Shown: positions 1-64,000 of the stretch, one piece after another
How positions within the stretch are numbered: position 1 is the first letter of the stretch
How the letters are laid out: each line of letters starts with the position of its first letter
From: Bacillales bacterium UBA4951
Lineage (GTDB): Bacteria; Bacillota_I; Bacilli_A; RFN20; CAG-826
NCBI GenBank assembly: GCA_002397465.1
Contig: DHAP01000002.1
Span: 1,509-65,508, forward strand
Reading direction: 5' to 3'
Length of the DNA: 64,000 bases
Notes under the pieces: model-generated
What the model was told of the DNA's origin: nothing
The model's input: the letters and a program-made list of their open reading frames with translations, nothing else
Database searches by the model: none
Translations under genes and position numbers: made by a program

Positions 1-22
1 TCTGAAAATATACTATGGCCTT

Positions 23-1195
23 ATGGTAGACAAAAAAGAACTTTCAACCTATCATCGTTTTTTCTCTCTTCCGTCTGAGGCGTTCGATGCTTATCTTACC
101 CAAAGTAAGAAGGAAGGCGTCGTCTTTCCTCTTCGACTCAATAGTGAGGACGTTTTCTATCATCGGACCAACTCTCTTTCTGATTCCTTGATCTTGCTTG
201 CCTCCCTGGAAGGTGATTTCCGCCAGCTTGAGGGGAGTCTCTCGGCAATTGCCCAAGACGAGCTGATCCGAACTTGCCTTGTCGAAGAGGTCTATCAGAC
301 CAATCTCATCGAAGGGGTCCATTCGACCAGGAAAGAGATCTTCCGTCTCCTGGAGGATTTTGCCAATGCGAAAAAAGGCAAAATCATCTCGATAGTTAAC
401 AAATACCGTATTTTGCTGGAACAGGGGTTCTCGCCAATCCAGAGTCTTGATGACATCCGCCATCTTTATGATGTCTTGATGGAAGGGGCCATCATGAAGA
501 AAGACCGTCCTGATGGCGTTCTTTTTCGCAAGGACAGCGTGTCCGTTACCAACGGAGTTATGAGCCTTCATGAGGGTTTGTATCCCGAAGAGAGGATTGA
601 GGAAGCCCTACAGGTTGTCTTATCGCTCTTAAATGGAAAGGACTTCACTTTCTATGAACGGTCCGCCATCGCTCATTATCTTTTTGAGTACGCCCACCCG
701 TTTTATGACGGGAACGGAAGAATGGGACGTTACATCCTTTCCCTTTACGCCTTGGAAGAGAAGCCAAAAGCTTTTGCTTTTCGTATCGCGGCGAGCATCG
801 GCGAGGGCAAGGCCAAATACTATCGCGCATTCAAGGAATACCAAGACGTCCGCAACCACAACGATTTGGCTACTTTCGTTGGTCCGATGCTTGATTTTTA
901 CATCGCTGATTACCGTCATTTGATCAAGGAAATTCAGGACAAGAAAGCGGAAGTCGCCCTTTGGCAGGGCAAGATCCTTTCCTGGAATCTTTCGAAAGGC
1001 GAAAGGAAGACCGCCGCCGTTCTTTCCGAAGGGAGTGTTTGGTCAGTTTATGGGGTGAGCAAGAGCGCCCTTGCCATAGCCGCAGGCTTGGATGAACGAA
1101 GCGTTCAAAGGCATTTGGCCTCTCTCGAGAAAAAGAAACTAGTCCTTCGCCAGAAAATCGGCCGGCAAACCTATTTTCGCCTCTCCAATAGCTAA
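23..1195 (+). CDS. Fic family protein (AMPylase-type core) with C-terminal winged-helix-like tail
   Basis: 390-aa ORF. Fic motif HPFYDGNGRMGR at nt 695-730. Inhibitory-helix-like TNLIEG at nt 299-316. The C-terminal ERSVQRHLASLEKKKLV segment resembles a wHTH. Confidence 0.85.
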   Translation: MVDKKELSTYHRFFSLPSEAFDAYLTQSKKEGVVFPLRLNSEDVFYHRTNSLSDSLILLASLEGDFRQLEGSLSAIAQDELIRTCLVEEVYQTNLIEGVHSTRKEIFRLLEDFANAKKGKIISIVNKYRILLEQGFSPIQSLDDIRHLYDVLMEGAIMKKDRPDGVLFRKDSVSVTNGVMSLHEGLYPEERIEEALQVVLSLLNGKDFTFYERSAIAHYLFEYAHPFYDGNGRMGRYILSLYALEEKPKAFAFRIAASIGEGKAKYYRAFKEYQDVRNHNDLATFVGPMLDFYIADYRHLIKEIQDKKAEVALWQGKILSWNLSKGERKTAAVLSEGSVWSVYGVSKSALAIAAGLDERSVQRHLASLEKKKLVLRQKIGRQTYFRLSNS

Positions 1196-1489
1196 ACGAC
1201 TGGCGTAGTTATTACGATCTTACGGGTCACAAAGAAAAAGTCGTGATGATCGACCGCTGAAACGCATCATTATCATGTAGATAAAACACGAAAATTGTTT
1301 ATAAAGTCAAATTACAAGGCAAAATTAAGAAATTTCTTATGTTATAAACAAAATATTTGTTTAAAGCCGACTTCGAGTTACATCTTTTCGAAAAATAGTG
1401 ACTTACCGCTCGCCAAGAACCGTTATGGTGACGTCAATAAGCGTGAGCGTGCTTATTTGTGTCTGAATCAGCGTTAAGGGGAATGTGGT

Positions 1490-2083
1490 ATGAGTGGAAT
1501 AGATGAAACAATCGGAAGCTTCTTTAGCCTACTACAGAAAAACGCCGGAGGGTTCTTCACCCCGTTTTTTCATATCGTCAGTTATCTAGGCGATTATGGG
1601 ATAGCGTTCATTCTCGCTATTGTGGTTCTTATGGTCTTCAGGAAGACGAGAAGATGCGCTTTGATCGCCTTATTAGCTATCGGGTTTGGATTCTTGGTCA
1701 CCAATCTCATCCTTAAGAACGTCATAGCCCGCCCACGTCCATTCGCGGAGACCGACAGCCCATTTTATGGCTGGTGGGTCGCTGCCGGTTCGATGAAGGA
1801 ATCAGGGTATTCGTTCCCTTCTGGTCACACGACATTAGCCATGGCTTTTGGATTCTCTTTGTTCCTATATTTCCCGAAACGTTATTCTTGGTCTTTCTTG
1901 ATTATCCCGGTTTTGATGGGTTCCTCGCGTCTATATTTTGCCGTTCACTATGCGACTGACGTCTTAGGTGGGTTCCTCGTGGGCGCCGTAGTGTCCGTTA
2001 TCGCATACTTCTTGGTCAAGTGGCTCGGGCGTTATAAGAAATTCGATTCTCTCTTCCCTCCAAGGGAAGAACAAAGACAATGA
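1490..2083 (+). CDS. PAP2-family membrane phosphatase
   Basis: 197-aa multi-TM ORF with PAP2 signature blocks KNVIARPRP, SFPSGHT and SRLYFAVHYATDV. GGGGAA lies upstream of the ATG. Confidence 0.8.
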   Translation: MSGIDETIGSFFSLLQKNAGGFFTPFFHIVSYLGDYGIAFILAIVVLMVFRKTRRCALIALLAIGFGFLVTNLILKNVIARPRPFAETDSPFYGWWVAAGSMKESGYSFPSGHTTLAMAFGFSLFLYFPKRYSWSFLIIPVLMGSSRLYFAVHYATDVLGGFLVGAVVSVIAYFLVKWLGRYKKFDSLFPPREEQRQ

Positions 2084-2087
2084 TAAG

Positions 2088-2126
2088 AAAACCCCCTCGT
2101 CCTTTATGGATAGGGGGTTATTTCGT
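2088..2126. terminator. bidirectional intrinsic terminator between convergent genes
   Basis: CCCCCT (2092-2097) pairs with AGGGGG (2112-2117). An A-run lies on one side and a T-rich tract on the other. It sits between the PAP2 and peroxiredoxin stop codons. Confidence 0.55.
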
Positions 2127-2138
2127 TAGACTCGGCCC

Positions 2139-2807
2139 TTATTTAAGGACTTTGTAGGAGAGCCACCAGTCGAGGGCTTTGACCTCGCCTTTTTTGATCA
2201 TCTCCTCGCGGGCTTTCTTGGCGGTTTCGTCGCCTGGTGGCGGAAGGATGACGACGTCTTTTCCAAAGAACTCGTTGTTAGGATAGTTCTCAGGGGCGGC
2301 GACGTGGTTCTTGTCGGCGACCTGAAGGGCGTTCAAGGCGCGTTTGATCTCGTTGATGGAGCGGCCGACTTCCTGTGGGTAGTACATGGTTAGGCGGAGC
2401 GTGCCATTCGGATCGATGATGAAGACGGCGCGGACGGTATTGGTGCCTTTGGCCTCATGGATCATGCCAAGGGCTTTGGCAACCTTTCCTAATTCGTCAG
2501 CGATGACGGGGAATCCGATTTCCTTGCCGGTCTTCTCTCCGATGAACTCCGTCCACTTCATGTGGGATTGGAGTTGGTCGACGGAAAGGCCGATGAGTTC
2601 GGTGTTCATGGCTCTGAACTCTTCTAGATGCTGGTTGAAGGCGATGAACTCCGTGGTGCAGACTGGGGTGAAATCACCTGGGTGAGAGAAGAGAACCACC
2701 CATTTGCCGGCATAGTCTTCCGGCAGGTTCTTTTTTCCGAAGGTCGTTTTGACCTCGAAGTGGGGGAACTTCTCCCCAAGTAGCGGCATAGAGACGTATT
2801 GTTCCAT
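2139..2807 (-). CDS. peroxiredoxin (Prx6-like, 1-Cys type)
   Basis: 222-aa ORF with the peroxidatic-Cys motif DFTPVCTTE and thioredoxin-fold blocks. AAGGAGG lies 5 nt upstream of the ATG. Confidence 0.9.
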
Positions 2808-2871
2808 ATTTACCTCCTTATATTAAGTAATGGATTTTTTGTTTTCGGGGTATTGCTACCTCGTGGATTAA

Positions 2872-2886
2872 TGAAAACAATTATCA
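2872..2886 (-). promoter_or_regulatory. Fur-family (PerR/Fur-like) box candidate upstream of the peroxiredoxin gene
   Basis: TGAAAACAATTATCA matches the 7-1-7 consensus TGATAATNATTATCA at 12 of 14 specified positions. It lies 65-80 nt upstream of the prx start. Confidence 0.35.
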
Positions 2887-2913
2887 ATAAATAAAGCAAA
2901 GGAAACGCTCTAC

Positions 2914-2941
2914 ATAAAAAAGCCCAGCCTAGTGGCTGGGC
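2914..2941 (-). terminator. intrinsic terminator after the lipoprotein gene
   Basis: GCCCAGCC (2922-2929) pairs with GGCTGGGC (2934-2941) around a 4-nt loop. On the minus strand the hairpin is followed by a T-run (plus-strand A-run 2916-2921). Confidence 0.65.
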
Positions 2942-2958
2942 CCGGGGGCGTGTCTTTC

Positions 2959-4005
2959 TTACTTCGAAGTGGAAGTCTCGCTCTTGCTCACTAAGACGTA
3001 GCTGATCGTCTCAACGCCATCGGTGGTGGTGACCACTCTCTGGTATTTGCCGACGAAGAGCATCGATCCGAGGATGGCGACTTTGACGTCGTAGTAGGTG
3101 TTTCCGTCTTCTTCATAACGGGAGACCGCCATCTTCTCGGTCAATGAGGCATAGACCATGTCGCATTCATTGTCTTCTTCGTCCGTGTTGATGAGGTATC
3201 TCTCGATCGCGCCGTTTTGGATGGAGGTGTAGCCATAGGCTTCCTCTTTCTTGCCATCTTCAAGGACGCTGACTTGCTCGACGGCCAAGAAGGAGGACTG
3301 TCCTAAGAGGGCGAATGAGGAGAAGTCAGAGACTTCAGTCTCGGTGACCCCGTCTTCGACCTCAGTCTCGGTGACCGTCATCTTCTCGCTGAAGAAGCGG
3401 TACTCGGTCGACTCGATGACGGCGAGTCCTTGCTTCCACTCGCCAACCATGCTGGCGCCTTCATCATCGTCATAGTAATCAAACTCCATGCCTTCGCTTA
3501 AGAGGCTATCGAAGGCTCCGGTGGCAAAGCCATATCCGTGGAGGTGTTCTTTCTCGTCATCGCTTTCGCCGTCATTTGTCTCGACGCTGACATCGCCAGA
3601 GGCCTGAACGTCGACGCTTCCGGAAGTTGGATCGTTGAAGTATAGATATATCTTCTCAACGCTTCCATCAGGGAGGGTGTAGACGACTTCTTCTTCATTC
3701 GCGTAATCCTCTTTGTCAGAGGTGAGTGAGTTGGTATCGACGGAGTAGGAATTCAATGAGAGGGCGTCGAAGCTCGACAATGAGGCTCCGATGTTGTTGG
3801 GATCAAAGTCGATTGGGGACTTTGACTGTTTATGTTGGGCTTTGAGATACTTGCTTTTTGCGGTGTTATTGACAAGCAAGGCTGCAGAAACGACTTCCTT
3901 CTCCATTGATGTTGGCTGTTTGGAGGTGTTGTCTGTGGCGGCGCATCCGGTGAGGAGGCACATTCCTAAGGCGGCGATCGACAGGGCGGCTAATTGTTTT
4001 TTCAT
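2959..4005 (-). CDS. acidic lipoprotein of unknown function
   Basis: 348-aa ORF. Signal peptide with lipobox LLTGC. Asp/Glu-rich mature part. The C-terminal region resembles that of the upstream 350-aa membrane protein. Confidence 0.7.
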   Translation of the reverse strand: MKKQLAALSIAALGMCLLTGCAATDNTSKQPTSMEKEVVSAALLVNNTAKSKYLKAQHKQSKSPIDFDPNNIGASLSSFDALSLNSYSVDTNSLTSDKEDYANEEEVVYTLPDGSVEKIYLYFNDPTSGSVDVQASGDVSVETNDGESDDEKEHLHGYGFATGAFDSLLSEGMEFDYYDDDEGASMVGEWKQGLAVIESTEYRFFSEKMTVTETEVEDGVTETEVSDFSSFALLGQSSFLAVEQVSVLEDGKKEEAYGYTSIQNGAIERYLINTDEEDNECDMVYASLTEKMAVSRYEEDGNTYYDVKVAILGSMLFVGKYQRVVTTTDGVETISYVLVSKSETSTSK

Positions 4006-4063
4006 GGTTTTTTCTTTCCTTTGCCCTTATGACGTAACGGAAAGGCAAGATGTTGGAAAAACT

Positions 4064-5116
4064 TTAGTCCTCTTTTATTACATATGAACCATAAGTGTAG
4101 GTTCTTTCGCCATTATTGTAAGAGAGTGAAATCTTGCCAACAAAGATGCCATAGATGCCATATGTCGTTTCGCTTTCTTTTTTGACGTGGAAATAGCCGC
4201 CGGAGTTATCTTCGAGGAGATAGTATTTGGCTTCAACGATCGGGGTTATCCCATCCTCTTCGAGCAAGGCGGTCGAGAAAGTGGTCGTGAGCTTGCCCTC
4301 CTCAAAGATGTTATATGAGAAGTAGAAGAGGCCTTTGCTCTTCTTTTGGCTGACGCTGACTTTATGCTCATCATCGGATGAGGTGAGAATGACCTCAAGG
4401 TCCTCATAGCCATCGGTGGTGACGTTGGCGCCCGTGAGGAAATAAGTGCTCTCGTCATCCTCGACGATCTCACCGGATAAGCTCTTCCAGACTTCCCCGG
4501 AGAAGGTCACGTTGAAATAGAGCATCCCCATCTCACCGAGGTCGGATCTATAGGTATAGGTGCCATTATTGGTGACGAAGCTGCCTTCATAGACGTCATA
4601 GTTTTCGTCGCTGCTGGAGAAAGCGTCGCGGACAGAGGACTCCATGATCTCATAGGCGTCGACTTCCTCTTCGAAACGCTTGTAGAAGATGTCTTCGTTG
4701 TCGTCGTCATCATCGCTGTCATTCTCTTTATAGACATGTTTGGCGTTTGAGAGGTTGCTGGCACTAGAAAGAGCCTGGCTCTTCTTTAATAAAGGATATA
4801 AGGAAGAGACCTCATAGGTGAAAGTCGCGGCCTGGTTCTTCAAAGGCGAGACGTTGATGTCGCTCAAGCTTCCGATCGGCTCGCTAGATGACTCTACGGC
4901 CGGGGCGTTGTGGCTGACGGGGATATAGATGGCAAAGGCCACAAGGAGAGCCGCACAGGCTCCTAGCGCGCTATAAAAAGGAACGCGGTAGCTCTTGACG
5001 GGCTTCGCTTTGGCCGTTTCTTCATGGTACTTCGAAAGGATGTCCTGGGCCGAGGTCTTGATCTCGTAGGATGATTTGAGGCCATCTTTTAGATTTGATT
5101 CAAATTTGTCATCCAT
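4064..5116 (-). CDS. single-pass membrane protein, anti-sigma-factor candidate
   Basis: 350 aa. A short cytoplasmic N-terminus, one TM (FYSALGACAALLVAFAIYIPV) and a large extracytoplasmic domain. It overlaps the 3' end of the upstream ECF sigma gene by 28 nt. Confidence 0.6.
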   Translation of the reverse strand: MDDKFESNLKDGLKSSYEIKTSAQDILSKYHEETAKAKPVKSYRVPFYSALGACAALLVAFAIYIPVSHNAPAVESSSEPIGSLSDINVSPLKNQAATFTYEVSSLYPLLKKSQALSSASNLSNAKHVYKENDSDDDDDNEDIFYKRFEEEVDAYEIMESSVRDAFSSSDENYDVYEGSFVTNNGTYTYRSDLGEMGMLYFNVTFSGEVWKSLSGEIVEDDESTYFLTGANVTTDGYEDLEVILTSSDDEHKVSVSQKKSKGLFYFSYNIFEEGKLTTTFSTALLEEDGITPIVEAKYYLLEDNSGGYFHVKKESETTYGIYGIFVGKISLSYNNGERTYTYGSYVIKED

Positions 5117-5649
5117 TTTTTGTCCAATCCTTTCTTTAATTTATCGAGGGCGACGCTGTAGGTATAGGTGAGAGTCCCGACTGGCCTATTGAGGCTTTTG
5201 GAGATTTCCTTGAAGCTCATGTCGGAGAGTATCCGTAAGGTGAATACCTGAAACTCGAATGGCGATAAGAGCTTTTTGATCTCGAGGAGCAAGGGGCCTG
5301 ATTCATCGATTGGGGGATCATCGTTCCCAATCACGTCGGAGACGCCTTCGTCATCGAGCTCAACGTTCTTCTTTCGTTTTCGTAGCTCGTCTATCGCAAG
5401 GTTCTTCGCGCTGCTGCAGAGGTAGGAGTAGGGGTTGAGGTGGACTTTGAATGTCGAGACGTTCTTGAGAAGGCTGACATAGGCGTTCTGGAGAATATCC
5501 TCCGCCTCCGCGTTCTCGCGCACGTATGAGTAGATGAGAAAATACACCTTCTCCTTGGTCAATTCGTAAAACGATGCGAATTGGCCTTCAGGGTCTTTGA
5601 GGAAGAGTTTGGAGGCTTCCTTGATGGCGTTTTTCTCTGACTCTAGCAT
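5089..5649 (-). CDS. ECF-type sigma-70 family RNA polymerase sigma factor
   Basis: Region 2 (DILQNAYVSLLKN) and region 4 (FTLRILSDMSFKEISKSLNRPVGTLTYTY) are recognisable. I place the start at the internal ATG 5649, which is preceded by GAGGGGGA. The track ORF extends further, to 5712. Confidence 0.8.
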   Translation of the reverse strand: MLESEKNAIKEASKLFLKDPEGQFASFYELTKEKVYFLIYSYVRENAEAEDILQNAYVSLLKNVSTFKVHLNPYSYLCSSAKNLAIDELRKRKKNVELDDEGVSDVIGNDDPPIDESGPLLLEIKKLLSPFEFQVFTLRILSDMSFKEISKSLNRPVGTLTYTYSVALDKLKKGLDKKWMTNLNQI

Positions 5650-5780
5650 GCTCCCCCTCATTTCTATGACGTAATGGACCTCCATTTTGTTGGAAAAAAC
5701 CACAAAAGGCAAGCCTACCTAAACAAAAAGAAGCGGATTAGTCGAACCATTCCGCTTCTTGTAAATATGATAAACGCCTA

Positions 5781-6542
5781 TTATTTGCTCTTTATGGCCT
5801 TAGGAGCCTTGGGGCAGAATGTCTTCTTTTTAGTGATAGGAAGAGTGACGAACAAGACGAAATAAACGACCGAGAAGATGAACAAGACATAACAGCCGGT
5901 GTCCGCCATGTTGGTGCCGTTTTGATTGGTGGCGCCAGTCAACAAGATGGTGTTGACAAGCGAAACTACGAGATTGGCAAGATTGAGGCCAAATGACCAG
6001 AACCAGAAAGTCCTTCTGGAAGTGGGGTCAAGCCATAAGCCAATGCTCAAGAGAGCGGAGGATAAGAACAAAAGAGTTTCAATCCAGGCCCCGATGGTTG
6101 GCCAAGCGCTGATTTTGAAGAGGGTTTGATAGAAATCGAATCCAGCCGACATTGAGAGCTGGGAACCTATTATGACATCTGTTTTGAAATACGAAAGGAA
6201 CGAGAGGACGATGGCAATCACGATAGCGGACATGCAGTAGATGAAGGCCCCGTAGTAACGTTTCCCGATGCCTTTTTCCTCAAGGCTGGGGTTTCTGGCC
6301 ACCACGACGGTCGAGACATTCGTGTCCGGATTCTTTCTTTCGCCATTGATGATCTCGTCGATTCCGACTTTATAGAAAGAAGCCAGTTTCTCAAGCGTGG
6401 CGATGTCGGGCACCGAGTCGCCGCTCTCCCATTTGGAGACTGCTTGCGGTGAGACTTGAAAAATATCCGCCTCATCCTGCTGACGAAGGTTCTTTTCGTT
6501 TCTCAGCTTGGTTAAAAACGTCCCCATTTTCATTTTGTCCAT
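5781..6542 (-). CDS. XRE-family HTH protein fused to a multi-TM domain
   Basis: N-terminal HTH (LRNEKNLRQQDEADIFQVSPQAVSKWESG) followed by 4-5 hydrophobic helices. Start chosen at MDKMKMG, 7 nt after AAGGAGG. Confidence 0.75.
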   Translation of the reverse strand: MDKMKMGTFLTKLRNEKNLRQQDEADIFQVSPQAVSKWESGDSVPDIATLEKLASFYKVGIDEIINGERKNPDTNVSTVVVARNPSLEEKGIGKRYYGAFIYCMSAIVIAIVLSFLSYFKTDVIIGSQLSMSAGFDFYQTLFKISAWPTIGAWIETLLFLSSALLSIGLWLDPTSRRTFWFWSFGLNLANLVVSLVNTILLTGATNQNGTNMADTGCYVLFIFSVVYFVLFVTLPITKKKTFCPKAPKAIKSK

Positions 6543-6712
6543 CGTGATGCCTCCTTGGCTCGTAACCATCTTCATCTCAAGGTGGCCTCATAGCAACAAA
6601 CCCTTCCTTGAAATGAGTCAACCGATAGTTGAGTTGCTTAAAAAAGCATAGATTAGATGGGACGTTTTGTATAGGTAATTATTAAGGAAACAAAAGCAAA
6701 AAACTATTGTTA

Positions 6713-7315
6713 TCAATCTTTTTTCTTCATTATCAAAAGATAAGAGGAGTCATCTTCGGAAGCTAAAACAGTGGAGAAATGGTCTTGATAGTAATGGCTT
6801 TCTTCAAGTGGTGAGGCAATATCCCGGGAGATGCTTGGGCAGATGGAGTCATGATGCTTCCTTAATTGTTCCCTGGACAAAGAATGGACGATGGCAAACC
6901 TTCCGCCTTTACGCAGGACTCTGTTCAAGGCCTCGGATAGTTTTTCTGGCTCAAGAAAGTGGGGATAGGCGTTATAGATGACCACATAGTCATAGGCACT
7001 ATATTCCTCATCAAGGAGAAAGTCGCCTTGCCTAAAGACGGCCCACGGACGCCCTTCGTATTTTTTCTTGGCTTCCTCAATCATCTTCTTTGAGAGGTCA
7101 ATCCCATAAACCGTCTCATTCGAATAGGCGTGGATGAGCCCAGTGACGACACCGGTCCCACAAGCCACGTCAGCGACCTTTTCGCCTTTCTTGATCTCGA
7201 GTTTGTCCATGAGGGTTTTGATCTTCATGGAATTACCGTTCTCAAAAGAGTCCCATTTAGGGGCCAACTCATCGAAGAATTCTTGTATTGCCTTATTGTC
7301 CATGTTAATTCTCAT
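6713..7315 (-). CDS. class I SAM-dependent methyltransferase
   Basis: 200 aa with SAM-binding motif I VADVACGTGV. Its start overlaps the stop of the upstream SBP gene (ATGA). Confidence 0.8.
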   Translation of the reverse strand: MRINMDNKAIQEFFDELAPKWDSFENGNSMKIKTLMDKLEIKKGEKVADVACGTGVVTGLIHAYSNETVYGIDLSKKMIEEAKKKYEGRPWAVFRQGDFLLDEEYSAYDYVVIYNAYPHFLEPEKLSEALNRVLRKGGRFAIVHSLSREQLRKHHDSICPSISRDIASPLEESHYYQDHFSTVLASEDDSSYLLIMKKKD

Positions 7316-8496
7316 GAGGCGAAGAAGGTCGCGGTGTCGATCTTTTGATAGCCGCCGAAGCTATTCGGGTAGGCTTTGATCTCAGTCGCCAATTCTTTGC
7401 CCAAGAAGGCTTTGGTGATCTCGTTTGTCTTATCGTCGATGTTGATGTCGGTGAAAAGGTCAGGATAGACCACTTTGGCGTTGTACCAGGTATTCACAAG
7501 GGCCAACTCGACGTTTGTGTAGTAGGCGTTATAGGCCATTTGGAGATAGACCTCGCTATTGTTCCAGGCTTTGCAGGTAGAGAAGATAGTGTTGTCTTCT
7601 TTATACTTCGGCTTGATGTTTTTGACCGCGGCCGAGTCGATGATCATGACGTCGATGTCGCTTCCGATGGAGACGAATTTTTCTTTTTCGATCTTCTGGA
7701 CGCCATCGGTGGCCAACCCCGATACGACGTTGGTGATATTGGCGACATTGAATGGCTCATAGTTTTGGGAGGTCATCAAATAGTCGGTGGTGCCCCAATT
7801 GCCCAAGCCACAGATATAAACCTTCTTGCTTGGGGTCACATCCTTGGTTCTTGAGACGATCTCATCCTTCTCGCTCTTGATGAAAGAGTTGAGGGTGTTG
7901 GCTTTTTCCTCTTTGCCAAAGATGGTGCCAAGCAAGTCGATGCTATCGGCGATTGACTGGTCAAAAACGCCTTTTGAGCCATATTTGACGGTGATAACCG
8001 GGACGCCGACTTGTTCTTGGAGGGCATCTTCCTTGGTGACGTCCTCATATTCGGAGATGACGATGTCAGGGGTGCAAGATAGGATCTTCTCGGCTTCGGC
8101 GGTCTGGGCGTTCGGGCCTCCGACCCCGCATGAAGGGGGCTTGGAGAAGACGTCTTTGTTGGCGATGAAGTATGGTCTAGCCACCCCATCGAACATCTTT
8201 GGGCGGGAGCTTAAGGACTCGTTATCGATGTCCTCGACTCCAGAAAGGATATTGACGTCTCCGACATAAGAATATAGACGGAGGGCACCGGCCCCGATGC
8301 AAACGACGCGTTTATATGATCCTGGCTTGATGGTGATTTCCCTGCCGACCATATCGATGACGGTTTTTTCTTCGCTAGCAGAAGTGGTCGGCGTCTCGCT
8401 CGTTGCGATGTCCTCGCTGCTAGTCGTGGTTGGCGTGCAGCCTGAAAGGGCCATGCAGGTAAAGGCCAAAGCGAATAACGGAAGCTTATTTTTCAT
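7312..8496 (-). CDS. ABC transporter substrate-binding lipoprotein (FecB/BtuF-like, iron-chelate or corrinoid class)
   Basis: 394 aa. Lipobox ALSGC. Sits in an operon with a FecCD permease and a FepC-like ATPase. Confidence 0.8.
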   Translation of the reverse strand: MKNKLPLFALAFTCMALSGCTPTTTSSEDIATSETPTTSASEEKTVIDMVGREITIKPGSYKRVVCIGAGALRLYSYVGDVNILSGVEDIDNESLSSRPKMFDGVARPYFIANKDVFSKPPSCGVGGPNAQTAEAEKILSCTPDIVISEYEDVTKEDALQEQVGVPVITVKYGSKGVFDQSIADSIDLLGTIFGKEEKANTLNSFIKSEKDEIVSRTKDVTPSKKVYICGLGNWGTTDYLMTSQNYEPFNVANITNVVSGLATDGVQKIEKEKFVSIGSDIDVMIIDSAAVKNIKPKYKEDNTIFSTCKAWNNSEVYLQMAYNAYYTNVELALVNTWYNAKVVYPDLFTDINIDDKTNEITKAFLGKELATEIKAYPNSFGGYQKIDTATFFAS

Positions 8497-9262
8497 CTTC
8501 GTTTCCTCCTATCGTGATGAACCGTTTTTTATTGACCGTCTCAATCGAGACATCAATTCCATAGATGTCGGATATCGTCTTTTCGGAGATGATTCCCTCA
8601 TCTCCCGAGTATTTGATGGCCCCATTTTTCATGAGGAAGAACCTATCCCCGAAGTTCATGGCCAAATCCAGATTATGGATGGAGACGAGAACGCTGATGC
8701 CACGGTCACCATGGGCGATCTTCCTCGCTTCTTGAAGGATCAAGTGCTCATTGGCGATATCAAGGTTCCCGGTTGGCTCATCGAAGACCAGCAACTTCGG
8801 TTCTTGCGATAAGGCCCTTGCGATGGCCACCTTTTGCTTCTCGCCGCCGGACAAGGAGTTGACGTTTCGGTCTTTGAAGGCCGTTAGGCCGGTCTCCTCT
8901 ATCACCTCATCGACGGCTTTTTTGTCTTCTTCTTTCGGGAAGAAGCCGAACCTGCTGAGGCGGCCTGAGAGAATCGTGTCATAGACGCTTAAATCGCCAA
9001 AAGAGATGCTCTGAGGGACATAGGCAATGGTCCTGGCCCTTTCTAGGTGCTTCATTTTGTCAAGGTTGCTTGAGTCAAAAAGCATCTCTCCGCCAAAAGG
9101 ATGATAGACGCCGACCAAGAGTTTGAACAAAGTGCTCTTGCCAGAGCCATTGGGTCCTAACAAGATGCCGACTTCCTTCTCTTTTAAGGAAAGATTCAGC
9201 CCGTTGAGGACCAAGGGACTCTTTTTGGAATATCCGAATTTGAGGTTTTCGATCTCTAGCAT
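8486..9262 (-). CDS. ABC transporter ATP-binding protein (FepC/FecE-like)
   Basis: Walker A GPNGSGKST, signature LSGGEKQ and Walker B LLVFDEPT. Confidence 0.9.
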   Translation of the reverse strand: MLEIENLKFGYSKKSPLVLNGLNLSLKEKEVGILLGPNGSGKSTLFKLLVGVYHPFGGEMLFDSSNLDKMKHLERARTIAYVPQSISFGDLSVYDTILSGRLSRFGFFPKEEDKKAVDEVIEETGLTAFKDRNVNSLSGGEKQKVAIARALSQEPKLLVFDEPTGNLDIANEHLILQEARKIAHGDRGISVLVSIHNLDLAMNFGDRFFLMKNGAIKYSGDEGIISEKTISDIYGIDVSIETVNKKRFITIGGNEDEK

Positions 9263-10317
9263 GATTCGGCCCTCTTTTTCGAGAAGATGATATAAAGGAA
9301 GAACGGTCCGCCGATGAGCGAGGTGATCGCGCCGACTGGAAGCGCGCTTCCATTGCCGATGGCTCTGGAAACGGTGTCGGCCAAAACAACCAAGATGATG
9401 CCGCCAAGGATTGAGGCCGGGATCAAGAAACGGTGATCCTGCCCCAGTATCTTTTTCATGACATGCGGGGCGATGATGCCGACGAAACCGATGACGCCAA
9501 GGAAAGAGACACAGACGGCGGTAATCAAACTAGCGAGGAGCAAGGAGACAAAACGGAAGGGCTCAACCGAAACGCCGACGCTGCGGGCGACCTCGTCGCC
9601 GCTCAATAAGGCGTTGTATTTCCAAGACGAGAACATGAAGTAGCAAGATGAGACAAAGACCACGACGGCCATTATCAAGTCGCTGGAGTAAGTGGCTCTT
9701 CCCAAGTCACCGAAAGTCCAGATGACGGCAGCAGAGAGACCGACGTCGGTGGCGTAGTATTGGAGGATGGTGGTGGCCGCGCTCCAGATGGAGCCGATGG
9801 CCACGCCAGCCAAGACGACCGCGTTAGGTGAGAAGGAACGAAGTTTGCACAAGCCAAGTATCAACAAGACGGAAACGGCCGAGAAAAGGAAAGCGACCAA
9901 AGAGGTCGAGTATAAATTGATGCCTGAGGTGTAGGAAGATAAGTTGTTGCCGGTTGAGAGATAACCGCCGGCCGCGATGACTATCGAGACGTTGGCGCCG
10001 AAGACGGCGGCGTTAGAGACGCCTAAAGTCGAAGGGGAGGCCATGGCATTTCCCAAACTCGTTTGCATGATAAGGCCCGAGACGGCTAAGCCAGCTCCTG
10101 CGATGATGGCGGCCAAGATCCTTGGGATCCTGATGTTCCAGATGATGCGGATGTTGGAATCGCTGCCTTGCTTGAACAAAGCGGCAAAACCATCACTCAA
10201 ACTCATGTTGGACGAGCCGACGAAGAGACAAGCCACCGACAAAAAAAGCGCTATGATGAACAAGATCAATAGAATCAGCCATTTACGTTTTACGCTCAAC
10301 TGTTTGCTTTCTGACAT
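9256..10317 (-). CDS. FecCD-family ABC transporter permease
   Basis: 353 aa, about 9-10 TM. Typical FecCD blocks (RIPRILAAIIAGAGLAVSG, GVIGFVGIIAPH). Confidence 0.9.
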   Translation of the reverse strand: MSESKQLSVKRKWLILLILFIIALFLSVACLFVGSSNMSLSDGFAALFKQGSDSNIRIIWNIRIPRILAAIIAGAGLAVSGLIMQTSLGNAMASPSTLGVSNAAVFGANVSIVIAAGGYLSTGNNLSSYTSGINLYSTSLVAFLFSAVSVLLILGLCKLRSFSPNAVVLAGVAIGSIWSAATTILQYYATDVGLSAAVIWTFGDLGRATYSSDLIMAVVVFVSSCYFMFSSWKYNALLSGDEVARSVGVSVEPFRFVSLLLASLITAVCVSFLGVIGFVGIIAPHVMKKILGQDHRFLIPASILGGIILVVLADTVSRAIGNGSALPVGAITSLIGGPFFLYIIFSKKRAESC

Positions 10318-10397
10318 ATTTTCCTTAAGGAATATAGCACAGAAGAGAAGATAAAAGATATTAATATGAATAATGTATTGTTTTTATTATATTTAAA

Positions 10398-10427
10398 TGG
10401 ACGTTAACGAACATAGTGTTCTATAAT
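10398..10427 (+). promoter_or_regulatory. candidate promoter with overlapping palindromic operator for the TetR gene
   Basis: TGGACG, 18 nt, then TATAAT (10422-10427). The palindrome GAACAtagTGTTC (10409-10421) abuts the -10 element. Confidence 0.4.
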
Positions 10428-10448
10428 ATCCACAAATAAGAGGCAAAC

Positions 10449-11009
10449 ATGGACAAAAGAATCATCAAGACGAAAGAAGCCATTCATAAAGGCTTCTATG
10501 ACATTCTCGAGAAGAAAGATTATGACGCGGTGACGATTCAGGACATCCTCAATGAGTCAGGGGTCTCCCGTTCGGCTTTCTATGCGAACTTCAAATCCAA
10601 AAACGAGGTCCTTTTATCCATTACGTCCGATATTTTTGATCATGTCTTTTCCCATAAGCTTGACGAAGAGAAAACCCATGACTTTTCAAAGAGCAACATC
10701 CTCGACTACTGGCAGTACATCGAGCACTATCTATATCACCTTTCCGAAGAGAAGGAACTCGTCAAAGCCATCTTGAAAAACAGCTGCCGCAGCGTCTTCC
10801 TCAAAGAGACCAAGGAAAAGATCGACCCCCTCTCCAAGATCATCATCGGGGATCAGGGCGAGAAGTATGAAGGAATACCGATGGCTCTCTCAACCGATTC
10901 TTTGACGGAGACGATAATCCTCTCGAGCGAGTATTGGCTCTCCAACGACTGCAAGGAAAACCCCGAGACGATTGTCTCCTATATCAAAACCATCAGCGGC
11001 TGCAAATAA
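10449..11009 (+). CDS. TetR/AcrR-family transcriptional regulator
   Basis: 186 aa with the N-terminal TetR HTH (VTIQDILNESGVSRSAFYANFKSKNEV). Confidence 0.85.
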   Translation: MDKRIIKTKEAIHKGFYDILEKKDYDAVTIQDILNESGVSRSAFYANFKSKNEVLLSITSDIFDHVFSHKLDEEKTHDFSKSNILDYWQYIEHYLYHLSEEKELVKAILKNSCRSVFLKETKEKIDPLSKIIIGDQGEKYEGIPMALSTDSLTETIILSSEYWLSNDCKENPETIVSYIKTISGCK

Positions 11010-11023
11010 ACCGTTTTATCTTT

Positions 11024-11737
11024 TTACCAGGAGAGGCTGATCCGGTTGTTTTCGATTTTGTATGTTATCCGATAAGTGGCGTAACATGTCGGATTGCTCT
11101 CCATGCCTTCGATGGCAAAGGTGCTGATGATATGGCCATTATTTGAGCTAAATGATAAATCCGTTAAGGAAAAGCGGGGATTTTCTTTCTTGTAGTAGTG
11201 GCGGTATCCTGAACAAATGATGCCCTCAATCGTCTCATCCCTCGTCTGTAGTTCTTCATCATTCCAGATGTCGAGATATTCTTTCTCGTATAGAGTGGTG
11301 TCACCTAAAGTGACGGTTAGTTTGGCTTTGCTAGAGACGTCTTTCATCTTAAGACCATCTCCGCTAGATGAGCCTTCTATATAGACATCGGTGTCCCCGT
11401 TCATCATTGCAAAGCCCACGAACTGAGTGAAAGAGACGTCGTCAAGGCTTTGGGAGTTCTTAGGAAAGACGAATGATGTCTTAGCCCCGATTAACTCAGG
11501 TTCACTAGAAGAGCCCTGCCAAAAATAGCCGTTCTCGGCGGTGTAGATCGAACTATCGACCGCGTACTTGATGCCGATAGGTAGGACGATTGCCAAAACA
11601 AGGCAGGGTATGGCGATGGATAGAACAAGCTTGGTCTTTGGTTTTCTCTCAAACTTAGGCGTTTGCCCAGGGAAGAGCTTCTCCCAGTTTTGGGCATAGG
11701 TGGCCTTGATTCTTTTTTGAAGGGCAATCGTATTCAT
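11024..11737 (-). CDS. single-pass membrane protein, anti-sigma-factor candidate
   Basis: 237 aa with one TM (LVLSIAIPCLVLAIVLPIGI). Its start overlaps the stop of the upstream sigma factor gene by 4 nt. Confidence 0.55.
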   Translation of the reverse strand: MNTIALQKRIKATYAQNWEKLFPGQTPKFERKPKTKLVLSIAIPCLVLAIVLPIGIKYAVDSSIYTAENGYFWQGSSSEPELIGAKTSFVFPKNSQSLDDVSFTQFVGFAMMNGDTDVYIEGSSSGDGLKMKDVSSKAKLTVTLGDTTLYEKEYLDIWNDEELQTRDETIEGIICSGYRHYYKKENPRFSLTDLSFSSNNGHIISTFAIEGMESNPTCYATYRITYKIENNRISLSW

Positions 11738-12225
11738 TTGAGTTCCTCCTTTATTTCGTTAAGGGCTTCCCTATATTGTTTCTTGAGCGTGGAGATGGGC
11801 TTCGAAAGAATGGCCGATATCTCGTTCCAGGAAAAAGAGAAGACCAGACGGAGGCCGATTATCTCTTTGTCCTCCTTGCTGAGCGTGTAGGGCAACAAGG
11901 AATCCAAAGGTTCACTAGAAGGTGAAGCCTCCTCTTCGATAGAGAAGAGATACTCCATCTTGGAGTTTTTCTTCGCGATGTCGATGGCTACGCTTTTGGC
12001 GGTCAATAGGAGATAACTTTGAAGGGCTTTGGGCTCCTTGATGGCATCTTTGTTGTTCAATAGCCTCAAGAATGTTTCCTCATAAGCATCGTCAGCGTCC
12101 TCTTTGGTTTTGGTATAGGAAAAGATGACGAAATAGAGAAGGTCATGATAAGCCGTGTAGACTTCCTCTATGGCTTTCTTGTCCCCGGCGATAAAGGCTT
12201 TGGCGGTTTCCTTTGTGACTTTCAC
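11734..12225 (-). CDS. ECF-type sigma-70 family sigma factor
   Basis: 163 aa with recognisable region 2 and region 4 (LRLVFSFSWNEISAILSKPISTLKKQY). Confidence 0.8.
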   Translation of the reverse strand: MKVTKETAKAFIAGDKKAIEEVYTAYHDLLYFVIFSYTKTKEDADDAYEETFLRLLNNKDAIKEPKALQSYLLLTAKSVAIDIAKKNSKMEYLFSIEEEASPSSEPLDSLLPYTLSKEDKEIIGLRLVFSFSWNEISAILSKPISTLKKQYREALNEIKEELK

Positions 12226-12364
12226 TTGTTCCCCTATGATAGATAAGACGATTTTAGCATTTGAATCGTATAAGAAAATTTATCGATGATCGTTATCGAA
12301 TAGTGTACTGATAAAGGAAAACGATGGCAATCGCTGCGACTTTTTATAAAGAAGCTGAATCAAA

Positions 12365-13423
12365 TCACTTCTTTGGCTGTTCTTTGTTTTCGGCCAAATT
12401 CGAGAGGATCTGTTTGAACTGCTCGGGGTTCGCGGCATCCTGAGGATGGGTGATGAGCCTTGAGCTGATAACCAACTGGTTGTATGGGTAATCAACATTA
12501 TTCTTAAAGAAGAGCTGGGCATAGGCTTTGTTCATGTCTCTTTCGGCTTGGAAGCGGTTCTCTTCTTTGCAGTGGCAGACAATCTTCAGTTCCATGCCGC
12601 AGTCGGCAAGGCTTGAAACCCCAACGTATTTCGGGGCGTCCATAGCGCCGGTGATGCTCTTTTTGATCTCGCTGGCGTTGTCTTCGATTAGCTTCTCGAC
12701 CCTTTCAAGGTTCTCATCATAGTCGATGCATATCTTGCAGACGGCCAATGACGGGCAGTTCGAAAGGTTGACGACGGTCGAGATCTGCGAGTTCTTGATG
12801 GTCTTGATGTTGCCTGATGCGTCTTTGATTTTTGTGGCGGTCAAACCAATCTCATCGATGGTGCCTCTATAATCGTCGATGACGACGATGTCGCCGACAT
12901 GGTATTCATATTCGAAGACGATGTTGAGCCCGGCGATGACGTCGGAGATGAAGGACTGAGCCCCTAAGCCAAGGATGAGGGTGACGATGCCTAAGCTGGC
13001 GAGCAAGGTTGCGACGTCAGTGCCCCAGGCGCCTAGGACGCATAAGATGATGGCGATGATGCCAACCCATTTGATGATGGAAGCGATGAGAGAAGAGACG
13101 GTCTTGCCCTTGTTGCTCTTTTTTCCGATGGCCTTCACGATGAGCTGGAGGATTTTGCTCAGCATTCCGATGCCGATGATGATGCAGGCGGAGATGATGA
13201 AGTTGTTGGCGTTGTCGCTGAACCATTTTCCGATGGCCACGAATCCGTTCTCGCTGTCACCGAACAAGTCATAGCCGCTGCCCCAGATCTGGCGTCCAAA
13301 GAGGACGATGAAGAGGGCGGCGATTCCCACGACCCAGAGGATGATGCTCAGAACGAACTTCCATTTTTCCTTGGTTGTTTTGGCTTCCCAAGAAGACTGC
13401 TTTTTTGTTGTTTGTTTTTCCAT
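12365..13423 (-). CDS. mechanosensitive ion channel family protein (MscS-type)
   Basis: 352 aa. N-terminal TM helices followed by the MscS beta-domain pattern (GAQSFISDVIAGLNIVFEYEYHVGDIVVIDDYRGTIDEIGL). AAGGAA RBS. Confidence 0.85.
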   Translation of the reverse strand: MEKQTTKKQSSWEAKTTKEKWKFVLSIILWVVGIAALFIVLFGRQIWGSGYDLFGDSENGFVAIGKWFSDNANNFIISACIIIGIGMLSKILQLIVKAIGKKSNKGKTVSSLIASIIKWVGIIAIILCVLGAWGTDVATLLASLGIVTLILGLGAQSFISDVIAGLNIVFEYEYHVGDIVVIDDYRGTIDEIGLTATKIKDASGNIKTIKNSQISTVVNLSNCPSLAVCKICIDYDENLERVEKLIEDNASEIKKSITGAMDAPKYVGVSSLADCGMELKIVCHCKEENRFQAERDMNKAYAQLFFKNNVDYPYNQLVISSRLITHPQDAANPEQFKQILSNLAENKEQPKK

Positions 13424-13441
13424 AAGTTTGTTTTCCTTTAT

Positions 13442-14320
13442 TTAGATACCGGCTTCAATGCTTGCTATCGTTTTTTCGATGCTTCCTCCTCCTGGGCTGT
13501 CGCCTGGGTCAATCGAATCGACGACGAATGACAAGGTATAGAGTCCGCCTGGCTTGTCGAGGACATAGACATCGTGGGTGCCGACCTCAACGTTATACAA
13601 GCTAAAGACCTTTTCATCATTTTTGATGAAGACGAAACGGTAGTTGCTCCAATAGGAGAAGTCATTGGCTATGTCTAACGTATATGTGGCATAACCATCG
13701 ACGAGGCAGTGGCAGTTCCAGCTGAGGCCATAATAGGCGGTCCTCTTCACGTAGGCTGGGGTGTGGATGGTCGAGGTGTAGTAGGTCTTGACGCTGTTAC
13801 GCTCAACGCCCTTGACCTTGACTAGATATTCGGTGTCATAGTCGAGTTCCGAAACCGTGCTCTGGTATTCTTTGGACTCGCTCACGTCGTATGTGTAGGT
13901 CTTCCCATTGCCTTCGAAGCTCAGGCTCATCTGGATTTTGCTTTCGTTTGCGATGCTCAGCTCATAAGAGATGGTATTCTCGGATACGCTCAAGGAGTCC
14001 ATGGAGACGGTAGGGGTGGTGACAAAGAAATTCGTGGCCACCAAATAGGTTCCGATGAAGAGGGTCGCGGCGGTGGCAAGTAATCCATAACGGAGGGCCT
14101 TGGCGACTTTGACGCTGGTCTTGGCTTTCTTCTTTTTGTCCTTCTCGCTGACCGGCGGGAAAGAGCCATACTGGCTGGCTGATGGCGATTCTTTTTCAAT
14201 CGCCTCTTCGTTTCCGCCTTGCTCTTCGCTCTCTTCGTCGGAGACGAAAGGCTTGCCAAAGAGATCGTTCTCTTCAGTCTCGGCGATGGGATTTTCTTCT
14301 TTTTCCTTACCCGTGGACAT
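13442..14320 (-). CDS. membrane protein: acidic cytoplasmic N-terminus, one TM, beta-rich extracytoplasmic domain
   Basis: 292 aa. TM LLATAATLFIGTYLVATNFFV. It overlaps the upstream gene by 14 nt and lies 18 nt upstream of the MscS gene. Confidence 0.6.
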   Translation of the reverse strand: MSTGKEKEENPIAETEENDLFGKPFVSDEESEEQGGNEEAIEKESPSASQYGSFPPVSEKDKKKKAKTSVKVAKALRYGLLATAATLFIGTYLVATNFFVTTPTVSMDSLSVSENTISYELSIANESKIQMSLSFEGNGKTYTYDVSESKEYQSTVSELDYDTEYLVKVKGVERNSVKTYYTSTIHTPAYVKRTAYYGLSWNCHCLVDGYATYTLDIANDFSYWSNYRFVFIKNDEKVFSLYNVEVGTHDVYVLDKPGGLYTLSFVVDSIDPGDSPGGGSIEKTIASIEAGI

Positions 14321-15140
14321 GGATGAACCTCTTTCTTAATATCGTGGAGCCGGATGAGAGAATGGTCCGATAGGCGTCTCCGCTGTAATCGGATAGATCA
14401 AAGACAAGCTCGATTCTTAAAGGCAAGTGGCCGAGGCATTTGACTCTTCTGGCATCGCCGGGGACCAATCCTTTTTCTTTAAGGGATTCGACGTTAACAA
14501 CTTCTCCCTTCGAGTAACTCTTTTCGATGTTCTCAAGGTTGACCGGGTATTCCTTTCCTTTTGGATAAGGGACCTCCTTGAGCTTTGGCACACGTTTGAC
14601 GGGTTTGGCTTTTCTCTTCTTCCTCTTGACTGGCTTGGTTTTGGCCTTAGCTGGAGCTTCTTCAACTACTGGGGCAACCACTGGGGCTACCGTCTCTTCG
14701 ACTGCAGGAGCAGTTTCTTCAATAATGGGTGTTGTCTCTTTGACTTCAGGGGCAGTTTCAACGACAGAGGGGGCGGCTTCAGCAACGACTGGAGCCTCTT
14801 CTATTTTCACTGGTGTCTCTTCAACAACGGGCGCAGCAACTGGAGCAACGACTGGCGCAATGGCCTTGGCTTTATTCTTGGCGTTAATGCCCATGATGAT
14901 GAAGACCAATGAGGTAGCCAAAAGGATTCCCATGGCGACGGGACCATAGACGCTGGAACCGAATCCAAGGGCTATAAGAGGGATAAAACTATGCAAATCC
15001 CTCTTATTCTTCTTGTCTTCGTATTCTTTTTTGCATTGGACGTAAAAGAAGATTGAGGCCAATAGGACGAGGAGGGACAAGAGATCTCCTCCGATCCATA
15101 AGAGGGAAGAGGCATCGATGCTAGAGGTAAGGATGATCAT
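14307..15140 (-). CDS. membrane protein with Pro/Val/Glu-rich repeat linker and uL15-like C-terminal domain
   Basis: 277 aa. It has N-terminal TM helices and an (A/E)PVV/EET repeat tract. The C-terminal KEYPVNLENIEKSYSKGEVVNVESLKEKGLVPGDARRVKCLGHL...SGDAYRTILSSGS tracks the C-terminal half of bacterial ribosomal protein L15. ATGA overlap with the upstream gene. Confidence 0.6.
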   Translation of the reverse strand: MIILTSSIDASSLLWIGGDLLSLLVLLASIFFYVQCKKEYEDKKNKRDLHSFIPLIALGFGSSVYGPVAMGILLATSLVFIIMGINAKNKAKAIAPVVAPVAAPVVEETPVKIEEAPVVAEAAPSVVETAPEVKETTPIIEETAPAVEETVAPVVAPVVEEAPAKAKTKPVKRKKRKAKPVKRVPKLKEVPYPKGKEYPVNLENIEKSYSKGEVVNVESLKEKGLVPGDARRVKCLGHLPLRIELVFDLSDYSGDAYRTILSSGSTILRKRFIHVHG

Positions 15141-17938
15141 GCTTTGGCCTCCTCTTTCTTCTCGTTTCTCTTATAGCCCCATGCCAAAGCGCTTAAGGCC
15201 AAGATGAAGTATCCGACACATAAGGAGATATGGCAGATGGTGCAGCCAGAGAAGATGCTCATTATGAGCAAGAACCCGGCATAGGAGATAGAGACGCCGA
15301 TAGATATGGCGTCGTAGTGTTTCCTCTCCAAGACCAAGAAATAGAGGGCAAAGAACAAGGCGAAGATGATGATGCCAACGATGGTGATCCAGTGGTAGAA
15401 GCAGGGGCTCTCGGGAATCCCCGTCTCGACTTCTGAATAGGCCTTATAAGCCTTGGAGACATAGGTGTTGATCTCTTCCTTCGTCGTGGCGTTGTCGATC
15501 TTGTCGGTGTAGAAGTTCTCAATCCTCTGAAGCTCGTTTAAGGACGATTCGCTGTACTCGTTGTTGTCGACGAAGGCTTTGTGTTCCTTGCTGACGAGGC
15601 TCATCTTTTCGATGCCATAAAGCCTCACGTCGACCTTTGTGTAGACTTCGTTATACGCTTCATCGATATCGGCGATGGATGAGCTCGGATATTCCATGGA
15701 GCCGACTTCGATGAGGCCTTCGGCGATTATCTTGTCGAGTTTCTCGTCTTCGCAGGTTCGCTTAAGAGCCTCGATCTTCGCGGTGGCGTCGTCTTTGGTT
15801 TTCTGGAAGTCCACGTGGTTGTCGTTGTCGACGTAAATGTCATCGACCGCGAGCTTAAATTCCGCGATGCTTCCTTCGGTGAGGCTCTTGCCTTCGATTG
15901 TGGCGATGGTTTCATCGATGATCTTGATGACGTTGGGGTTGGTTTCGGTGTCTTTTTGCTCTTTCAGCTTCTCGAGTATCTCGTCTTGATAGGCCTTTTT
16001 GACCCCGACCGGGTCTGGGAAGACATAAGAGACGGTCTGCGGGTCACTGTCGACGCTATAGGTGGCAACCGCGCTTTCGACGATGCTGACGATGGTCTTG
16101 CCGGCGATTGAATAGTCAGTGTCCAAGGATATGTCGCCGTTACCATCGCTAGTGATCGAATAGACGCTTCCGGTGCTGTCGGTGAGTTTATATGATGTGT
16201 TCTTCTTCAAAGAAGAGATGACTCCGTTATCCTCGTCGCTCGTATAGGAAGTCGCTGGGACGCCGTTCTGAATGAGGATGTAATAATCGCTTGTGACTTC
16301 AGGGACCGACTCAAGGCAGTTGGTCTCGCTAGTTGAGGGGAGACGGGTGAGCGAGACGATCTTCCTTCCTTCAAAGCTGTGGCGATAGGTGATGATGCCG
16401 CCTTCATTAGATAGATCAGAGGCGGTCAAGACGCTTGTGGTTCCTTCATCAGTGACGATGCGGTAAGAGGCCCCTTCATCGAGGCCGGAGATGATGCCAG
16501 TGTCATAAGCGGAATCTGGCATGGCTAAAACATCCGGCAAAGTGATGGCGGCCGTCGATAAGGAGGCCGGAGCCTCGACTGTGCTTTGGAAACGGATGAT
16601 AAGGCTGCTCTTGGGGGCGAATGAGAGAGTCGTGTTATCTATCTTCGTGTATGAGGCCCCTCCGTCGGTGGAGTATTCCTCGTTGACGGATAAACCAGTC
16701 AGGCTGACTTTCCCATCGCTCGTCGGGGTTTGGACGACGCTATAGCCAGTCGGGCAAGCGCCAGGGGCGATATAGGCAATGGTGATCGAATCGCTGTTGA
16801 CGAAGTTATCAGGGTCATTCGGCAAATGGACGATGGTGATATCGGCATCGAATAAGCTCGGCTGAATGCTTATCTTGCCATCCGTATCGCTTTGCATCGT
16901 GGTGCCATCGACGGAATAAGAGTCTCCAGAGACCAAACCGGTGATGCAAGAGTCACGGTAGTTGGCTTTGGCATCGCTGGCCGGAAGCATCTTGGCTTTT
17001 GTCGAAAAAGAATAAGCCACGCTGTCGTCTGAGGCGTTGTAATTGGTTTTGGCTTTGTAACGGTAGACGAAACTATAAGAGGTGTTCTCCTCCAAGGACC
17101 CGAATACCGGAGTGTCCACATAAGAGACATCCCCAACCTTTTTATATTCGATTGTTTCTCCTTCGACGCTGATTTCATTAAGGGTGATTGAAGTGTCATC
17201 CTTCTCTTTGACGGTGAGGACCGTCGTAAGAGGGGTGGTGTTTTCGGCGTTGGCCACATCGACGGCCAAACTCGAAGAGCATCCGTTGAACAAATCGCTC
17301 TTGGTTGGCGTGAAGAATATGGATAAGCCAGTGGGGCCTTCGCTGACGCTGGGCTTTGAATCAGGGTTCGCCCAAGCCCAAGTGCCATCGACCGTGATGT
17401 TTCCGATGGCCAAAGACAAAGTGGAGCTCGTGCCGCCAGTCAAGGTCGAACTGCTGAGCGGATCCCCATAAGTGATGGAGGATGAGGTTGGCTTATTTAA
17501 ATCGCCGGCAGACAAATCGAGTTTCGAAATCGTAACCTTGGCCGTTGTCTCAGACTCGGCATAGTTATCGGTTGCCGCTTTTTTGGCCGTGATGGTGGCT
17601 TCTCCGACACCGACCGCGCTCAAAGTGGAGCCATTGATGCTGGCTATCGTCGAGTCGCTTGAGGTATATGTGACTGCGCTTGTTTCGTTTCCGGAATCCG
17701 CCAAAGACAAGGAACTCTTTTCGCCATAGGTCAAAGAGAAATCGGACATTGAGATGGTGTTTGCTTTCTTGGCGATGGTTAAAGTAATGTTCTTTGTGAC
17801 ACTTGAAAACTTGGTCTGATTAGTGGGTGTGAAGACGGCTTCAACTCCGGTCGTTCCTTCTTTGACTGTTGGGATTTTATTTGGATTAGACCAAGCCCAA
17901 GAGCCTGTTACGGTCTCTTTTCCGATACCTAGAGACAA
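15137..17938 (-). CDS. large Ig-like-repeat surface protein, C-terminal portion with triple-TM anchor
   Basis: 933-aa ORF whose only possible start is a TTG. It is in frame with ORF 18077-19105 across one TAA. Repeated TYG...L.GG...WAW.NP modules are present. The C-terminus has about 3 TM helices. Confidence 0.6.
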   Translation of the reverse strand: MSLGIGKETVTGSWAWSNPNKIPTVKEGTTGVEAVFTPTNQTKFSSVTKNITLTIAKKANTISMSDFSLTYGEKSSLSLADSGNETSAVTYTSSDSTIASINGSTLSAVGVGEATITAKKAATDNYAESETTAKVTISKLDLSAGDLNKPTSSSITYGDPLSSSTLTGGTSSTLSLAIGNITVDGTWAWANPDSKPSVSEGPTGLSIFFTPTKSDLFNGCSSSLAVDVANAENTTPLTTVLTVKEKDDTSITLNEISVEGETIEYKKVGDVSYVDTPVFGSLEENTSYSFVYRYKAKTNYNASDDSVAYSFSTKAKMLPASDAKANYRDSCITGLVSGDSYSVDGTTMQSDTDGKISIQPSLFDADITIVHLPNDPDNFVNSDSITIAYIAPGACPTGYSVVQTPTSDGKVSLTGLSVNEEYSTDGGASYTKIDNTTLSFAPKSSLIIRFQSTVEAPASLSTAAITLPDVLAMPDSAYDTGIISGLDEGASYRIVTDEGTTSVLTASDLSNEGGIITYRHSFEGRKIVSLTRLPSTSETNCLESVPEVTSDYYILIQNGVPATSYTSDEDNGVISSLKKNTSYKLTDSTGSVYSITSDGNGDISLDTDYSIAGKTIVSIVESAVATYSVDSDPQTVSYVFPDPVGVKKAYQDEILEKLKEQKDTETNPNVIKIIDETIATIEGKSLTEGSIAEFKLAVDDIYVDNDNHVDFQKTKDDATAKIEALKRTCEDEKLDKIIAEGLIEVGSMEYPSSSIADIDEAYNEVYTKVDVRLYGIEKMSLVSKEHKAFVDNNEYSESSLNELQRIENFYTDKIDNATTKEEINTYVSKAYKAYSEVETGIPESPCFYHWITIVGIIIFALFFALYFLVLERKHYDAISIGVSISYAGFLLIMSIFSGCTICHISLCVGYFILALSALAWGYKRNEKKEEAKA

Positions 17939-18076
17939 GACAAACGATGTTCCGCCTGATAGGGCTGAGTTACTTAGCGCCTCTCCATAGGTGATGGTTG
18001 AGGCGGTGGGGGTTGGGACTTCAGAAGAAGTTAAAGGTCTTTTACTGACTGAGATATCTACGGTATTTGAGGCGGA

Positions 18077-19105
18077 TTAATAATTTGTAGATGACTGTTT
18101 GTCCGCCTTGACCCTGACAGTGCCCACGCCGACTGCGCTTAAGGTTGCGCCGCTGACGGTCCCAACAGAAGTGTTCAATGACGTATAAGTGACTTTGCCT
18201 GTTCCACTTCCGGATGACGACAAAGAAAGAGCGTGCGTTTCGCCATACTTCATTGAGAAGGAAGTTAAGGAAATGCTATCGGCTTTTTGCGTGACTGTTA
18301 AATCGGTGTAGGCGCTTAATGTAGACAAAGATGAAGTATAAATAGTGCATGTCAGCCTTGTTTTTCCACACTTTAGTATTGTTGCCAACCCGCTTGTTCG
18401 ATCTATTGTCGCCACGGTTTCGTCACTTGAAGTGTAAAGCTTGGCGGTAGGAGTGCCCGTGATCGTCACTTTTGAGGCGAAATTGTATGTCGCGGTTCCA
18501 TAGACAACTGACGCTGTCGAAGAGGCGGCTTTGACGCTTAACGGGGTGGCTACAACGGTGGCGCCGGTCGTGGTGTTTTCTGGCAAACCGCTGGTGGAGT
18601 AGTAAATTTTATTTCCGTTTCCGCTGTTTGTGTAAACATAGCCATTATCGTCAGAATACCAGTTTGCGTCCGATGGAATGTAAATGTCACTCAGATAACC
18701 GGCGCTATAAGTGGATGTATGGTAATTATAATCCGTAGATGGGCCAGTTTCAGTGGTCTTCCACCAAGCCCTGACGTTACTTTCTGAGCTCATAAGCGCA
18801 TCGTAAACAATACCGGCTGCCGAGCCATACAAGCTTGTGGACCAAGGCATATCATAAAATGAGCTGGTTCCGCCGTTTGCTAGATAAACGTTTCCGGAGG
18901 ATGTGTGAAGCGTCTGTGTGTATCCAGTTTGGTTTTTGAAAGCTATGTGACGGATTTTAAAAGCTGACGTGCTGTAGATGGCTATGACTTCGCTTTTGTC
19001 TTTGGTTACGCTTTTCTTATCGACGCTCTCGGAAAATGACGAGCCAGAGAATAACAGGCTGGCACAAAGTAATACGAACAAAGTTTTGATTCCAGGGAAT
19101 CTCAT
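18077..19105 (-). CDS. large Ig-like-repeat surface protein, N-terminal portion with signal peptide
   Basis: Signal peptide MRFPGIKTLFVLLCASLLFSGSSFS. Start taken at ATG 19105, after AAAGGGG. The ORF ends at TAA 18077-19079-equivalent position 18077-18079, in the middle of a repeat module. Confidence 0.6.
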   Translation of the reverse strand: MRFPGIKTLFVLLCASLLFSGSSFSESVDKKSVTKDKSEVIAIYSTSAFKIRHIAFKNQTGYTQTLHTSSGNVYLANGGTSSFYDMPWSTSLYGSAAGIVYDALMSSESNVRAWWKTTETGPSTDYNYHTSTYSAGYLSDIYIPSDANWYSDDNGYVYTNSGNGNKIYYSTSGLPENTTTGATVVATPLSVKAASSTASVVYGTATYNFASKVTITGTPTAKLYTSSDETVATIDRTSGLATILKCGKTRLTCTIYTSSLSTLSAYTDLTVTQKADSISLTSFSMKYGETHALSLSSSGSGTGKVTYTSLNTSVGTVSGATLSAVGVGTVRVKADKQSSTNY

Positions 19106-19427
19106 CTTTAAACAGCCCCTTTGTCTTGTGATTAACAAATCACAAGTGATTTATTATAAACGGAATATGCTCTTAACAAATTAATTATTTTAGTGACTTT
19201 GGCTAAACAAACAGAAAAATACATAATCGGATACAGTGCTCGACAAAGATTAATTTAATGAACTTATTCAATTTCTCTATTTGGAATAGTGCGCCAAAAC
19301 TAAAAAATTCTATTTACGCCCAGAGTTTTTCAAAATAGAGAACAAAAGCCATAAAAAGAGAGGAATAAAATCAGCCACGAAAATTGTAAGGATTTTATAA
19401 ATAGTTCAGTTTGGCGTGCGTTAATGT

Positions 19428-19997
19428 CTAAAGAGTTCTGGCAAGCGAGACAATCTTATGTCCATATGAGAACACTTCTTTGAAGCCACATTTGGTGTAG
19501 AAGTGGTAGCTGCCGCTTCCCTTCTCGTTGGCGCAGATGGCAAGCGACTTGAATCCTTCGCTTTTAAGGGCCTCGCAGATGGTGTCGATGAGCCTTCTTC
19601 CGATCCCTTGCCTTTGATAGGCGGCGGTGATGTTCATGTGCATATGACTCGGGTATTTTCTGATGAAGAAAAGAGCGAATAGATACCGGCGGCAAAAGCC
19701 TAGCTCCTGCTTCCTCGTTTCTTTGATTCGTTTCATGTAGACCTTCTTCATTTTCTTCACGAAAAAGGAATAGTCGCTGGTGCATTCTATATAGCCTACC
19801 GGTTTGTCATTTTGATCGACCGCGACATAGACGTGAAACGGTTCTTGTTCGATGAAATAATCAAGGAACATGATAGGGACGCACTCAAGTTTTTTCGGGT
19901 CTTTTTTATAGGATTCCCAGGCGGTTTCCTTGCAAATGTCCCTCAAAATATCCCTGTCTTCCTTTTTGTAAGGACGGATTTTGACTTCTTCGCTCAT
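19428..19997 (-). CDS. GNAT-family N-acetyltransferase
   Basis: 189 aa with the acetyl-CoA binding motif YQRQGIGRRLI. ATGA overlap with the upstream VOC gene. Confidence 0.8.
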   Translation of the reverse strand: MSEEVKIRPYKKEDRDILRDICKETAWESYKKDPKKLECVPIMFLDYFIEQEPFHVYVAVDQNDKPVGYIECTSDYSFFVKKMKKVYMKRIKETRKQELGFCRRYLFALFFIRKYPSHMHMNITAAYQRQGIGRRLIDTICEALKSEGFKSLAICANEKGSGSYHFYTKCGFKEVFSYGHKIVSLARTL

Positions 19998-20377
19998 ATG
20001 GTTATTTCCACCATGTTCCCTTCGATATCGAGAAACGATGCCTCATAATATCCATCACCGGTCACACGTCCCAAAGAGAGGATTTCACATCCTTCTTCTT
20101 CAGCCTTTTTTATTGTCTTATCAACCTCTTCCTTGCTTCCGAGGGAGATGGCGATATGGACGAATCCGCTGGAGTCCCGTTCTTTCTTCTGAAGTGGCAT
20201 TCCCTTCTTTGAAAGAAGCTCCAATCTCGCGCCAGAATCTGTCGAGAGAAAATAGTTCTCCCAACCGGTTTTGTCGTTATGGTATTTTTCATTGGGGACA
20301 AAGGAGAATAAACGGCAATAAAAATCCTTCATTCTCTCGATGTCGATGGCATTGATGCAGACATGTTCGATCTTCAT
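19994..20377 (-). CDS. VOC (glyoxalase/bleomycin-resistance fold) family protein
   Basis: 127 aa with typical N-terminal MKIEHVCINAIDIERMKDFY and C-terminal DIEGNMVEI patterns. Confidence 0.8.
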   Translation of the reverse strand: MKIEHVCINAIDIERMKDFYCRLFSFVPNEKYHNDKTGWENYFLSTDSGARLELLSKKGMPLQKKERDSSGFVHIAISLGSKEEVDKTIKKAEEEGCEILSLGRVTGDGYYEASFLDIEGNMVEITI

Positions 20378-21012
20378 TTCTTCTTCCCCAATCTCTCCAT
20401 CTCGGCAAGATCTTCTTCTTCGATCTTTCTTCCATGGCGGTAGGTCTTCTCGTCTTCTTCGTTTATCTCTCTTATCACTTTGCAGGGTGAGCCATAGGCC
20501 AAGACATTCGCCGGGATGTCCTTTGTGACGAGGGAGCCGGCTCCGATTACGCTGTTATCACCGATTTTGACGCCAGGAAGAATGGTTACCGAAGCCCCGA
20601 TCCAGACATTCTTTCCGATCGTGACTTTCTCGGCGTACATGATGGGGCGATGTTTTGGCGAAAGAGGGTGGCCGACGGTCACGATGCTGATGTTTGGCCC
20701 GAATTCGGCATGGTCGCCAATCTCAATCTCGCCGTCATCGATGAAATTGCAGTTGACGTTGAGATAGCAATAATCGCCCATTTTGATGTGACGCCCGTAA
20801 CAGAAATAGAAAGGTGGCTCAATCCAAGCCCAGGTTTTCTTTCCGAATATCTTCTTCATGAGCAAGAAGCGGTGGACGAGTCCTAAGCCGGCGCCAGAGG
20901 TCTTGTTGTAGGCCCTCATTCTTCTTTTGGCGGCTTTTCTCTCTTTGCCCATTCCCTCACATTCGTCGGTGAAGAGCTTTCCTTCTTTGATCCTGTCTTT
21001 CATCGTTTCCAT
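20374..21012 (-). CDS. sugar O-acetyltransferase (Maa/LacA-like, left-handed beta-helix)
   Basis: 212 aa with hexapeptide repeats (IGKNVWIGASVTILPGVKIGDNSVIGAGSLV) and the Maa-type N-terminal helix (MKDRIKEGKLF). Confidence 0.85.
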   Translation of the reverse strand: METMKDRIKEGKLFTDECEGMGKERKAAKRRMRAYNKTSGAGLGLVHRFLLMKKIFGKKTWAWIEPPFYFCYGRHIKMGDYCYLNVNCNFIDDGEIEIGDHAEFGPNISIVTVGHPLSPKHRPIMYAEKVTIGKNVWIGASVTILPGVKIGDNSVIGAGSLVTKDIPANVLAYGSPCKVIREINEEDEKTYRHGRKIEEEDLAEMERLGKKK

Positions 21013-21028
21013 AAAAAGTTCCCTTTCT

Positions 21029-21655
21029 TTATGAATTAAAATAAGCGTCTTTTTGTTTAGTCCAATAGGCTTTGTCTTCCTCGGTGATCTTCCTTATGAC
21101 CTTGCAGGGCACTCCGGCTGCGACTGAGTCAGAAGGGATGTCGTGGGTGACGACGGAGCCGGAGCCAATCACCACGTTGCTTCCGATGGTGACTCCTGGA
21201 TTGATGACGACGTTGCCACCAACCCACACATCGTTTCCGATGGTCACGGGGTAGCCGTATTCAAGTTGGATGAATCTGACGTCTTTGTCGATCGGATGTC
21301 CGGCTGTATAGATACAGACACGAGGGGCGAAGAAGACGTTATCTCCGATTTTGATCTTGTTCACGTCGAGGAAAATGCAGTCATAGTTGGCAAAGAAGTT
21401 GTCGCCAACCTCGATGTTGCATCCATAATCGCAACGGAACGTCGGCTGGATGAAGCAATTCTCGCCCATCTTGCCGAAGAGCTTGCTGAGGAGCTTCATC
21501 TTGAAAGCCAGATCGATGTTGCTGATGTTGTTGAAGCTTGATAATACCTGACGGCAATGGAGCATAAGCGATTGGAGCTCCGGGTCATTCGCACAATATA
21601 GGGCGCCTGAAAGCATCTTCTGCTTTTCGCTGAGTTTCTTAGTTGTTTTTGGCAT
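21029..21655 (-). CDS. sugar O-acetyltransferase (Maa/LacA-like), tandem paralog
   Basis: 208 aa. Hexapeptide repeats (IGNDVWVGGNVVINPGVTIGSNVVIGSGSVV) and EKQKMLSGALY at the N-terminus. Confidence 0.85.
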   Translation of the reverse strand: MPKTTKKLSEKQKMLSGALYCANDPELQSLMLHCRQVLSSFNNISNIDLAFKMKLLSKLFGKMGENCFIQPTFRCDYGCNIEVGDNFFANYDCIFLDVNKIKIGDNVFFAPRVCIYTAGHPIDKDVRFIQLEYGYPVTIGNDVWVGGNVVINPGVTIGSNVVIGSGSVVTHDIPSDSVAAGVPCKVIRKITEEDKAYWTKQKDAYFNS

Positions 21656-21740
21656 ATTAAGACTCCTTAGTTGTATTTTATTGCTTAAAAATCAAAAAGT
21701 TGTAGCAATATAAGGCTAAAAAGTAGCACTATCTTATCAT

Positions 21741-22622
21741 ATGGAATTATCTCAATGCCCAGCCAACAGATATTTCGATGGAGAGGAGAAAGTCAGCTAT
21801 GACTACCCGTCCTTTCCTTTATACGTCCATCGCTCAAAGCTTTCGTTACTGAAGAACGAGAGATCGGATCTCCACTTCCATGGCGATCTAGAATACATTC
21901 ACATCTATTCAGGAAGCATGGGGTATGCGATAAACGGAAAGAACATCGTCCTCTCTAAGGGTGACTCTCTTTTCGTGAATGCCAAAGCCATCCATTCGGG
22001 GTATGCGATCAATGGCGAGGACGCCGATTATGGCTGCATTCTTTTCTCACCTTTGCTCCTCAGTTTCGGGGCCACGATGGAGAACTCGTTAGTGAGCCCG
22101 TTTCTTTCATCAAACGTCAGCTATGTCTACTTCAAAGACGATGAGAAGATGTCTTCGTTATTGGATTCGATGCAAAAGATAAAAAATGGTGACGGCTCCG
22201 TTCTTTCTTTCGAGTCGACAATCCTTTCGATATGGAAAGAGACGATATCCAAGTTCCCTTCATTAGAGAAAGTCGATGATGATGGCTCAATCGTTTATCT
22301 ACGCGAGATGATCGGATTCATCAAATCCAATTACATGGACTCTTCTTTGAACTTATCTTCAATCGCTTCCAGCGTGAACATATCGACAAGCTCGGCCTCG
22401 AGGCTCTTCAGACATTATCTTCACGTCTCCCCGGTTTCTTTTTTGATTGGCTACCGGCTGGATGTCAGCAAAGAAAGGCTTCTTAATGAGGACATCAGCG
22501 TCTCCACGCTTGCTAACGACGCCGGCTATGACTCAGCAAGTTTCTTCATCAGGTCCTTCAAGAAAAGATTTGGTTTGGCTCCCAAGGAATACAAAAAGAA
22601 AGAAACCTCAAAAGAACGTTAA
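21741..22622 (+). CDS. AraC-family transcriptional regulator (cupin sensor + HTH)
   Basis: 293 aa. N-terminal cupin-like part and a C-terminal AraC double HTH (LSSIASSVNISTSSASRLFRHY ... FFIRSFKKRFGLAPKEY). Confidence 0.85.
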   Translation: MELSQCPANRYFDGEEKVSYDYPSFPLYVHRSKLSLLKNERSDLHFHGDLEYIHIYSGSMGYAINGKNIVLSKGDSLFVNAKAIHSGYAINGEDADYGCILFSPLLLSFGATMENSLVSPFLSSNVSYVYFKDDEKMSSLLDSMQKIKNGDGSVLSFESTILSIWKETISKFPSLEKVDDDGSIVYLREMIGFIKSNYMDSSLNLSSIASSVNISTSSASRLFRHYLHVSPVSFLIGYRLDVSKERLLNEDISVSTLANDAGYDSASFFIRSFKKRFGLAPKEYKKKETSKER

Positions 22623-23260
22623 TCGATTTTCTTCCATTGGCCAGGGCGTTTTTCTTTCTTGAGTGGTGGGAAGCATAAATCAAACGTGTCCAACTCTTTC
22701 CGGCTGTGCTTGATAGAGAAGACGGACGCTAAGGAAAAACGGCTTTCTTCCTTAGCAAAGAATCCCTTCTCTAGTTCGTAGCCCATCAAGGCCGGGAACT
22801 GGGCCCCGTCATCCATTTTTAGATTAAGCTTATAGCAGCTTTTGAATCCGAGGTGAGGGTAGTAGGTGGGAACTCCGGTTATGACGATCGCGGGGTAGTT
22901 ATCTTTTTTTGCTTTATCGATTAAGGCCTTAACGAGTTTTTCGCCAACGCCTTTTCTTTGATAGTCAGGGTCCACGCCGAGGGGGCCGAAAGTGAGGATG
23001 TCGATCTTCTTGCCGCCCTTCTCAATAAAAGCTTTCGAAGCGTATATGGCGCCGATTAGTCTATCGCCGTCTTTGGCCACGAAAGAAAGCGCAGGAATGT
23101 ATTCTTTGGCTTTCTTGAGGTCCCTTAAAAGAATGTGCTCATCGCATCCTTCCATGTAGACGTTATAAAAGGCTCGTTCGGTGAGAATCAGCTCATCGCG
23201 GTTTTCTTTGGGGTCCGCCAAAACGATTCTTATATCCATGTTATTGTCATCCGATTTCAT
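22619..23260 (-). CDS. GNAT-family N-acetyltransferase
   Basis: 213 aa with motif YQRKGVGEKLV. GGAGG lies 7 nt upstream of the ATG. Confidence 0.8.
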   Translation of the reverse strand: MKSDDNNMDIRIVLADPKENRDELILTERAFYNVYMEGCDEHILLRDLKKAKEYIPALSFVAKDGDRLIGAIYASKAFIEKGGKKIDILTFGPLGVDPDYQRKGVGEKLVKALIDKAKKDNYPAIVITGVPTYYPHLGFKSCYKLNLKMDDGAQFPALMGYELEKGFFAKEESRFSLASVFSIKHSRKELDTFDLCFPPLKKEKRPGQWKKID

Positions 23261-24008
23261 AGGTGGCCTCCAATGTCAGCTCTTGGTCATTCCCTTCATC
23301 TAGCTCAAGGCGTTTGGTGAAGCCATAGCCTTCTTTATTTAGGCATAATTCCAAGAACAAAAGGAAGATTCCGACGTCGATCCGGTTATAATACGAAACC
23401 TTGTTTACCGGCATGATGCCTCGCTTTCCTTGTTGCTCGTAACGATAGACTTTTAAGGTGTTGCCTTCATGGCTAACCTTCCAAGGCTGGGTGTTGCAGG
23501 CGCTTGGCGAATAGATGATGAAGTCGCTCACGCCTTTGATGGGCTCGCCAGAATAATATTCATCGAGACTCTTTCTTTTGGCCTTGCTCACGTCGGTTCT
23601 GAAGGACGATGTCTCCTCTTTATGGAAAGCCATCATGATGACGAAAGAAAGACCGTCGACATTTCTTTCTTTGACTGAGCCAAGCCCATACCAAAGGGCC
23701 CCGATATCTATGCTTGCGAGGTATAAGTCGATTTGTTCTCCGATATAGCCGATGTTCTGAAGATAGTTCCCTTCTTTCTTTGAGTAGAAGAGGAGGCAAT
23801 ATTCTTCGCCTCGTCGGCAGTTCGTCTTCCCTCCCTTGACCAGCTTGATGGCGTAGGGGATGTTCTCATCTAATGGGGTGAGCGTTTTGATGAACTCTTT
23901 GATCTTTTTGACTTCGTCTTTGTTACAAGAGGCGAAAGAAGGGAATTCATGAAAGGATTTCCTCTTGAAAATCATCGGATAAAGATCGCTGTTTATAGTG
24001 GTGGGCAT
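23247..24008 (-). CDS. nitroreductase-family protein
   Basis: 253 aa with nitroreductase-like blocks (FKRKSFHEF, SPSACNTQPW). Confidence 0.7.
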   Translation of the reverse strand: MPTTINSDLYPMIFKRKSFHEFPSFASCNKDEVKKIKEFIKTLTPLDENIPYAIKLVKGGKTNCRRGEEYCLLFYSKKEGNYLQNIGYIGEQIDLYLASIDIGALWYGLGSVKERNVDGLSFVIMMAFHKEETSSFRTDVSKAKRKSLDEYYSGEPIKGVSDFIIYSPSACNTQPWKVSHEGNTLKVYRYEQQGKRGIMPVNKVSYYNRIDVGIFLLFLELCLNKEGYGFTKRLELDEGNDQELTLEATYEIG

Positions 24009-24039
24009 ACAAGGACTATAGGAAACGAATTTTAAAATA

Positions 24040-25365
24040 TCAAATAGAATCGGACGAGACGCTTTCTCTGGTGTTTTTGAAGAGAGGGGCCTCTTCAGGA
24101 ATCGGGATCATGATGTCGAGCGTGAAAAGGTGGTTCTTGAACCTGACCAAGGCGTTGCCATTATATTTTTCGACGATGCTGGAGATGCTCTTGAGTCCAT
24201 AGCCATGGAAGTCCTTGTCGTTTTTGCTCGTGGCAGGTAGTCCGTTCTCAAAGGATATTTTCTGCGTGCAATAGTTCTCGACGTGAATGGTGGTAAAAGA
24301 GTTTTTCACGTTGACGTTAAGACGGATCAGCCTCTTTCCCTCTTCTTCTTTTTCCTGGGCCTCAATCGCGTTATCAATCGCGTTCCCGAACAATGACCAA
24401 ATATCGAGATCGTCGATGAAAGAAAGCCCATCGGGGTTCACGATGTAATTGAAAGAAATGTGCTTACCCTCGCAAAGCAACGACTTCTCAGTCAATAAAA
24501 GGTCGAGTGAGTCATTCCCGGTCTTGGCGATGTCACCATAGACGTTGACGGCCTTTTTGATTTCCTCAATGTGGGTGATTCTGTCTTCTTTGGACATATT
24601 TTCAAGGGCCACGATTTGTTTTTTCAGATCATGGCTTTTGATATTGATGATGTCGATGGTCTCCTTGCTCATCTTCTGCTGTTTGGCTTGTTGATGGAGC
24701 ATTTCCTCCAAGACGTTTTTCTCGTTCTCAAGGTCTTTTTCCTTGCCTACTAGATAGGTGAGGATGTTAACGCCATAGTTGATGGCTAGCGCGAAAAGAC
24801 ATGATGTCATCTCGTAGATGATGTCAACGAGGGTTGGGCTTGGGTATTTGGCCATCTGAGAAAGAAAGATGGTTATCAGGATTATCAACGAGCTCGACAA
24901 GCAAACCATCCAATTGCTTTTGAACTGAACCTTTTTGAGGACTAGACGGAGCAAGAAGAAAGCGAGGGTGTAAGAAACCACAAACACGGCAAGGTAGACG
25001 GCGAAACGTCCCCATTTCCCAATGTCCGCAGTGAAGGTTTTGCCAATCAAAAGCATGATGTTCCATGTGATGTTCTGATAAGCGAAAGCCGTTCCGGTAT
25101 AGCTTATTGCCTCAAAGACATTCTCTTTATAAAGGAAGAAGCAAAAGATGCCCGAGATGATGGCTACAAGAAGATAAGACATATTGAATATGCCGATTGT
25201 TAAAGCAGGCAAATAGTAGAGGGGGACCGCAAAGCCCAGCTCAAGAAGGAGAATCCAATAAAAGTATTTGCGTTTCGGCATCTTCTGCATCGCGATGTTT
25301 TGGGCTAAGAAAATCTCAAGGAAGAAGTTCAAAAGCCCCAGTATCAAGAAATCATATCGGTCCAT
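24040..25365 (-). CDS. GHKL sensor histidine kinase (AgrC/ComD-like, partner of a LytTR regulator)
   Basis: 441 aa. About 6 N-terminal TM helices, an H-box-like IKSHDLKKQ, and N/G boxes (FGNAIDNAIEA, GYGLKSI). Confidence 0.8.
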   Translation of the reverse strand: MDRYDFLILGLLNFFLEIFLAQNIAMQKMPKRKYFYWILLLELGFAVPLYYLPALTIGIFNMSYLLVAIISGIFCFFLYKENVFEAISYTGTAFAYQNITWNIMLLIGKTFTADIGKWGRFAVYLAVFVVSYTLAFFLLRLVLKKVQFKSNWMVCLSSSLIILITIFLSQMAKYPSPTLVDIIYEMTSCLFALAINYGVNILTYLVGKEKDLENEKNVLEEMLHQQAKQQKMSKETIDIINIKSHDLKKQIVALENMSKEDRITHIEEIKKAVNVYGDIAKTGNDSLDLLLTEKSLLCEGKHISFNYIVNPDGLSFIDDLDIWSLFGNAIDNAIEAQEKEEEGKRLIRLNVNVKNSFTTIHVENYCTQKISFENGLPATSKNDKDFHGYGLKSISSIVEKYNGNALVRFKNHLFTLDIMIPIPEEAPLFKNTRESVSSDSI

Positions 25366-26063
25366 TAGCTGTTAATGTAGGATGTCAAAGCATCAAGGAA
25401 CTCTTTTTTCCTGAGGCGCGATATCTCTACTTTTCCTCCATTTGTGAGCATGGCAAAATTAGCGACGATCTCACTGACGCAAGATAGATTGACAAGGGCT
25501 CCGCTATTGGCCCTCGAAAAAAGCTTTGGGTCGACCTTTTCTTCAATGTCTTTCAATGCTCCGCGGAAGGTGTAATCGCCCTCCTTGGAATGGACGCAAA
25601 CCTCATGTTTGAATATGTCGCAATAGTAAATGTCCTCGGATGCGATTTTCTTTAGCACATCCTTTGATTTGATGAGGATGAAAGAGGACTTTTGGGCGTT
25701 TTTGGCAAGGATTTTCTTCAGTTCTACCGAGAATTCGAAATAGCTTAGTGGCTTTAAAACATAATCCAAGGCGTTGACTTTGTAACCATCAATCGCATAT
25801 TGGGCGAGGTTCGTGATGAAGACGATGTTCACCTTCTCATCGATTAGTCTGATCTTCTTGGCCGCGGTCATCCCGTCAAGAAGCGGCATGTTAATGTCCA
25901 TGAAGATGGCGTCATAATCGCCATCATATTTTTCAATCAGATCGAAGGCGTTAGAAAAACAGACGACGTTTAGCTTGAGGGAATTGTCCTTCTCAAACTG
26001 TGTCACAAAGCCAACAAGCGTCTTAAGCTGGCTCTCTTCATTGTCGACGAAAACAAGTTTCAT
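25365..26063 (-). CDS. LytTR-family response regulator
   Basis: Receiver domain (MKLVFVDNEE...DAIFMDINMP) plus a C-terminal LytTR domain. Start set at ATG 26063. TAATG overlap with the kinase gene. Confidence 0.85.
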   Translation of the reverse strand: MKLVFVDNEESQLKTLVGFVTQFEKDNSLKLNVVCFSNAFDLIEKYDGDYDAIFMDINMPLLDGMTAAKKIRLIDEKVNIVFITNLAQYAIDGYKVNALDYVLKPLSYFEFSVELKKILAKNAQKSSFILIKSKDVLKKIASEDIYYCDIFKHEVCVHSKEGDYTFRGALKDIEEKVDPKLFSRANSGALVNLSCVSEIVANFAMLTNGGKVEISRLRKKEFLDALTSYINS

Positions 26064-26180
26064 AAAGCGAACTAATGATAAGGCAGGCAAACGCTTTTGA
26101 CACCAGCGAATTCTCTTATGCAACGAAGTGCATAATTGTTTTTTGAAACGCCTTTTAGGAATCATGTAAGCGATTTCACC

Positions 26181-26210
26181 TAAGTCAGAGAAACAACCAA
26201 ATAAGTCAAA
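26181..26210. promoter_or_regulatory. LytTR-type direct-repeat operator candidate
   Basis: TAAGTCAGA (26181) and TAAGTCAAA (26202) are 9-mers identical at 8 of 9 positions with a 21-bp period. They sit in the divergent intergenic region between the TCS operon and the GH3 gene. Confidence 0.4.
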
Positions 26211-26302
26211 AAACGCCAAATAAAAGGGCTTTCATGATTGGATATTGCCAGGAATTAAAGGCTGCGCCCGGGTATGCCTTTTTCCAATATCAGGAGGATT
26301 TC

Positions 26303-29300
26303 ATGTCCAAAAAACTAAAAATGTTGCGCGGACTCGGAATGCTTTCATCGGCGTTGCTGGCGGTATCGATCACCTCAGCGACGATCATGGAGTATTATCG
26401 CGACCCGCTCGACTCCCTTCTTGGGACGAAGAGTTCCAAGATTGAGACAAGCACGTCGGATAACGCCGATGACGCTTGGAATTACAAGTCTAGCTTCAAG
26501 ACTGGAAAAGAGGCCTTCGAAGCCTACAAAGCCTTCGCCATCAAAGAATCCGAACAAACCATGGCACTTCTTAAGAATGCCGTGGACAAAACCGGAACCA
26601 GTGCGCTCCCGATCTCCAAAACAGCTAAAGTCACCTTGTTTGGAACCAGAAGCTATGGTCCAGTCTATGGAAACAGCAGCGGGTCCATCGCCGACCTCAA
26701 GACGGTTTATGACAACCAAATATTCACCTGCTTTGAGAATAGCGGTTTCAAACTTAACCCCAGCATGCTCGCCACTTACCAGTCTCATTTCTCTGGAGAG
26801 ACAATGTCTGGCAGCGGTTTTGGCGCCCTTCCGCCAGAATATCCGTCGATCACCAAGACGGACACCGTCGTTGAATTGACCCCAGATGAACTCAAGGCCA
26901 TCAACCCTGACTACAACAAAGATTATTCGGAGTACAACGATGCCGCGATTGTCGTTCTCGGAAGACCGGGCGGGGAAACCAAAAACTATTATCCAACCCA
27001 GTCGGGAATGGATGATGCGACCCACACAACGACCGACAACATCATGGGCGTTAGCGAAGAGGAACAAGCCATCATCGAAGAAGCCAAAAAATGCTCCTCG
27101 AAAGTCATCGTCCTCATCAACTCCACCAACGTCATGGAAATCAAGTCTCTCGAAGATGACCCAGACATTTCCGCGATTATGTGGATTGGCTTCCCGGGGG
27201 CTTATGGCTTCTATGGAATCGCCAATATCCTCAACGGCACCGTGAACCCTTCCGCCAGACTAGGCGACACCTATGTCACCAATGGCGCGGTGGCCCCGGC
27301 CATGCAAAGCTTCGGCAACATCCCATGGGAGAACGCCTCTAGTTTCTCTTCGGCCGAGAACGTCAATTCGTATCTGGTCGAGGCTGAGGGAATCTATTCG
27401 GGATACCGTTACTACGAAACCCGTTATGCCGATTGCGTCAATGGCGTTTCCGGAGCCTCAACCGCTAAGGCCGGCACCTACACGGTCAACGAAAAAGTCG
27501 CAACCGCGACTGGAACCTGGTCATACGACAACGAAGTCGTTTACCCGTTCGGGTATGGCCTAAGCTACACAAGCTTTTCGCAGAGCCTTGACTCGGTCAA
27601 AATCCTTGGAAGCAAGAAAACGGCCGAAGTCACGGTGACCGTCAAGAACACCGGTACCGTCGCCGGAAGAGACGTAGTCGAGCTTTATGCCCAGACCCCG
27701 TACACCTCTTATGACGTCACCAACAAAGTCGAGAAGAGCGCCATCCAGCTCATGGACTTCGAAAAGAGCAAGGAATTGGCGGCCGGCGAGAGTCAGACCA
27801 TCACGATGAACGTCGATATGTCCAACATCGCGAGCTATGACTACACCAATGCCAAAACGTTCATCGTCGACCCGGGTGACTATTATTTCTCCATTGGATC
27901 AGACTCCCATGATGCCTTGAACAACGTCCTTGCCTACCAAGGCAAAGGAACGAGCAACGGCATGAGCGCGGAAGGCGATTCCAGCAAGGTCTATAAATGG
28001 AACTGGGGCGGTGATGTCGATAAAGACACCTTCTCCGTCTCCAAAGAAGGGGTGGCCATCACCAACCAGCTTAGCGACGGCGACTACTCAATGGACCTCA
28101 ACACCTTCATGCCGGGGAAAGTCACTTACTTAACTCGCTCGAACTGGAACGGCACCTTCCCAGAAAGCTATGCCGGGATCAGCGCTAACTCGAGCCTTAC
28201 TAGACTTTTGAAGAACGATCTCGTCACCCTCAACACCAACGACGACACCTCTGAGTACAAGTGGTCGCAGTCAAGCGACCTTACAATCAATGATCTCAAA
28301 GGCGCTGACTGGGATGATGAAAGATGGGGTGAATTGATCGACAAGATGAGCGTGAGCGAATTCCTCGAGTTTGCCTCTAACGCTTTCCATCACATTCAGA
28401 AGATCGATTCCGTAGGTTATCTCGGCAACAACGCCGATGACGGTCCTGGTGGAAGCGACACCCACTATTTCCAGGAAGGAACCTATCAAGGCGAAGCCTG
28501 GAGTGATGCGGCTGACTACACAGGGTATGGAACCCGCGTCTGCCCGAGCCAAGAAAACCTTGGCTATGGCTGGAACAAGGAACTCGCTTATGAGAATGGC
28601 GAGATCATCCTTGGCGAGACTTCTCTATGTCTCAACCTCCCGATGATCATCGGCCCTGGAATGAACATCCATAGGCACGGATACAACGGCAGGGGCGGCG
28701 AGTACTTCTCCGAAGACCCAATGCTCTCCGGCTATATCGGTTCCGCGACCGTCCAAGGCGGACAAAGCAAAGGAGTCATGGTCAACATCAAACACGCCGC
28801 ATTCAACGATCAGGAAATCAACCGTTCTGGCATCGCGGTCTTCATGAACGAGCAAAAAGCCCGTGAATTGGAGCTTCGTAATCTTCAACAGGCCTTTGAG
28901 GGCAATGGGAAACCGGCCGCCTTCGAAAGCAACTCCGCTTATGATGAGTCCTATACCAAGGGAGCCAATGGCGTCATGACCTCATATAACCGTGTCGGCG
29001 CGGTCGCTTCGAGCGCCAACGTCGGTTTGATGGTCAACATCATCCGCAATGAATGGGGCTTCAAAGGCTACAACGTCACCGACTTCACCGGCGTCAACCT
29101 CAAGGCTGCGCCGAAAGAGTCGATACTGGCTGGCACAACGGCTTTCTGCGGATTTGGAAGCCCGTCCCTCGACTACTGGAACGAGGGGTCTCTCCTCGCC
29201 GACAAGTCGATGTGCAAAGCCATCAAGCAAGACGAGAAGTACATCCTTTATACCATCGCCAACTCCAACGCCCTCAATGGCATCAACAGTTCCTCTCACA

Positions 29301-29437
29301 CAGTGGAATTGATGACCTCGTGGAGAGCGCTCTACATCAGCTTGATCACCATCACCTCTGTCTTAGCGGTGGGAGGATTCGTCTCTTATGGCATAACCAG
29401 AGCCCTTGAAGGAAAGAAAAAGAAGGAGGAGGAATAA
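26303..29437 (+). CDS. glycoside hydrolase family 3 beta-glucosidase-like enzyme, domain-permuted, with N- and C-terminal TM anchors
   Basis: The GH3 C-domain and FnIII-like blocks come first (ALLKNAVDKTGTSALP..., PFGYGLSYTSF, VVELYAQ). The catalytic barrel comes last (GRGGEYFSEDPMLSG, KHAAFNDQE, VMTSYNRVG, GYNVTDFTG). Start at ATG 26303 after AGGAGGA. The C-terminal TM is followed by a KKKKEEE tail. Confidence 0.9.
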   Translation: MSKKLKMLRGLGMLSSALLAVSITSATIMEYYRDPLDSLLGTKSSKIETSTSDNADDAWNYKSSFKTGKEAFEAYKAFAIKESEQTMALLKNAVDKTGTSALPISKTAKVTLFGTRSYGPVYGNSSGSIADLKTVYDNQIFTCFENSGFKLNPSMLATYQSHFSGETMSGSGFGALPPEYPSITKTDTVVELTPDELKAINPDYNKDYSEYNDAAIVVLGRPGGETKNYYPTQSGMDDATHTTTDNIMGVSEEEQAIIEEAKKCSSKVIVLINSTNVMEIKSLEDDPDISAIMWIGFPGAYGFYGIANILNGTVNPSARLGDTYVTNGAVAPAMQSFGNIPWENASSFSSAENVNSYLVEAEGIYSGYRYYETRYADCVNGVSGASTAKAGTYTVNEKVATATGTWSYDNEVVYPFGYGLSYTSFSQSLDSVKILGSKKTAEVTVTVKNTGTVAGRDVVELYAQTPYTSYDVTNKVEKSAIQLMDFEKSKELAAGESQTITMNVDMSNIASYDYTNAKTFIVDPGDYYFSIGSDSHDALNNVLAYQGKGTSNGMSAEGDSSKVYKWNWGGDVDKDTFSVSKEGVAITNQLSDGDYSMDLNTFMPGKVTYLTRSNWNGTFPESYAGISANSSLTRLLKNDLVTLNTNDDTSEYKWSQSSDLTINDLKGADWDDERWGELIDKMSVSEFLEFASNAFHHIQKIDSVGYLGNNADDGPGGSDTHYFQEGTYQGEAWSDAADYTGYGTRVCPSQENLGYGWNKELAYENGEIILGETSLCLNLPMIIGPGMNIHRHGYNGRGGEYFSEDPMLSGYIGSATVQGGQSKGVMVNIKHAAFNDQEINRSGIAVFMNEQKARELELRNLQQAFEGNGKPAAFESNSAYDESYTKGANGVMTSYNRVGAVASSANVGLMVNIIRNEWGFKGYNVTDFTGVNLKAAPKESILAGTTAFCGFGSPSLDYWNEGSLLADKSMCKAIKQDEKYILYTIANSNALNGINSSSHTVELMTSWRALYISLITITSVLAVGGFVSYGITRALEGKKKKEEE

Positions 29438-29438
29438 G

Positions 29439-29876
29439 ATGAAATTCTTCAAAAAGCAAAGCACCGCCGGCTATTTGATTGACGTTACGACGGTGTTCGC
29501 CTTAATTGGCCTAATCTTCTACATCGTCACTTCGACGACCGGCTTCCTTGCCGGCAGCTCAATGGATGCCTGGCCGATCGTTCTCTCGATCTTCACCATT
29601 GCCATCGGAGTTGGAGTCTTCTTCTTCGGTGACAGCTTGAAAGGTTGGATGATTGATATCATCCTGCCAGTCATGTGTGTTCTCTTATCGGCGACTTTGT
29701 GTCTATTCGTCATCGATAGGCTCAGCTTGTTCGCTGACGTCTGGTTCATTCCGGTCAACTATCCCGCTGCGGAAGGGGTCTTGCTCAATATCTCGATAGT
29801 GGGCATCGCCTTCTACATCGCCAGCATCATCTTGACCGTCAGCGCCGGATTCATGGACAAGTTGGTCAAAGAATAA
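29439..29876 (+). CDS. small 4-TM membrane protein coupled to the GH3 gene
   Basis: 145 aa with four hydrophobic helices. The ATG lies 1 nt after the GH3 stop. An analogous protein follows the second GH3 (62738-63187). Confidence 0.6.
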   Translation: MKFFKKQSTAGYLIDVTTVFALIGLIFYIVTSTTGFLAGSSMDAWPIVLSIFTIAIGVGVFFFGDSLKGWMIDIILPVMCVLLSATLCLFVIDRLSLFADVWFIPVNYPAAEGVLLNISIVGIAFYIASIILTVSAGFMDKLVKE

Positions 29877-29894
29877 GGCCTCCTTATTAGGCTT

Positions 29895-29924
29895 AGCCCC
29901 CAAGTTTCTACGCGGGGGCTTTGC
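29895..29924 (+). terminator. candidate intrinsic terminator
   Basis: AGCCCCC (29895-29901) pairs with GGGGGCT (29914-29920), followed by TTTG. The T-run is weak. Confidence 0.45.
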
Positions 29925-30018
29925 CTGTAGTTACCAATTAAGACTTAAAAATTACATTTTATGACGTTCCGTGTGTATTCTTGTTTTCTTAGGCTAAAGT
30001 AATCTAAAAGGAAGAAAT

Positions 30019-32361
30019 ATGGTCAAAATCCCCTTACTAGAGAAGTGGAGTTTCGCCAAAGCGGGCTCCCAAGATGTCATCAGCGTCGACTTGCCTTATG
30101 ATGCGATGTTGCACCAAGGCAGAGACGAGAAATCCCCCAGCAAAAACTCCAGCGGGTATTTTGATGGCGGCGATTACACCTACACCAAGGAGCTTGATGT
30201 TCCTCTTACTTATAAGGATAAAGCCATATACCTCGAGTTCGAAGGCGTCTATCACCACGCGGAGGTCTATATCAACTCCGTTAAGAGAGCCAAATGGGAG
30301 AATGGCTACCGTCATTTCTATTTGGAGATCGACGAGTTCCTCAAGTACGGCGAGAAAAACGAAATAAAGGTGGTGGCCCGTAATAGCGACCAACCAAACA
30401 GCAGATGGTATTCCGGCTCAGGGATTTACCGTCCGGTCAATCTCTATATATACGAGAAGGAACACATCCTTCCGTATGGCTTGAGGGTCAAGACCCTTTC
30501 TTATCAAGACAAAACAATCGAGATAGAGATCAAGGCCAACGCCAAAAAGGAATCGGTCATCGAGATTCTTGACGATGAGAAATCCATATATCTCCAAAAA
30601 GCGACGATCGACCACGATTATAAAAACACGCTTTCATTGAAAGAATGTTCGTTATGGAGCCCGGACACTCCGAAGATGTACACCATCCGCGTCAAGTTTG
30701 GGGATGACGTCGTCGAGACGAGATTTGGCATTAGAAAAGTAGAAGCCACCGCGGAAAAAGGCTTATTGATCAATGGGGTCAAGACCCTTCTTAAGGGTGC
30801 TTGTATCCATGCGGACAACGGAATCCTCGGGGCTTGCTCATACCCATATTCCGAATTAAGGAAAGTCAGGATCCTCAAAAGCTATGGCTACAACGCGATC
30901 AGATGCGCCCATAACCCCTGCGCGGATTCTTTCTTAAGGGCTTGCGACGAAGAAGGCATGCTCGTGATGGATGAATACGCGGATATGTGGTTCATGCACA
31001 AGAGCAAGTACGATTACGCGACGTATCTTCCTTCTGAATGGCCAAAGGATTTGGAGGCCATGCTCGAGAAAGACTACAACCACCCTTCCGTCATCATGGT
31101 CTCGCTAGGAAACGAGGTTGGCGAATCGGCGAATGCGAAGGGCGTGGCCATCTGCAAGAAGATGGCCGAATATGTGAAGGCGAATGGCAATGACTATCTC
31201 ACGACCGCCGGAATAAACGTCTTCTTCAACTATCTCTCCAGCATGGGCTTTGGCGTCTATAGCGACAAAAAAGCCAACAAGGAAAAGAGCGTCGGCAGCG
31301 AGTTCTTCAATAAACTCGCCGGCATCTTCGGCGATGACACGATGAAGATCGGGGCTTCGTTACCGATGGTGGACAAGAGAATCAAAGGCGTCTATTCAGT
31401 CCTTGACGTGGCTGGTTATAACTATGGCATCCTCCGTTACAAGAAAGACCACAAGAAATACCCGAAGAGAGTTATCCTCGGCAGTGAGACCTTCATGAAG
31501 GACATCTCTTCCTTCTTAAAGATGAGTGAGACGAACCCCGCCTTGATCGGCGACTTCGTCTGGTCAGGCATGGACTATCTTGGAGAAGCCGGAATCGGTT
31601 CTTGGGAATACAAGGAATACGTCGATGATTTCAAGCCGACCTATGGTTGGATCAGCGCCGGAAGCGGGAGAATCGACATATTAGGCAACCCCTTGGGCGA
31701 AGCTTTATACACCAAGGTCATGTACGACAAATCCGACCTCGAGATTGCCGTCCGTCCCTTAATGAACGAAAAAGGGCATTCGCCTTCTGCCTGGAAGATG
31801 TCCGATGCTTTGCCAATCTGGGCCTATGAAGGCAAAACCGGAAAGAAAGCGAGCGTCGAGGTCTATTCGAAAGCCTATCGAAGCGAACTCTACCTCAACG
31901 ATAAACTCGTTGGCAAAAAGAAGAACAAAAAAAGCGGACGCACCATCTACAAAGTTCCTTACAAGAATGGCGAACTCAGGGTCGATTCTTATTCAAAAGA
32001 TGGGAGCGTGGTGACGAGCAAGAGCCTCATAAGCCCATCGAAAAACATCCTTCTCAGCATGGATGTCGAAAATGTTTCTCCGAAGGTTGGAGAGCCGATT
32101 TACGTGGATTTCTCCTTCGTTGACGAGAAAGGGGTTCTCCATCCCCTCGTCAAAGAGAAGGTCTCTCTTGAAGTGAGTGGTGGTGAGCTATTGGCCTTTG
32201 GCAATGCCTGCCCGTTCAACAAAGAAGGCTATCTATCGTCCACGTGTCTCACATATTTTGGAAGATGCTTAGGCATCGTCATGGCCAAGACAAAAGGCGA
32301 GCTCACCATCAAGGCCCACTCCAGATATGGGGATGTCGTCAAAACTATAAAAATAGCCTAA
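30019..32361 (+). CDS. glycoside hydrolase family 2 protein (beta-galactosidase-like)
   Basis: 780 aa. GH2 sugar-binding, Ig and TIM-barrel blocks (HHAEVYINS, YNAIRCAHNP, SLGNEVGES). Confidence 0.85.
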   Translation: MVKIPLLEKWSFAKAGSQDVISVDLPYDAMLHQGRDEKSPSKNSSGYFDGGDYTYTKELDVPLTYKDKAIYLEFEGVYHHAEVYINSVKRAKWENGYRHFYLEIDEFLKYGEKNEIKVVARNSDQPNSRWYSGSGIYRPVNLYIYEKEHILPYGLRVKTLSYQDKTIEIEIKANAKKESVIEILDDEKSIYLQKATIDHDYKNTLSLKECSLWSPDTPKMYTIRVKFGDDVVETRFGIRKVEATAEKGLLINGVKTLLKGACIHADNGILGACSYPYSELRKVRILKSYGYNAIRCAHNPCADSFLRACDEEGMLVMDEYADMWFMHKSKYDYATYLPSEWPKDLEAMLEKDYNHPSVIMVSLGNEVGESANAKGVAICKKMAEYVKANGNDYLTTAGINVFFNYLSSMGFGVYSDKKANKEKSVGSEFFNKLAGIFGDDTMKIGASLPMVDKRIKGVYSVLDVAGYNYGILRYKKDHKKYPKRVILGSETFMKDISSFLKMSETNPALIGDFVWSGMDYLGEAGIGSWEYKEYVDDFKPTYGWISAGSGRIDILGNPLGEALYTKVMYDKSDLEIAVRPLMNEKGHSPSAWKMSDALPIWAYEGKTGKKASVEVYSKAYRSELYLNDKLVGKKKNKKSGRTIYKVPYKNGELRVDSYSKDGSVVTSKSLISPSKNILLSMDVENVSPKVGEPIYVDFSFVDEKGVLHPLVKEKVSLEVSGGELLAFGNACPFNKEGYLSSTCLTYFGRCLGIVMAKTKGELTIKAHSRYGDVVKTIKIA

Positions 32362-32852
32362 TCGATTTCTTTGATATCGTCGGGTATCTCGACGTTGATG
32401 TCATCGGGGTGCTCGTTTTCGCCGAGGGTAATCTTGCTTAGCGGGATGTTCATGTAGAGGGCGCTTCCTCTAGCGAGCATCACCCCGTCCATCGTCTCTA
32501 TCTCCGCAACCCCGTGGAAGGTCATTTTGTCGAGCTTGTCGATTTTGCCCACGCACTTTAAAGGGACGCCATAAGGGACGGGCTTATGGTATTCGATGTT
32601 TAGTCTCATGGTGACGCCCCAGACGGTGGGGTCTTTGATCCAGACGGCCCTTCCGATGGTCTCGTCGATGAGAGCGGCGATCATGCCACCATGCGTTCTT
32701 TCCGGATATGACTGATGGTTTTTGTCGAAATGGAACAAGGCGATCAAGGAGCCGTCCTCCATTTCATAGAACGAGGCGTGAACCCCATATGGGTTATCGA
32801 CTCCACAGACGATGCAGTCGTGGGAGAGAGATTGCTTTTTGTTTACTTTCAT
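32358..32852 (-). CDS. PaaI-family (hotdog fold) thioesterase
   Basis: Start set at ATG 32852 (MKVNKK...). CIVCG motif and HGGMIAALIDETIG hotdog block. The longer track ORF would run into the divergent GH2 start. Confidence 0.75.
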   Translation of the reverse strand: MKVNKKQSLSHDCIVCGVDNPYGVHASFYEMEDGSLIALFHFDKNHQSYPERTHGGMIAALIDETIGRAVWIKDPTVWGVTMRLNIEYHKPVPYGVPLKCVGKIDKLDKMTFHGVAEIETMDGVMLARGSALYMNIPLSKITLGENEHPDDINVEIPDDIKEID

Positions 32853-33016
32853 GGCTAGAACTATAACACCTTTGGGCCTTTCATTCATTTTGTAGACGAA
32901 TATGTTTTTCTTTGCATGACAGAGCGAATCAAAAATACATATACTATAAGTAAGTAAGGAATAACGAGGCGGAGAATACCCTCTTATCGGTGCCTCTCGC
33001 TTCGTAAGGAGCAAAT

Positions 33017-34765
33017 ATGCACAAAGATGTTCTCTCTTATGAAAAAGGGCATCCAAATCCTCTTTTCTATCGCCCGGATTGGATGTCGCTGAACGGCAAA
33101 TGGGATTTCGTCTTCGATGACGACAATCTCGGACTGAAGGAAGGCTGGTCCAGCAAGATTCCCGATGGGACGATCAAGATTAAGGTGCCTTATAGCTATG
33201 AAGTGCCTTCATCAGGAGTCAAAGACAAGAAAGAACATAAGATACTGTGGTATTTCAAGACGTTTCAGAACCCTCATTACGAAGGCAAGAGCATGCTCCA
33301 CTTCGAGAGATGCGACTATGTCTTCGATGGCTGGCTCAATGGCCATTATCTAGGAAAGCATATCGGAGGCTATGACGCCTTCCGTTACGACGTGAGCGAC
33401 TTCTTGATCGAAGGCGAGAACCTCTTGGTCGTCAGGACATATGACGACAAAGACCCCGCCCACGTGAGAGGCAAGCAGACCTGGGAGGAAAAGCCCTTTG
33501 CCTGTTTCTATCCGACCACTTCGGGACTTTATGGCGATGTGTGGCTTGAGGACGTGAACAAGGCCTCCATCCAAGGCTATGACGCGAGAGCCTCATACGA
33601 GGAGAAGGCCGTTTATCTCAGGCTGTTGTTCACCCCAGAGGCCGTCGGGAGCCAGTGCATGCTCGAAGTAAGCTTCCGCGGCAAGATGGCGGTGTCGGAT
33701 TCTTTCACCGTCACCGGCATCTACATGGAACGCTGCATCAACATACCATCTAAAATGTTCAAGAGGTGGAGCCCGGCCTATCCATGTTTATATGACCTAA
33801 AGATGTCGCTTGCGAGAAACGGCGACTTCTTGGATGTCGTCTATAGCTATTTCGGCGTGAATGAGATCAGCCAAAAGAAGAACTACATCGCCCTCAATGG
33901 CAAGAAACGTTATCTCAAGTTCGTCCTCTATCAAGGATATAACCCCAAAGGCGGATACACCTTCACGGAAGATGAATACAAAAAGGACATTTCCCTCATC
34001 AAGGGAATGGGCTTCAATGGGGTCAGGGTCCATGAGAAAGTCGAGTCGGAACTCTTCTATTACCTCTGCGACAGGGAAGGCGTCCTCAATGACGTCGAAT
34101 TGCCTTCTCCACATAAATATGAGCCGCTTGAGGAAGATGAGGTCCAAAGCGAGTTCGGCCGGATCGTAACCGACCATGTCGGGCATCCTTCGACGATCGC
34201 CTATGTCGGCTATAACGAAAGCTGGGGCGTCGAGGACATCGCCACCTCGCTCGACCAGCAGAAGCTATCGACGAGCCTTTATCAGATGGCCAACCGCATC
34301 GACTGGACGAGACCCTGCATCAGCAACGATGGCTGGGAGCATACCGAAAGCGACCTCCTGAGCCTTCATAACTACGCCGAGAACAAAGAGGAGATGGAGG
34401 AGTTTGCCTCCGAGCTCAAAGACAAACTTTCTAGGGGTGAGAACTTCGATGTCTCACTCGGCAAGAAGGCCTTCGCCGGTGACTTCCATTATTCGGGACA
34501 GCCCCTCATGATGAGCGAATTCTTCGGGGCTATCTACAAAACTGATGAAGCCAAAGGCTGGGGATATGGGGCGCCAGTCAAGTCGAATAGGGCGTATTTG
34601 CAAAGATATAGGGCCTTATTGAAGGTTCTTAAGAAGTGTGATTTCGCCGGTTACTGCGCCACACAGTTCGCCGATACCTATCAGGAGAAGAACGGCTTTG
34701 TCGATGAGAATAGAAACGTCAAAGCCTCGATTGATTCCATAAAGAAGATCAACCGTTCTTATTGA
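33017..34765 (+). CDS. glycoside hydrolase family 2 protein (short form; beta-glucuronidase/galactosidase-like)
   Basis: 582 aa. GH2 N-terminal sugar-binding pattern (FERCDYVFDGWLNGHYLGKHIGGYDAF), TIM barrel with GFNGVRVHE, and acid/base block GYNESWG. AAGGAG RBS. Confidence 0.8.
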   Translation: MHKDVLSYEKGHPNPLFYRPDWMSLNGKWDFVFDDDNLGLKEGWSSKIPDGTIKIKVPYSYEVPSSGVKDKKEHKILWYFKTFQNPHYEGKSMLHFERCDYVFDGWLNGHYLGKHIGGYDAFRYDVSDFLIEGENLLVVRTYDDKDPAHVRGKQTWEEKPFACFYPTTSGLYGDVWLEDVNKASIQGYDARASYEEKAVYLRLLFTPEAVGSQCMLEVSFRGKMAVSDSFTVTGIYMERCINIPSKMFKRWSPAYPCLYDLKMSLARNGDFLDVVYSYFGVNEISQKKNYIALNGKKRYLKFVLYQGYNPKGGYTFTEDEYKKDISLIKGMGFNGVRVHEKVESELFYYLCDREGVLNDVELPSPHKYEPLEEDEVQSEFGRIVTDHVGHPSTIAYVGYNESWGVEDIATSLDQQKLSTSLYQMANRIDWTRPCISNDGWEHTESDLLSLHNYAENKEEMEEFASELKDKLSRGENFDVSLGKKAFAGDFHYSGQPLMMSEFFGAIYKTDEAKGWGYGAPVKSNRAYLQRYRALLKVLKKCDFAGYCATQFADTYQEKNGFVDENRNVKASIDSIKKINRSY

Positions 34766-34788
34766 TTTTTATCTTCGCTTCCCTAGGT

Positions 34789-34794
34789 TATAAT
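34789..34794 (+). promoter_or_regulatory. -10 box (TATAAT) positioned for a leaderless rarA transcript
   Basis: TATAAT ends 7 nt before the A of the rarA ATG (34802). No Shine-Dalgarno-like purine run lies between them. Confidence 0.35.
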
Positions 34795-34801
34795 TCTTTA
34801 C

Positions 34802-36070
34802 ATGAATGAGCCTCTAGCTTTTAGAATGCGACCCACGACCCTCGACGAGGTGATTGGGCAAGATGACGTCGTTGGCAAGAACGGCTTTTTAAGGAAGTCC
34901 GTCGAACACCAATCACCGGTCTCAATGATTCTTTTCGGTCCTCCGGGAACGGGCAAGACCACGATTGCCGAAGCCTACGCCAGAAGCATTGACATACCAT
35001 ATAAAAGGCTGAACGCCGTCACCACCGACAAGAAGGAAATGCAAGAGGCCATCCTCGATGCCAAACTCTCGAGCCACGCCATCGTGATAGTGGACGAGGT
35101 CCATCGTCTTGATAAGCAGAAACAAGACCTTCTTTTGCCATACGTGGAAGATGGGACTTTTTATCTGATCGGCGCCACGACCGCCAATCCGTATATCGCC
35201 CTTAACCGGGCCATCAGGAGCCGCTGCCGCCTCATCGAGATCAAGCCGCTCAGCGAGAAAGACGTGGTGGTCGGTTTAAAAAGAGCCATCGCTTCGCCTA
35301 AGGGATTAGACAACAAGCTTAACGTCAACGATGAAGGACTCAACTATATTGCCAAACTTAGCGGCGGCGACCTCCGTTTTGCCCTCAACATGCTTGAAGA
35401 GGCCTCCATTCAATTCGATGAAGGGAAATCCATCGGCGTCGATGAGCTCAAAACCATCGAAAGCGTGCCAAACTACGCGATGGACAAAGGCGAAGAAGAA
35501 CATTATGACTCCGTCTCCGCCCTTCAGAAATCCATCAGGGGCGCGGACGTCGACGCAGCTTTGTATTATTTGGCCAGGCTTTGCATCGCCGAAGACCTCG
35601 ACTCGATCAAAAGGCGTCTTTTGGTGACGGCATATGAGGACATCGGATTAGGCAATCCGCCAGCCGTCCAACGTTGCCAATTAGCCATCGAAGCGGCGGA
35701 GCAAGTCGGCTTTCCTGAGGCCATCATTCCTCTAGGATTCACGGTCTGCGAATTATGCCTGTCGCCTCATTCAAAAGCCTCGACTCTCTCGATTGAAAAG
35801 ACGATGGACTTTGCCGCCAAAAAGCCTTTCATGGTCCAAGACTACCTGAAGCTGACCCCAATCAACCTCAAGGATGAGGACAAGTATCCATATGACCGCC
35901 CAGACCTTTGGGAGAAGATCCAATATCTTCCGGACTTCCTCAAGGAAATGCGTTTCTATGAGCCGAACGCGATGTCCAAGTCATCCTATGAGAAAGCCCT
36001 CAACGAGAACTACCAACGGATGATCAAAAACGGCAGAAGCAACAAACTGTCCGAACTAAAGAGAAAATAG
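34802..36070 (+). CDS. rarA: replication-associated recombination protein A (AAA+ ATPase)
   Basis: 422 aa. PLAFRMRPTTLDEVIGQ, Walker A GPPGTGKTT, Walker B VIVDEVHR and the MgsA C-terminal block (HYDSVSALQKSIRGADVDAALYYLARL). Confidence 0.9.
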   Translation: MNEPLAFRMRPTTLDEVIGQDDVVGKNGFLRKSVEHQSPVSMILFGPPGTGKTTIAEAYARSIDIPYKRLNAVTTDKKEMQEAILDAKLSSHAIVIVDEVHRLDKQKQDLLLPYVEDGTFYLIGATTANPYIALNRAIRSRCRLIEIKPLSEKDVVVGLKRAIASPKGLDNKLNVNDEGLNYIAKLSGGDLRFALNMLEEASIQFDEGKSIGVDELKTIESVPNYAMDKGEEEHYDSVSALQKSIRGADVDAALYYLARLCIAEDLDSIKRRLLVTAYEDIGLGNPPAVQRCQLAIEAAEQVGFPEAIIPLGFTVCELCLSPHSKASTLSIEKTMDFAAKKPFMVQDYLKLTPINLKDEDKYPYDRPDLWEKIQYLPDFLKEMRFYEPNAMSKSSYEKALNENYQRMIKNGRSNKLSELKRK

Positions 36071-36075
36071 GGTAG

Positions 36076-36114
36076 GAAAAACCCGCCGCAGGTTTGTAGG
36101 TAACTTGCAGCGGG
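36076..36114 (-). terminator. intrinsic terminator after the GH94 phosphorylase gene
   Basis: Long imperfect hairpin CCCGCCGCAGG...CTTGCAGCGGG (36082-36114). On the minus strand it is followed by TTTTT. Confidence 0.55.
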
Positions 36115-36126
36115 CTTCCCGCAAAG

Positions 36127-38547
36127 TTATTTGAGCTCGACTTTGACTTCTTTCGAGCTCTTTAGGAACGGGATGACGTGGCCAACGAGTGGCGCGCCAT
36201 CGACATAGAGGGTTTTCTTGTCCTTGGTGTTGTCTATATGAATGTCATAGACGACGTTACGATATATCCGTTTGATTTGGATGTTTTTGAAGCTGTCTTT
36301 AGGAAGATGCGGTTCGATCGATAAGCCTTCGAAGGTCGGCTTGACGCCTAAGAGATACTGGCTGAGGGCCACGAAGCTCCAGGTTGCGGAGCCGCTTAGC
36401 CAGCTGTTTTTGGCCTGGCCATAGTTTTTGGCGTCTCTTCCGGCGATCATCTGAGAGTAGACGTAAGGCTCGGTGTAGTGGATGTCGGAATATTCCTCGA
36501 TATAGGCCGGGGCGTTTTTCTTGTAGAGTTCAAAGGCCTCTTTGTCTTCTCCTTCAACGGCATGGGCGATGACGACCCAGGGGTTGTTATGGTTGAAGAC
36601 GGCCCCGTTCTCTTTGTATCCAGGGGGATAGGAAGAGATCTCACCGAGTTCGAGATGATAAGTGGTGTAGCAAGGATGAAGCAGCTCAAGTCCCCAACGA
36701 TTCCCCAAGAGACGTTCGGCGCTTGATAAAGCTATATGGCCATAGCCTTCATCGTGCCCGATGCCCGCCATGACGCAGAAGCCTTGGGGCTCGATAAAGA
36801 TCTGACCTTCTTTGTTCTCATGGCTTCCGACTTTGTTTCCATATGCGTCATAAGCTCTGAGGAAGTAAGAGCCATCCCAGCCATATTTAAGGGTCGCGTC
36901 GCTCACTTCTTTGACGGCCTTTAAAGTCTCTTTTTCCTCGTCTTTCTGGCCTATGATATGCATTATCTCCGCATATTCCTTACCATATTTGACGAACATT
37001 CCGGCGATGAAGATGCTTTCGGCGATGCCGGTTTCTTTGTTAGCGGTCGTCTGGAAACTCTCGCCTGGAGTGGATGAAAAACAGTTGAGATTCAGGCAAT
37101 CGTTCCAGTCCGCTCTTCCAATAAGCGGAAGCCCATGCGGACCCCGATGGGAGATGGTGAAGTGAATCGATGCCTTAAGATGCTCTTTGAGCGGCTTCTC
37201 GCTGCCCTTAAGACTATCAAACGGGACTGGCTCATTGAGAATGTCGAAGTCACCCGTTTCTTTTAAATAGGCTGAAGTGGCCGCGACGAGCCATAATGGG
37301 TCGTCATTGAAGCCTGAGCCGATGCCGGAGTTGCCTTTCTTGGTGAGAGGCTGATATTGGTGATAGGTCGAGCCGTCTTCTTTCTGAATGGAGGCGATGT
37401 CCAATATCCTCTCTCTGGCTTTCGAAGGGATCAGGTGGACGAAGCCAAGCAAATCCTGGCAGGAGTCACGGAAGCCCATGCCCCTTCCGATGCCTGATTC
37501 ATAGTAAGAGGCGCTGCGGGACATCATGTAGGTGACCATGCACTGGTATTGGTTCCAGATGTTGGCCATCCTGTCGAGTTTTTCGTCTCCGCTGTCGACA
37601 TGGAATATCGAGAGTAAATCGTCCCAGTGTTTCTTTATTTCACTAAGGGCCTTCTCGACTTTCTCGGCATTGTTGAATTTGGCGATCAGCTTCTCAGCCG
37701 GCGCTTTGTTGATGACGTTCAAAGAGACAAATTTTTCTTCTGGGTCAACCTCACAGTATCCGAGGATGAAGATTATCTTCTTGCTCTCGCCTGGCTTAAG
37801 GGAGACGTCAAGCTGATGGGCAGCGATTGGATGCCAGCCTGAGGCCACATAATCGCCAAGATTACCCTTAGTGATTTCCTCAGGGGACTCATAACCATTG
37901 AAGCGTCCTAAAAAGTGGTCGCGGTCACTCTCGAAATGAGAGCAATGCTCATTTACGTAATAGAAGGCGTAGTGGTTTCTTCTTTCGCGGTATTCGCTCT
38001 TGTGATAGATGATTCCGTCATAGCATTCGACTTCGCCGGTCGAGAGGTTCCTTTGGAAGTTTTCGCCATCGTCGCTGGCGTTCCATAGGCACCATTCAAT
38101 TTGAGAAAAAACGTTTAAGTTGCGTACTTTGTTCGAATAATTGTGAATTTCCATTTCTTGGATCTCACAACTCTCTTTGAGAGGGACGAAACAAGTGATT
38201 CTGCAATCGATTTCGTTCTTCTTTCCCTCAAAGATCGAATAGCCTAAGCCATGACGGCATTCATAAGAGTCCAATGGGGTTTTGGCAGGCAAGAATGTCG
38301 GGCTCCAGATCAAGGAGCCTTCTTTTATATAGACGTGCCTCCCATCCATGTCATTCGGCACATCGTTATAACGATATCTGGTGATGCGGCGGAGTTTTGC
38401 GTCCTTATAAAAACTGTAGCCTCCGCAGGTGTTGCTTATAAGAGAGAAGAAGTCTTGATCGCCAAGGTAGTTAATCCACGGAGAAGGAGTGGCAGGGGTG
38501 CTAATGACATATTCCTTGTTTTTGTCATCGAAGTGTCCGTATTTCAT
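36127..38547 (-). CDS. GH94 cellobiose/chitobiose-type phosphorylase
   Basis: 806 aa. N-terminus MKYGHFDDKNKEYVISTPATPSPWINYLG and catalytic block GRADWNDCLN are typical of cellobiose phosphorylases. Confidence 0.9.
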   Translation of the reverse strand: MKYGHFDDKNKEYVISTPATPSPWINYLGDQDFFSLISNTCGGYSFYKDAKLRRITRYRYNDVPNDMDGRHVYIKEGSLIWSPTFLPAKTPLDSYECRHGLGYSIFEGKKNEIDCRITCFVPLKESCEIQEMEIHNYSNKVRNLNVFSQIEWCLWNASDDGENFQRNLSTGEVECYDGIIYHKSEYRERRNHYAFYYVNEHCSHFESDRDHFLGRFNGYESPEEITKGNLGDYVASGWHPIAAHQLDVSLKPGESKKIIFILGYCEVDPEEKFVSLNVINKAPAEKLIAKFNNAEKVEKALSEIKKHWDDLLSIFHVDSGDEKLDRMANIWNQYQCMVTYMMSRSASYYESGIGRGMGFRDSCQDLLGFVHLIPSKARERILDIASIQKEDGSTYHQYQPLTKKGNSGIGSGFNDDPLWLVAATSAYLKETGDFDILNEPVPFDSLKGSEKPLKEHLKASIHFTISHRGPHGLPLIGRADWNDCLNLNCFSSTPGESFQTTANKETGIAESIFIAGMFVKYGKEYAEIMHIIGQKDEEKETLKAVKEVSDATLKYGWDGSYFLRAYDAYGNKVGSHENKEGQIFIEPQGFCVMAGIGHDEGYGHIALSSAERLLGNRWGLELLHPCYTTYHLELGEISSYPPGYKENGAVFNHNNPWVVIAHAVEGEDKEAFELYKKNAPAYIEEYSDIHYTEPYVYSQMIAGRDAKNYGQAKNSWLSGSATWSFVALSQYLLGVKPTFEGLSIEPHLPKDSFKNIQIKRIYRNVVYDIHIDNTKDKKTLYVDGAPLVGHVIPFLKSSKEVKVELK

Positions 38548-38620
38548 CTTTCTCCTCCTACGCGTGTAACGCGCATTGTTTATATCTTAATATGCGTAGA
38601 AACGTTCGATGAAACCTTTA

Positions 38621-38634
38621 CTAAAACGATTTCG
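38621..38634. promoter_or_regulatory. LacI-family operator candidate upstream of the GH94 gene
   Basis: CTAAAACGATTTCG is a near copy of the 38810 site. It lies 75-87 nt upstream of the GH94 ATG. Confidence 0.4.
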
Positions 38635-38809
38635 CCGACTGACATCATTTTAGGCAAATAAACACCAAAAACAACTGGTGCAAAAATTTTTGGAAGCGAA
38701 AAAAGCACGAAACATTCATAGGGGGTCGGCGAAAAGGTGATTTCGCAAAAAAGTAAGGGCTTACATTTCCCTCTTGACGGGGCTTTTTTTCTTTCATACC
38801 ATAATTACG

Positions 38810-38823
38810 CGAAAACGATTTCG
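38810..38823. promoter_or_regulatory. LacI-family operator candidate at the lacI-ABC promoter
   Basis: CGAAAACGATTTCG is a 14-bp near-palindrome with a cre/LacI-like AANCGNTT core. It lies just downstream of TTGACG (38774), 17 nt, TACCAT. Confidence 0.45.
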
Positions 38824-38839
38824 TCAATTGGAGGCTCAG

Positions 38840-39862
38840 ATGGCACGTATTTGCGACATCGCTCAAAAATGTGGTCTTAGCAACGCAACCGTTTCTAAGG
38901 CTCTTAATGGTTCACACGAGATACCCGAGTGCACCGTTGCGCGTGTTAAGCAAGCCGCCATTGAGCTTGGATATGTTCCTAATGCGAATGCCCGCTCCTT
39001 AAAAATGAGAAGGAGCTTTACCATCGGCGTTCTCTTTGTCGATCAGACAGCCTGTGGCTTAACCCATGAATATTTCTCTTCCATATTGAACGCCGTCAAA
39101 GTCGAGGCCGAAAGAAGGGGATATGACATCACCTTCATCGCCAGCGACACCTTCGGCGGCAAAAAGCTTACTTATGTCGAACACGCGAGAAGCCGTTCGA
39201 TCGATGGCGTCGTCATCGCCTCGGTCGATTTCACCTCGCCTTCCGTCATCGAGCTTGTCAATTCTGGCATCCCCGTCGTCACCATCGATTATGTCTATAA
39301 CGGATGCACAGCCATTCTCTCCGATAACGAGATAGGGGTGGCCACCGAGGTCGAATACGCCTACAAGATGGGACATCGTAAGATTGCCTTCATCCACGGC
39401 GAAGACACCGACGTCACCAAAAAGCGCATGGCTGGATTCAGCCGCGTCTGCAACAAACTCGGACTTAACGTTCCGCCAGAATACATCAAATCAGCCATCT
39501 ATCACGATCCCGCGAGCGTCGGCAAATCATTGAATGAGGTTGAGAAGCTTAGCGACAGGCCAACCTGCATCATCTTCCCGGATGATGTCTCAGCCTTGGC
39601 ATCCATCGTCTCCTCAAGACTCACCGACAGCGAGCTGAACAAAGTCTCGATCGCTGGATACGATGGCATCTCCTTAAGCAGGATGCTGAACCCGGTTCTT
39701 ACCACGTATTGCCAGGATAGCGAGATGATCGGAAGCCTTGCCGCTTCAAAACTGATCGAACGAATCGAACACCCTGAGACCTTCGTCCCAGAGCAGATCT
39801 CCGTCAAAGGCCACCTTCAAGAGGGTGGCACCATCAAGCCATTCACAGGGCTCGATAAATAA
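38840..39862 (+). CDS. LacI-family transcriptional regulator
   Basis: Start at ATG 38840 after GGAGG. HTH MARICDIAQKCGLSNATVSKALNG plus a periplasmic-binding-like sugar domain. Confidence 0.85.
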   Translation: MARICDIAQKCGLSNATVSKALNGSHEIPECTVARVKQAAIELGYVPNANARSLKMRRSFTIGVLFVDQTACGLTHEYFSSILNAVKVEAERRGYDITFIASDTFGGKKLTYVEHARSRSIDGVVIASVDFTSPSVIELVNSGIPVVTIDYVYNGCTAILSDNEIGVATEVEYAYKMGHRKIAFIHGEDTDVTKKRMAGFSRVCNKLGLNVPPEYIKSAIYHDPASVGKSLNEVEKLSDRPTCIIFPDDVSALASIVSSRLTDSELNKVSIAGYDGISLSRMLNPVLTTYCQDSEMIGSLAASKLIERIEHPETFVPEQISVKGHLQEGGTIKPFTGLDK

Positions 39863-39937
39863 TTAGGCTATTACCGCTTTGTAGGGGCGGTTTAGGCAAT
39901 AAATGAGCACAACATTGAAAGGAGGATTCAAAAATCT

Positions 39938-41404
39938 ATGAAAAAATCAATGTTAGCTATCTCTGCACTTGCCGCAACCAGTCTCTTGGCGTTAGCTGGC
40001 TGTGACGGGGCATCCAATTCAGGAAGCGGCACCGTCTGCTCCGAGGACACTGGAAAAGTCCTCAACATCGCTTGCTGGAACAACGAGTTCCAAAGCCGTT
40101 TCGAAAACTTCTACCCTGACTATGTCAAAACAGTCAAGGAAGGAACCGAAAGCTACGATCTCTTAAGAGACGGAACCAAAGTCTACTTCAAAATCACGCC
40201 GAACGATGGCAATGGTTATCAGACCAAACTCGACACTGACCTCAAGGCTCAGGATTCCGCATCCGCCGATGATAAGATCGACATGTTCCTCATCGAGGCC
40301 GACTACGCCACCAAATACACCGCGACCGATTACACGCTCGACGTCAAAAACGACATCGGCTTGACCGATCAAGACCTCTCCGAGATGTATCAGTACACCA
40401 AAGACATCGTCACTTATGATGGCAAACTCAAGGCCGTCAGCTGGCAGGCCACCCCGGGGCTTTATGCCTATAGACGTGACTTAGCCAAGAAGATTTGGGG
40501 CTTCGACGATCCGGACAAAGTCCAGGACAAGCTCTCAACCTGGGACAAGTTCAACAGCGTCGCCGCAACAGCCAAAGAAAAGAACATCAAAATGCTCTCT
40601 GGCTTCGATGATGCCTACCGTGTCTATTCCAACAACATGGCTTCCCCATGGGTCACCAACAAAGTCGTCCATCTCGACGATCAGATCAAGAGCTGGATCA
40701 AGGCCACCAAGAGCTACACCGACAGCGGCTACAACGACAAGACATCCCTTTGGGATTCGCAATGGCAACAAAATCAGGGCCCGACTGGTGCGAGCAAGGA
40801 AGTCACCTCTGATGGCGAGACTTCAACCGTCACCGGCCACTCGGTCTTAGGATTCTTCTACAGCACCTGGGGCATCAACTTCACCCTCGCTGGCAACGCC
40901 GACCCGAAGAATTTGGGCTACACCGGCGATCCATCGACCTCCCTATATGGTGAATACGCCGTCTGCAAAGGACCGGCTTCGTGGTATTGGGGCGGCAGCT
41001 GGCTCTGCGCGGCCAAAGGAACCGACAACAAGAACCTCGTCAACAAGATCATGTACACCATGACCTGCAACGCTCCTGTTTCCAATTCCATCACCCGTAT
41101 CACCCAGGACTACACCAACAATAAGTCGGCCATGGAAGCCATCGGCTCCGATACTTCATTCGGCAGCGCCTTTCTCGGCGGACAGAACCACATCGCTCTC
41201 TTCACCAGCGCGGCTGGCAACATCAGCATGAAGAACGCCTGCGCTTATGACCAAGGCTGCAACGAGAAGATCCAGAATGCCATGAAGGACTACTTCCTTG
41301 GCACTTCCGATCTAGCTGCCGCCATCTCCAACTTCAAGACCAAGCTCGGCGAGACCTATAACGACCTCACCTTTGATTCCTCTTGGAATATCACTACTTT
41401 ATAA
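39938..41404 (+). CDS. sugar ABC transporter substrate-binding lipoprotein
   Basis: 488 aa with lipobox LALAGC. Followed by two MalFG-type permease genes. Confidence 0.8.
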   Translation: MKKSMLAISALAATSLLALAGCDGASNSGSGTVCSEDTGKVLNIACWNNEFQSRFENFYPDYVKTVKEGTESYDLLRDGTKVYFKITPNDGNGYQTKLDTDLKAQDSASADDKIDMFLIEADYATKYTATDYTLDVKNDIGLTDQDLSEMYQYTKDIVTYDGKLKAVSWQATPGLYAYRRDLAKKIWGFDDPDKVQDKLSTWDKFNSVAATAKEKNIKMLSGFDDAYRVYSNNMASPWVTNKVVHLDDQIKSWIKATKSYTDSGYNDKTSLWDSQWQQNQGPTGASKEVTSDGETSTVTGHSVLGFFYSTWGINFTLAGNADPKNLGYTGDPSTSLYGEYAVCKGPASWYWGGSWLCAAKGTDNKNLVNKIMYTMTCNAPVSNSITRITQDYTNNKSAMEAIGSDTSFGSAFLGGQNHIALFTSAAGNISMKNACAYDQGCNEKIQNAMKDYFLGTSDLAAAISNFKTKLGETYNDLTFDSSWNITTL

Positions 41405-41470
41405 ACGAGTAGCTCGGCTCGGGTGGCTGCCAAAAACAGCCACCCTAGCTTATTTTGGGGGACAAGAACC

Positions 41471-42556
41471 ATGGAAAGATCACTTCGTCAAAAGACTAAG
41501 AAAAAGCACATCTCCTACAGCAAATGGGGATATATCTTTCTTATTCCTTTCTTCGTCGCGTTCATTCTCTTCCAGCTCATCCCTTTGGCGGAGACCTTCT
41601 GGTATTCCTTCACCAAGTACTATGATGACATGCTTACGACAGTTGGTCCGAGCTGGTGCGGGTTTGAGAACTATTCCTGGCTCTTCGGGACCAAGACGAT
41701 CCGCCCGTTGTCCTTCTTTGGCATCAGCATGGGCAACGTTGAGATGAATGACTTATGCTACTACGCCCTCAACACGCTCATCATTTGGCTGATCGGTTTC
41801 ATTCCGCAGATCATCGTTTCCTTGTTATTAGCCATCTGGTTCACGGACATCCGTCTCAACATCCGTCTACAAGGCTTCTGGAAGACCGTCATCTATATGC
41901 CTAACCTCATTATGGCAGCGGCCTTGGGCATGTTGTTCTTCATGATATTCGCAAGGTCAGGCCCAATCATGAACACCTTAGTCAGTTGGGGCTGGCTCTC
42001 GGAGGGCTATGACGTTCTCACGAGCAGCACTTGGACGAGAATCATCATCGCCTTCATGAACTTCCTGATGTGGTTTGGCAACACGACCTTGCTACTTATG
42101 GCCGGCGTCATGGGCATCGATGGATCCGTCTATGAGTCCGCCATGCTTGATGGGGCCAGCAGTGGAGTCATCTTCAGAAAGATCACGATGCCGTTGCTCC
42201 GTCCGATCTTCATATATGTCGTCATCACTTCCATGATCGGTGGCATTCAGCTATTCGATATCCCTCAGATTTTCACCCAGGGTTCCGGAGGCGTCAATTC
42301 CTCCAGCTACACCCTCATGATGTATCTCTATAACCTCATCAGGGTCAAACAGAACTATGGACAAGCCGGCGCTTTGAGCGTCCTCATGTTCCTAGTCACC
42401 GCGGCTTTGTCCATGACGGTCTACAAGATCACCAATCCGAAGCTCAATCCGGAGCGAGAGATGCTCAAAGCCCAAAAGAAACGCTTCAAGGAATACAAAG
42501 ATTCCGAAGCCACGATCGAAGAGATGAAGAACTCCGTCTCTTTAGGAGGCAAATGA
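41471..42556 (+). CDS. sugar ABC transporter permease (MalF/UgpA-like)
   Basis: Start at ATG 41471 (MERSLRQK) after GGGGGA. Six TM. EAA-loop region ESAMLDGASSGVIFRKITMPLLRP. Confidence 0.85.
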   Translation: MERSLRQKTKKKHISYSKWGYIFLIPFFVAFILFQLIPLAETFWYSFTKYYDDMLTTVGPSWCGFENYSWLFGTKTIRPLSFFGISMGNVEMNDLCYYALNTLIIWLIGFIPQIIVSLLLAIWFTDIRLNIRLQGFWKTVIYMPNLIMAAALGMLFFMIFARSGPIMNTLVSWGWLSEGYDVLTSSTWTRIIIAFMNFLMWFGNTTLLLMAGVMGIDGSVYESAMLDGASSGVIFRKITMPLLRPIFIYVVITSMIGGIQLFDIPQIFTQGSGGVNSSSYTLMMYLYNLIRVKQNYGQAGALSVLMFLVTAALSMTVYKITNPKLNPEREMLKAQKKRFKEYKDSEATIEEMKNSVSLGGK

Positions 42557-42557
42557 T

Positions 42558-43439
42558 ATGGCAACCTATGCGCTTCCAAAGAAGATAACCAAAAGCTACA
42601 AGGCCCAGCTTATCGTCCGCCGGGTCCTCGTCTATGCCGTTTTGATCCTCTTGTCCTTCCTTTGCATCTTCCCTCTATACACCCTCATCGTCAACATGAC
42701 GAGAAGCCATGGCGACATTTCCGCGAATGGTTTCAGTTTCTGGTTCGGGAACAATTTGGCCGCGAACTGGGATCTCGTCTTCAACAACGCCCACCTTCCG
42801 GTGGCCACAGCCTTGGTCAATTCAATCATCGTCTCGACCTTATCCTCAATCATCGCCGTCTATTTCTCCACTCTGACGGCCTTCTCGTTCAACGTCTATA
42901 ACTTCAAAGGCAAGAGTTTCCTCTTCACGTTCGTCTTGCTCATCATGATGATTCCGACCCAGGTCTCGGCTTTGGGCTTCGTAAGACTCATGAACTCCTG
43001 GCACGCGACAAACCAGCTATGGCCTCTCATCATCCCGAACATCTGCGCACCGGTCGTCTTCTTCTACATCAACCAGTACATGCAAGCCAATCTTCCTTAT
43101 GAGCTGATTGAGGCTTCAAGGGTCGACGGCAGTTCCGAGGTTGGCATCTTCCATAAGATCGTCATCCCTCTTATGAAACCCGCGATTGCGGTACAGTTCA
43201 TCTTCACCTTCGTCTCTTCTTGGAACAACTACTTCGTGCCTGCCCTTCTTATCGACAAGGACAGCGTCAAGACGTTGCCGCTGGTCATCGCGACCATCAA
43301 GGCCAGCGACCCTTCGACCTTCAACCTTGGGCAGGTCTATTGCTTGATAGGCGTGTCGATCATCCCGCTTATCATCGTCTATCTGATCTTCTCGAGATTC
43401 ATCATCAAAGGAATGACGGAAGGCGCGGTCAAAGGCTAG
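42558..43439 (+). CDS. sugar ABC transporter permease (MalG/UgpE-like)
   Basis: 293 aa with EAA-loop EASRVDGSSEVGIFHKIVIPLMKP. Confidence 0.9.
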   Translation: MATYALPKKITKSYKAQLIVRRVLVYAVLILLSFLCIFPLYTLIVNMTRSHGDISANGFSFWFGNNLAANWDLVFNNAHLPVATALVNSIIVSTLSSIIAVYFSTLTAFSFNVYNFKGKSFLFTFVLLIMMIPTQVSALGFVRLMNSWHATNQLWPLIIPNICAPVVFFYINQYMQANLPYELIEASRVDGSSEVGIFHKIVIPLMKPAIAVQFIFTFVSSWNNYFVPALLIDKDSVKTLPLVIATIKASDPSTFNLGQVYCLIGVSIIPLIIVYLIFSRFIIKGMTEGAVKG

Positions 43440-43456
43440 AAATCGTTTGATCGAAA

Positions 43457-43497
43457 GACAGGCTCAAATTACCTCCGGGCCTGTCTTTTTCTTTTTC
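43457..43497 (+). terminator. intrinsic terminator after the ABC operon
   Basis: GACAGGC (43457-43463) pairs with GCCTGTC (43479-43485), followed by TTTTTCTTTTTC. Confidence 0.75.
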
Positions 43498-43532
43498 TGA
43501 AAAAGCTGGAAACGCTTTCATGGGCGATACCC

Positions 43533-43561
43533 TTGTCACTTCATGAAAAGAACACTAGTAT
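43533..43561 (+). promoter_or_regulatory. sigma-A-like promoter for the small ORF
   Basis: TTGTCA (43533-43538), 17 nt, then TAGTAT (43556-43561). Confidence 0.4.
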
Positions 43562-43610
43562 GTACGACCGCTTCGAAAGAGGCGGAAAACACACTAGGAG
43601 GTAAAACGTG

Positions 43611-43763
43611 ATGAAAAGTTATGAAAACGACATCCGTAGCGCTAGCTTAAGCGCCACGATAGACGAACTTATGACCGATCGTTCTGAGACTGCCAGTGAG
43701 AGACTTGCCGATGGCATGGTGCTCTCATACATCGATGGCATAATGTCCGGAAACGCTCAATAA
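43611..43763 (+). CDS. small acidic protein, 50 aa, unknown function (below the ORF-track length cutoff)
   Basis: Read directly from the sequence: AGGAGG, 8 nt, then ATG. Translation: MKSYENDIRSASLSATIDELMTDRSETASERLADGMVLSYIDGIMSGNAQ. Flanked by its own promoter and terminator. Confidence 0.4.
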   Translation: MKSYENDIRSASLSATIDELMTDRSETASERLADGMVLSYIDGIMSGNAQ

Positions 43764-43778
43764 GCTGTCTAAAGAATT

Positions 43779-43806
43779 GACCCGAGTAAAATCGGGTCTT
43801 TTTTCT
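43779..43806 (+). terminator. intrinsic terminator after the small ORF
   Basis: GACCCGA (43779-43785) pairs with TCGGGTC (43792-43798), followed by TTTTTTCTT. Confidence 0.75.
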
Positions 43807-43912
43807 TACCTTTTATCGACACTTTAATGATGGCTTATTGTATAATTATCCCATCTATATGGGGCAACGCTCCTTTGTAGGATATAGATCTAATTTTCAA
43901 GGTGGAATGAAA

Positions 43913-46816
43913 ATGAATCTATCATCGATCACAGCCCGCAGCGTCTCTTTCTCGCCCTTCGAGAAAGTCACTTCTTTGTTTGGCTTAACTAGCTTTTCAG
44001 ACGCCTGTTTGTATTCCTTTAAGAACGAGACATATCTTGGTTTTGTCGGCTTAACAAAGAAGGCTCCAATCATCAAGGCTTTGTTGGCCCACGAAGAAGT
44101 CCGTTCCTTTCTTGATGAAGAAGGACTAAATAAAGAAAGCGGATATTTAGATTCATCGTCGCTTCACTTTGCTGATAGAGAAGTCTCTCTTCCCGAAGCC
44201 ATAAAAAAGATCGTCAATGAAGAAGTGGATGTCATCAAAGACTATGGTGGCTATCTAGATGAAGATGGCAACGAGCATCTAAATCTATTCTCACCAGAAG
44301 TCGGGCCTCATTATGGGGTCAATCTCTTACTGGGCTGGAGAGAGGAATATAAAGAGCCTTTGCTATCGACCCCCAAAAGCGTCGTCGACCAATACGGGCG
44401 CGGCTCCTTCAGAGGTGCCGCCAACTTTCAGGTCCTCGCCACGAGATGGGACATCAGGCCAGAGGAGAATGGGAATCCCTTCAACCGGCAGTTTTACATC
44501 CTTGAAAACAATAAGCAAATCTTCTACAGCGCGAACGTAAAAGAGAACGTTTTAGAGGCTTTTTGCGTCCATTATCCCGGTAAAAGCGTCATATCCTATG
44601 TTTTGAAAGATGGTTTAAAAATCGAAAGAACGATCTTTTTGCTCGACCAAAAGGAAGGTTTGCCAGAGGCGGTCGAAGCTCAAATCGTGAAACTCGTCTC
44701 CTCAAAGAAACGGCATTTAAGAATCGTCTTCACGGGGATGTTCGGCTTCTCAAATCCTGAGTGCCAGGAGGTCGATGTCGTCTATCAGACCTTGATCCAT
44801 CAAAGCGAGGCCATCGTTGATTCGGATAATAACGTGGTGGCTCTTTCTCCTTCTTATTACCCAAGCTATTTCAAATACCAGATGAGGTTCGCGTCCATCG
44901 TATCGGGTGGAACATACATGGATTCTTTCTCCAATGACGTGAACTCCTTTTTAGGCAACGGGGACATCAACCATCCAGATGGACTTATGCGTCTAGATTC
45001 ATCCCTTCTATATAAAGGCGCCTCATTCTTCGCGATGGATAAAGACATCGATGTTGATGAATCTCCTAAATATGTCATTTCTTACGCTGGGATGGTCGAT
45101 GCGGAGAAAGAAAAAGATCCAGACGCGCTTCTTAGAAAGAAGCTCGGGGCCTTGCTCAGCCTCTATCCTGACGAAAGAAGTCTCTTATCGGAGTTAGAGA
45201 GAAAAGAGAAAGCCTTCCATGACTATTCTTCTTTCTATCAAGCTCGTAGTGGCGATGAGGGCTACATCTCCATGGTCAATCGAAATCTTGTCTATCAGAA
45301 CATGTACCAGTCTTTTGTCTCCCGTTCCTTCGCCCAAACCCAAAAAGGTTACCGTGAGATAGGTTTTAGGGAGATCCAGGATCTATATGCCTCATTCCCT
45401 TATCTCATCAATTCAGGGCACAAGGATTTAGCAAAGGACTTGCTGGCCAAATGGATCGTTAATGTCTACAAGATGGGCTATGCCAACCACAATTTCTTCT
45501 ATGTCGGCAAAGAGCCAGGGCTCTGCAGCGACGATCAGATTTGGCTTCTTAAGGGCGTTGCGACTTATATCTCTCTTTCTGAAGACATCGGCATACTTGA
45601 TGAATCCTTTGAGATGGCGGATGGCTCATCTAGAAAGCTGATAGACACCATCGATGCCATCATCACTTATTCAGGAATGATATCAATAGGGGAACACGAC
45701 CTTCCTTTACTAGACTCCGCGGACTGGAATGACTGCCTTAAGATCGATGACGACCATCTACTGGGACCCGTTAAAGAAAAGGCTTATCTAAGACAGCTAA
45801 AAAGAAGCGGCGCCCCTTATGGGAGCAGGTTCATAAGCGAGCAAAGCGAATCAGTCATGAATGCCTTCTTACTCATTGAGGGGATGGACGAGATCCGTCC
45901 TTTCATCACGAAGGGCAAGTCGCTTCTAAAGAAGATAGACGACATCGAAAAGAGGATGAAAGCCTCACTCCATAAAAACGCCTTCATCAATGGTTATTAC
46001 GCAAGAGTGTTGATCAATAGGAAACACCCAAAGAACGGCATAACTTATGTCGGGGCTCCTGGAGATGGCTTATCAAACAACAAAGAACTAGATAACGGTT
46101 CACTATATCTGAATTCCTTGTCATGGGCTTTATTAAGCGGAGTCAGCAATGAAGAAGAGACTAGAAGCATGCTTTGCCTTGCCAAGAAATACCTTAAGAC
46201 CTCATCGGGATATAAGCTTTGCACGGATGAGGACCTCACTTTGACGGGGGCCAAGCAAGCGGCCACTTCGCATTATTATCCAGGGGACCGTGAGAATGGC
46301 GGAGTCTTCAAACACGCGGACATGATGTTCGTCTCAGCATTACTGAAAGGAAGCAAGTCATCATTTAAGGACGAGATAAAAGGCGAGATGCTGGATGAGG
46401 CATATTTCACGATGGACATCGTCTATCCGTATCACGTCCTGCGCGATCCTTATATATATAAAGGCAACCCCCGTTTCTGCACCCAATACAACAATCCTTT
46501 GAATAAAGAGAACATCGGGCCGATGCTTTCAGGGACGGCGACCTGGACTCTTCTATCGATATTGTCCTCGAGCGGGGTGAGCTTTGCTAATGGTGGGCTT
46601 TCCTTCAAGCCGCGTCTATCTCTAGACGAGAAAGAAAGACGCTTCAGCCTTCATTTGCTTGACGCCACCTATGATGTCAGCGTTTTTAAGGAGCAGGGGC
46701 GATACGCCTACGAGATCGCTTCGATGAATGTCGACGGAATGGAAATAGAACCATCGTCCGTGGTTAAGATAACTCGTGATGGAGCCTCGCATAAGATAAG
46801 CATCAAAATGCGATAG
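43913..46816 (+). CDS. GH94-like glycan phosphorylase, large form (possible beta-1,2-oligoglucan/sophorose-type)
   Basis: About 967 aa. The catalytic-region block LLDSADWNDCLKID parallels GRADWNDCLN of the GH94 enzyme at 36127-38547. An (alpha/alpha)6-like C-terminal part is present. The start is ambiguous (43907 or 43913). Confidence 0.75.
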   Translation: MNLSSITARSVSFSPFEKVTSLFGLTSFSDACLYSFKNETYLGFVGLTKKAPIIKALLAHEEVRSFLDEEGLNKESGYLDSSSLHFADREVSLPEAIKKIVNEEVDVIKDYGGYLDEDGNEHLNLFSPEVGPHYGVNLLLGWREEYKEPLLSTPKSVVDQYGRGSFRGAANFQVLATRWDIRPEENGNPFNRQFYILENNKQIFYSANVKENVLEAFCVHYPGKSVISYVLKDGLKIERTIFLLDQKEGLPEAVEAQIVKLVSSKKRHLRIVFTGMFGFSNPECQEVDVVYQTLIHQSEAIVDSDNNVVALSPSYYPSYFKYQMRFASIVSGGTYMDSFSNDVNSFLGNGDINHPDGLMRLDSSLLYKGASFFAMDKDIDVDESPKYVISYAGMVDAEKEKDPDALLRKKLGALLSLYPDERSLLSELERKEKAFHDYSSFYQARSGDEGYISMVNRNLVYQNMYQSFVSRSFAQTQKGYREIGFREIQDLYASFPYLINSGHKDLAKDLLAKWIVNVYKMGYANHNFFYVGKEPGLCSDDQIWLLKGVATYISLSEDIGILDESFEMADGSSRKLIDTIDAIITYSGMISIGEHDLPLLDSADWNDCLKIDDDHLLGPVKEKAYLRQLKRSGAPYGSRFISEQSESVMNAFLLIEGMDEIRPFITKGKSLLKKIDDIEKRMKASLHKNAFINGYYARVLINRKHPKNGITYVGAPGDGLSNNKELDNGSLYLNSLSWALLSGVSNEEETRSMLCLAKKYLKTSSGYKLCTDEDLTLTGAKQAATSHYYPGDRENGGVFKHADMMFVSALLKGSKSSFKDEIKGEMLDEAYFTMDIVYPYHVLRDPYIYKGNPRFCTQYNNPLNKENIGPMLSGTATWTLLSILSSSGVSFANGGLSFKPRLSLDEKERRFSLHLLDATYDVSVFKEQGRYAYEIASMNVDGMEIEPSSVVKITRDGASHKISIKMR

Positions 46817-46823
46817 GGGATTC

Positions 46824-46853
46824 TTGTAAAAATCCTCTTTTAGCGGGTATAAT
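46824..46853 (+). promoter_or_regulatory. candidate promoter for tRNA-Leu
   Basis: TTGTAA (46824-46829), 18 nt, then TATAAT (46848-46853). The -10 ends 10 nt before the tRNA 5' end. Confidence 0.45.
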
Positions 46854-46863
46854 CTTTACCCGT

Positions 46864-46947
46864 GGGCCCGTGGCGGAATGGCAGACGCGTTAGACTTAGG
46901 ATCTAATAGGGCAACCTGTGCAAGTTCAAGTCTTGTCGGGCCCACCA
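46864..46947 (+). tRNA. tRNA-Leu (anticodon UAG), type II with long variable arm, CCA encoded
   Basis: Manual fold. Acceptor GGGCCCG/CGGGCCC. D arm GCG...CGC. Anticodon stem TTAGA/TCTAA with loop CTTAGGA. Variable arm AGG/CCT. T arm GCAAG-TTCAAGT-CTTGT. The 3' end is ACCA. Confidence 0.9.
46895..46947. repeat. attL-type direct repeat (3' 53 nt of tRNA-Leu)
   Basis: Identical base-for-base to 56537-56589. Confidence 0.85.
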
Positions 46948-46956
46948 TAAAAATAA

Positions 46957-46983
46957 GGTTCAGAGTAATCTGATCCTTTTTTT
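46957..46983 (+). terminator. intrinsic terminator now serving the tRNA (island-borne)
   Basis: GGTTCAG...CTGATCC hairpin with one mismatch, followed by TTTTTTT. Confidence 0.6.
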
Positions 46984-47012
46984 GAAGTCGTTTTCAATGA
47001 TTTTTGAAAAGT

Positions 47013-48308
47013 TCAGACCGTGAGACATCCGACGGGGATGACATAAACTCCATCTGTGCGCCGGTAGGCCATTCCTTCGTCTGTGATAACGGCCAAAAAA
47101 CTAGGAAGGGGCAATTTTTCGTTCGGGAATTTCAAATTATGCTCTTGGTAAAGAGGTTTAAAGGCCAAAAGTCCTTTTGCCCCGTCCTCGATGAACTTTG
47201 ACCCACATTTGCATTCAAATAATGCATAGCGGCCATCAGGCAAATGGATGGTAAAATCCGCTTCTAAGCTATAGCGATCATGGTATTGCCGCAGTTCACC
47301 ACCGAGCATTTCTGCATACACGCCAAGTTCTTTGCCACAAAGACACTCAAAGAAAAATCCCCGCGATTTCGGGTCATTTTCCAAGTCCCCCGGCCCGATG
47401 CCTAAAGCGGCGCAGGCGATTGCAGGGTCAAAGAACTCTTTTTTAGAAAGGCTTCTTATCGCAGTCTTGCTGCGGATACTCGGTGAATAGGAAGGGACTT
47501 CCTTGATGACATAAAGTTTTTGGAGGCCATCGTAATAATCATAAAAAGTGGTCGCCGACAGCGAGGAATCGTTCGCATTGACATCCGCAATGATGGTCTT
47601 ATTTTCGACATAGGTGGAAATGTTTCTGGCAAAGGAACGCAAAATTGATCTTGTGGTCTCGGGAGAAAGGTCCTTTCCGGTCGCCTCTTGGATGTCACTT
47701 TCCGCGATGCTGGCCAAAGCTTGCTTTCCGAAAATGGAAGGATCGGCGTATTCTCTCGTGAATGCGGCTGGGAATCCGCCCAAAACGATTTGCTTGCTGA
47801 TGGCTTGCCGGTCCAACGGCGAGATTGCCCCAATGTTTTGCTCAGGGTTGGCAAATAGAGAAGCCAAGGAGACTTCGCAATTAGATAAATGTGATTCGGC
47901 AAAAGAAAGAGTGGACATAGTCACTTTGGCGATTCGCATGCTGCCCGTGTGAATGGTTGTTCCTTTTTTGGGGGCTCTGGAACCCGTCAAAATATAGAGG
48001 TTCCCTTTATTCTCTTTATCAATTGAAGTTTTTGCGGCATCCCAAACTTCGGGATATTTCTGCCATTCATCAACGAGATGGGGGCGTTTGCCTTCCAAGA
48101 ATAAAGCCGGATTGGTGGCGGCAATTGCCTGGTAAGAACTTTCTTTGCTTTTATCGCCGAAATAAATAGCGCTTTCGGCAAGCTGTTCAGCGGTGGTTGT
48201 CTTTCCGCACCACTTAGGGCCCCGAATGAGCACTGCCCCAAATGTTTTCAGCAAGGAAGACAGCTGTTTATCAGCAAGTCTTGGGATGTAGTTATCGATT
48301 GTTTTCAT
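47013..48308 (-). CDS. AAA-type ATP-binding protein with DUF4143-like C-terminal nuclease-fold domain
   Basis: 431 aa. Walker A GPKWCGKTT, Walker B-like HLVDEWQ, and a C-terminal block (EADFTIHLPDGRYALFECKCG) typical of AAA_14/DUF4143 proteins. Confidence 0.8.
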   Translation of the reverse strand: MKTIDNYIPRLADKQLSSLLKTFGAVLIRGPKWCGKTTTAEQLAESAIYFGDKSKESSYQAIAATNPALFLEGKRPHLVDEWQKYPEVWDAAKTSIDKENKGNLYILTGSRAPKKGTTIHTGSMRIAKVTMSTLSFAESHLSNCEVSLASLFANPEQNIGAISPLDRQAISKQIVLGGFPAAFTREYADPSIFGKQALASIAESDIQEATGKDLSPETTRSILRSFARNISTYVENKTIIADVNANDSSLSATTFYDYYDGLQKLYVIKEVPSYSPSIRSKTAIRSLSKKEFFDPAIACAALGIGPGDLENDPKSRGFFFECLCGKELGVYAEMLGGELRQYHDRYSLEADFTIHLPDGRYALFECKCGSKFIEDGAKGLLAFKPLYQEHNLKFPNEKLPLPSFLAVITDEGMAYRRTDGVYVIPVGCLTV

Positions 48309-48330
48309 GATTAAATTATCATCTTTTTAA

Positions 48331-48756
48331 TTGTTTCGTTCAATAGTAAACGAATATATTTGCGGTATTTCGGCGAATATATTTGCTGTATTCGGACGAA
48401 GATATTTGCGCTGCCTCCCGCAGGTGGTGAAACGGATCGTGCTTGACGGGACCCATTTCCTTTCATTCCAATCGGGACCGGCTGAGCGCTATGTGACGCT
48501 CTTCCGCTTCGAGAGCAAGGACCTCTATGAGAGCGCCAAACTTTTCCGTCAGGACAAAGAGGACCGTGAGATTGAAGGGGATGGCGTGGTCGGCAAGGAG
48601 TGGCTCATCGATGTCAGGGATGCCATCAAAACAGAGACGTCAAAACTGGGAAAGCATCCTTCGGAGGACGAGGCCGGCGCAGCCATCGAATCCGTTTTCA
48701 AGAAGCTCACCCCAGGCGTAGACAAAGTTCGAACCGATCCCCGGGGGAAGCCATAG
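48331..48756 (+). CDS. hypothetical ORF; the real start and coding status are uncertain
   Basis: 141-aa ORF. Its N-terminus runs through the iterons. The GC-richer C-terminal 100 aa look protein-like, but I recognise no motif. Confidence 0.25.
   Translation: MFRSIVNEYICGISANIFAVFGRRYLRCLPQVVKRIVLDGTHFLSFQSGPAERYVTLFRFESKDLYESAKLFRQDKEDREIEGDGVVGKEWLIDVRDAIKTETSKLGKHPSEDEAGAAIESVFKKLTPGVDKVRTDPRGKP
48351..48419. repeat. three tandem 23-bp iteron-like repeats
   Basis: CGAATATATTTGCGGTATTTCGG / CGAATATATTTGCTGTATTCGGA / CGAAGATATTTGCGCTGCCTCCC. They are head-to-tail and begin 43 nt upstream of the ATPase start codon. Confidence 0.6.
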
Positions 48757-48848
48757 ACCGCTGAACAATCTTTGGGCCGTTTCTCCTAGAAAATAGGCGG
48801 ATTCGAATCGCCCGAACGCCAACCGCGATCGGATGGTTGGATTAATCC

Positions 48849-49100
48849 GCGGACGGGCGGTGATGCGGACGAAGAAAAAGTTTAGGAAGCGTCGGTGTTT
48901 TGACGCTTGTAACCCTGTTCCTTTCCTTGATAAAATGCTTATGGGAACGGAGGCCGCTCCCAGACGAACCGGCCCACGTTTCTCCGAAGCCCGCAAAAGG
49001 GCATTCGGCCCCTTAGACTTAGCGGTCCGCGTTTCGTCCGCATTCCGTCCGCACCCTGGCTTCCGCCAAAGGGAACGGAAGGGTACGCCCTGCTGCGGAC
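48849..49100. repeat. cluster of six GTCCGC/GCGGAC hexamers with nested hairpin (arm-type site candidate)
   Basis: GCGGAC at 48849, 48865 and 49095. GTCCGC at 49025, 49036 and 49047. The outer stem GTCCGCA/TGCGGAC (49047-49053 / 49094-49100) encloses CTTCCG/CGGAAG (49060-49065 / 49076-49081). Confidence 0.55.
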
Positions 49101-49180
49101 AAATAAGAATCCCTCGCCGATTACGAGACATTCTTCCCCAAAAGGAAATGAAAGGACACACCCTTTCAAACCGCTAAAAA

Positions 49181-49236
49181 GACTTAGGATCCTTTGGTTA
49201 ACAGCCATGCAGGTTCAAATCCTGTCAGGCGCACCA
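49181..49236 (+). other. heterologous tRNA-Leu 3'-half remnant (internal att-like site)
   Basis: GACTTAGGATC (anticodon loop) is identical to the resident tRNA-Leu. A different variable arm follows, then T arm GCAGG-TTCAAAT-CCTGT and acceptor CAGGCGC-ACCA. No 5' half is present. Confidence 0.7.
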
Positions 49237-49248
49237 AAACAAGCAAAA

Positions 49249-49276
49249 CTCCGGCTTCGACTTGCCGGAGTTTTTT
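49249..49276 (+). terminator. intrinsic terminator following the tRNA-half remnant
   Basis: CTCCGGC (49249-49255) pairs with GCCGGAG (49264-49270), followed by TTTTTT. Confidence 0.7.
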
Positions 49277-49290
49277 CATGAGACTTGGTT

Positions 49291-49544
49291 TTATAGATTC
49301 CTAACTGGCTCTGCCGTGAGAAACGTCACGGTTTTGGCTGCAATGCGCAACAGTTCCTTTTGCTCTTTCGAAAGTTTGCCCTCCGACAGCGGCGTCTCAT
49401 ACTCTCGGAAAATATACTCGGTAATTTCACTGATGTTGTCGTCGTTCAACTCGTTGATTTTCATTTCGGGGAATATTTTGCTTTCTAAAAAACGATCGAT
49501 GTCGCTAGGCAGGGGTAGTTAATGCTCAGTTTGTTTTTGACCAT
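49291..49544 (-). pseudogene. frameshifted member of a small-protein family (paralog of 49985-50233)
   Basis: MVKNKLSINYP, then a frame change at a CCCC run, then LPSDIDRFLESKIFPEMKINELNDDNISEITEYIFREYETPLSEGKLSKEQKELLRIAAKTVTFL. It aligns along its length with the 82-aa paralog. Confidence 0.5.
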
Positions 49545-49559
49545 GCTCTTTTGCTCTTT

Positions 49560-49850
49560 TTAAAAATCCCCTCTGGCACTGTTGATGGTTTTGTTGATCG
49601 AGGCTGCCATTTCGAGGTATTGGGATTCTTTTTTTGTAAGTTTTTTCGCATCAAATTTGTCCGCATAAGAAATTTCGACATTTGTGCAAAAGTCAACGAT
49701 TTCAAGATAGTTGTCTTGAGTGATTTTGGAAATACCAAGTTTCGGCATGATCTCCGTGTTTAAAAAATTCATTTGCTCTGTTGAAAAACTTAAATATTTA
49801 GCCAATTCATCGGAAATAATTTTGCCCATTGTTGCCTTTCTTCTTTCCAT
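49560..49850 (-). CDS. small protein, divergent member of the same family
   Basis: 96 aa (or 89 aa from ATG 49829, which follows a purine-rich RBS). It shares the pattern FL..(I/M).P.(M/L)....(I/L)..DN...I..(F/Y)......LSK/TKKE...L..A...I. Confidence 0.5.
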   Translation of the reverse strand: MERRKATMGKIISDELAKYLSFSTEQMNFLNTEIMPKLGISKITQDNYLEIVDFCTNVEISYADKFDAKKLTKKESQYLEMAASINKTINSARGDF

Positions 49851-49984
49851 AATTGTGTCTCTTTGATGAGCTCTCTAAAACGGTAGTGTCTAAACGTTTT
49901 CAGTATCACGACTCGTTGAGCGAATGTCCGTTACCGCATTTCTGCTAATGCACTTCGCTTTTGTAGGAAGGCGGGGGATCTTCA

Positions 49985-50233
49985 TCATTGGTAGGCTTTT
50001 GTTGATAATTCCGTGATTGCGTTGGAAGCAAGATCGAGGAGCCTCTTCGATTCCTTCGATAGATGTTTGTCTTGGCTAAGCGGATTTTCGTAATTGTCGG
50101 CGATGAACTCGATGACGCTTTCGATGTTGTCATCATCGATTTCAGTTAAAGTCATTTTTCCGGAAACGTATTGGTCCAGAAAAGAAACGACTTCTTTTGA
50201 AGGGGTGTATTTGTTGCTGAGATTGAATTTCAT
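49985..50233 (-). CDS. small protein, 82 aa, unknown family (intact paralog)
   Basis: GAGGAGG RBS. MKFNLSNKYTPSKEVVSFLDQYVSGKMTLTEIDDDNIESVIEFIADNYENPLSQDKHLSKESKRLLDLASNAITEL. Confidence 0.6.
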   Translation of the reverse strand: MKFNLSNKYTPSKEVVSFLDQYVSGKMTLTEIDDDNIESVIEFIADNYENPLSQDKHLSKESKRLLDLASNAITELSTKAYQ

Positions 50234-50484
50234 TTGCTTTTCCTCCTCAATAACTTACTTAATAGTTTAGACGAGAAATGCCAAGCGTTGGTAACAAAAT
50301 TATCTTTCGTTAGATGACAATCTCAACGCAACATAACTCTTTAATTTCGATTAATTCTGAAGTTTTTCATTTTTTGTTGCGTTGAAGTTGACCACATTTA
50401 CGCGTAATATTCGATATTATGATAATGCTTTACAGCGATTATTTGCTAATGATACAATAGAATATACCAACGGAGGTTCTTCCT

Positions 50485-51099
50485 ATGAAAAAAAGACTTG
50501 TGTCCTATATTCTTATCACTGTTTTAGCTTTTGGTGGTATGTTAGGCATTACTGCAGTTCGCAACAACGGTTTCATTAATAATGTCCACGCCGACAAAAC
50601 TGAAGGCTTATCTTCGATTGCCTTTACAATTGCTAAAGTTGGCACCTATGCTTATCAAGCAGACGGGATGCATGATACTCGCGATAATTTGAGTCCAAAC
50701 AAATCGATACTTGATGAAATGAACAACAATAACGGCTTGGTAACATCAATAAGTAATTTGCAAACTGTTTATCCTGGGAATTCATCAGGTGGTCCTGGTG
50801 CTGCATCTGACGCCTTAAAATTTGGTGGTTCTAGCGCCGTTGGAACATTGACTTTATCAACTCAACACGTAATTCACAAAGTTGTTATTAGATTTGCTAC
50901 TTGGTCTGCTACTAAGAATTCACAACTTAAAGTAAACGACGTGGCTGGTGTCGCTGTTGCAAGACAAGCTTACGATGACGAGACATTTACTTTATCGACA
51001 CCAAGTGATTCAATAACTATTGCCTCCCTATATCCATCGAGCGGAGACCGTCGGCTTTTAATCAGTCGAATCGATTTATATCATTATTGCAGTATATAA
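50485..51099 (+). CDS. secreted or membrane-anchored protein of unknown function
   Basis: 204 aa with an N-terminal signal/anchor (MKKRLVSYILITVLAFGGMLGITAV). GGAGG lies upstream of the ATG. Confidence 0.6.
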   Translation: MKKRLVSYILITVLAFGGMLGITAVRNNGFINNVHADKTEGLSSIAFTIAKVGTYAYQADGMHDTRDNLSPNKSILDEMNNNNGLVTSISNLQTVYPGNSSGGPGAASDALKFGGSSAVGTLTLSTQHVIHKVVIRFATWSATKNSQLKVNDVAGVAVARQAYDDETFTLSTPSDSITIASLYPSSGDRRLLISRIDLYHYCSI

Positions 51100-51463
51100 A
51101 CTTGCAATCAAGTGAATTTCGGTTCTGGTAAATCCGTCGTGGAATACAAAAAAAGTGTCCACGTTGTATTTAACAGAATCTGAATTAACTGGGGAGGGGC
51201 TGTTAGAACCAATTATCAAGGCTTTTTTTGTGCTTAAAACGCTAAAAATAGGCCATTTAATACTGATTTCTATGATTTTCGGTGATAGTTAATGGTTTTC
51301 AGGGCAAAAAATAGGGGGAAATATATACTATTGAAAACCTACTAGTTGAACGATTAGGGGGCGGGGTTGCACGATTGATCGATTACACGAATATTTGTAT
51401 TCTTTGACGCAACCTTTGCCAAAATTGTCTTTAATTACTCGCTAAAAAATAGCGAAAAATGAA

Positions 51464-51493
51464 CAAAAAACGACCTAAATTGGTCGTTTTTTG
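51464..51493. terminator. bidirectional intrinsic terminator
   Basis: ACGACC (51470-51475) pairs with GGTCGT (51482-51487), flanked by an A-run and a T-run. Confidence 0.5.
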
Positions 51494-51526
51494 TTAATTT
51501 TGATTATGAGTTCGATTAGCTAATGC

Positions 51527-52750
51527 TCAGTTCGAGGGGTTTTGCCAAAATAGATTATTTTCATTGTAAGATAGCGAACCGACTTTTTCGATGATAAACC
51601 CTCCGAGTTCGAAGTTTGGAAGATCATATAAATCCTTTTTGAAGCCCAGTTTGAGGCGATGGCCATTCTCTCGTGCATTGATAACGCCAGCGAGGCGATC
51701 AAGGGTTTTAAGATGAAAGACATTGGGAACTTTATCAAACCGGGGACAGTAGTAATGCGAGTTCATGCATTCTTGCGAACAACCTTCATAGTCAGCGTTT
51801 AGATAGGCTTTTAGACATTGCGGGTTTCTTCTTAACATTGTTTTAATCTTCCTTACATCGTTATCATCATCTAGTCCTTCAAGAGCTTTAATCAATGTTT
51901 CCTGATAGTTATTGTCATTAAGTTCTTCGTCGCTTACGACAAGACCTAGACTCTTCTTAAGCGCGGCTTTGATGTGATATTTATCAGGGACATAGCGGGC
52001 TTTGCAGACGAGGATTTTATCAGGAGCGTGCTGAATATAACTAGCTAGGTCACCCGAGATATACACCTCGTCGTCTAACGATACTTTGTACTTATCTCTT
52101 AATACCAGATTTAGCCTTTTTAACAAGAGCGATAGATTAACATTTGCAAGCAAAGTCCGGCTTTGAAGCACTCTTTTTTCTCCGTAGTGGCGAACGCCCT
52201 TGAAGATGGTGCACGTAAAGAGTTTCTTTTTGTGCTTATTCTCTTTGACGTGAACGAACTTCTCGTCGAGCTGAACGTGAATCGCAGCCTCATTGCTGAA
52301 AAAGACATGATGGTCTTCGATGATGAATTCACTATTTCGAATCAGACGACAAACCGTCGATTTGGAAATGGGATAATCCTCGTTTGATCCATAGCGGCCG
52401 GCTTTGGCGTAGGACATCTCGGAGGCGGCTTCGATGAGCTTGATTTTGACATCGTACATTAGCTTGTTCCTTTTAGGAATAGCTAAGAAGGCATCGAGTA
52501 GGTACAAGTAGCGATGCTCTATCTCGTCATAGTAGTAGCGGCGGTTAAAAGAAAGCATTCCAATCGATGTGAGAATTGAACGCGGCTTTATCTTAACAAT
52601 TCTTAAATATTTTGGCCTTCGACTGGCGAGGCTTATATCAATTCTTTCAAGGACCTTAGCAAGCTCAGATAATCCGCTTATTTTGATATCTTTAATGTAA
52701 TCGACAACAAATTGTTCAAAGGAAGTGGTTGAGGAAGGTATAATGTCCAT
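51527..52750 (-). CDS. ISLre2-family (UPF0236-like) transposase
   Basis: 407 aa. Characteristic blocks KPRSILTSIGMLSFNRRYYYDE, YLLDAFLAIP, VQLDEKFVHV, ISGDLASYIQ and PDKYHIKAAL. Confidence 0.65.
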   Translation of the reverse strand: MDIIPSSTTSFEQFVVDYIKDIKISGLSELAKVLERIDISLASRRPKYLRIVKIKPRSILTSIGMLSFNRRYYYDEIEHRYLYLLDAFLAIPKRNKLMYDVKIKLIEAASEMSYAKAGRYGSNEDYPISKSTVCRLIRNSEFIIEDHHVFFSNEAAIHVQLDEKFVHVKENKHKKKLFTCTIFKGVRHYGEKRVLQSRTLLANVNLSLLLKRLNLVLRDKYKVSLDDEVYISGDLASYIQHAPDKILVCKARYVPDKYHIKAALKKSLGLVVSDEELNDNNYQETLIKALEGLDDDNDVRKIKTMLRRNPQCLKAYLNADYEGCSQECMNSHYYCPRFDKVPNVFHLKTLDRLAGVINARENGHRLKLGFKKDLYDLPNFELGGFIIEKVGSLSYNENNLFWQNPSN

Positions 52751-52917
52751 GGGAGTTCTCCGTATTCTGTCGGCAAAACAATTATAGCGAACTCCCTTTT
52801 TATATGGTTACCTACCTTTATGAAACGTAATCATACATTTGACAACATTTGCATTTAATCAAGGTACGGCTTATATTGGATTTATAGCAAAAAGAGTTGA
52901 AGAATGAATAGTGACTA

Positions 52918-54286
52918 ACTCATTGCAACAACTTAGGGGCGATGAAGTTTCAAAGAACAACTCCTGCTGCTTCTGATTAGGTATTTCTTGCTTTACCTAA
53001 TTAGTGATGGTTTAAGGCAGACATCCTTGCTGGGGACGGCCTTAATGCCGATGGCGTTCATAAAGGTAACGCCGAACCTCTCTACCGTAAGTTGGTAGGG
53101 AGTTTTATTTTTGTTGGACTTTCTAATGTAGGAATTGATGTGCGAAAACAGGCGATTGACTTTCTCCTGAGTCAAGAAATCTAAGCTCTTGCCCTTCATA
53201 ATTACGTAGCGAATGAATTCATGATTTCTCTCGCAGGCGGCTTTGTCCGTCGAGCGGTAAGGATTGGTGAAAAACATCCTGGTGATGACGGCTCCCAATT
53301 CGTTGATCTCCAACTCGTGGAAGCGAGCGAACTCGGGACCATTATCGCTTAAGTTAATTGGAAAGATCGCCTCGTATTCGCTTCCTAATATCTCTTGAAG
53401 TTTGCGTATCCTGGCCACGACCGACCGCGCGCTTCCCTTGCTGATCAGATAGCCGAATTGAAATCGTGTCGAAGGCAGCGTGATCGTCAAGATCGCTTTT
53501 CTATCATCGATCTTTCCTTCGACTGAATCGTATTGCCATGGATTGAGATCAGGATAGGCTTTAACATAGTTAAGATAATCGGAATGCGTTCTTCCCAGCA
53601 TTCGTTCGACATTGACGATCTTCTTTTTGGCATAGTCATACTTATGCTTGTAGCGGACGTATCGGGGTAGTTCATGAGCTCTGACACTCAGATAGCCTTT
53701 ATAGATGTATCTCCGTATCGTCCTTTCCGAGCAAAGCGACTGGAGCAAAGAACTCGCGACATAGAGATGGTGAAGGGATTGGCCCCTTTCTTTAATCCCG
53801 TGAATGAGCTCCTGATCGATCGCGGTTAAATCATTTGCATCAATCCGCTTAAAAACGCGCGGCTCAACCCTTTTCTTTTGCGATGAAGACTCGGCGTCGA
53901 CACAGTCATAATATCTTTTTAGATTGCTGCATATCGAAGCGTTCTCGCAGCCGTTGCACGTATATGGAAACCGTTTCCATCTACGGCAGCGAAAAGCATT
54001 AAAATCAGGGCATTCCCCGCGGACAAAAGGCGGCTTATTTAGACAAAGCTTTGAACAATGATAACACGTATGACGGCACGGCTTATAATAGCAGTTATTA
54101 ATAATTTCTCGATAGATGGTCGAACGAGACTTGCCTAGCAAACGAGAGCATTGCTGCAAAGAATAGCCCTTAGCGATTGCTGCTTGTAAATTGATACGAT
54201 CATCATGCATTAATCGTACTTTAGACATAAGATTCTCCTTTCTAGCAGCAGGAGACATCATTATAAATCAATTTGTTGCAACGACT
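52918..54286 (-). mobile_element. IS30-family insertion sequence (approximate ends)
   Basis: Terminal imperfect inverted repeats ACTCATTGCAACAA (52918-52931) and TTGTTGCAACGACT (54273-54286). An inner inverted 10-mer CTCCTGCTGC/GCAGCAGGAG. One transposase ORF fills the element. Confidence 0.55.
52993..54228 (-). CDS. IS30-family transposase
   Basis: N-terminal HTH (GYSLQQCSRLLGKSRSTIYREI) and a DDE integrase-core C-terminus (TLPSTRF...SDNGPEF...RNHEFIR). Start at ATG 54228 after AAGGAGA. Confidence 0.85.
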   Translation of the reverse strand: MSKVRLMHDDRINLQAAIAKGYSLQQCSRLLGKSRSTIYREIINNCYYKPCRHTCYHCSKLCLNKPPFVRGECPDFNAFRCRRWKRFPYTCNGCENASICSNLKRYYDCVDAESSSQKKRVEPRVFKRIDANDLTAIDQELIHGIKERGQSLHHLYVASSLLQSLCSERTIRRYIYKGYLSVRAHELPRYVRYKHKYDYAKKKIVNVERMLGRTHSDYLNYVKAYPDLNPWQYDSVEGKIDDRKAILTITLPSTRFQFGYLISKGSARSVVARIRKLQEILGSEYEAIFPINLSDNGPEFARFHELEINELGAVITRMFFTNPYRSTDKAACERNHEFIRYVIMKGKSLDFLTQEKVNRLFSHINSYIRKSNKNKTPYQLTVERFGVTFMNAIGIKAVPSKDVCLKPSLIR

Positions 54287-54535
54287 CTGGCATCTATCGA
54301 CAAAATTATCTTTCGGGTTGATGCAGGTCAGTGTTTTGTTGTCCGATAATCGTCGATAGGAAGGTCTTCCTTTAATATCAAAAACTACGGGTGTTATTTG
54401 AAGGGGTTTCTTTCTTAGATTATAGCCAACCTCGCCCTTGCTGACCAAACGAAGCTTCATCCTTTCGATAGCATGATAACCGACTTTGTAGTGGTTAACC
54501 TCGTAAGGCTTCCTTGGGTAATATTTCTTAGTCAT
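54242..54535 (-). CDS. small DUF4258-like (toxin-like) protein whose 3' end runs into the IS30 element
   Basis: 97 aa. GYHAIERMKLR resembles the HA.ERM..R motif of DUF4258 proteins. About the last 15 codons lie inside the IS30 inverted repeat. Confidence 0.3.
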   Translation of the reverse strand: MTKKYYPRKPYEVNHYKVGYHAIERMKLRLVSKGEVGYNLRKKPLQITPVVFDIKGRPSYRRLSDNKTLTCINPKDNFVDRCQSRCNKLIYNDVSCC

Positions 54536-54695
54536 GGTTTCCTCCTATTGCTCTACAGGCAAACAATAAAAGAAACGATACCCATAAAATAGAGAACATC
54601 CAACAAATCTTTTAGTAGACAATATTTACCATAAAATCAAATGAACATATAAACTTTTAAACAAATTAGGTAGACAAAAGGTATACTATTATTAT

Positions 54696-55508
54696 ATGGA
54701 CCCCGATTCCTCAGACAAATATCGAGTGAGGATTTCCCGTTACTGCTTCTTGATCCTGGTCAACGACTGTCAGGCTTTTGGCTGCGTGAACAGGAAGGGA
54801 GAAGCGAACCTTTGCGGATTCCTGAACCGCCTTATTCCGGTTCTGGTGGATCAAAGGGAGTCTAGGCAGGCTCTGATTCACGACAAGCTCTTGGAGACCG
54901 GGCTCATCAAAGAGGCGAAGAATCGCTATGAGAGTGCCGCCAATAATTATTTGGACACGATTTTCGACCGGGTTTATTTTGCCGACTACTTGTCGGGGCG
55001 CCTGACGGAGGCCATCTGGATCCGGCCCAATCAGCAAACCGGGCTTCTTTTCGAAACGATCGTGGGCTCCATCATCAAGAAAAGCCAAATAGACTTGAGC
55101 AAATACCTGAGGAGTTTGATCGTCGAATATTGCTCCGTTCCGCAGTTTCGCAGGGAACAGCTCTTTTTCAAGAAGGAAATCCATGTTATCGAATCGGCGA
55201 TAGAACACGGGAATTCTTTGATGATCAGCGAGAACAAAGCGAAAAAAGATGTCATACCCATCACGATGGCGGCCGAGTACACCTTCGATCAAAGGAATTA
55301 TCTTCTGGCTTTAGAAAATCGGGAAGATGGGAAAATCCTTTCCTTGCCGATTGAAAAATTCACTCCTTTGTTCGAAAGCGATCCCGCTGTCGTTCCGACC
55401 CAAAACCAACTCGATTTCGTCGAAGAACTGATTAATGATGGCGCCTTTTGGGAGAAAGAAGAGTTTGAAGGCAAGGAGGATGCAGCACGTGTTTTGGAAC
55501 AAAAATAG
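54696..55508 (+). CDS. hypothetical protein, 270 aa, possible WYL-like C-terminal region
   Basis: Long ORF with protein-like composition. The segment VIPITMAAEYTFDQRNYLLALENREDGKILSLPIEKF loosely follows the WYL-domain pattern. Confidence 0.55.
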   Translation: MDPDSSDKYRVRISRYCFLILVNDCQAFGCVNRKGEANLCGFLNRLIPVLVDQRESRQALIHDKLLETGLIKEAKNRYESAANNYLDTIFDRVYFADYLSGRLTEAIWIRPNQQTGLLFETIVGSIIKKSQIDLSKYLRSLIVEYCSVPQFRREQLFFKKEIHVIESAIEHGNSLMISENKAKKDVIPITMAAEYTFDQRNYLLALENREDGKILSLPIEKFTPLFESDPAVVPTQNQLDFVEELINDGAFWEKEEFEGKEDAARVLEQK

Positions 55509-55685
55509 AAAAAAAGAGAAACCTTTGTCAAAAGAAAATAAGCGAAAACGGGAATGGGCCATCAGGAATTACTATAAAAAGAAAAGGGGCAAGTAGAATT
55601 CTCGTTGCCCGGGATGGTGATGTTCGTAAAAAGTAAGGCCACTTAAAATGTTTTTTCAGTTTTTGAATTTTCTGTCTAGGAGGAA

Positions 55686-56171
55686 TTGATGGACCCAAAT
55701 TTCAAACCTTTCAGAATCGGCGGCATCGAAGCGCTTGAACGCTATCCTTGCGGGAAGGCCATCGGCGAGAAAGGGAGAGCCAAAGTCTATTATCTCTGCC
55801 GCTGCCTTTCGTGCGGGAAACAATTTGTTCTCACCGGCGACGAACTCAATAAGAAACCCAAATCCTGCGGTTGCCTCAACCATTCCGGATTGCCGAACGA
55901 GGCCGTTTCCGCTTTTCCGGTAGTTGAGCGTTTGGTTGAGCATCGCCATAGCCAGCCGAGGGAAAACCCCAACAAAAACTCCCTATCCAGTCAGGTGGGG
56001 GTCTATTTCGACAAGGAAAAGCGTTTTTGGCGGGCGCAGATCGCCTGACGAGGGGAGCAAATCTCGTTCGGGTCGTACTCAAGCGAGGCCGAGGCGGCTG
56101 CGGCTCGAAAGGGCGCGATGCTTCTTTTTGATGCGATGCTCGGAGAAAAACTGAAAAATACAGATAACTAA
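55686..56171 (+). pseudogene. Cys4 zinc-ribbon + AP2-domain DNA-binding protein gene with one in-frame TGA
   Basis: YLCRCLSCGK...KSCGC, then GVYFDKEKRFWRAQIA-TGA-RGEQISFGSYSSEAEAAAARKGA. The stop at 56046-56048 falls inside the AP2 domain. The frame continues to TAA 56169-56171. Confidence 0.6.
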
Positions 56172-56366
56172 TCGGCATTTTCAGCGCCAAAGAATGTCGC
56201 TTGTTGTTTTCAAGGACAAACTTGCAAATCGAACTTGTTTTTCGCATCAGGTCAAATGGGCGGGAGATACATTTGTGTTGTGTGCTATGCTGTCTTGGGA
56301 GTGGAAGCCGTTCCCAAAACAGGCAGAACCGACAAGGCATCCCAGCCAAAACCACGTCGGAATCCT

Positions 56367-56454
56367 GTCCGCATTCCGTCCGCACTTGGTTCGCATTTGG
56401 CCCCCGTGAAGGAATACAAAAGATTCACATTGCTTACATTTCCTTCATGCGGAC
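56367..56454. repeat. second GTCCGC/GCGGAC hexamer and nested-hairpin arm, homologous to 49025-49100
   Basis: GTCCGCATTCCGTCCGCAC (56367-56385) is identical to 49036-49054. The outer stem GTCCGCA/TGCGGAC (56378-56384 / 56448-56454) encloses GAAGGAA/TTCCTTC (56408-56414 / 56440-56446). Confidence 0.55.
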
Positions 56455-56536
56455 AAACAAGAAACGCGGCCATAGACGGGTGAAATATTCACAAATAGGA
56501 CAGAAGAAAGCAAATCCTGCAGTTAGCCCCGCAAGT

Positions 56537-56589
56537 CTTAGGATCTAATAGGGCAACCTGTGCAAGTTCAAGTCTTGTCGGGCCCACCA
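56537..56589. repeat. attR-type direct repeat (displaced 3' half of tRNA-Leu)
   Basis: Identical to 46895-46947. No tRNA 5' half lies upstream. Confidence 0.85.
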
Positions 56590-56602
56590 AAACGCAAAAA
56601 AA

Positions 56603-56634
56603 GTCCAATCGGAAACGGTCGGGCTTTTTGTTTT
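56603..56634 (+). terminator. probable original tRNA-Leu terminator
   Basis: GTCCAATCG...CGGTCGGGC hairpin with one mismatch, followed by TTTTTGTTTT. Confidence 0.5.
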
Positions 56635-57121
56635 GGTGCGCTGGCGAAGTGAAGTGAACCTCGAATTTTCATTAGTCCCTCCCGATTTGATAAAGCAATT
56701 TTGATTGGTTGAAACATTGGATGATGAAAGCGCAGCCGCCCATGATTCTATGACATTCTCTGATCGGGTGGTCTTAGTCGCTAAGATCGCGTCGCTTTGA
56801 GCGAGGTTCCTCTTCGAAAATAAAAGCTTCCCCCTCCATCAGGGAATCAATATTGACCTTGAGAATAGGAGGATTATATTGTCTCATTCGCTTTAAAAAT
56901 GTGACGAAAGCATAATATATTCGCTTGAAAAATGTGATGAGCGGATGATTCGTTTTTTCCTAAGAAGTCTTCACTACTACTGAACAAAAGGATTATGGGA
57001 CTTCATTTTAATTTCTCCGACTATAATCTCGGCTTAGATTTCCTGTGATTAATATTGATGTTTTTTTACATGATGTATTTTTAAGTTGTCTAAAATATTG
57101 TTTGAATTGGAGGGGGCTACA

Positions 57122-58576
57122 ATGAACAAGAAAAACATCCTATTCGCCTGCTTGGCAGTTAGCACGCTTGCCGCTTGCAGCAAGGGAACAAGCTACGACG
57201 GCGCCTCAGTTTTAAAAGATCTTGAAAGCGTCACCGCTTCTTTCCTTTTCGTCGATTCTTCAAGTGGCGTAAAAACCATCGCAAACGAGAAAGGCGACGT
57301 CCTCGCTGAAGGCAATTATAAACGCGTCTACCTTTCGCCTCGCGGGACCGTCATCAACGATGCGTCCGGCTCTTATCTATTGAGTGACGGAACACTCAAA
57401 AAACAATCAGACTCCTTCCGTAGCTGCGACTATGGCAGTTTTTACTTCTATAGCGAAGATGGCGGGACTACCTTCGGCGTGAAGAAATCCGACGGGACTT
57501 CATTAGTCGCCCCGTCTTATACCAAAATCAATTGGGCCAATGAGACCAACTACATCGCCACGGATTCCGAAGGATTGGTCTTCGGAAGCGTGACTAAGGA
57601 AATAAAAGTCAAAGACAGCTCGTTAAAATACTATCTTGACCTTGATAAAGGAACATTCATCGTCCAAAGCGGCTCCTCTTATTCTCTTTATTCAGGAGAC
57701 GGCACTTTGCTTACCGATCCTTTCCTTTCTTATAAAACCAGCGGTGGTCTTCTCTTGTTAACAAGAGATGAAGGGTCCAGCGTCTATGATGTCGCAAATA
57801 ACGCCACCCTTCTTTCTAGTGGTGATATTCCTTCTAGCGCGGCCATTCTTGGGTATGGCCCTTCTTGCTATGCAGTGTCTGATGCCGCACTGGCCAATCC
57901 GGTCGTCTACTCCTATTCAAACAAGCTTACTGAAAAAGGCGACTATTCCTATTCCTATCTTTCCTTGAATGGGGCAGTTCTCATGGTCAAAGAAGATGGG
58001 ACCCTCGAGACGATCAATATGGATGGCAAGAAAACCGCGATGCCGTCCGTCAAGAACCTTCTTGGAAGCGTGACTTTCGACACAAAAGGTAGTTCATTTG
58101 CCTATGAAGCCGATGATGGCAAGGCTTATCTCTATAACGTCGATCAGAACAAATTGTTCTCTTATGATTACGCTTCAATCTATTATGGCAACAACCTTGC
58201 CGCCGTTAATGGCATCGGTGGTTCATATATATACAAGAAGAGCAATGACACGAACACCTTTGGCTTAATCTCCGCTTCTGGAGAATATCTCTTTGAGAAG
58301 ACGCTTGATGATGGCCAGTGGATCAAAAGCCTTGGGAACGGGGCTCTCGTCGGCTCTTCTTCCGGAGGCGAAATCTATGGTCCTTGCTATGACAAGCCAA
58401 TTCAGACAATCTCCGGAGAGTTCAAGAATTTCGTCGACTGTGGCTATTTCGTTGGCTACGTTAATGGCGGCGAAAATTGCTATTTGTCGATGACGGGAAA
58501 CGTAATCGCCAAGGGGAAGGGCCAATTGGCGGACTTTTACGTATCCGACGGTTCTATCAAGACTATTTCGTTCTAA
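57122..58576 (+). CDS. lipoprotein of unknown function (beta-rich, repeat-like)
   Basis: Start at ATG 57122 after GGAGGGGG. Lipobox LAACS. 484 aa. Confidence 0.75.
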   Translation: MNKKNILFACLAVSTLAACSKGTSYDGASVLKDLESVTASFLFVDSSSGVKTIANEKGDVLAEGNYKRVYLSPRGTVINDASGSYLLSDGTLKKQSDSFRSCDYGSFYFYSEDGGTTFGVKKSDGTSLVAPSYTKINWANETNYIATDSEGLVFGSVTKEIKVKDSSLKYYLDLDKGTFIVQSGSSYSLYSGDGTLLTDPFLSYKTSGGLLLLTRDEGSSVYDVANNATLLSSGDIPSSAAILGYGPSCYAVSDAALANPVVYSYSNKLTEKGDYSYSYLSLNGAVLMVKEDGTLETINMDGKKTAMPSVKNLLGSVTFDTKGSSFAYEADDGKAYLYNVDQNKLFSYDYASIYYGNNLAAVNGIGGSYIYKKSNDTNTFGLISASGEYLFEKTLDDGQWIKSLGNGALVGSSSGGEIYGPCYDKPIQTISGEFKNFVDCGYFVGYVNGGENCYLSMTGNVIAKGKGQLADFYVSDGSIKTISF

Positions 58577-58637
58577 ATAGAAGCGTTTTGTCTAGGCAAC
58601 AGCCAACGGCAGATGACGCGATCCCATCATTGAAAGC

Positions 58638-58666
58638 AAGGTTCGGAGCACACTCCGAACCTTTTC
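58638..58666. terminator. intrinsic terminator between convergent lipoprotein genes
   Basis: GGTTCGGAG (58640-58648) pairs with CTCCGAACC (58653-58661), followed by TTTTC. Confidence 0.75.
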
Positions 58667-58675
58667 TATAGGCGT

Positions 58676-59332
58676 CTAGACAAGCGCCACAAGCGATAAA
58701 TCCTCATAGACAACTTCGCCTTGGCTCATGCTGATTGATGTTAAATCGGCGTTGGAGTCATAGGTCGAATAGAGGACCTGAAGTTTCTTGTCTTTTGATA
58801 ATGAGAACTGAAGGTCGGCGTTCCAGAACTCTTTGTTTTTCTTTTCCACCGACTTGATGGACGAAGAGGAAAAATCAAAGGCATTCACCAAGGAGCGGTG
58901 GGCCCCGCTTCCGTAAGAGTAGATGAAGTATAGCAAGGGCTTATCCTCAGTGCTGTCATAAGCGTAATGGGTGAGCCCATATCCACCGAAAGCACCGCCG
59001 AGTTGATAGGCTTTATTTTGATAGACGAGAAAGCTCTCGCCTTTGAGGTTTCCTATGGAATCAATGTTGAAACGAAAGCGGTAGAGCTCGCAGACGCCAT
59101 TTAAGCATGAGGGGGTGACATCATAGAGATAAGAAAGAACATCGGAGTTCTTGGCACTGATCACCGAGTATAGAGGACTTGCGTCCTTAAGATAGTCATC
59201 GATGAAGGCGGATTCTCCGACCGCGTCTTTATCTTCGGGAGCGAAGATATGGTAGTTCCCAGTGTCATTTCCGCACGAAGAAAGGGACGATAGCAAAAGA
59301 GGGATGACAATGAATAAAGACTTTCTTTTCAT
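58676..59332 (-). CDS. lipoprotein of unknown function
   Basis: 218 aa with signal peptide and lipobox LSSCG. Confidence 0.7.
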   Translation of the reverse strand: MKRKSLFIVIPLLLSSLSSCGNDTGNYHIFAPEDKDAVGESAFIDDYLKDASPLYSVISAKNSDVLSYLYDVTPSCLNGVCELYRFRFNIDSIGNLKGESFLVYQNKAYQLGGAFGGYGLTHYAYDSTEDKPLLYFIYSYGSGAHRSLVNAFDFSSSSIKSVEKKNKEFWNADLQFSLSKDKKLQVLYSTYDSNADLTSISMSQGEVVYEDLSLVALV

Positions 59333-59374
59333 CGTTTCAATTCTATCAATTCCAAGCAGTGTTTACTATCACAC

Positions 59375-59413
59375 GAAAATAGACCTACAAATCAATACAT
59401 GTCAGTAGGTCTA
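59375..59413 (-). terminator. intrinsic terminator after the MFS gene
   Basis: TAGACCTAC (59380-59388) pairs with GTAGGTCTA (59405-59413). On the minus strand the hairpin is followed by TTTT. Confidence 0.65.
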
Positions 59414-59445
59414 TGGCTCTTACAATCGTGAGTAGAACAGGATTA

Positions 59446-60894
59446 TTAGTTTTGATGAAGGCTATTTTTGGTTTTTGCAGGATCCCATTCTTCTCCGGTT
59501 ACCGTATCTAGATCCATGCCTTTGGTCTCACCGACGTTTTTGCAAAGAAGAATTAAGGCAATCACCATGCCAGGAATCGCCACGAGGAAGTATAAGAGAC
59601 CAAGATATTGCTCTGGTGTGAATAACTGACATACCATGGCGATTCCTTGGCCAAATAAACCTCCGACGAAGAATATCAGCGCTTCAACGGTGGTGCAGGA
59701 GCTTCTTAAGTTAGTGGGGGCGCTTTCGCCGATCATGATTGAGTCGATGGTGTCACCGGCTGACCAATAGGATCCGACAAAGGCTCCGGCGAAGAAACCC
59801 ATCAGCATGGCCGGGAACTTGACCATGGTGCCGGTGAAGAACAAGGCGTAGGAAACTATGGCTACGCAGGTCATGACGATCGCGGATGGTTTACGGCCCC
59901 ATTTGTCGCTGATGAAACCCATCATGATGGTGAAGATGGCGTTTCCGACCGGGTAGAGATAAAGGGCTTGGGTTATTTCCTCCTCATTCATCATGGCACT
60001 CTTGCTCATGACGCTTTGATAGGTCGAGGTGGCGACCGAGGAAATCAGAAAGAAGAAACAGACGATCATGAGATTACGCATTTGCTTATGCTTGAACGAG
60101 AACTGGAATCCGGCCTTGATTCCGCCCTGGGCATGGAGGGCTTTATCGGCTTTCTCATCCATCAATCTCTCTTCGTCGCTCTTCTTTAGGTAGGCGATGC
60201 GGTGGTTGAGGAAGGTGGTGCTCTCCCGGGCCGTCAATAAGGCCAACAAAGAAGCCACGAAGCCAAAGATGGCGGGCACTAGATAGACAAGGTGCCATTT
60301 GCTTGAATCATTGCCCATGAAGATGGTACGGCACAAAGGCACTAAGAGAGTCCCCAATACCGCGATGCCTTTGATCAAAGAATAGATGATGGCCCGTTTG
60401 TTTTTAGGGGCCGTTTCCATGATGTAGATGACATGGACGTCATGGGTGACGAAGAAGGTGATGATGGTGGCGCCTATCATATAGACCACGATGTCCTTTG
60501 AGAGATAAATCACGAACATCCCGACGCCCATCATCAAGGTGTTGAAGACGAGGAATGGTTTGCGGCCCCATTTATCCGCCAAAGGCTTGTAGAGCAAAAC
60601 GAAAACAAGAGGGACGGAGGCGATGAACCCTATTGTTTGAAAAAGGCTGAGGCCGCTCGAATAATTCATGCCCATGTTCGTCACAAAGAAATCGGTGACG
60701 ATGTTCGACTGAAACTGATTCGAGATGTTGCTGGCTATCTCATCGGTGATATAAGCGAGGGAGATGACCAAGAACAAATAATAGAGATAGAGCTTAGGCA
60801 AAGGCCTGGCGAGATCTTTCTCTCGTCGAACGAGTTCTTTTTGCTCACGAAGATGACGTTTTTCTTTGTGTTCCGGAGTCTCTTCTTTTTTCAT
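59446..60894 (-). CDS. MFS transporter
   Basis: Start set at ATG 60894 (MKKEETPEHK). About 12 TM. MFS loop motif (LADKWGRKP, repeated as SDKWGRKP in the second half). Confidence 0.85.
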   Translation of the reverse strand: MKKEETPEHKEKRHLREQKELVRREKDLARPLPKLYLYYLFLVISLAYITDEIASNISNQFQSNIVTDFFVTNMGMNYSSGLSLFQTIGFIASVPLVFVLLYKPLADKWGRKPFLVFNTLMMGVGMFVIYLSKDIVVYMIGATIITFFVTHDVHVIYIMETAPKNKRAIIYSLIKGIAVLGTLLVPLCRTIFMGNDSSKWHLVYLVPAIFGFVASLLALLTARESTTFLNHRIAYLKKSDEERLMDEKADKALHAQGGIKAGFQFSFKHKQMRNLMIVCFFFLISSVATSTYQSVMSKSAMMNEEEITQALYLYPVGNAIFTIMMGFISDKWGRKPSAIVMTCVAIVSYALFFTGTMVKFPAMLMGFFAGAFVGSYWSAGDTIDSIMIGESAPTNLRSSCTTVEALIFFVGGLFGQGIAMVCQLFTPEQYLGLLYFLVAIPGMVIALILLCKNVGETKGMDLDTVTGEEWDPAKTKNSLHQN

Positions 60895-61438
60895 GGTCCG
60901 ATAAAACTCCCAAGGGGATTGCCATAGCCTAAAGCAAGCGGGCTTAGACGTATGATATTTGACAAAAGCAATTATACAAAAGCATTTACATGCTGTTAAT
61001 AGAAACACTACCAAATCATTGGTCGAAAGCGTCTTAACAAAGTCAGAATAGTCGCTGTTATTATTTAAAAAAGTCCGATGGTTGCTAACGTATCATTTTT
61101 GATTTCTTTGAACAAAAGCAATAATGCGCATTTATGACCAATGTGTGCCTTCTATAAAAAAGCCTCCGCGATTCAATAACGGAGGCACTGGATGATCTAC
61201 TTAGTCCTTAGCTCTCAACGACCTCGATGTTTTTGATTAGGATTTCGTTTCCTTCTTTTAACACCGTGTCCTCGCTTTCGAGGCTCCGGAAGAATACCGT
61301 TCAACCTTGAAAGCAAATACGTTGAACACCTATTTTCGGAACAGTTATCAAATCAGCCAATTAGACTATAAGAAAATGACTTCTTTGATGCATGACAAAC
61401 ACGTTTCCACTTTCGCCAAATAGAATATCAGTGGCGGG

Positions 61439-62329
61439 CTATCCGTCTTTCTTTTCGTTTTGGGCCAAGCGGTAACTCTTGGGGCTGATCCCTTTTTCCT
61501 CTTTGAATCTCTCGCTGAAATAAGAGGGATTCTCAAAGCCCACTTCCGAAGCTATCTCGCTGATGTTCTTAGTGGGGTCTCTTAATAACTCCGAGCTTTT
61601 TTCGATGCGGTAGGAGTTTAGATAGCTCATCGGCGTGGTCTCCAAGAAAGAGACGAACAGCCTTGTGGCATATCCTTTGCTGAGCGAGGCCGAAGAGGCG
61701 ATGGACTCCACGTCGAGTTTCTCTTTGTAGTTGGCGTAGATGAAGGAAAGCATCTTCTTGACCAAGAGGGCTTTTGAAGAAGAAGTGACTTTGGGCAAGT
61801 TTTCTTCTTTCTTCATAATGACGAAACTAGACCAAAAGGAGTAGAGGTCGGATAAGGCCAATAACTGATAAGGCCCTTCTTTCTTATCCATGACTTCCAT
61901 GATGGAACGGGCTTTTTGATATAAGGGCAAACATTCTTCCTTAGTGAACTTGATGTAAGGAAGATTCTCGTTTTGAAGAAAAGAGGAGACGAACTCATCC
62001 TTCACCGGGGTGGATGATTCTAGAAGTGAGGGCAAGAAAACCAAACAGATGTACTCACTATCGACGCCATCGGGGCTGTAGCCGAAGTGGGGGTGCTTGG
62101 CATTAACGAAGATCCCTTCACCCTCTTTCAAAGGTATCTTGATGCCATCGACAGAATAGGATGGATGGCCTTTCTCGACGAAGAAGAACTCGAATTCCTG
62201 ATGCCAATGGCAAAGGACTCTTTTAAAAGGATACAAAGAAAGGGTGAAGCGTTTGGACGACAAAGGGAAATCCGCTTCCTCATAGGGGACGATTTCGGAT
62301 TGATCTGGCATCACGAGTATTTCATTCAT
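61439..62329 (-). CDS. AraC-family transcriptional regulator (cupin + HTH)
   Basis: 296 aa with C-terminal AraC HTHs (VESIASSASLSKGYATRLF ... NPSYFSERFKEEKGISPKSY). Confidence 0.85.
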   Translation of the reverse strand: MNEILVMPDQSEIVPYEEADFPLSSKRFTLSLYPFKRVLCHWHQEFEFFFVEKGHPSYSVDGIKIPLKEGEGIFVNAKHPHFGYSPDGVDSEYICLVFLPSLLESSTPVKDEFVSSFLQNENLPYIKFTKEECLPLYQKARSIMEVMDKKEGPYQLLALSDLYSFWSSFVIMKKEENLPKVTSSSKALLVKKMLSFIYANYKEKLDVESIASSASLSKGYATRLFVSFLETTPMSYLNSYRIEKSSELLRDPTKNISEIASEVGFENPSYFSERFKEEKGISPKSYRLAQNEKKDG

Positions 62330-62380
62330 TAGGTATATGATATTCCAAAAAGTTGTTTTGTTATAGTTTTAGGCACAAAG

Positions 62381-62671
62381 ATGAAAGATAACTATTCTAT
62401 AAGTCATTATTCTTGTGGCATGGAAAACAAAGCACTTGAACCACAAAACCAAATCAAAAACATCATCACCTCGAAGGAATTCCTCATGACTCCGGCCTGG
62501 GGAGAGTTCTTCTACTACGCGAAAGACAGAGACTTCCTGATGGATCTATATGACTCCTTGCTTGATGAGGGATTTCATTCCCTCGAACAGCCTCATGAGG
62601 TCTTCTCCGACATCTTCGTGGCAAGGCTCATCGATCCGAGCGGACGTCACATCTTCCTTAGAAGCGTCTGA
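62381..62671 (+). CDS. small hypothetical protein (weak VOC-like C-terminal pattern)
   Basis: 96 aa. The C-terminal ARLIDPSGRHIFL resembles the last strand of glyoxalase-fold proteins. The RBS is weak. Confidence 0.35.
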   Translation: MKDNYSISHYSCGMENKALEPQNQIKNIITSKEFLMTPAWGEFFYYAKDRDFLMDLYDSLLDEGFHSLEQPHEVFSDIFVARLIDPSGRHIFLRSV

Positions 62672-62682
62672 GGTAGGAACGT

Positions 62683-62725
62683 AAAAAGCCATCAGCAGGC
62701 ACAAGGCTTGTTGATGGCTTTTTTC
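62683..62725. terminator. bidirectional intrinsic terminator
   Basis: AGCCATCA (62687-62694) pairs with TGATGGCT (62712-62719), flanked by AAAAA and TTTTTT. Confidence 0.75.
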
Positions 62726-62737
62726 TCTCGTTAGAAA

Positions 62738-63187
62738 TTATTTGGAAGGGGACGTTTCTAATGAGGCTTCGCTGGTTGGATAGGCGAAGAAGGTGGAGAC
62801 GATGTTGATTATAAGTGCTATCAGCATCGTGGCAATCGTGACTGGGAACATGGCTGTAAGCGGGGCCGCGCTCATCTTGGAGAGCATGGCGAAGAGCCAG
62901 CTGATCCTTCCGACGATGAAGAGACCTAACGACAGGGCATATAAGGCAGTCTGAACGATTCCGATAATGGACAGCAAGTACGACTTCTCCGGAAGTTTGA
63001 TGTAGATGTAGATCGACAGAACCTCCAAGAGAATCGGGATGAGCAAGACGCCATAAACGGCGTTGGCTTGGACTCCGTTCTCGCCGTTTCCGCTTTCGAT
63101 GAGGAAGAAGATGTAGGCCAGTATCCCGACCAAAGCGGCAATGGACGAGATCAGAATCGGCTTATTCTTCACTATTTTGGCAAACAT
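62738..63187 (-). CDS. small 4-TM membrane protein coupled to the second GH3 gene
   Basis: 149 aa with four hydrophobic helices. It starts 2 nt after the GH3 stop. Same size and topology as 29439-29876. Confidence 0.6.
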   Translation of the reverse strand: MFAKIVKNKPILISSIAALVGILAYIFFLIESGNGENGVQANAVYGVLLIPILLEVLSIYIYIKLPEKSYLLSIIGIVQTALYALSLGLFIVGRISWLFAMLSKMSAAPLTAMFPVTIATMLIALIINIVSTFFAYPTSEASLETSPSK

Positions 63188-63189
63188 GA

Positions 63190-64000
63190 TTATTCAGTCT
63201 CCTTTTCTTTTCCGTCTTTCTTTTTGAGATAGCTGTAGACATAGAGTCCGATGAATCCGACTGCTAAGACGCCGAGTCCGATGTCAATTCCTAGCAAGGT
63301 TGAGCTCCACCAAGGAGTCACCGTGACGAAGACGGTGTCGCTGGAGTAGCCGTTGCAGTCGTTGGAGTTAGCCCAGAGATAGAGCTGACGCTTGGCGCTC
63401 TTGCGCATGGCGTTGGCCATCTCAGGGTTGGACAAGACGAGTTCGGCGGTTCCGAAGATTCCGCTGTAGTCGAAGGTTCCGCCCCAGAAGAACGAGCAGA
63501 AGGTGTCAGTTCCATTAACGACGGATCTGGCACCGTACATGATGGTGTTTTGAGCCATATCCGTCATGTTGGCGGAAGACTCACAACCCCATTCAGTGCG
63601 GATGAGATCCTCTAAGGCCTCAGTGCTGTAAGCGGCCTGGATGACGCCATAACGGGTGAACGAGGTCATGTAACGCTTGGCCCCGGCTTTCCTGAAGGCG
63701 CCTTCGGTGGATCTGAACTGATTCTCTCTCATCGCGGCTTCGTTGCTGAAGACCGCAAGGCCAAGACGATTGGTTTCCTGGTCGTTTCCACAAACGTGCT
63801 TAAGCCAGGCACATCCGCCTTTCGACTGGATGCCAACGGTTTCCTCATAGCCCATGATGTAGCCGAGGTTGCCGTCTTCGCTATAGTACTCAGCGTTACG
63901 TCCGCTATAGGCGGTGCGGTGGTTGTTGACGCCGATTTCCTGACCTGTGCAGTGGCACCATAAGGTGTCTTCACCGAAGATCTCTCCCATCCGGCGGGCA
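63190..64000 (-). CDS. GH3 glycosidase, C-terminal catalytic part with TM anchor (5' end outside the window)
   Basis: GRNAEYYSEDGNLGY, KHVCGNDQETNR, YMTSFTRYG and a terminal TM plus KKKDGKEKETE tail parallel the last 270 aa of the GH3 at 26303-29437. Confidence 0.8.
   Translation of the reverse strand, partial: ARRMGEIFGEDTLWCHCTGQEIGVNNHRTAYSGRNAEYYSEDGNLGYIMGYEETVGIQSKGGCAWLKHVCGNDQETNRLGLAVFSNEAAMRENQFRSTEGAFRKAGAKRYMTSFTRYGVIQAAYSTEALEDLIRTEWGCESSANMTDMAQNTIMYGARSVVNGTDTFCSFFWGGTFDYSGIFGTAELVLSNPEMANAMRKSAKRQLYLWANSNDCNGYSSDTVFVTVTPWWSSTLLGIDIGLGVLAVGFIGLYVYSYLKKKDGKEKETE

Follow-up and report, generated by a model that had tools for sequence, protein, structure and literature searches.

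A 64,000-nucleotide stretch of contig DHAP01000002.1 from Bacillales bacterium UBA4951 (the window) encodes, on its minus strand, a small membrane protein, here referred to as P0001, whose C-terminal domain shares common ancestry with the C-terminal half of ribosomal protein uL15. P0001 is an extra copy that is unusually degenerate, judged by its residues, and it is an orphan outlier in or beside a large and undescribed family of gut Firmicutes proteins (hundreds of species) that end in a uL15-like domain, here referred to as the tail family. We tentatively propose, at somewhat less than even confidence, that P0001 is a real, separately translated membrane protein whose cytoplasmic uL15-like domain serves to dock the neighbouring surface protein.

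Architecture and genomic setting of P0001

The features of P0001 and its two neighbours are as follows.

14307..15140, minus strand: P0001, complete ORF (277 codons and a stop); small membrane protein with a uL15-like domain at its C-terminus
15148..15154, minus strand: Shine-Dalgarno sequence GAGGAGG of P0001, read from the sequence, 7 nt before the ATG at 15140
15039..15104, minus strand: transmembrane (TM) helix 1 of P0001, residues ~13-34, hydropathy peak 2.2
14880..14993, minus strand: second hydrophobic region of P0001, residues 50-87, 37 aa, from hydropathy
14661..14861, minus strand: Ala/Pro/Val/Glu/Thr low-complexity linker of P0001, residues 94-160, net charge -11
14550..14660, minus strand: Lys/Arg-rich stretch of P0001, residues 161-197, net charge +13, including KRVPK
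14337..14549, minus strand: degenerate uL15 C-terminal-domain fold of P0001, residues 198-268, from profiles, phmmer and Foldseek
14310..14336, minus strand: basic C-terminal tail of P0001, RKRFIHVHG, net charge +3
15137..17938, minus strand: upstream gene, surface protein, 933-aa ORF, ~3 TM helices at its end and a KRNEKKEEAKA tail, dN/dS 0.165
13442..14320, minus strand: downstream gene, 292-aa protein, overlapping P0001 by 14 nt, dN/dS 0.13

Similarity of the C-terminal region to uL15 had been proposed in an earlier sequence-only reading, and profile, sequence and structure searches all supported it. Pfam PF00828 (Ribosomal_L27A) aligned to residues 199-266 (profile positions 1-70 of 72, E 6.5e-4), with an hmmscan score of 20.5 bits, 1 bit short of the gathering score of 21.5 bits, and 23.5 bits in a six-frame genome search. 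TIGR01071 (rplO_bact) aligned to residues 182-266 (profile positions 58-142 of 144, E 4e-9) with 36.5 bits, a partial match below the curated full-length cut-off of 77.95 bits. In a single-sequence phmmer search of residues 170-277 against all PDB sequences, 17 of 18 matches were uL15 chains (best E 2e-5), and BLASTP against the genome's own rplO product gave 29% identity over 86 residues (E 3e-5). The domain was modeled by AlphaFold with a core pLDDT above 90; at least the top 27 Foldseek matches of this model were all uL15 chains (E down to 2e-5), superposing with an rmsd of 1.5-2 Å over 70-75 residues. Because the model was built on the tail-family alignment, it is not independent proof of folding.

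Hydropathy and composition also agreed with the description of the N-terminal half in the same reading as membrane helices followed by a Pro/Val/Glu linker and a Lys-rich stretch. Helix 1 is preceded by MIILTSSIDAS, which resembles the membrane-hairpin motif (I/V)LTS(H/Y)Y(V)DAP of the tail family (compared in G004, L069, L075, L104, L106 and L118). The second hydrophobic region would form either one helix or a helical hairpin and is directly followed by NAKNKAKA; the positive-inside rule suggests that the C-terminus is probably cytoplasmic. The 67-residue linker (V17, A13, E13, P11, T6) is compositional in nature, and its DNA contains no tandem repeat beyond a 12-nt unit at 2.4 copies, so that slippage-driven length variation is not supported here.

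P0001 sits outside the spc operon, among tightly packed envelope genes. A normal 148-aa rplO, a check advised by the sequence-only reading, was recovered on contig C53 between rpsE and secY, making P0001 an extra uL15 copy, and canonical rplO is present in each of the 145 matching genomes of the order. Since uL15 profiles match P0001 and a canonical rplO is encoded separately, neither of the two outcomes named beforehand as speaking against a paralog (no uL15 profile match, or a sole rplO-like gene) was observed. Profile, structure and genome comparisons thus bear out a non-ribosomal, membrane-tethered paralog within an envelope gene cluster.

The upstream 933-aa ORF is joined to P0001 by an ATGA overlap (15137-15140), and the Shine-Dalgarno sequence of P0001 falls within the final codons of that gene; together, this overlap and the separate Shine-Dalgarno sequence support a translation of P0001 that is independent but coupled. 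The 933-aa surface protein is our proposed partner of P0001, a pairing we infer. The 292-aa protein encoded downstream combines an acidic N-terminal region with a single TM helix and an ectodomain rich in beta structure. A strain variant, P0002, 97% identical to P0001, was present on two independent metagenome contigs, and was the only relative recovered in word-index searches of 5.8 billion clusters with the whole protein and with the domain alone. The two variants differ by 7 nonsynonymous and 10 synonymous changes, corresponding to dN/dS values, from small counts, of 0.21 overall and 0.10 in the domain. With a strong Shine-Dalgarno sequence and a dN/dS of ~0.2, in the range of purifying selection, P0001 still looks functional.

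A frameshift that split a single gene into P0001 and the 933-aa ORF was considered and rejected: the fused reading gives an awkward topology, and the split is identical in independent assemblies, with P0001 preceded by its own strong Shine-Dalgarno sequence. We regard the two ORFs as a stable pair of genes, which possibly originated from a split gene. In the 93%-complete genome no transpeptidase or sortase was detected and there was only one Mur-ligase-type match; cell wall and sortase are apparently both absent from the organism.

Surface proteins ending in a uL15-like tail

The sequence-only reading had regarded the fusion as unexpected. P0001 is indeed a real extra copy, but the fusion is not unique, as P0001 belongs to or lies beside a very large family. 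A search for homologs with the same fusion recovered at least 1,659 clusters (50% identity, E ≤ 1e-10) of Firmicutes proteins ending in the domain, 107-5,835 aa in length, and among the matches listed the domain was located at, or within ~100 residues of, the C-terminal end. More than 665 of the tail proteins are 320-670 aa long, and some are called 'uL15 family ribosomal protein' by NCBI (PGAP). With a query alignment from which P0001 and divergent rows were left out, 470 relatives were identified in reference genomes of Clostridia, Christensenellaceae, Anaeroplasmataceae, Erysipelotrichaceae and Bacilli. In 80 surveyed loci the domain was always C-terminal, and in those with detected TM helices it lay beyond the final one. 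The ectodomains bear Big_3, MBG and Flg_new repeats, and many members are giant surface proteins. Our literature search on the uL15 family ribosomal protein, membrane-anchored L15 paralogs and Ribosomal_L27A/PF00828 found nothing relevant.

Typical members occur in 5 of 61 genomes of the same genus as P0001. The same-genus genomes G004 and G002 encode 1,900-aa proteins that run from a signal peptide through an ectodomain and TM helices to a linker and the uL15 tail. The G004 ectodomain showed no BLAST similarity to the 933-aa ORF, and the G004 locus is not syntenic with the window. The junction between the end of the 933-aa protein (KKEEAKA) and the start of P0001 (MIILTS) resembles KKEPAKAMSIAGFLPFIVLTS of G004.

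The tail is also encoded separately from surface proteins elsewhere in the family. Short family genes were found behind a large same-strand ORF in 12 of 36 cases; eight of these 12 large ORFs encode TM-anchored proteins of ~1,000-1,800 aa, with gaps of 0-70 nt, and Flg_new/MBG surface repeats were present in three of four scanned large ORFs preceding tail genes. The layout of a giant gene followed by a tail gene was thus seen in 8 other loci from unrelated lineages. A middle (MID) alpha/beta domain precedes the tail in many members and is absent from about one third of those surveyed (type B). When 26 members were searched against Pfam at E ≤ 1, MID gave no match, DUF5655 included, and only YjbR appeared (0.0095, 2 members); Foldseek gave a weak match to a YdhG-like protein. 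No neighbouring gene was conserved across the tail family, and the tail itself is highly conserved across two classes, which together would fit a housekeeping partner. A neighbourhood of pseudouridine synthase, AlaX-like and thioesterase genes was confined to one sub-lineage.

Placement of P0001 and its alternative origins

P0001 shares with the tail family a domain at the extreme C-terminus past the TM region, an acidic linker and a link, by fusion or as the next gene, to a TM-anchored surface protein. The residues that are near-invariant in the family (N-I-D, KVLARG-x-L-D-K, D-F/Y-S, AVKMI and GG) are present only in part. At 23 invariant or near-invariant family columns, P0001 is identical at 12, conservatively changed at 3 and has lost 8, with family ARG replaced by GHL, DK by RI, KMI by RTI and GG by GS; the losses include A, R, G, K, M and the second G. 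The uL15 signature K-[IV]-L-[GA]-x-G ... S-x-x-A ... G-G reads K-C-L-G-H-L ... S-G-D-A ... G-S in P0001, leaving it without the loop glycine and the second terminal glycine, and 12 of 21 columns common to canonical uL15 and the tail family are kept. At 10 columns that separate the family from canonical L15, P0001 follows the family at one, canonical L15 at two and neither at seven. By these comparisons P0001 lacks the glycine and basic signature residues that the two groups have in common. Loss of the ARG...K loop and the GG pair may mean weaker or different binding, and the +13 Lys/Arg stretch may compensate for the lost residues. With the fold kept and the signature loop lost, P0001 is a useful natural mutant: the residues that matter would emerge from comparing it to a typical tail.

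Direct comparisons of P0001 with the two groups favored the tail family. The broader family HMM scored P0001 at 34.8 bits against 25.7 bits for the canonical HMM, pairwise core scores had a median of 94 with the family versus 63 with canonical L15, and the maximum-likelihood tree set P0001 together with the family apart from canonical L15 (100/100), with a P0001 end branch of 3.5 substitutions per site. These results weigh against a different origin as an independent or very early rplO offshoot, in which a second copy of the 3' half of the genome's own gene (RplO residues ~58-148) was captured behind membrane helices, and the architecture shared with the tail family would be convergent or P0001 would represent the family's ancestral state. 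The family-type D-Y-S motif of P0001, the ILTS..DA membrane motif common to both, the matching architecture, the position after a giant surface gene and the typical members in the same genus likewise speak for the family. However, family profile A3 scored P0001 at 44.2 bits, within the canonical L15 range (34-58 bits), not clearly above it and far from the same-genus members (128-136 bits), and an AU test did not reject the grouping of P0001 with canonical L15 (p 0.29). P0001 also has the canonical LG (LA in the family) and canonical VN. Its KRVPK matches RRLPK of the genome's own rplO in spacing from VNL (16 residues from P to N), is the point at which the TIGR01071 and PDB uL15 alignments to P0001 begin, and has no counterpart among 186 family members. 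Shuffles of the stretch placed KRVPK at that position with a probability of 2e-4; the stretch is rich in Lys, Arg, Pro and Val, and the motif arose somewhere in the segment in 1% of shuffles. On this balance we consider descent from the genome's own rplO unlikely, yet the most credible of the alternatives.

Decay could also account for the divergence of P0001, which would then be a leftover of a giant surface gene that is breaking up, its domain having no specific role. The 8 lost residues of 23, the very long branch, the absence of relatives other than the one strain variant, an in-frame TAA at 18077-18079 in the upstream surface gene and an upstream ORF that stops 14 codons earlier in the other strain would all fit such a history. 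We find it improbable, given that independent assemblies agree on an uninterrupted 277-codon ORF, the Shine-Dalgarno sequence is strong and ideally spaced, the fold retains its hydrophobic core positions, and the two-gene layout recurs in unrelated lineages. Its dN/dS values also speak against decay, with 0.13-0.17 for the neighbouring ORFs, although they rest on small counts.

Proposed role and comparison with known systems

We return to P0001 as a putative docking protein for the neighbouring surface protein. P0001 would be a separately encoded version of the cytoplasmic tail that is elsewhere fused to membrane-anchored, often giant surface proteins. The ATGA overlap and a strong Shine-Dalgarno sequence of its own would tie its synthesis to that of the upstream surface protein, and its helices would place it beside that protein in the membrane. 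The flexible linker of ~70 residues would hold out the basic stretch and the uL15-fold domain, which may dock to a conserved, housekeeping and probably polyanionic cytoplasmic partner, with the ribosome or rRNA as the leading candidate. This could connect the surface protein with the inside of the cell, in an organism apparently without a cell wall and sortase.

The nature of the partner can be read in more than one way. One doubtful, more specific version is that uL15-like tails, fused or encoded on their own, physically attach giant surface proteins to ribosomes or rRNA, P0001 being a fast-evolving variant that retains a canonical RRxPK-type contact and adds a polybasic arm. If true, gut Firmicutes with small genomes, in part wall-less, would possess a direct structural link between their surface and the translation machinery. 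About equally doubtful is a reuse of the uL15 fold that involves no RNA or ribosome, in which the tail mediates protein docking or oligomerization or acts as a mechanical anchor of TM adhesins, preventing them from being pulled from the membrane or linking them to a cytoplasmic scaffold. Attachment of the tail to many unrelated adhesin-type ectodomains is consistent with such a role, as is the absence of sortase and transpeptidase, which leaves the membrane as the only anchor. Basic character is moreover mild in the family domain, whose median net charge is +3 to +5, and the P0001 core has a net charge of -1, though net charge did not separate the competing hypotheses on P0001. Against protein docking, the family keeps the canonical uL15 K of KVL, loop G, S..A and GG, as would fit a ligand of the ancestral type having been retained; no partner gene is conserved in the vicinity, and many members add a second domain with weak YdhG/YjbR-like resemblance. 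A replacement of uL15 by P0001 in some ribosomes, tying these covalently to the membrane, would draw on the true uL15 fold and the RRxPK-like motif, but is highly improbable: P0001 lacks the whole Gly/Arg-rich N-terminal extension and conserved glycines, and every matching genome of the order carries canonical rplO.

Ribosomal proteins are rarely reused as modules; here half of uL15 would be a standard cytoplasmic end-piece in more than 1,600 clusters of membrane proteins and giant surface proteins from gut and rumen Firmicutes. Identifying its binding partner would explain how the largest surface proteins are anchored or controlled in poorly known bacteria, some apparently wall-less, and could bring to light a novel type of contact between the membrane and ribosomes or RNA. 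P0001 on its own is a species-restricted outlier.

Membrane ribosome tethers include mitochondrial Mba1/mL45 and the C-terminal tails of YidC-type insertases. Like these, P0001 has a putative basic cytoplasmic tail that could hold ribosomes at the membrane, a likeness that is a functional analogy only. Mba1/mL45 and YidC-type tethers act at the exit tunnel and are not known to derive from a ribosomal protein domain. Since uL15 is not known to lie at the exit tunnel, a simple picture of the ribosome on the membrane has no obvious geometry for P0001. Compared with bacterial uL15 (RplO), P0001 has the same C-terminal fold, and the two sequences are collinear between the RRxPK motif and the GG region near the C-terminus. 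It differs in lacking the Gly/Arg-rich N-terminal extension (the first ~57 residues), which in canonical uL15 threads into 23S rRNA; its first 180 residues are instead membrane helices, the acidic linker and the Lys-rich stretch. It also scores below the TIGR01071 cut-off and on either side of the PF00828 gathering score, lies outside the spc operon, and lacks the loop glycine and one residue of the terminal GG. Compared with the tail family, P0001 lacks the MID domain, the ADELITDSLAKNL-type helix and close relatives outside its own species, and it has a +13 stretch with a canonical-type KRVPK. It shares with the family a C-terminal domain that follows TM helices and an acidic linker, family linkers being comparable, and its link to a surface protein is to the next gene, with fused forms occurring in the same genus.

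The uL15-like domain of P0001

The 277-residue protein P0001 is laid out, from its N-terminus, as follows.

14307..15140, minus strand: ORF of P0001, 277 residues
N-terminus: short, MIILTSSIDAS
Residues ~13-34: clear hydrophobic helix
Between that helix and residue 50: Lys-rich loop KKEYEDKKNKRD
Residues 50-87: hydrophobic stretch of 37 residues, one helix or a hairpin, then NAKNKAKA
Linker: 67 residues, nearly all V/A/E/P/T, net charge -11
Residues 161-197: basic stretch, net charge +13
Core: 71 residues, then the basic tail RKRFIHVHG

The sequence-only reading had placed a uL15-like domain behind the membrane helices and Pro/Val/Glu linker, and all searches agreed with this assignment. PF00828 aligned to residues 199-266 over 70 of its 72 profile positions (E 6.5e-4, 20.5 bits, cut-off 21.5) and scored 23.5 bits on the same stretch in a six-frame genome search; positions 58-142 of the 144 in TIGR01071 aligned to residues 182-266 (E 4e-9). 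When the single P0001 sequence was compared with all PDB sequences by phmmer, 17 of 18 matches were uL15 chains (best E 2e-5), with alignments beginning at K182, and BLASTP against the genome’s own rplO product aligned 86 residues at 29% identity (E 3e-5). Residues 170-277 were modeled with AlphaFold on an alignment of 82 tails; the core pLDDT was above 90, and the PDB entries that Foldseek ranked highest were all uL15 chains (rmsd 1.5-2 Å over 70-75 residues). Because the model leans on the tail alignment, it is corroboration rather than independent proof. The uL15 resemblance is real. In addition, the genome (1.54 Mb, 93% complete) contains a normal 148-aa rplO between rpsE and secY and P0001 is therefore an extra copy, in line with its description as a paralog.

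The P0001 start codon overlaps the stop of a 933-aa surface-protein ORF directly upstream (ATGA), which ends in about three helices; a strong Shine-Dalgarno site (GAGGAGG) lies 7 nt ahead of the start, and the downstream gene shares 14 nt with the 3' end. The linker’s repetitiveness is compositional, the DNA showing just a 12-nt unit in 2.4 copies. Between the window and a second strain (98.7% nucleotide identity over 6.9 kb, gapless), P0001 differed by 7 nonsynonymous and 10 synonymous changes (dN/dS 0.21) and its domain by 1 and 3 (dN/dS 0.10), with neighboring ORFs at dN/dS 0.13-0.17. These small counts are compatible with purifying selection and, together with the Shine-Dalgarno site, are why we take P0001 as a working gene.

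A family of membrane proteins with uL15-like tails

In related genomes, long ORFs matched the P0001 domain better than rplO did, and these led to a large tail family. It includes over 665 proteins of 320-670 aa, to some of which NCBI gives the name ‘uL15 family ribosomal protein’, and literature searches gave no publication on the family. Species-representative genomes, mostly from gut or rumen, held 470 confirmed relatives, with record titles naming Clostridia, Christensenellaceae, Borkfalkia, Gallimonas, Anaeroplasmataceae, Mollicutes, Erysipelotrichaceae and Bacilli. Among 1.84 billion proteins, 1,659 clusters at 50% identity carried the domain (E<=1e-10; 107-5,835 residues), which lay at the C-terminal end or within about 100 residues of it in the cluster matches listed. 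It formed the C-terminal end in all 80 loci surveyed, 70-250 residues past the last TM helix wherever one was detected; about ten short or truncated ORFs had no detected TM helix. Three architectures recurred in this survey.

Type A: N-terminal TM helix, acidic linker, a middle domain (MID, ~115 residues), tail
Type B: signal peptide, 800-1,500-residue ectodomain (Big_3, MBG_3), one TM helix, acidic linker, tail; without MID
Type C: ectodomain with Listeria-Bacteroides repeats, TM helix, Lys/Glu loop, membrane hairpin LPFIVLTSHYVDAP, at least one MID, tail

Type C proteins 1,900 residues long occur in the same-genus genomes G004 and G002, and a typical tail gene was present in 5 of 61 genomes of the genus. 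MID, which many members have in one to three copies per protein, is a confidently predicted alpha/beta fold (pLDDT >95) with no Pfam model and weak resemblance to YdhG/YjbR-like proteins; examples are residues ~108-225 of L054:5071-6231 and ~1440-1560 and 1625-1745 of the G004 protein (L011:1337-7057). Ahead of the cytoplasmic tail, many type C members carry a conserved membrane-hairpin motif, LP(F/L)I(V/L)LTS(H/Y)Y(V)DAP, and next to it a TM helix and KKK (L011 residues ~1330-1370; L069, L075, L104, L106, L118). Some proteins, such as that of L106, begin exactly at this motif, as P0001 seemingly does.

Two further observations concern single loci. In L048:3736-6231 and L115:4393-6231, an extracellular region between two TM helices had no Pfam match at 1e-3 and bears a ...VTDSMEP... 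motif reminiscent of signal-peptidase or LexA-type serine proteases. In L006 (G028:C2), a Bacilli MAG, the tail gene (1486-2649) is flanked by recR and tmk/holB, in a neighborhood of housekeeping replication genes, with no adjoining surface-protein gene.

Descent of P0001

P0001 is probably a degenerate, separately encoded variant of this undescribed and very widespread family. Its sole relative among 5.8 billion clusters was a 97%-identical variant on two metagenome contigs with unchanged gene order. At 23 invariant or near-invariant family columns it kept 12 residues, changed 3 conservatively and lost 8 (ARG to GHL, DK to RI, KMI to RTI and GG to GS among the replacements); two of those lost are glycines also conserved in canonical uL15. 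A profile of typical members gave P0001 44 bits, compared with 128-136 for same-genus members and 34-58 for canonical L15s.

We consider it most likely that P0001 is a fast-evolving family member; separate or very early descent from rplO is the less likely reading. The broader family HMM scored 34.8 bits against 25.7 for the canonical C-terminal HMM, median pairwise core scores were 94 to the family and 63 to canonical proteins, and the N-terminus resembles the family membrane motif. In the maximum-likelihood tree a 100/100 split set P0001 and the family apart from canonical L15, with P0001 on an end branch of 3.5 substitutions per site; placement on the canonical side withstood the AU test as an alternative (p 0.29). 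In ten columns separating family from canonical proteins, P0001 was family-like in one, canonical-like in two and neither in seven. An rplO origin would also fit its KRVPK, at the position of RRLPK in rplO (both 16 residues from the N of VNL), a motif found in 0 of 186 tail-family members; shuffles of the basic stretch gave KRVPK at that position with a frequency of 2e-4 and anywhere in 1%.

Proposed surface-protein partners and a putative docking role

Across the family, the tail domain consistently forms the inner end of membrane proteins and is recurrently paired with giant surface proteins. Of 36 complete short tail-family genes, 12 had a large same-strand ORF upstream at a distance of at most 400 nt. 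In eight cases this ORF encodes a protein of ~1,000-1,800 residues with a single TM helix and a short basic tail at its end, and the gap is 0-70 nt; of four such ORFs scanned, three had confirmed Flg_new/MBG surface repeats. That the tail is either fused to a surface protein or encoded by the next gene points to joint action of the two. Among other neighbor genes, none was conserved across the family.

At the P0001 locus, an in-frame TAA (18077-18079, minus strand) splits the surface-protein gene into a 353-aa ORF (18077-19138) and the 933-aa ORF (15137-17938). The same TAA occurs in the second strain (L043), with dN/dS ~0.17 in both ORFs, so the split is stable, being neither an assembly error nor the obvious mark of a dead gene. 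In that strain a Trp-to-stop change (L043 ~5962-6004; window 15137-15180) ends the 933-aa ORF 14 codons sooner, so that both the KRNEKKEEAKA tail and the ATGA overlap with P0001 are lost; the upstream protein can thus do without its extreme end.

The window’s genome (93% complete) had no penicillin-binding transpeptidase (PF00905), no sortase and a single Mur-ligase-type match (Mur_ligase_M, 425 aa), which we guess may be FolC. The organism is probably wall-less, and the membrane would then be the sole possible anchor for surface proteins. The positive-inside rule, the +13 stretch and the lack of an export signal for the domain suggest that the P0001 C-terminus is cytoplasmic. Its helices would hold P0001 to the upstream surface protein, and the tail would dock to a conserved housekeeping partner, since it is conserved over two bacterial classes despite freely varying ectodomains and has no partner gene traveling with it. 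The ribosome or rRNA is the leading, if tentative, candidate because the family keeps residues that uL15 itself conserves; the main alternative is a protein partner or a purely mechanical anchor. Replacement of uL15 in ribosomes is unlikely, as P0001 lacks the N-terminal extension and rplO was matched in 145 of 151 sampled genomes of the order (a tail gene also in about ten). With the signature loop gone, docking by P0001 may be weakened or altered, and part of this role may fall to its polybasic arm. The sequence-only observation is confirmed and its reading as a membrane-tethered extra uL15 domain is supported, with docking as a putative function.

The surprise is the tail family as a whole, to which P0001 adds degeneracy and a canonical-type KRVPK motif. 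Its locus has the layout of the eight in which a large TM-ending ORF is followed closely by the tail gene; the upstream ORF here ends in about three helices.

Follow-up and report, generated by a model that had tools for sequence, protein, structure and literature searches.

A probable tandem pair of integrase-less, att-bounded cassettes in a tRNA-Leu(UAG) gene of uncultured Bacilli

The stretch of DNA analyzed here (64 kb, referred to as the window) carries on its forward strand a complete tRNA-Leu(UAG) gene, T1, at 46864-46947 (ARAGORN; Rfam RF00005, 57.8 bits), the last 53 nt of which (46895-46947) recur on the same strand at 56537-56589 with 53 of 53 nucleotides matching and with identity extending no further on either side. 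The first base of this repeat is the start of the anticodon loop (CTTAGGA) and its last bases are the CCA end; we designate the proximal copy attL (core 46895-46901) and the distal copy attR (core 56537-56543). No tRNA 5' half stands ahead of the distal copy, which is the displaced native 3' half of T1, precedes the native hairpin/T-run terminator (56603-56634, forward strand) and runs straight into a right flank that is conserved in all strains compared. T1 itself is composed of a native 5' half and a 3' half supplied by the neighboring cassette A, and, as read from the sequence, its transcription would now stop at a hairpin and T-run brought by that same cassette (46955-46983, forward strand). 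A third tRNA-Leu(UAG) 3' half, T2, diverged in sequence and also starting with CTTAGGA, forms an internal att site at 49183-49236 (forward strand), is followed by its own hairpin and T-run (49249-49276, forward strand), and marks the divide between cassette A (46902-49189) and cassette B (49190-56543), the latter of which it opens. The acceptor strand of this fragment does not fit the T1 5' half, the fragment shares 94% sequence identity with the corresponding half of a complete T2 gene at another locus (L027, 14652-14737), and it looks like the relic of a complete, carried tRNA-Leu(UAG) gene. What the initial annotation had described as one 9.7-kb island consists instead of two cassettes in tandem and an IS-type insertion nested within the second; that annotation was right about the perfect repeat, the missing 5' half and the distal terminator, and it overlooked the third 3' half with its terminator (49183-49276), the TGCGGAC arms described below and the location of both transposases within a single insertion.

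Cassette A encodes on the reverse strand a 431-aa ATPase with AAA_14 and DUF4143 domains (47013-48308; Pfam E=1.9e-20 and 1.9e-11) that matches PADLOC PDC-S01 at E=3.2e-46 and is a candidate single-gene anti-phage system. On the forward strand it carries a hypothetical 141-aa ORF (48331-48756) without a family match, annotated in other assemblies as a gene and beginning with tandem 23-bp repeats (48351-48396), and it ends in a P-arm (48849-49182) whose six arm-type sites are all intact (GCGGAC at 48849, 48865 and 49095; GTCCGC at 49025, 49036 and 49047). Cassette B opens with three small, mutually paralogous ORFs of 57, 96 and 82 aa (49291-50233, reverse strand), which match no family and have homologues in sister-taxon arrays. 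Farther along lie a 97-aa ORF (54242-54535, reverse strand) and a 270-aa protein of a narrow family (54696-55508, forward strand), which may be a regulator to judge from weak WYL/WCX matches in distant relatives, and whose AlphaFold model is unusable (pLDDT 33). The last gene is an interrupted AP2-like DNA-binding gene (55689-56171, forward strand), with a zinc-ribbon-like N-terminus and an AP2 domain; its in-frame TGA (56046-56048) occupies the position of a Cys in intact 160-aa homologues and is present in every same-species copy examined. The P-arm of cassette B, arm X (56295-56536), has GTCCGC at 56367 and 56378 and GCGGAC at 56449, and is without the distal site pair, one of its proximal sites being degenerate.

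Comparison of strains delimits within cassette B a strain-specific insertion of 3,990 bp (50310-54299). The 16-bp sequence ACAAAATTATCTTTCG stands on both sides of it as a direct repeat (50294-50309 and 54300-54315), and inspection of the ends revealed no terminal inverted repeats. The cargo of the insertion consists of a secreted 204-aa protein (50485-51099, forward strand) and, by domain match, a UPF0236/ISLre2-type transposase (51527-52750, reverse strand) and an IS30-like transposase (52993-54261, reverse strand); it also supplies the 3' end of the 97-aa ORF in place of the original one, the product having 99 aa in strains without the insertion. Since the insertion occurs only in L028/L082 and is missing from most strains with the same island (L004, L005, L007, L008 and L030), both transposases are later arrivals. 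GC content runs 0.49, 0.40, 0.41 and 0.46 across cassette A, the left part of cassette B, the insertion and the right part of cassette B, in agreement with the alternation noted in the initial annotation, whose cargo list (DUF4143 ATPase, two transposases, interrupted AP2 gene) is likewise confirmed by domain matches; the GC-rich stretches that it took for plain non-coding DNA are instead att arms, a pseudogene and a small ORF. The cargo of the island as a whole looks defense-related. Three features of cassette B speak against mobility, namely the shortage of distal sites in arm X, the AP2-like nonsense codon and the insertion within the cassette.

Both cassettes end in the same manner, with an arm of clustered TGCGGAC sites, approximately 85 nt of further sequence and then the anticodon loop itself as the 7-bp core, CTTAGGA. 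Seven of the 12 TGCGGAC sites of the window lie inside the ~670 bp of the two arms, where 0.06 would be expected by chance (Poisson P ~8e-13), and the six-site layout of the cassette A arm is found again in L013, L041 and L057, the arm architecture of L076 matching it too. The window junctions and about 30 att sites of related loci all fall exactly at CTTAGGA, thereby supporting the earlier proposal that site-specific integration into the tRNA gene displaced its native 3' end. Heterobivalent tyrosine integrases are recognizable by just this combination of arm-site clusters and a 7-bp core. TGCGGAC is a putative arm-binding site of Int, the crossover probably lies within CTTAGGA, and the att copies of the window may still be recombination-proficient.

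As the initial annotation had anticipated, a six-frame Pfam scan of 46948-56640 at E<=1 detected no Phage_integrase, Resolvase or Recombinase domain, and a tblastn search of the 64-kb window with an integrase relic of the same species returned no match. This relic, a 192-aa catalytic domain left by a 5'-truncated integrase, is held in an alternative array of other same-species strains and shares 96.8% nucleotide identity with its intact counterpart (455 aa) in L051, which comes from the same kind of metagenome as the relic-bearing species. The ICE-like relatives encode an excisionase-like HTH protein, Xis, and an intact tyrosine integrase of 452-455 aa; an identical arm, core and tRNA half lie a few kb downstream of these genes. 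In L057, genes for a TraG-type ATPase, ArdC-N and a primase-polymerase are followed by an HTH_17 Xis, a 452-aa Int, restriction-modification cargo, a six-site arm and finally CTTAGGA with a tRNA-Leu 3' half. The interval does hold three proteins with DNA-transaction-type domains, and DDE enzymes serve as the integrases of some ICEs; nevertheless, it is scarcely credible that an unconventional recombinase of its own (e.g., the IS30-like DDE transposase, the UPF0236 protein or the DUF4143 ATPase) made the tRNA-targeted insertion. Both transposases sit inside the 3,990-bp insertion that most same-island strains are missing, sister copies of cassette B are without any such gene, the arms and core are typical of a tyrosine integrase, one of which L057 pairs with identical arms, and the DUF4143 proteins are to be regarded as cargo because they share no more than 24% identity between cassettes. 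The strain comparison largely refutes this candidate.

The structure of the island is reproduced at 99.5-100% identity in at least eight independent assemblies (ENA, NCBI, JGI and Logan). Several metagenome contigs stop at the repeat (L020-L022), as might be expected of an assembly artefact or of a simple segmental duplication of the tRNA 3' end, but these explanations have a negligible probability: the independent assemblies span the island with its structure unchanged, which rules out the artefact, and the length of the repeated segment is exactly that predicted by anticodon-loop integration, so that the proposal is refuted. Wherever the window-type island (configuration 1) is present, cassettes A and B occur together, and about 20 same-species assemblies yielded no empty site, A-only or B-only variant, or excised circle. 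Instead of the empty site that the initial annotation had proposed to seek, some strains (configuration 2) have a different array of ~15.7 kb between the same two cores. On the left these strains are 99.9% identical to the window up to the attL core, where homology ends at 46901; on the right, identity drops from 99.8% past the attR core to 93% in the arm, the step occurring exactly at the core, and then to none. The configuration-2 array and those of sister taxa interrupt the host tRNA-Leu at the 7-bp core without rebuilding it, and just inside the inserted DNA they carry a complete tRNA-Leu(UAG).

Sister taxa contain arrays of at least five such cassettes in permuted order; cassette order differs between L040/L043 and L044, with a per-cassette identity of 99.4-99.7%. 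Permutation at arm-Z junctions could also come about by homologous recombination between the similar arms of ~215 nt. The part of cassette B that sister taxa share (the 82-, 99- and 270-aa genes, the AP2-like gene and arm X) shows 96-98% identity to their copies, which carry the same shortened arm, against no more than 64-73% in the flanks. To its left in those taxa stand four different neighbors and to its right three, with the switch always at the core. Cassette B has therefore spread between species and been permuted recently.

These comparisons bear on two further explanations. According to the first, arrays were swapped between strains and species by transformation or conjugation and RecA through flanks, arms and tRNA halves, site-specific recombination being now idle. 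Configurations 1 and 2 have common flanks and a 93%-identical arm X, and arms of the same class, 85-100% identical over ~215 nt, are possible anchors; however, all neighbor switches fall at the 7-bp core and none within arms or tRNA halves, adjacent tRNA halves differ in sequence type and therefore offer little homology, the 93%/99.8% step lies exactly at the core, and the inter-species flanks are a poor substrate, all of which makes homologous recombination alone very improbable. According to the second, the cassettes share the proposed accretion origin but are past recombining, vertically inherited and decaying, in keeping with the joint presence of A and B in all configuration-1 assemblies with neither an empty nor a partial site in any of them, the fixed nonsense codon, the losses in arm X, the IS-type insertion in cassette B and the absence of an integrase from the window. 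We regard this reading as unlikely, given that cassette B, with its short arm, occupies several array positions in sister taxa at 96-98% identity, that every site in the cassette A arm is intact and the 53-bp copies have not diverged, and that an intact integrase closely matching the species' relic is found in the same kind of metagenome.

The observations are best explained, with a probability of roughly 0.7, by assuming that the interval is a tandem pair of integrase-less, att-bounded cassettes resembling CIMEs and laid down by a tyrosine integrase at CTTAGGA. Each circular cassette would consist of a tRNA-Leu 3' half, a terminator, cargo, a P-arm with TGCGGAC sites and the core, and the two would have entered tRNA-Leu(UAG) one after the other by site-specific recombination. 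Cassette A would have arrived with a 3' half identical to that of the host, thereby regenerating the tRNA, whereas cassette B would start with the foreign T2 half; the 4-kb transposase-bearing segment would have entered cassette B later and in this strain only. The alternatives left by the initial annotation, a decayed element or one dependent on an integrase in trans, prove to be two sides of one answer, because the cassettes are probably relics of an ICE family, the integrase is intact in relatives and cassette B moved recently; the second alternative is consistent with these data.

Under this reading the cassettes would be relics or derivatives of ICE-like elements, a family encoding Int and Xis in its intact members, and would fit the definition of CIMEs and the accretion model (PMC5704250). 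In the ICESt1/ICESt3-CIME systems of Streptococcus thermophilus (Pavlovic 2004; Bellanger 2011; reviewed in PMC5704250), as here, integration and transfer genes are gone while attL and attR are kept, the units lie in tandem at one attachment site and are derived from or related to tyrosine-integrase ICEs, and excision and co-transfer require a helper, as is predicted for the window cassettes. The present case differs in its target, the tRNA-Leu(UAG) anticodon loop, in its hosts, which are uncultured Bacilli, in the long arrays of related loci, whose cassettes measure only 2-3 kb each, and in the heterogeneous tRNA 3' half and six-site arm that go with each cassette. As in tDNA islands of the anticodon-loop class (Islander model, PMC4383910), the tRNA is split and rebuilt by the island, the far end is the displaced 3' fragment and the identity block extends from the anticodon loop to CCA; unlike these, the window has no integrase gene, two units rather than one and an internal fragment from a different tRNA-Leu. 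The tycheposons of Prochlorococcus (bioRxiv 10.1101/2020.12.28.424599) also push older elements inward by serial tRNA integration, and their islands likewise hold partial tRNAs, fragmented integrases and cargo or defense genes, but the host phylum is unrelated, and instead of a tycheposon replication module there is here an ICE-like helper (TraG-type ATPase, ArdC, primase-polymerase). In tRNA-dependent lysogeny of actinobacteriophages (PMC10865867), the host tRNA is split at a 7-bp core and left unrepaired and a complete tRNA is carried, as in the configuration-2 array and sister taxa; the carrier here, however, is ICE-like rather than a phage, the hosts are Bacilli, and the host tRNA of the window is rebuilt by cassette A. 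Integron arrays similarly combine one chromosomal platform with many small, bounded, integrase-less cassettes of variable order, whereas here no IntI lies beside the platform, the sites are double-stranded attP-like arms and tRNA halves instead of attC hairpins or single-stranded substrates, and the cassettes have their own terminators and, apparently, promoters. The island is hence of a well-documented, essentially ordinary genomic-island kind, whose cassettes would be excised, shuffled or co-transferred only with Int and Xis from a related element.

The tRNA-Leu(UAG) gene at 46864-46947 is the sole tRNA that ARAGORN finds in the window, a call with which Rfam agrees (RF00005, 57.8 bits), and its last 53 nt, running from the first base of the anticodon loop (the 7-bp core CTTAGGA) to the CCA, recur identically at 56537-56589 with not one further matching base at either end. 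As in tDNA islands, the interval has an intact tRNA gene at one end and, at the other, a direct repeat of that gene's 3' part. No 5' half stands ahead of the distal copy, and a separate hairpin/T-run terminator (56603-56634) comes after it. The initial annotation had reported both the exact repeat, which ARAGORN, Rfam and sequence identity bear out, and the distal copy with its separate terminator, which is likewise as described. It had also treated the interval as a single island; the repeat-bounded interval is real, but a third tRNA-Leu(UAG) 3' half at 49183-49236 had been overlooked. This fragment opens with CTTAGGATC, as in the host repeat, and diverges thereafter, and its acceptor strand is unable to base-pair with that of the host 5' half. 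AAAC and a terminator (49249-49276) come next, in an arrangement that matches the distal repeat. Because of this third half and of two similarly organised recombination arms, we divide the interval into two units: cassette A (46902-49189), consisting of the tRNA 3' half and terminator, a DUF4143 ATPase gene, a 141-aa ORF and arm A, and cassette B (49190-56543), consisting of the 3' half and terminator of a different tRNA-Leu(UAG), hereafter T2, small ORFs, a gene for a 270-aa protein, an AP2-like pseudogene and arm X.

The long GC-rich non-coding stretches of the initial annotation are present as GC-rich blocks, but those that precede the two fragment copies are better described as arms, sharing a common organisation with clusters of TGCGGAC or its complement. 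In arm A (sites at 48849-49100) two direct copies 16 nt apart are followed by three inverted copies 11 nt apart and by one direct copy, which stops ~85 nt ahead of the core; arm X retains just the three proximal sites, at 56367, 56378 and 56449. Over the whole window TGCGGAC occurs 12 times against 6.1 expected, and seven of the 12 sites fall inside the two arms (~670 bp), where 0.06 would be expected (Poisson P ~8e-13). Judged from the sequence, these clusters have the pattern of arm-type sites of a heterobivalent tyrosine integrase, an assignment that we regard as putative. No RNA family was found in the GC-rich stretches with Rfam at E<=1, and the idea of a large non-coding RNA, an intron or a bridge RNA was dropped on that ground. 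Both attL (core 46895-46901) and attR (core 56537-56543) are kept, as in a cis-mobilisable element (CIME), making three att sites in all, with arm-type clusters upstream of both fragment copies.

That the island has no recognisable integrase is confirmed by profile search: a six-frame translation of 46948-56640, with stops masked as X, gave no Phage_integrase, Resolvase or Recombinase match in any frame against Pfam at E<=1, and tblastn of the family's integrase relic against the window returned nothing. The internal integrase gene of a tDNA island is missing, and the absence of integration and transfer genes agrees with the definition of CIMEs as att-bounded remnants without such genes (PMC5704250). 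Intact integrase genes were reached through a metagenome scan with a 192-aa integrase fragment (int192) from L013, a contig of the same species. In one of the contigs recovered, L051, a 117-aa HTH excisionase-like gene is followed by an intact 455-aa integrase with 96.8% nucleotide identity to the relic in the window species. Another, L057, carries genes for a TraG-type ATPase, ArdC-N, a primase-polymerase and DUF3846 proteins, followed first by an HTH_17 gene and next by that of a 452-aa integrase with weak SAM-like core-binding matches (126-222), a catalytic domain (235-425) and ~120 extra N-terminal residues; restriction-modification cargo, a canonical six-site arm and, at 14336, CTTAGGA with a tRNA-Leu 3' half come after it. 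Arm, core and tRNA-Leu half in L057 are identical, so that the att sites are held in common with integrase-bearing relatives.

Integrase relics lie just past the tRNA or att site in several comparison loci (L041, L076, L040, L043 and L044); the cassettes are therefore either decayed members of an ICE-like family or units captured by it. The initial annotation had left the choice between a decayed element and one dependent on an integrase supplied in trans; its interpretation is supported, and the second description, cis-mobilisable-element-like, is the better one. The 5'-truncated relics in arrays occupy L013 5866-6444, L041 4758-5126, L076 9940-10252 and L040 13638-13841, and in many cases a relic is joined directly to the truncated AP2-like gene that comes after the tRNA terminator; such fusions suggest recurrent large deletions from the left end of the element to the int gene. 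A functional short form, in which the ~195-aa integrases (int192 and the proteins P0002 and P0003) would act with an AP2-like arm-binding subunit, was also considered. The L013 fragment does hold the full catalytic residue set, yet its start is an internal Met conserved in the full-length proteins, no N-terminal remnant lies upstream of it and intact 452-455-aa versions exist, and this explanation was rejected as the main reading. The 321-aa integrase homologue P0015 lies in a context with neither a tRNA-Leu half nor arm sites and is of a different family.

All of the cargo first listed for the island is present, namely a DUF4143 and AAA_14 ATPase, two transposases, small orphan ORFs and an AP2-like gene interrupted by an in-frame TGA. 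The DUF4143 ATPase matches the PADLOC candidate system PDC-S01 (E=3e-46), and a scan of viral contigs with it gave no match. Its identity to the DUF4143 protein in a sister cassette is only 24%, a distance that argues for repeated capture of genes of that class. The DUF4143 gene and the 141-aa ORF diverge from a short region that contains, at 48351-48396, a tandem pair of 23-bp repeats (CGAATATATTTGCGGTATTTCGG and a variant form), which may have an operator or promoter function. In cassette B, the 270-aa protein comes from a small family in which distant members show weak WYL/WCX matches; the AlphaFold model of the protein (pLDDT 33) is too poor for use. The 57-, 82- and 96-aa ORFs (49291-50233) are paralogues with a common D-D-N-I...P-L-S...K-E-x-K-x-L-L motif and without a family match in Pfam, PHROGs or PADLOC; they could be a toxin-immunity-like set. 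In strains without the interruption described below, there is an overlap between the 82-aa gene and the end of a 99-aa gene, whose counterpart in the window lies at 54242-54535.

The AP2-like protein matches the AP2 portions of phage HNH-endonuclease families and nothing else, and its gene, which encodes a zinc-ribbon-like N-terminus and an AP2 domain, is a family hallmark; the intact homologue P0121 (160 aa) has Cys in place of the window TGA. The gene lies at 55689-56171 in the window, at 4194-4685 in L041, at 16250-15828 in L038 and at 14809-14964 in L027. In most cassettes it comes first after the tRNA or att site and terminator, in a shared orientation, and in cassette B alone it sits just upstream of the arm. 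Its constant position near att sites suggests a part in the element's own biology, and the protein could be a candidate regulator, directionality factor or arm-binding factor.

Both transposases belong to a nested segment of 3,990 bp (50310-54299) that encodes a 204-aa secreted protein, a UPF0236/ISLre2-type transposase and, as the second transposase, an IS30-like enzyme with a Cys-rich insert. A perfect 16-bp direct repeat, ACAAAATTATCTTTCG, stands on both sides (50294-54315 overall), no terminal inverted repeats are found at the ends, and 16 bp is an unusually long target duplication for either IS family. The segment is absent from most of the same-species assemblies that carry the island (at least 8 independent ones, at 99.5-100% identity), so that the transposases are later than the island and cannot be its integrase. 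It recurs in one other contig only, at 100% identity; public assemblies yielded no second copy, and a look-up of the IS30-like transposase returned only the same strain's contig. An inverted repeat at 51456-51501 (20 nt, loop 6 nt), separating the 204-aa gene from the UPF0236 transposase, has weak sub-threshold Rfam matches (RNAI, IS128); it is probably no more than a bidirectional terminator.

Look-ups with flanking proteins retrieved ~20 contigs, and no empty tRNA-Leu site occurs among these ~20 assemblies. What does occur is a second configuration, in L027 and L013 (contiguous in a 1.63-Mb contig) and in L029, L032, L014, L015 and L019, whereby a different array of ~15.7 kb, which includes GmrSD and the 192-aa integrase fragment, lies between the same two cores. 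On its left side homology to the window ends at 46901, the last base of CTTAGGA, and on its right side identity rises from 93% within arm X to 99.8% at the core and past it; discontinuities at the 7-bp core are as would be expected for site-specific exchange. The tRNA is flanked on the left by a GH94 operon, and the wider left flank (36127-46816) holds a sugar-utilisation cluster of the cellobiose/cellodextrin-phosphorylase type with a LacI regulator and an ABC transporter. The closest GTDB species representative for this flank, 'Bacilli bacterium RGIG3320' from goat reticulum, reaches only 49% amino-acid identity, indicating that the host species is poorly represented in genome collections; a search of genome contigs with the GH94 flank protein returned only relatives at 40-49% identity, without synteny.

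A different arrangement is seen at three loci of other strains and sister taxa (L027 14307-14800, leading into L013; L040 2411-2620; L041 3739-4190), where the 5' half of the host tRNA-Leu stops exactly at CTTAGGA as an orphan that is not rebuilt, and where a complete, different tRNA-Leu(UAG), T2 in the case of L027, follows 31-307 nt downstream with a terminator and the AP2-like gene. The intervening stretch carries arm-type sites in L027 and L041, and attL and attR have only 7 bp in common. These loci have the features of tRNA-dependent integration, whereas the window tRNA itself is rebuilt. They resemble the tRNA-dependent lysogeny described in actinobacteriophages (PMC10865867) in the split host tRNA and the carried complete tRNA, and differ from it in that the DNA here is ICE-derived and the hosts are Bacilli.

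Searching with P0121 led to sister-taxon loci (L040-L047) that match the window at only 64-73% identity in the flanks but at 96-98% in the shared part of cassette B. Here the cassettes form arrays of up to five or more, each delimited by an arm, CTTAGGA, a tRNA-Leu 3' half (of which the arrays hold at least 6 sequence types) and a terminator, with cargo that includes a sigma factor, cassette B, a Na+/H+ exchanger, a further DUF4143 ATPase accompanied by an acetyltransferase, a Schlafen/AlbA_2 ATPase and BREX genes. Cassette B always has the T2 half at its start and arm X at its end, with four different neighbours on the left and three on the right. L040/L043 and L044 differ in the order of their cassettes, at a per-cassette identity of 99.4-99.7%; this permutation would fit a multi-cassette circle that was excised and re-entered through another internal core, and homologous recombination between similar arms may also have brought it about. 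The family features are likewise present in L037 and L038, from a more distant lineage. The related cassettes carry mostly defence genes, among them BREX (PglZ, BrxL and a Lon-like protease), GmrSD-type type IV restriction, Schlafen/AlbA_2 ATPases and a restriction-modification pair (L042 1-7731; L013 6480-8807; L040 14272-15654; L057 11181-13576), so that the locus behaves as a defence island.

From this anatomy we infer a mechanism in which the integrase would recombine the 7-bp anticodon-loop cores, with arm sites upstream of the core, and an incoming circle would consist of 3' half, terminator, cargo, arm and core. Such a circle would enter the leftmost core, its 3' half completing the host 5' half and the older units shifting to the right; subsequent loss of int, xis and transfer genes would leave att-bounded cassettes, and a visiting helper bringing Int and Xis could cause excision between any two cores, shuffling and co-transfer. 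Indirect support for this last step comes from the near-identity of cassette B across sister taxa with divergent flanks and from the permuted cassette order. The T2 fragment may have come from a relative that integrated by the short core, split the host tRNA and carried a complete tRNA-Leu(UAG); insertion of cassette A would then have restored the host tRNA, and a core-to-core deletion would have left the 3' half of the carried tRNA alone. Among described systems, CIME/ICE accretion is the closest, and classical tDNA islands, tycheposon islands and tRNA-dependent lysogeny each have some features in common. Integrons share the cassette-array logic alone: instead of intI, attI and Pc there is no integrase adjoining the tRNA or in the array, and instead of attC the sites are tRNA 3' halves following 240-430-nt arms with direct and inverted TGCGGAC, no structured element being found by Rfam.

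A more ambitious reading, to which we assign a probability of roughly 0.3, is that the tRNA-Leu(UAG) locus may be an integron-like capture platform under a roaming ICE integrase and that the pair of cassettes in the window would be part of a live pool. On this view the small cassettes would lack an integrase, would each have a tRNA half and six-site arm of their own and would in most cases carry defence or regulatory genes; they might leave singly or as blocks, re-enter at any core and pass between species, some helper elements possibly splitting the host tRNA and substituting their own.

These findings describe a cassette family richer than a single island had suggested, and they provide a signature by which such cassettes may be annotated: clusters of TGCGGAC, then CTTAGGA with a tRNA-Leu 3' half. 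They also render the 'orphan' island explicable without a new recombinase, the cognate integrase residing on related conjugative elements and the chromosome holding att-bounded cargo cassettes, and they extend CIME accretion and tRNA replacement on integration, both recently described, to a new host group. For uncultured gut/rumen-type Bacilli, they point to a hot spot that stacks and reshuffles candidate anti-phage genes (the PDC-S01 ATPase, GmrSD, BREX, Schlafen-like ATPases and restriction-modification systems) at one tRNA gene.

Follow-up and report, generated by a model that had tools for sequence, protein, structure and literature searches.

Cis-mobilizable elements and their accretion are known from ICESt1 and ICESt3 of Streptococcus thermophilus. 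Genomic islands that split a tRNA gene restore it with a 3′ copy of their own, and the presence of several such fragments marks tandem arrays (Islander; Hudson et al. 2015, PMC4383910). Another relationship between element and target, tRNA-dependent lysogeny, has been shown experimentally in mycobacteriophages, and its authors suggest that it may be more widely spread (Guerrero-Bustamante and Hatfull 2024, PMC10865867). The cases described are actinobacteriophages such as Fionnbharth and Cluster L, with the Lactobacillus johnsonii prophage Lj965 cited as a possible further case (PMC10865867). Among the matches listed in a full-text search for the phrase tRNA-dependent lysogeny, titles and abstracts dealt with phages, and no integrative conjugative or mobilizable elements were seen in them.

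We analyzed an island inserted at a tRNA-Leu gene in a 64-kb stretch of DNA (the window). Like the tandem islands of Islander, the array in the window has an intact tDNA at one end and direct repeats of the 3′ part at its seam and at its far end; it also shares with those arrays the anticodon-loop sublocation, the arm repeats, and an inner fragment that divides the array into modules. Unlike them, its inner fragment comes from a different tRNA-Leu than the resident one, and because neither module has an integrase, the Islander tandem rule (own fragment plus own integrase) would reject this array. The modules resemble the ICESt1/ICESt3 accretions in being att-bounded, in lacking an integrase of their own, and in lying in tandem at one site, and, judging from their sequence, their excision would, as for cis-mobilizable elements, require a cognate integrase provided in trans. 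They differ from ICESt1/ICESt3 in integrase family and target and in the heterologous tRNA half at their seam. Set against tRNA-dependent lysogeny, the window has an intact host tRNA and a broken carried tRNA, and the mechanism is visible only as a relic. We regard the feature under study as a probable relic inside a tandem tDNA island array, whose non-phage relatives share the two structural criteria of tRNA-dependent lysogeny.

A second tRNA-Leu 3′ half within a two-module island

The sole intact tRNA gene found in the 64-kb window by ARAGORN and Rfam is the resident tRNA-Leu(TAG), here called tRNA1 (positions 46864 to 46947, plus strand; Rfam score of 57.8 bits), which forms the left junction of the island. 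[quoted passage not shown] The 7-bp core CTTAGGA lies within tRNA1 at 46895 to 46901 on the plus strand. From anticodon loop to CCA, the 3′ part of tRNA1 is repeated in the same orientation at 56537 to 56589 (plus strand), where identical sequence forms the right junction, made up of the core and the native displaced tRNA1 3′ half; the native tRNA1 terminator follows at 56598 to 56630 (plus strand), and the same junction and flank are found in both haplotypes. A repeat of this kind is what integration of an island into a tRNA gene usually leaves behind, and we infer that the 3′ half now completing tRNA1 (46902 to 46947) is island derived.

The first-pass annotation had reported a second, nonidentical tRNA-Leu 3′ half with its own terminator inside the island, and this description is borne out. 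The fragment consists of the core CTTAGGA of the anticodon loop at 49183 to 49189, which is the inferred crossover site, and the anticodon-stem 3′ strand, variable arm, T arm, acceptor strand, and CCA at 49190 to 49236, followed by a terminator hairpin and T-run at 49245 to 49276 (hairpin at 49245 to 49274; −18.5 kcal/mol, z of −5.6), all on the plus strand. The match of its anticodon loop to that of the resident tRNA is exact: GACTTAGGATC at 49181 to 49191 is identical to 46893 to 46903. In the 64 kb, CTTAGGATC occurs three times (46895, 49183, and 56537), each time on the plus strand; the mean expected by chance is 0.58, and three copies were reached in 1 of 100 shuffles. The layout from 49190 to 49236 is that of a class II tRNA 3′ half, with stem strand, long variable arm, T arm (GCAGG-TTCAAAT-CCTGT), and acceptor strand (CAGGCGC) followed by ACCA.

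Alignment with tRNA1 showed that the anticodon-stem 3′ strand, variable arm, T arm, and acceptor strand all differ, as the annotation had proposed for the last three. Its claim that the acceptor strand is incompatible with the resident 5′ strand also held: read from the sequences, a hybrid of the tRNA1 5′ half and the fragment pairs at 5 of 7 acceptor and 2 of 5 anticodon-stem positions, and ARAGORN called no tRNA in it. The A-run, hairpin, and T-run layout noted after the 56537 to 56589 copy recurs here, with hairpin/U-run terminators at equal relative positions after the fragment, after tRNA1, and after position 56589. The proposed folding check gave a mixed outcome. The Rfam tRNA model returned no truncated match at the fragment at an E value of ≤10, so its identification rests on identity to a complete tRNA elsewhere (tRNA2, below), but its match of 53 of 53 bases to that tRNA, which itself scores 55.9 bits, overrides the negative test. 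No 5′ half of tRNA2 is present in the 64-kb window, and no promoter able to serve the fragment was identified; the fragment is now most likely without function.

The sequence directly 5′ of each inner and right core forms an arm of about 240 to 280 bp of the P-arm type, arm A at 48900 to 49182 and arm B at 56295 to 56536 (both plus strand), ahead of the cores at 49183 and 56537. By eye, on an alignment, the two arms are ~60 to 65% alike, and they share an ordered set of features: the inverted repeat TGGGAnnGGAnGCCGnTCCCA, three GTCCGC-type repeats, GCGGACAAAnAAGAA, about 80 bp, and the core. In arm A, the inverted repeat lies at 48939 to 48962, the three GTCCGC repeats lie at 49025 to 49052, and GCGGACAAATAAGAA lies at 49094 to 49109. 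The claim that each module ends in a homologous GTCCGC arm is thus supported by this common order. The GTCCGC-type repeats are spaced at 11 bp, that is, one helical turn; the pattern GTCCGC-N5-GTCCGC occurs three times in the window, in the arms only, against a chance mean of 0.01. In every related arm examined, the phased GTCCGC repeats precede a CTTAGGA core of the same orientation by ~130 to 160 bp. They look like arm-type binding sites of a lambda-like tyrosine integrase, a putative assignment. The order of arm, 7-bp core, and tRNA 3′ half makes 49183 an attR-type junction.

Division of the island into two modules of 2.3 and 7.3 kb was likewise upheld, with 2.29 and 7.35 kb between cores, although 4.0 kb of the second (50310 to 54299) is a strain-specific insertion with two transposase genes. 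The cargo of module A is an ATPase gene (47013 to 48308, minus strand) with AAA_14 and DUF4143 domains by Pfam, which matches the PADLOC candidate defense family PDC-S01 (E value of 3e-46). Three repeats at 23-bp spacing upstream of this gene (48350 to 48410), earlier termed iterons, are more likely putative operators than replication iterons. The body of the second module (module B; 49277 to 56294) holds small open reading frames (ORFs) without a family, the insertion, a 270-amino-acid (aa) ORF, and a zinc-ribbon/AP2 ORF (55686 to 56171) with an in-frame TGA at about 56046 to 56048, and it holds no integrase. Recoding of that TGA was considered and rejected, as the long ORFs of the window read cleanly under table 11. 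The insertion itself encodes a 204-aa signal-peptide ORF, a UPF0236 transposase (51527 to 52750), and an IS30-like gene (52993 to 54261); it is absent from four same-species contigs (L004, L005, L009, and L035), and the two aligned blocks share 16 bp where they meet its ends.

No island ORF in the window matched Phage_integrase in Pfam, and tblastn of the window with full-length integrases of the family gave no match. The modules are bounded by recombination sites and are without integrase or transfer genes, which is the structure of cis-mobilizable elements; because both lack an integrase, the fragment is an inactive scar. Given a cognate integrase in trans, module B would be cleanly excised by recombination of the cores at 49183 and 56537. 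Both modules would be lost, with tRNA1 left intact, if the cores at 46895 and 56537 recombined, and exchange between 46895 and 49183 would give a nonfunctional hybrid tRNA.

The junction at 49183 is identical in five contigs (L002, L004, L005, L007, and L009), which makes an assembly artifact unlikely, and in a comparison of 20.9 kb the first of these showed 100% identity to the window. The earlier suggestion that either module might occur alone at tRNA-Leu found no case: both modules were together in 10 of 10 contig places listed among 12 contigs with the exact ATPase, in look-ups by protein identity that mostly return the same species. An empty site would read as intact tRNA1 followed by AAACGCAAAAAAAGTCC; none was present among the same-species contigs found via flanking proteins. 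Occupancy of the site does vary within the species, since other contigs have a different, 15.6-kb island between the same flanks.

The complete donor tRNA in the alternative haplotype and in other hosts

Look-up of the proteins encoded in the flanks recovered same-species contigs of two kinds, window type and alternative type. The alternative haplotype (L001, L003, L006, and L008) is 99.86% identical to the window up to position 46901, the last base of CTTAGGA in tRNA1, and diverges completely from there on. Beyond the core lies an arm of about 310 bp that contains four GCGGACA motifs and a single GTCCGC; it is followed, in this order, by a complete tRNA-Leu(TAG), a terminator, and the start of an AP2-type ORF. 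This tRNA, which we call tRNA2, lies at 14652 to 14737 of L001, is called Leu(tag) by ARAGORN, and scores 55.9 bits with Rfam. L001 and L011 together cover the entire alternative island of about 15.6 kb. At its right end stands an arm with 93.4% identity to arm B; the core and the tRNA1 3′ half follow, and behind them the chromosome continues as in the window. The host tRNA-Leu of the alternative haplotype thus remains split, without being rebuilt, and the locus has no intact tRNA-Leu(UAG) other than tRNA2; the window shows the reverse. Since arm B is only 93% identical to its counterpart while the flanks are more than 99% identical, the two haplotypes hold different members of one family, neither island being descended from the other. 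The integrase of the alternative haplotype is present as a C-terminal fragment only.

A group I intron or a split-tRNA gene was also considered for the interrupted host tRNA and rejected: the break falls after position 38, and the other half lies 9 to 16 kb away behind an arm, with an island between.

Between the two ends of the alternative island lie about 11 kb of housekeeping-looking genes (L001 15579 to 20882 and L011 1 to 5300), among them a nucleoside ABC transporter, a Bmp lipoprotein, CAT, NUDIX, uridine kinase, and MatE. A third haplotype of the species (L040) is 99.9% identical to the alternative one over 10.5 kb, diverges within the last ~60 bp of the integrase fragment (from about 10533), and continues with other cargo, including BrxA.

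The search for a donor, proposed by the first-pass annotation, thus yielded a complete tRNA-Leu(UAG) gene: positions 49184 to 49236 of the window match 53 of 53 bases of tRNA2 as it occurs in L001, L021, L022, and L026 to L029. Over 54 nucleotides there is a single difference, at the first base of the loop, which is C in the window and T in tRNA2 (loop TTTAGGA, against the core CTTAGGA), and this sole difference places the exchange inside TTAGGATC. Read from the sequences, the acceptor stem of tRNA2 is perfect (GCGCCTG/CAGGCGC). The complete tRNA2 copies are followed by a terminator to which that of the fragment bears only a loose resemblance.

We scanned one genome per species (185,579 species), as well as metagenomes, with an exact pattern for the T arm and acceptor strand of tRNA2. 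The pattern was found in at least 2 of the 185,579 species genomes and in at least four metagenome contigs. Among the matches listed, every tRNA2 whose upstream sequence can be read sits inside such an island (two contigs start shortly before tRNA2, L021 doing so 25 bases before it, with tRNA2 from position 26), and none is a plain chromosomal tRNA2, in scans for exact matches that near-identical genes could escape. An exact-match scan of a viral contig collection for the fragment and tRNA2 gave no match. In the 2.08-Mb genome of a "Bacilli bacterium" (L022), a different host 5′ half, GCGGTCGTGGTGAAACTGGCAGACACGTGGGA, is cut right after CTTAGGA; the same arm, tRNA2, and terminator come next, with an AP2 fragment behind them. 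Three of the four metagenome contigs show yet a third host 5′ half and flank. The first 614 to 627 bp of the element are 95 to 97% identical among the three hosts, and their 3-kb upstream flanks have nothing in common except the tRNA half. The element that carries tRNA2 appears to be mobile. Of the idea that the fragment is the displaced 3′ end and terminator of a tRNA-Leu from elsewhere, the displacement stands; going by the exact-pattern scans, the donor is not an ordinary chromosomal gene but island cargo.

Relatives that split the host tRNA-Leu gene and carry their own

Further loci of the family were found via AP2 homologues ~60% identical to the AP2 query from L029. In three of them (L041, L044, and L051), the order is a split host tRNA-Leu 5′ half, CTTAGGA, an arm of about 300 bp with GCGGAC repeats, a complete tRNA-Leu(TAG), a terminator, and an AP2 gene, and the carried tRNA-Leu(TAG) has yet other sequences. 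In all six loci compared (L001, L022, L029, L041, L044, and L051), the match to the host tRNA breaks off directly behind CTTAGGA, and a complete tRNA-Leu(tag) lies beside the left arm, 310 to 345 bp inside the left end of the element; of its carried tRNA, the window has only a 3′ half. Directly behind the carried tRNA-Leu of L029, L041, L044 (three copies), and L051 lie intact AP2 homologues of 154 to 180 aa. The AP2 gene is a hallmark of the family; its product may bind the arm repeats or set the direction of recombination. The AP2 ORF was also considered as the N-terminal domain of an integrase, which is ruled out by its being a stand-alone gene in the relatives and by the full-length integrase having its own N terminus.

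That full-length integrase is encoded in L041. It is a 445-aa tyrosine integrase with SAM-like and catalytic domains, 72% identical to the fragment of the alternative haplotype, and beside it are an HTH_17 (xis-like) gene and conjugation-type genes (TraG-like, ArdC, and a primase-polymerase). Given these genes, at least some members of the family look like integrative conjugative elements. The parts of the elements that were examined showed no phage genes, and the cargo of several relatives includes defense genes (GmrSD, type I and type II restriction-modification, BrxA, and Fic/RelB).

A protein search for integrase homologues more than 60% identical returned genes that are all cut near the start of the catalytic domain (MxAYYGLRRE) and that lie in different neighborhoods; fragments of about 200 aa are found at L011 5866 to 6444, L023/L024 10001 to 10594, and L040 10001 to 10600. 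Of the close relatives found of the alternative-haplotype integrase, only the 445-aa gene of L041, reached via its AP2 neighborhood, is full length.

[quoted passage not shown] They differ from it in that no phage genes were seen in the parts examined, in the conjugation genes of L041, in their defense cargo, in their Bacilli hosts, in the place of the carried tRNA beside the left arm, where a host promoter could read in, and in the reuse of carried tRNAs as targets.

Such reuse is seen in L044. Its 5′ half at 1728 to 1759 and 3′ half at 9877 to 9928 rejoin in silico to a valid tRNA-Leu(tag); a GCGGACA arm remnant precedes the 5′ half, a typical arm precedes the 3′ half, and a terminator and an AP2 gene follow the latter. 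The remnant before the rejoined tRNA and the terminator and AP2 gene after it show that the tRNA of an earlier element was split by a later one, which has its own tRNA at 2065 to 2148. In L050, an integrase-bearing element is joined via arm and core to the left arm of a neighbor.

In L047/L049, at about 9840 to 9890, an orphan tRNA-Leu(TAG) 3′ half (core, T arm, and CCA) is followed by a terminator and an AP2 gene, and no 5′ half was found within 20 kb of it. This orphan is a counterpart, in an unrelated genome, of the fragment in the window.

Origin of the fragment

The fragment at 49183 to 49236 is, in our judgment, probably the relic 3′ half of an island-borne tRNA2 that was cut by a later recombination and now marks the inner seam of a two-module tandem array. 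Under this explanation, a family of islands in uncultured Bacilli would use a tyrosine integrase to recombine in the 7-bp loop CTTAGGA of tRNA-Leu(UAG); the split host gene would not be rebuilt, and the island would bring a complete tRNA-Leu(UAG) followed by a terminator and an AP2-domain gene. With an anticodon loop that is nearly the same (TTTAGGA in tRNA2), the carried tRNA could itself serve as an attachment site. In the lineage of the window, a later recombination at the tRNA2 loop would have produced the order arm A, CTTAGGA, tRNA2 3′ half, and terminator, within a tandem array bounded on one side by the intact resident tRNA-Leu and on the other by the native displaced 3′ half of that gene, and loss of the integrase from both modules would have left the scar inactive. 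With the window island lacking an integrase and the alternative haplotype retaining only a fragment of one, recombination and the chemistry of crossover are deduced from the structure of the junctions. An event of the type seen in L044, in which a later element splits the tRNA of an earlier one, best explains the fragment.

The main competitor is that module B was a restoring island, its attP bearing only the 3′ half of a chromosomal tRNA-Leu of its former host, and that it entered the right junction of module A. This is unlikely, yet it would produce the observed structure in two steps, it fits the standard model of islands carrying a 3′ tDNA segment (PMC4383910), and it agrees with a terminator after the fragment that is unlike that of the complete tRNA2 copies. 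Against it, no plain chromosomal tRNA2 was among the matches listed, an absence that is weak evidence given that the searches were for exact matches; outside the species (three host backgrounds), wherever the upstream sequence is visible, the complete gene lies in an island behind a split host tRNA; and module B was not found alone among the contigs with the exact ATPase. It is far less probable, and we consider it very nearly excluded, that the 3′ half of the resident tRNA-Leu was duplicated locally and then diverged in place. The 11-bp identity around the loop and the similar layout of tRNA end, A-rich stretch, and terminator would be expected of such a duplication, but the fragment is 100% identical to a functional tRNA in other hosts, and its differences from tRNA1 are compensatory, CAGGCGC pairing perfectly with GCGCCTG of tRNA2, which excludes random decay as their source. 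Chance resemblance or a chimeric assembly, for which the failure of Rfam to find a truncated tRNA at the site might be cited, is hardly credible in the face of 53 of 53 bases identical to a real tRNA, the same junction in five contigs, and a flanking arm with phased repeats beyond chance.

With the fragment read as the relic of a tRNA2 half at an island seam, the order of events in the window lineage may be reconstructed in three ways, all of which yield the observed structure. Module A may have integrated in tRNA1 and rebuilt it, after which module B, with an attP starting at the tRNA2 3′ half, would have entered the right junction of A. Module B may instead have integrated with a complete tRNA2, which A then entered as in L044; a single deletion from the host core to the tRNA of A itself would finally have restored tRNA1. 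Or A may have entered the left junction of B, with deletion of the ~345 bp between direct cores (the arm and the tRNA2 5′ half). In favor of a once-complete tRNA2 in B are that tRNA2 was otherwise, among the matches listed, found only as a complete island gene and that the 3′ half is 100% identical while the terminator has diverged. Against it are the left end of module A, which is of a restoring design (core plus tRNA1 3′ half) present in no relative examined, and arm B, which is only 93% identical to its counterpart when the flanks exceed 99%.

The relatives raise a broader prospect, to which we give an even chance: an island relay in which each element splits the current tRNA-Leu(UAG) and installs its own copy, the next element targets that copy, stacks of orphan halves build up, and the host becomes dependent on the carried gene. 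Where the host gene is split, tRNA2 would be expressed and needed, and the carried copy is possibly read from the host promoter. If the carried tRNA were the only tRNA-Leu(UAG) of the cell, it would act as an addiction device that stabilizes the island. If true, the relay would extend tRNA-dependent lysogeny to nonphage integrative elements and add serial retargeting.

For annotation, the fragment should be recorded as a tRNA pseudogene marking an island seam and not as a tRNA gene. The use of a carried tRNA as the landing site of a later element accounts for heterologous tRNA halves within islands, and standard island finders, which expect fragments of the resident tRNA, would miss or misdelimit such arrays. 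The strategy of splitting the host tRNA and bringing a replacement, described experimentally only in 2024 and in mycobacteriophages, also shapes defense-gene islands in Bacilli.

Arm A also contains a promoter-like site at 48907 to 48936 (TTGTAA-18-TAAAAT with TG) that is similar in sequence and spacing to the one at 46824 to 46853, and the inverted repeat that follows it is loosely like a tRNA 5′ end. This part of arm A may therefore be the fossil remnant of a former tRNA promoter region.
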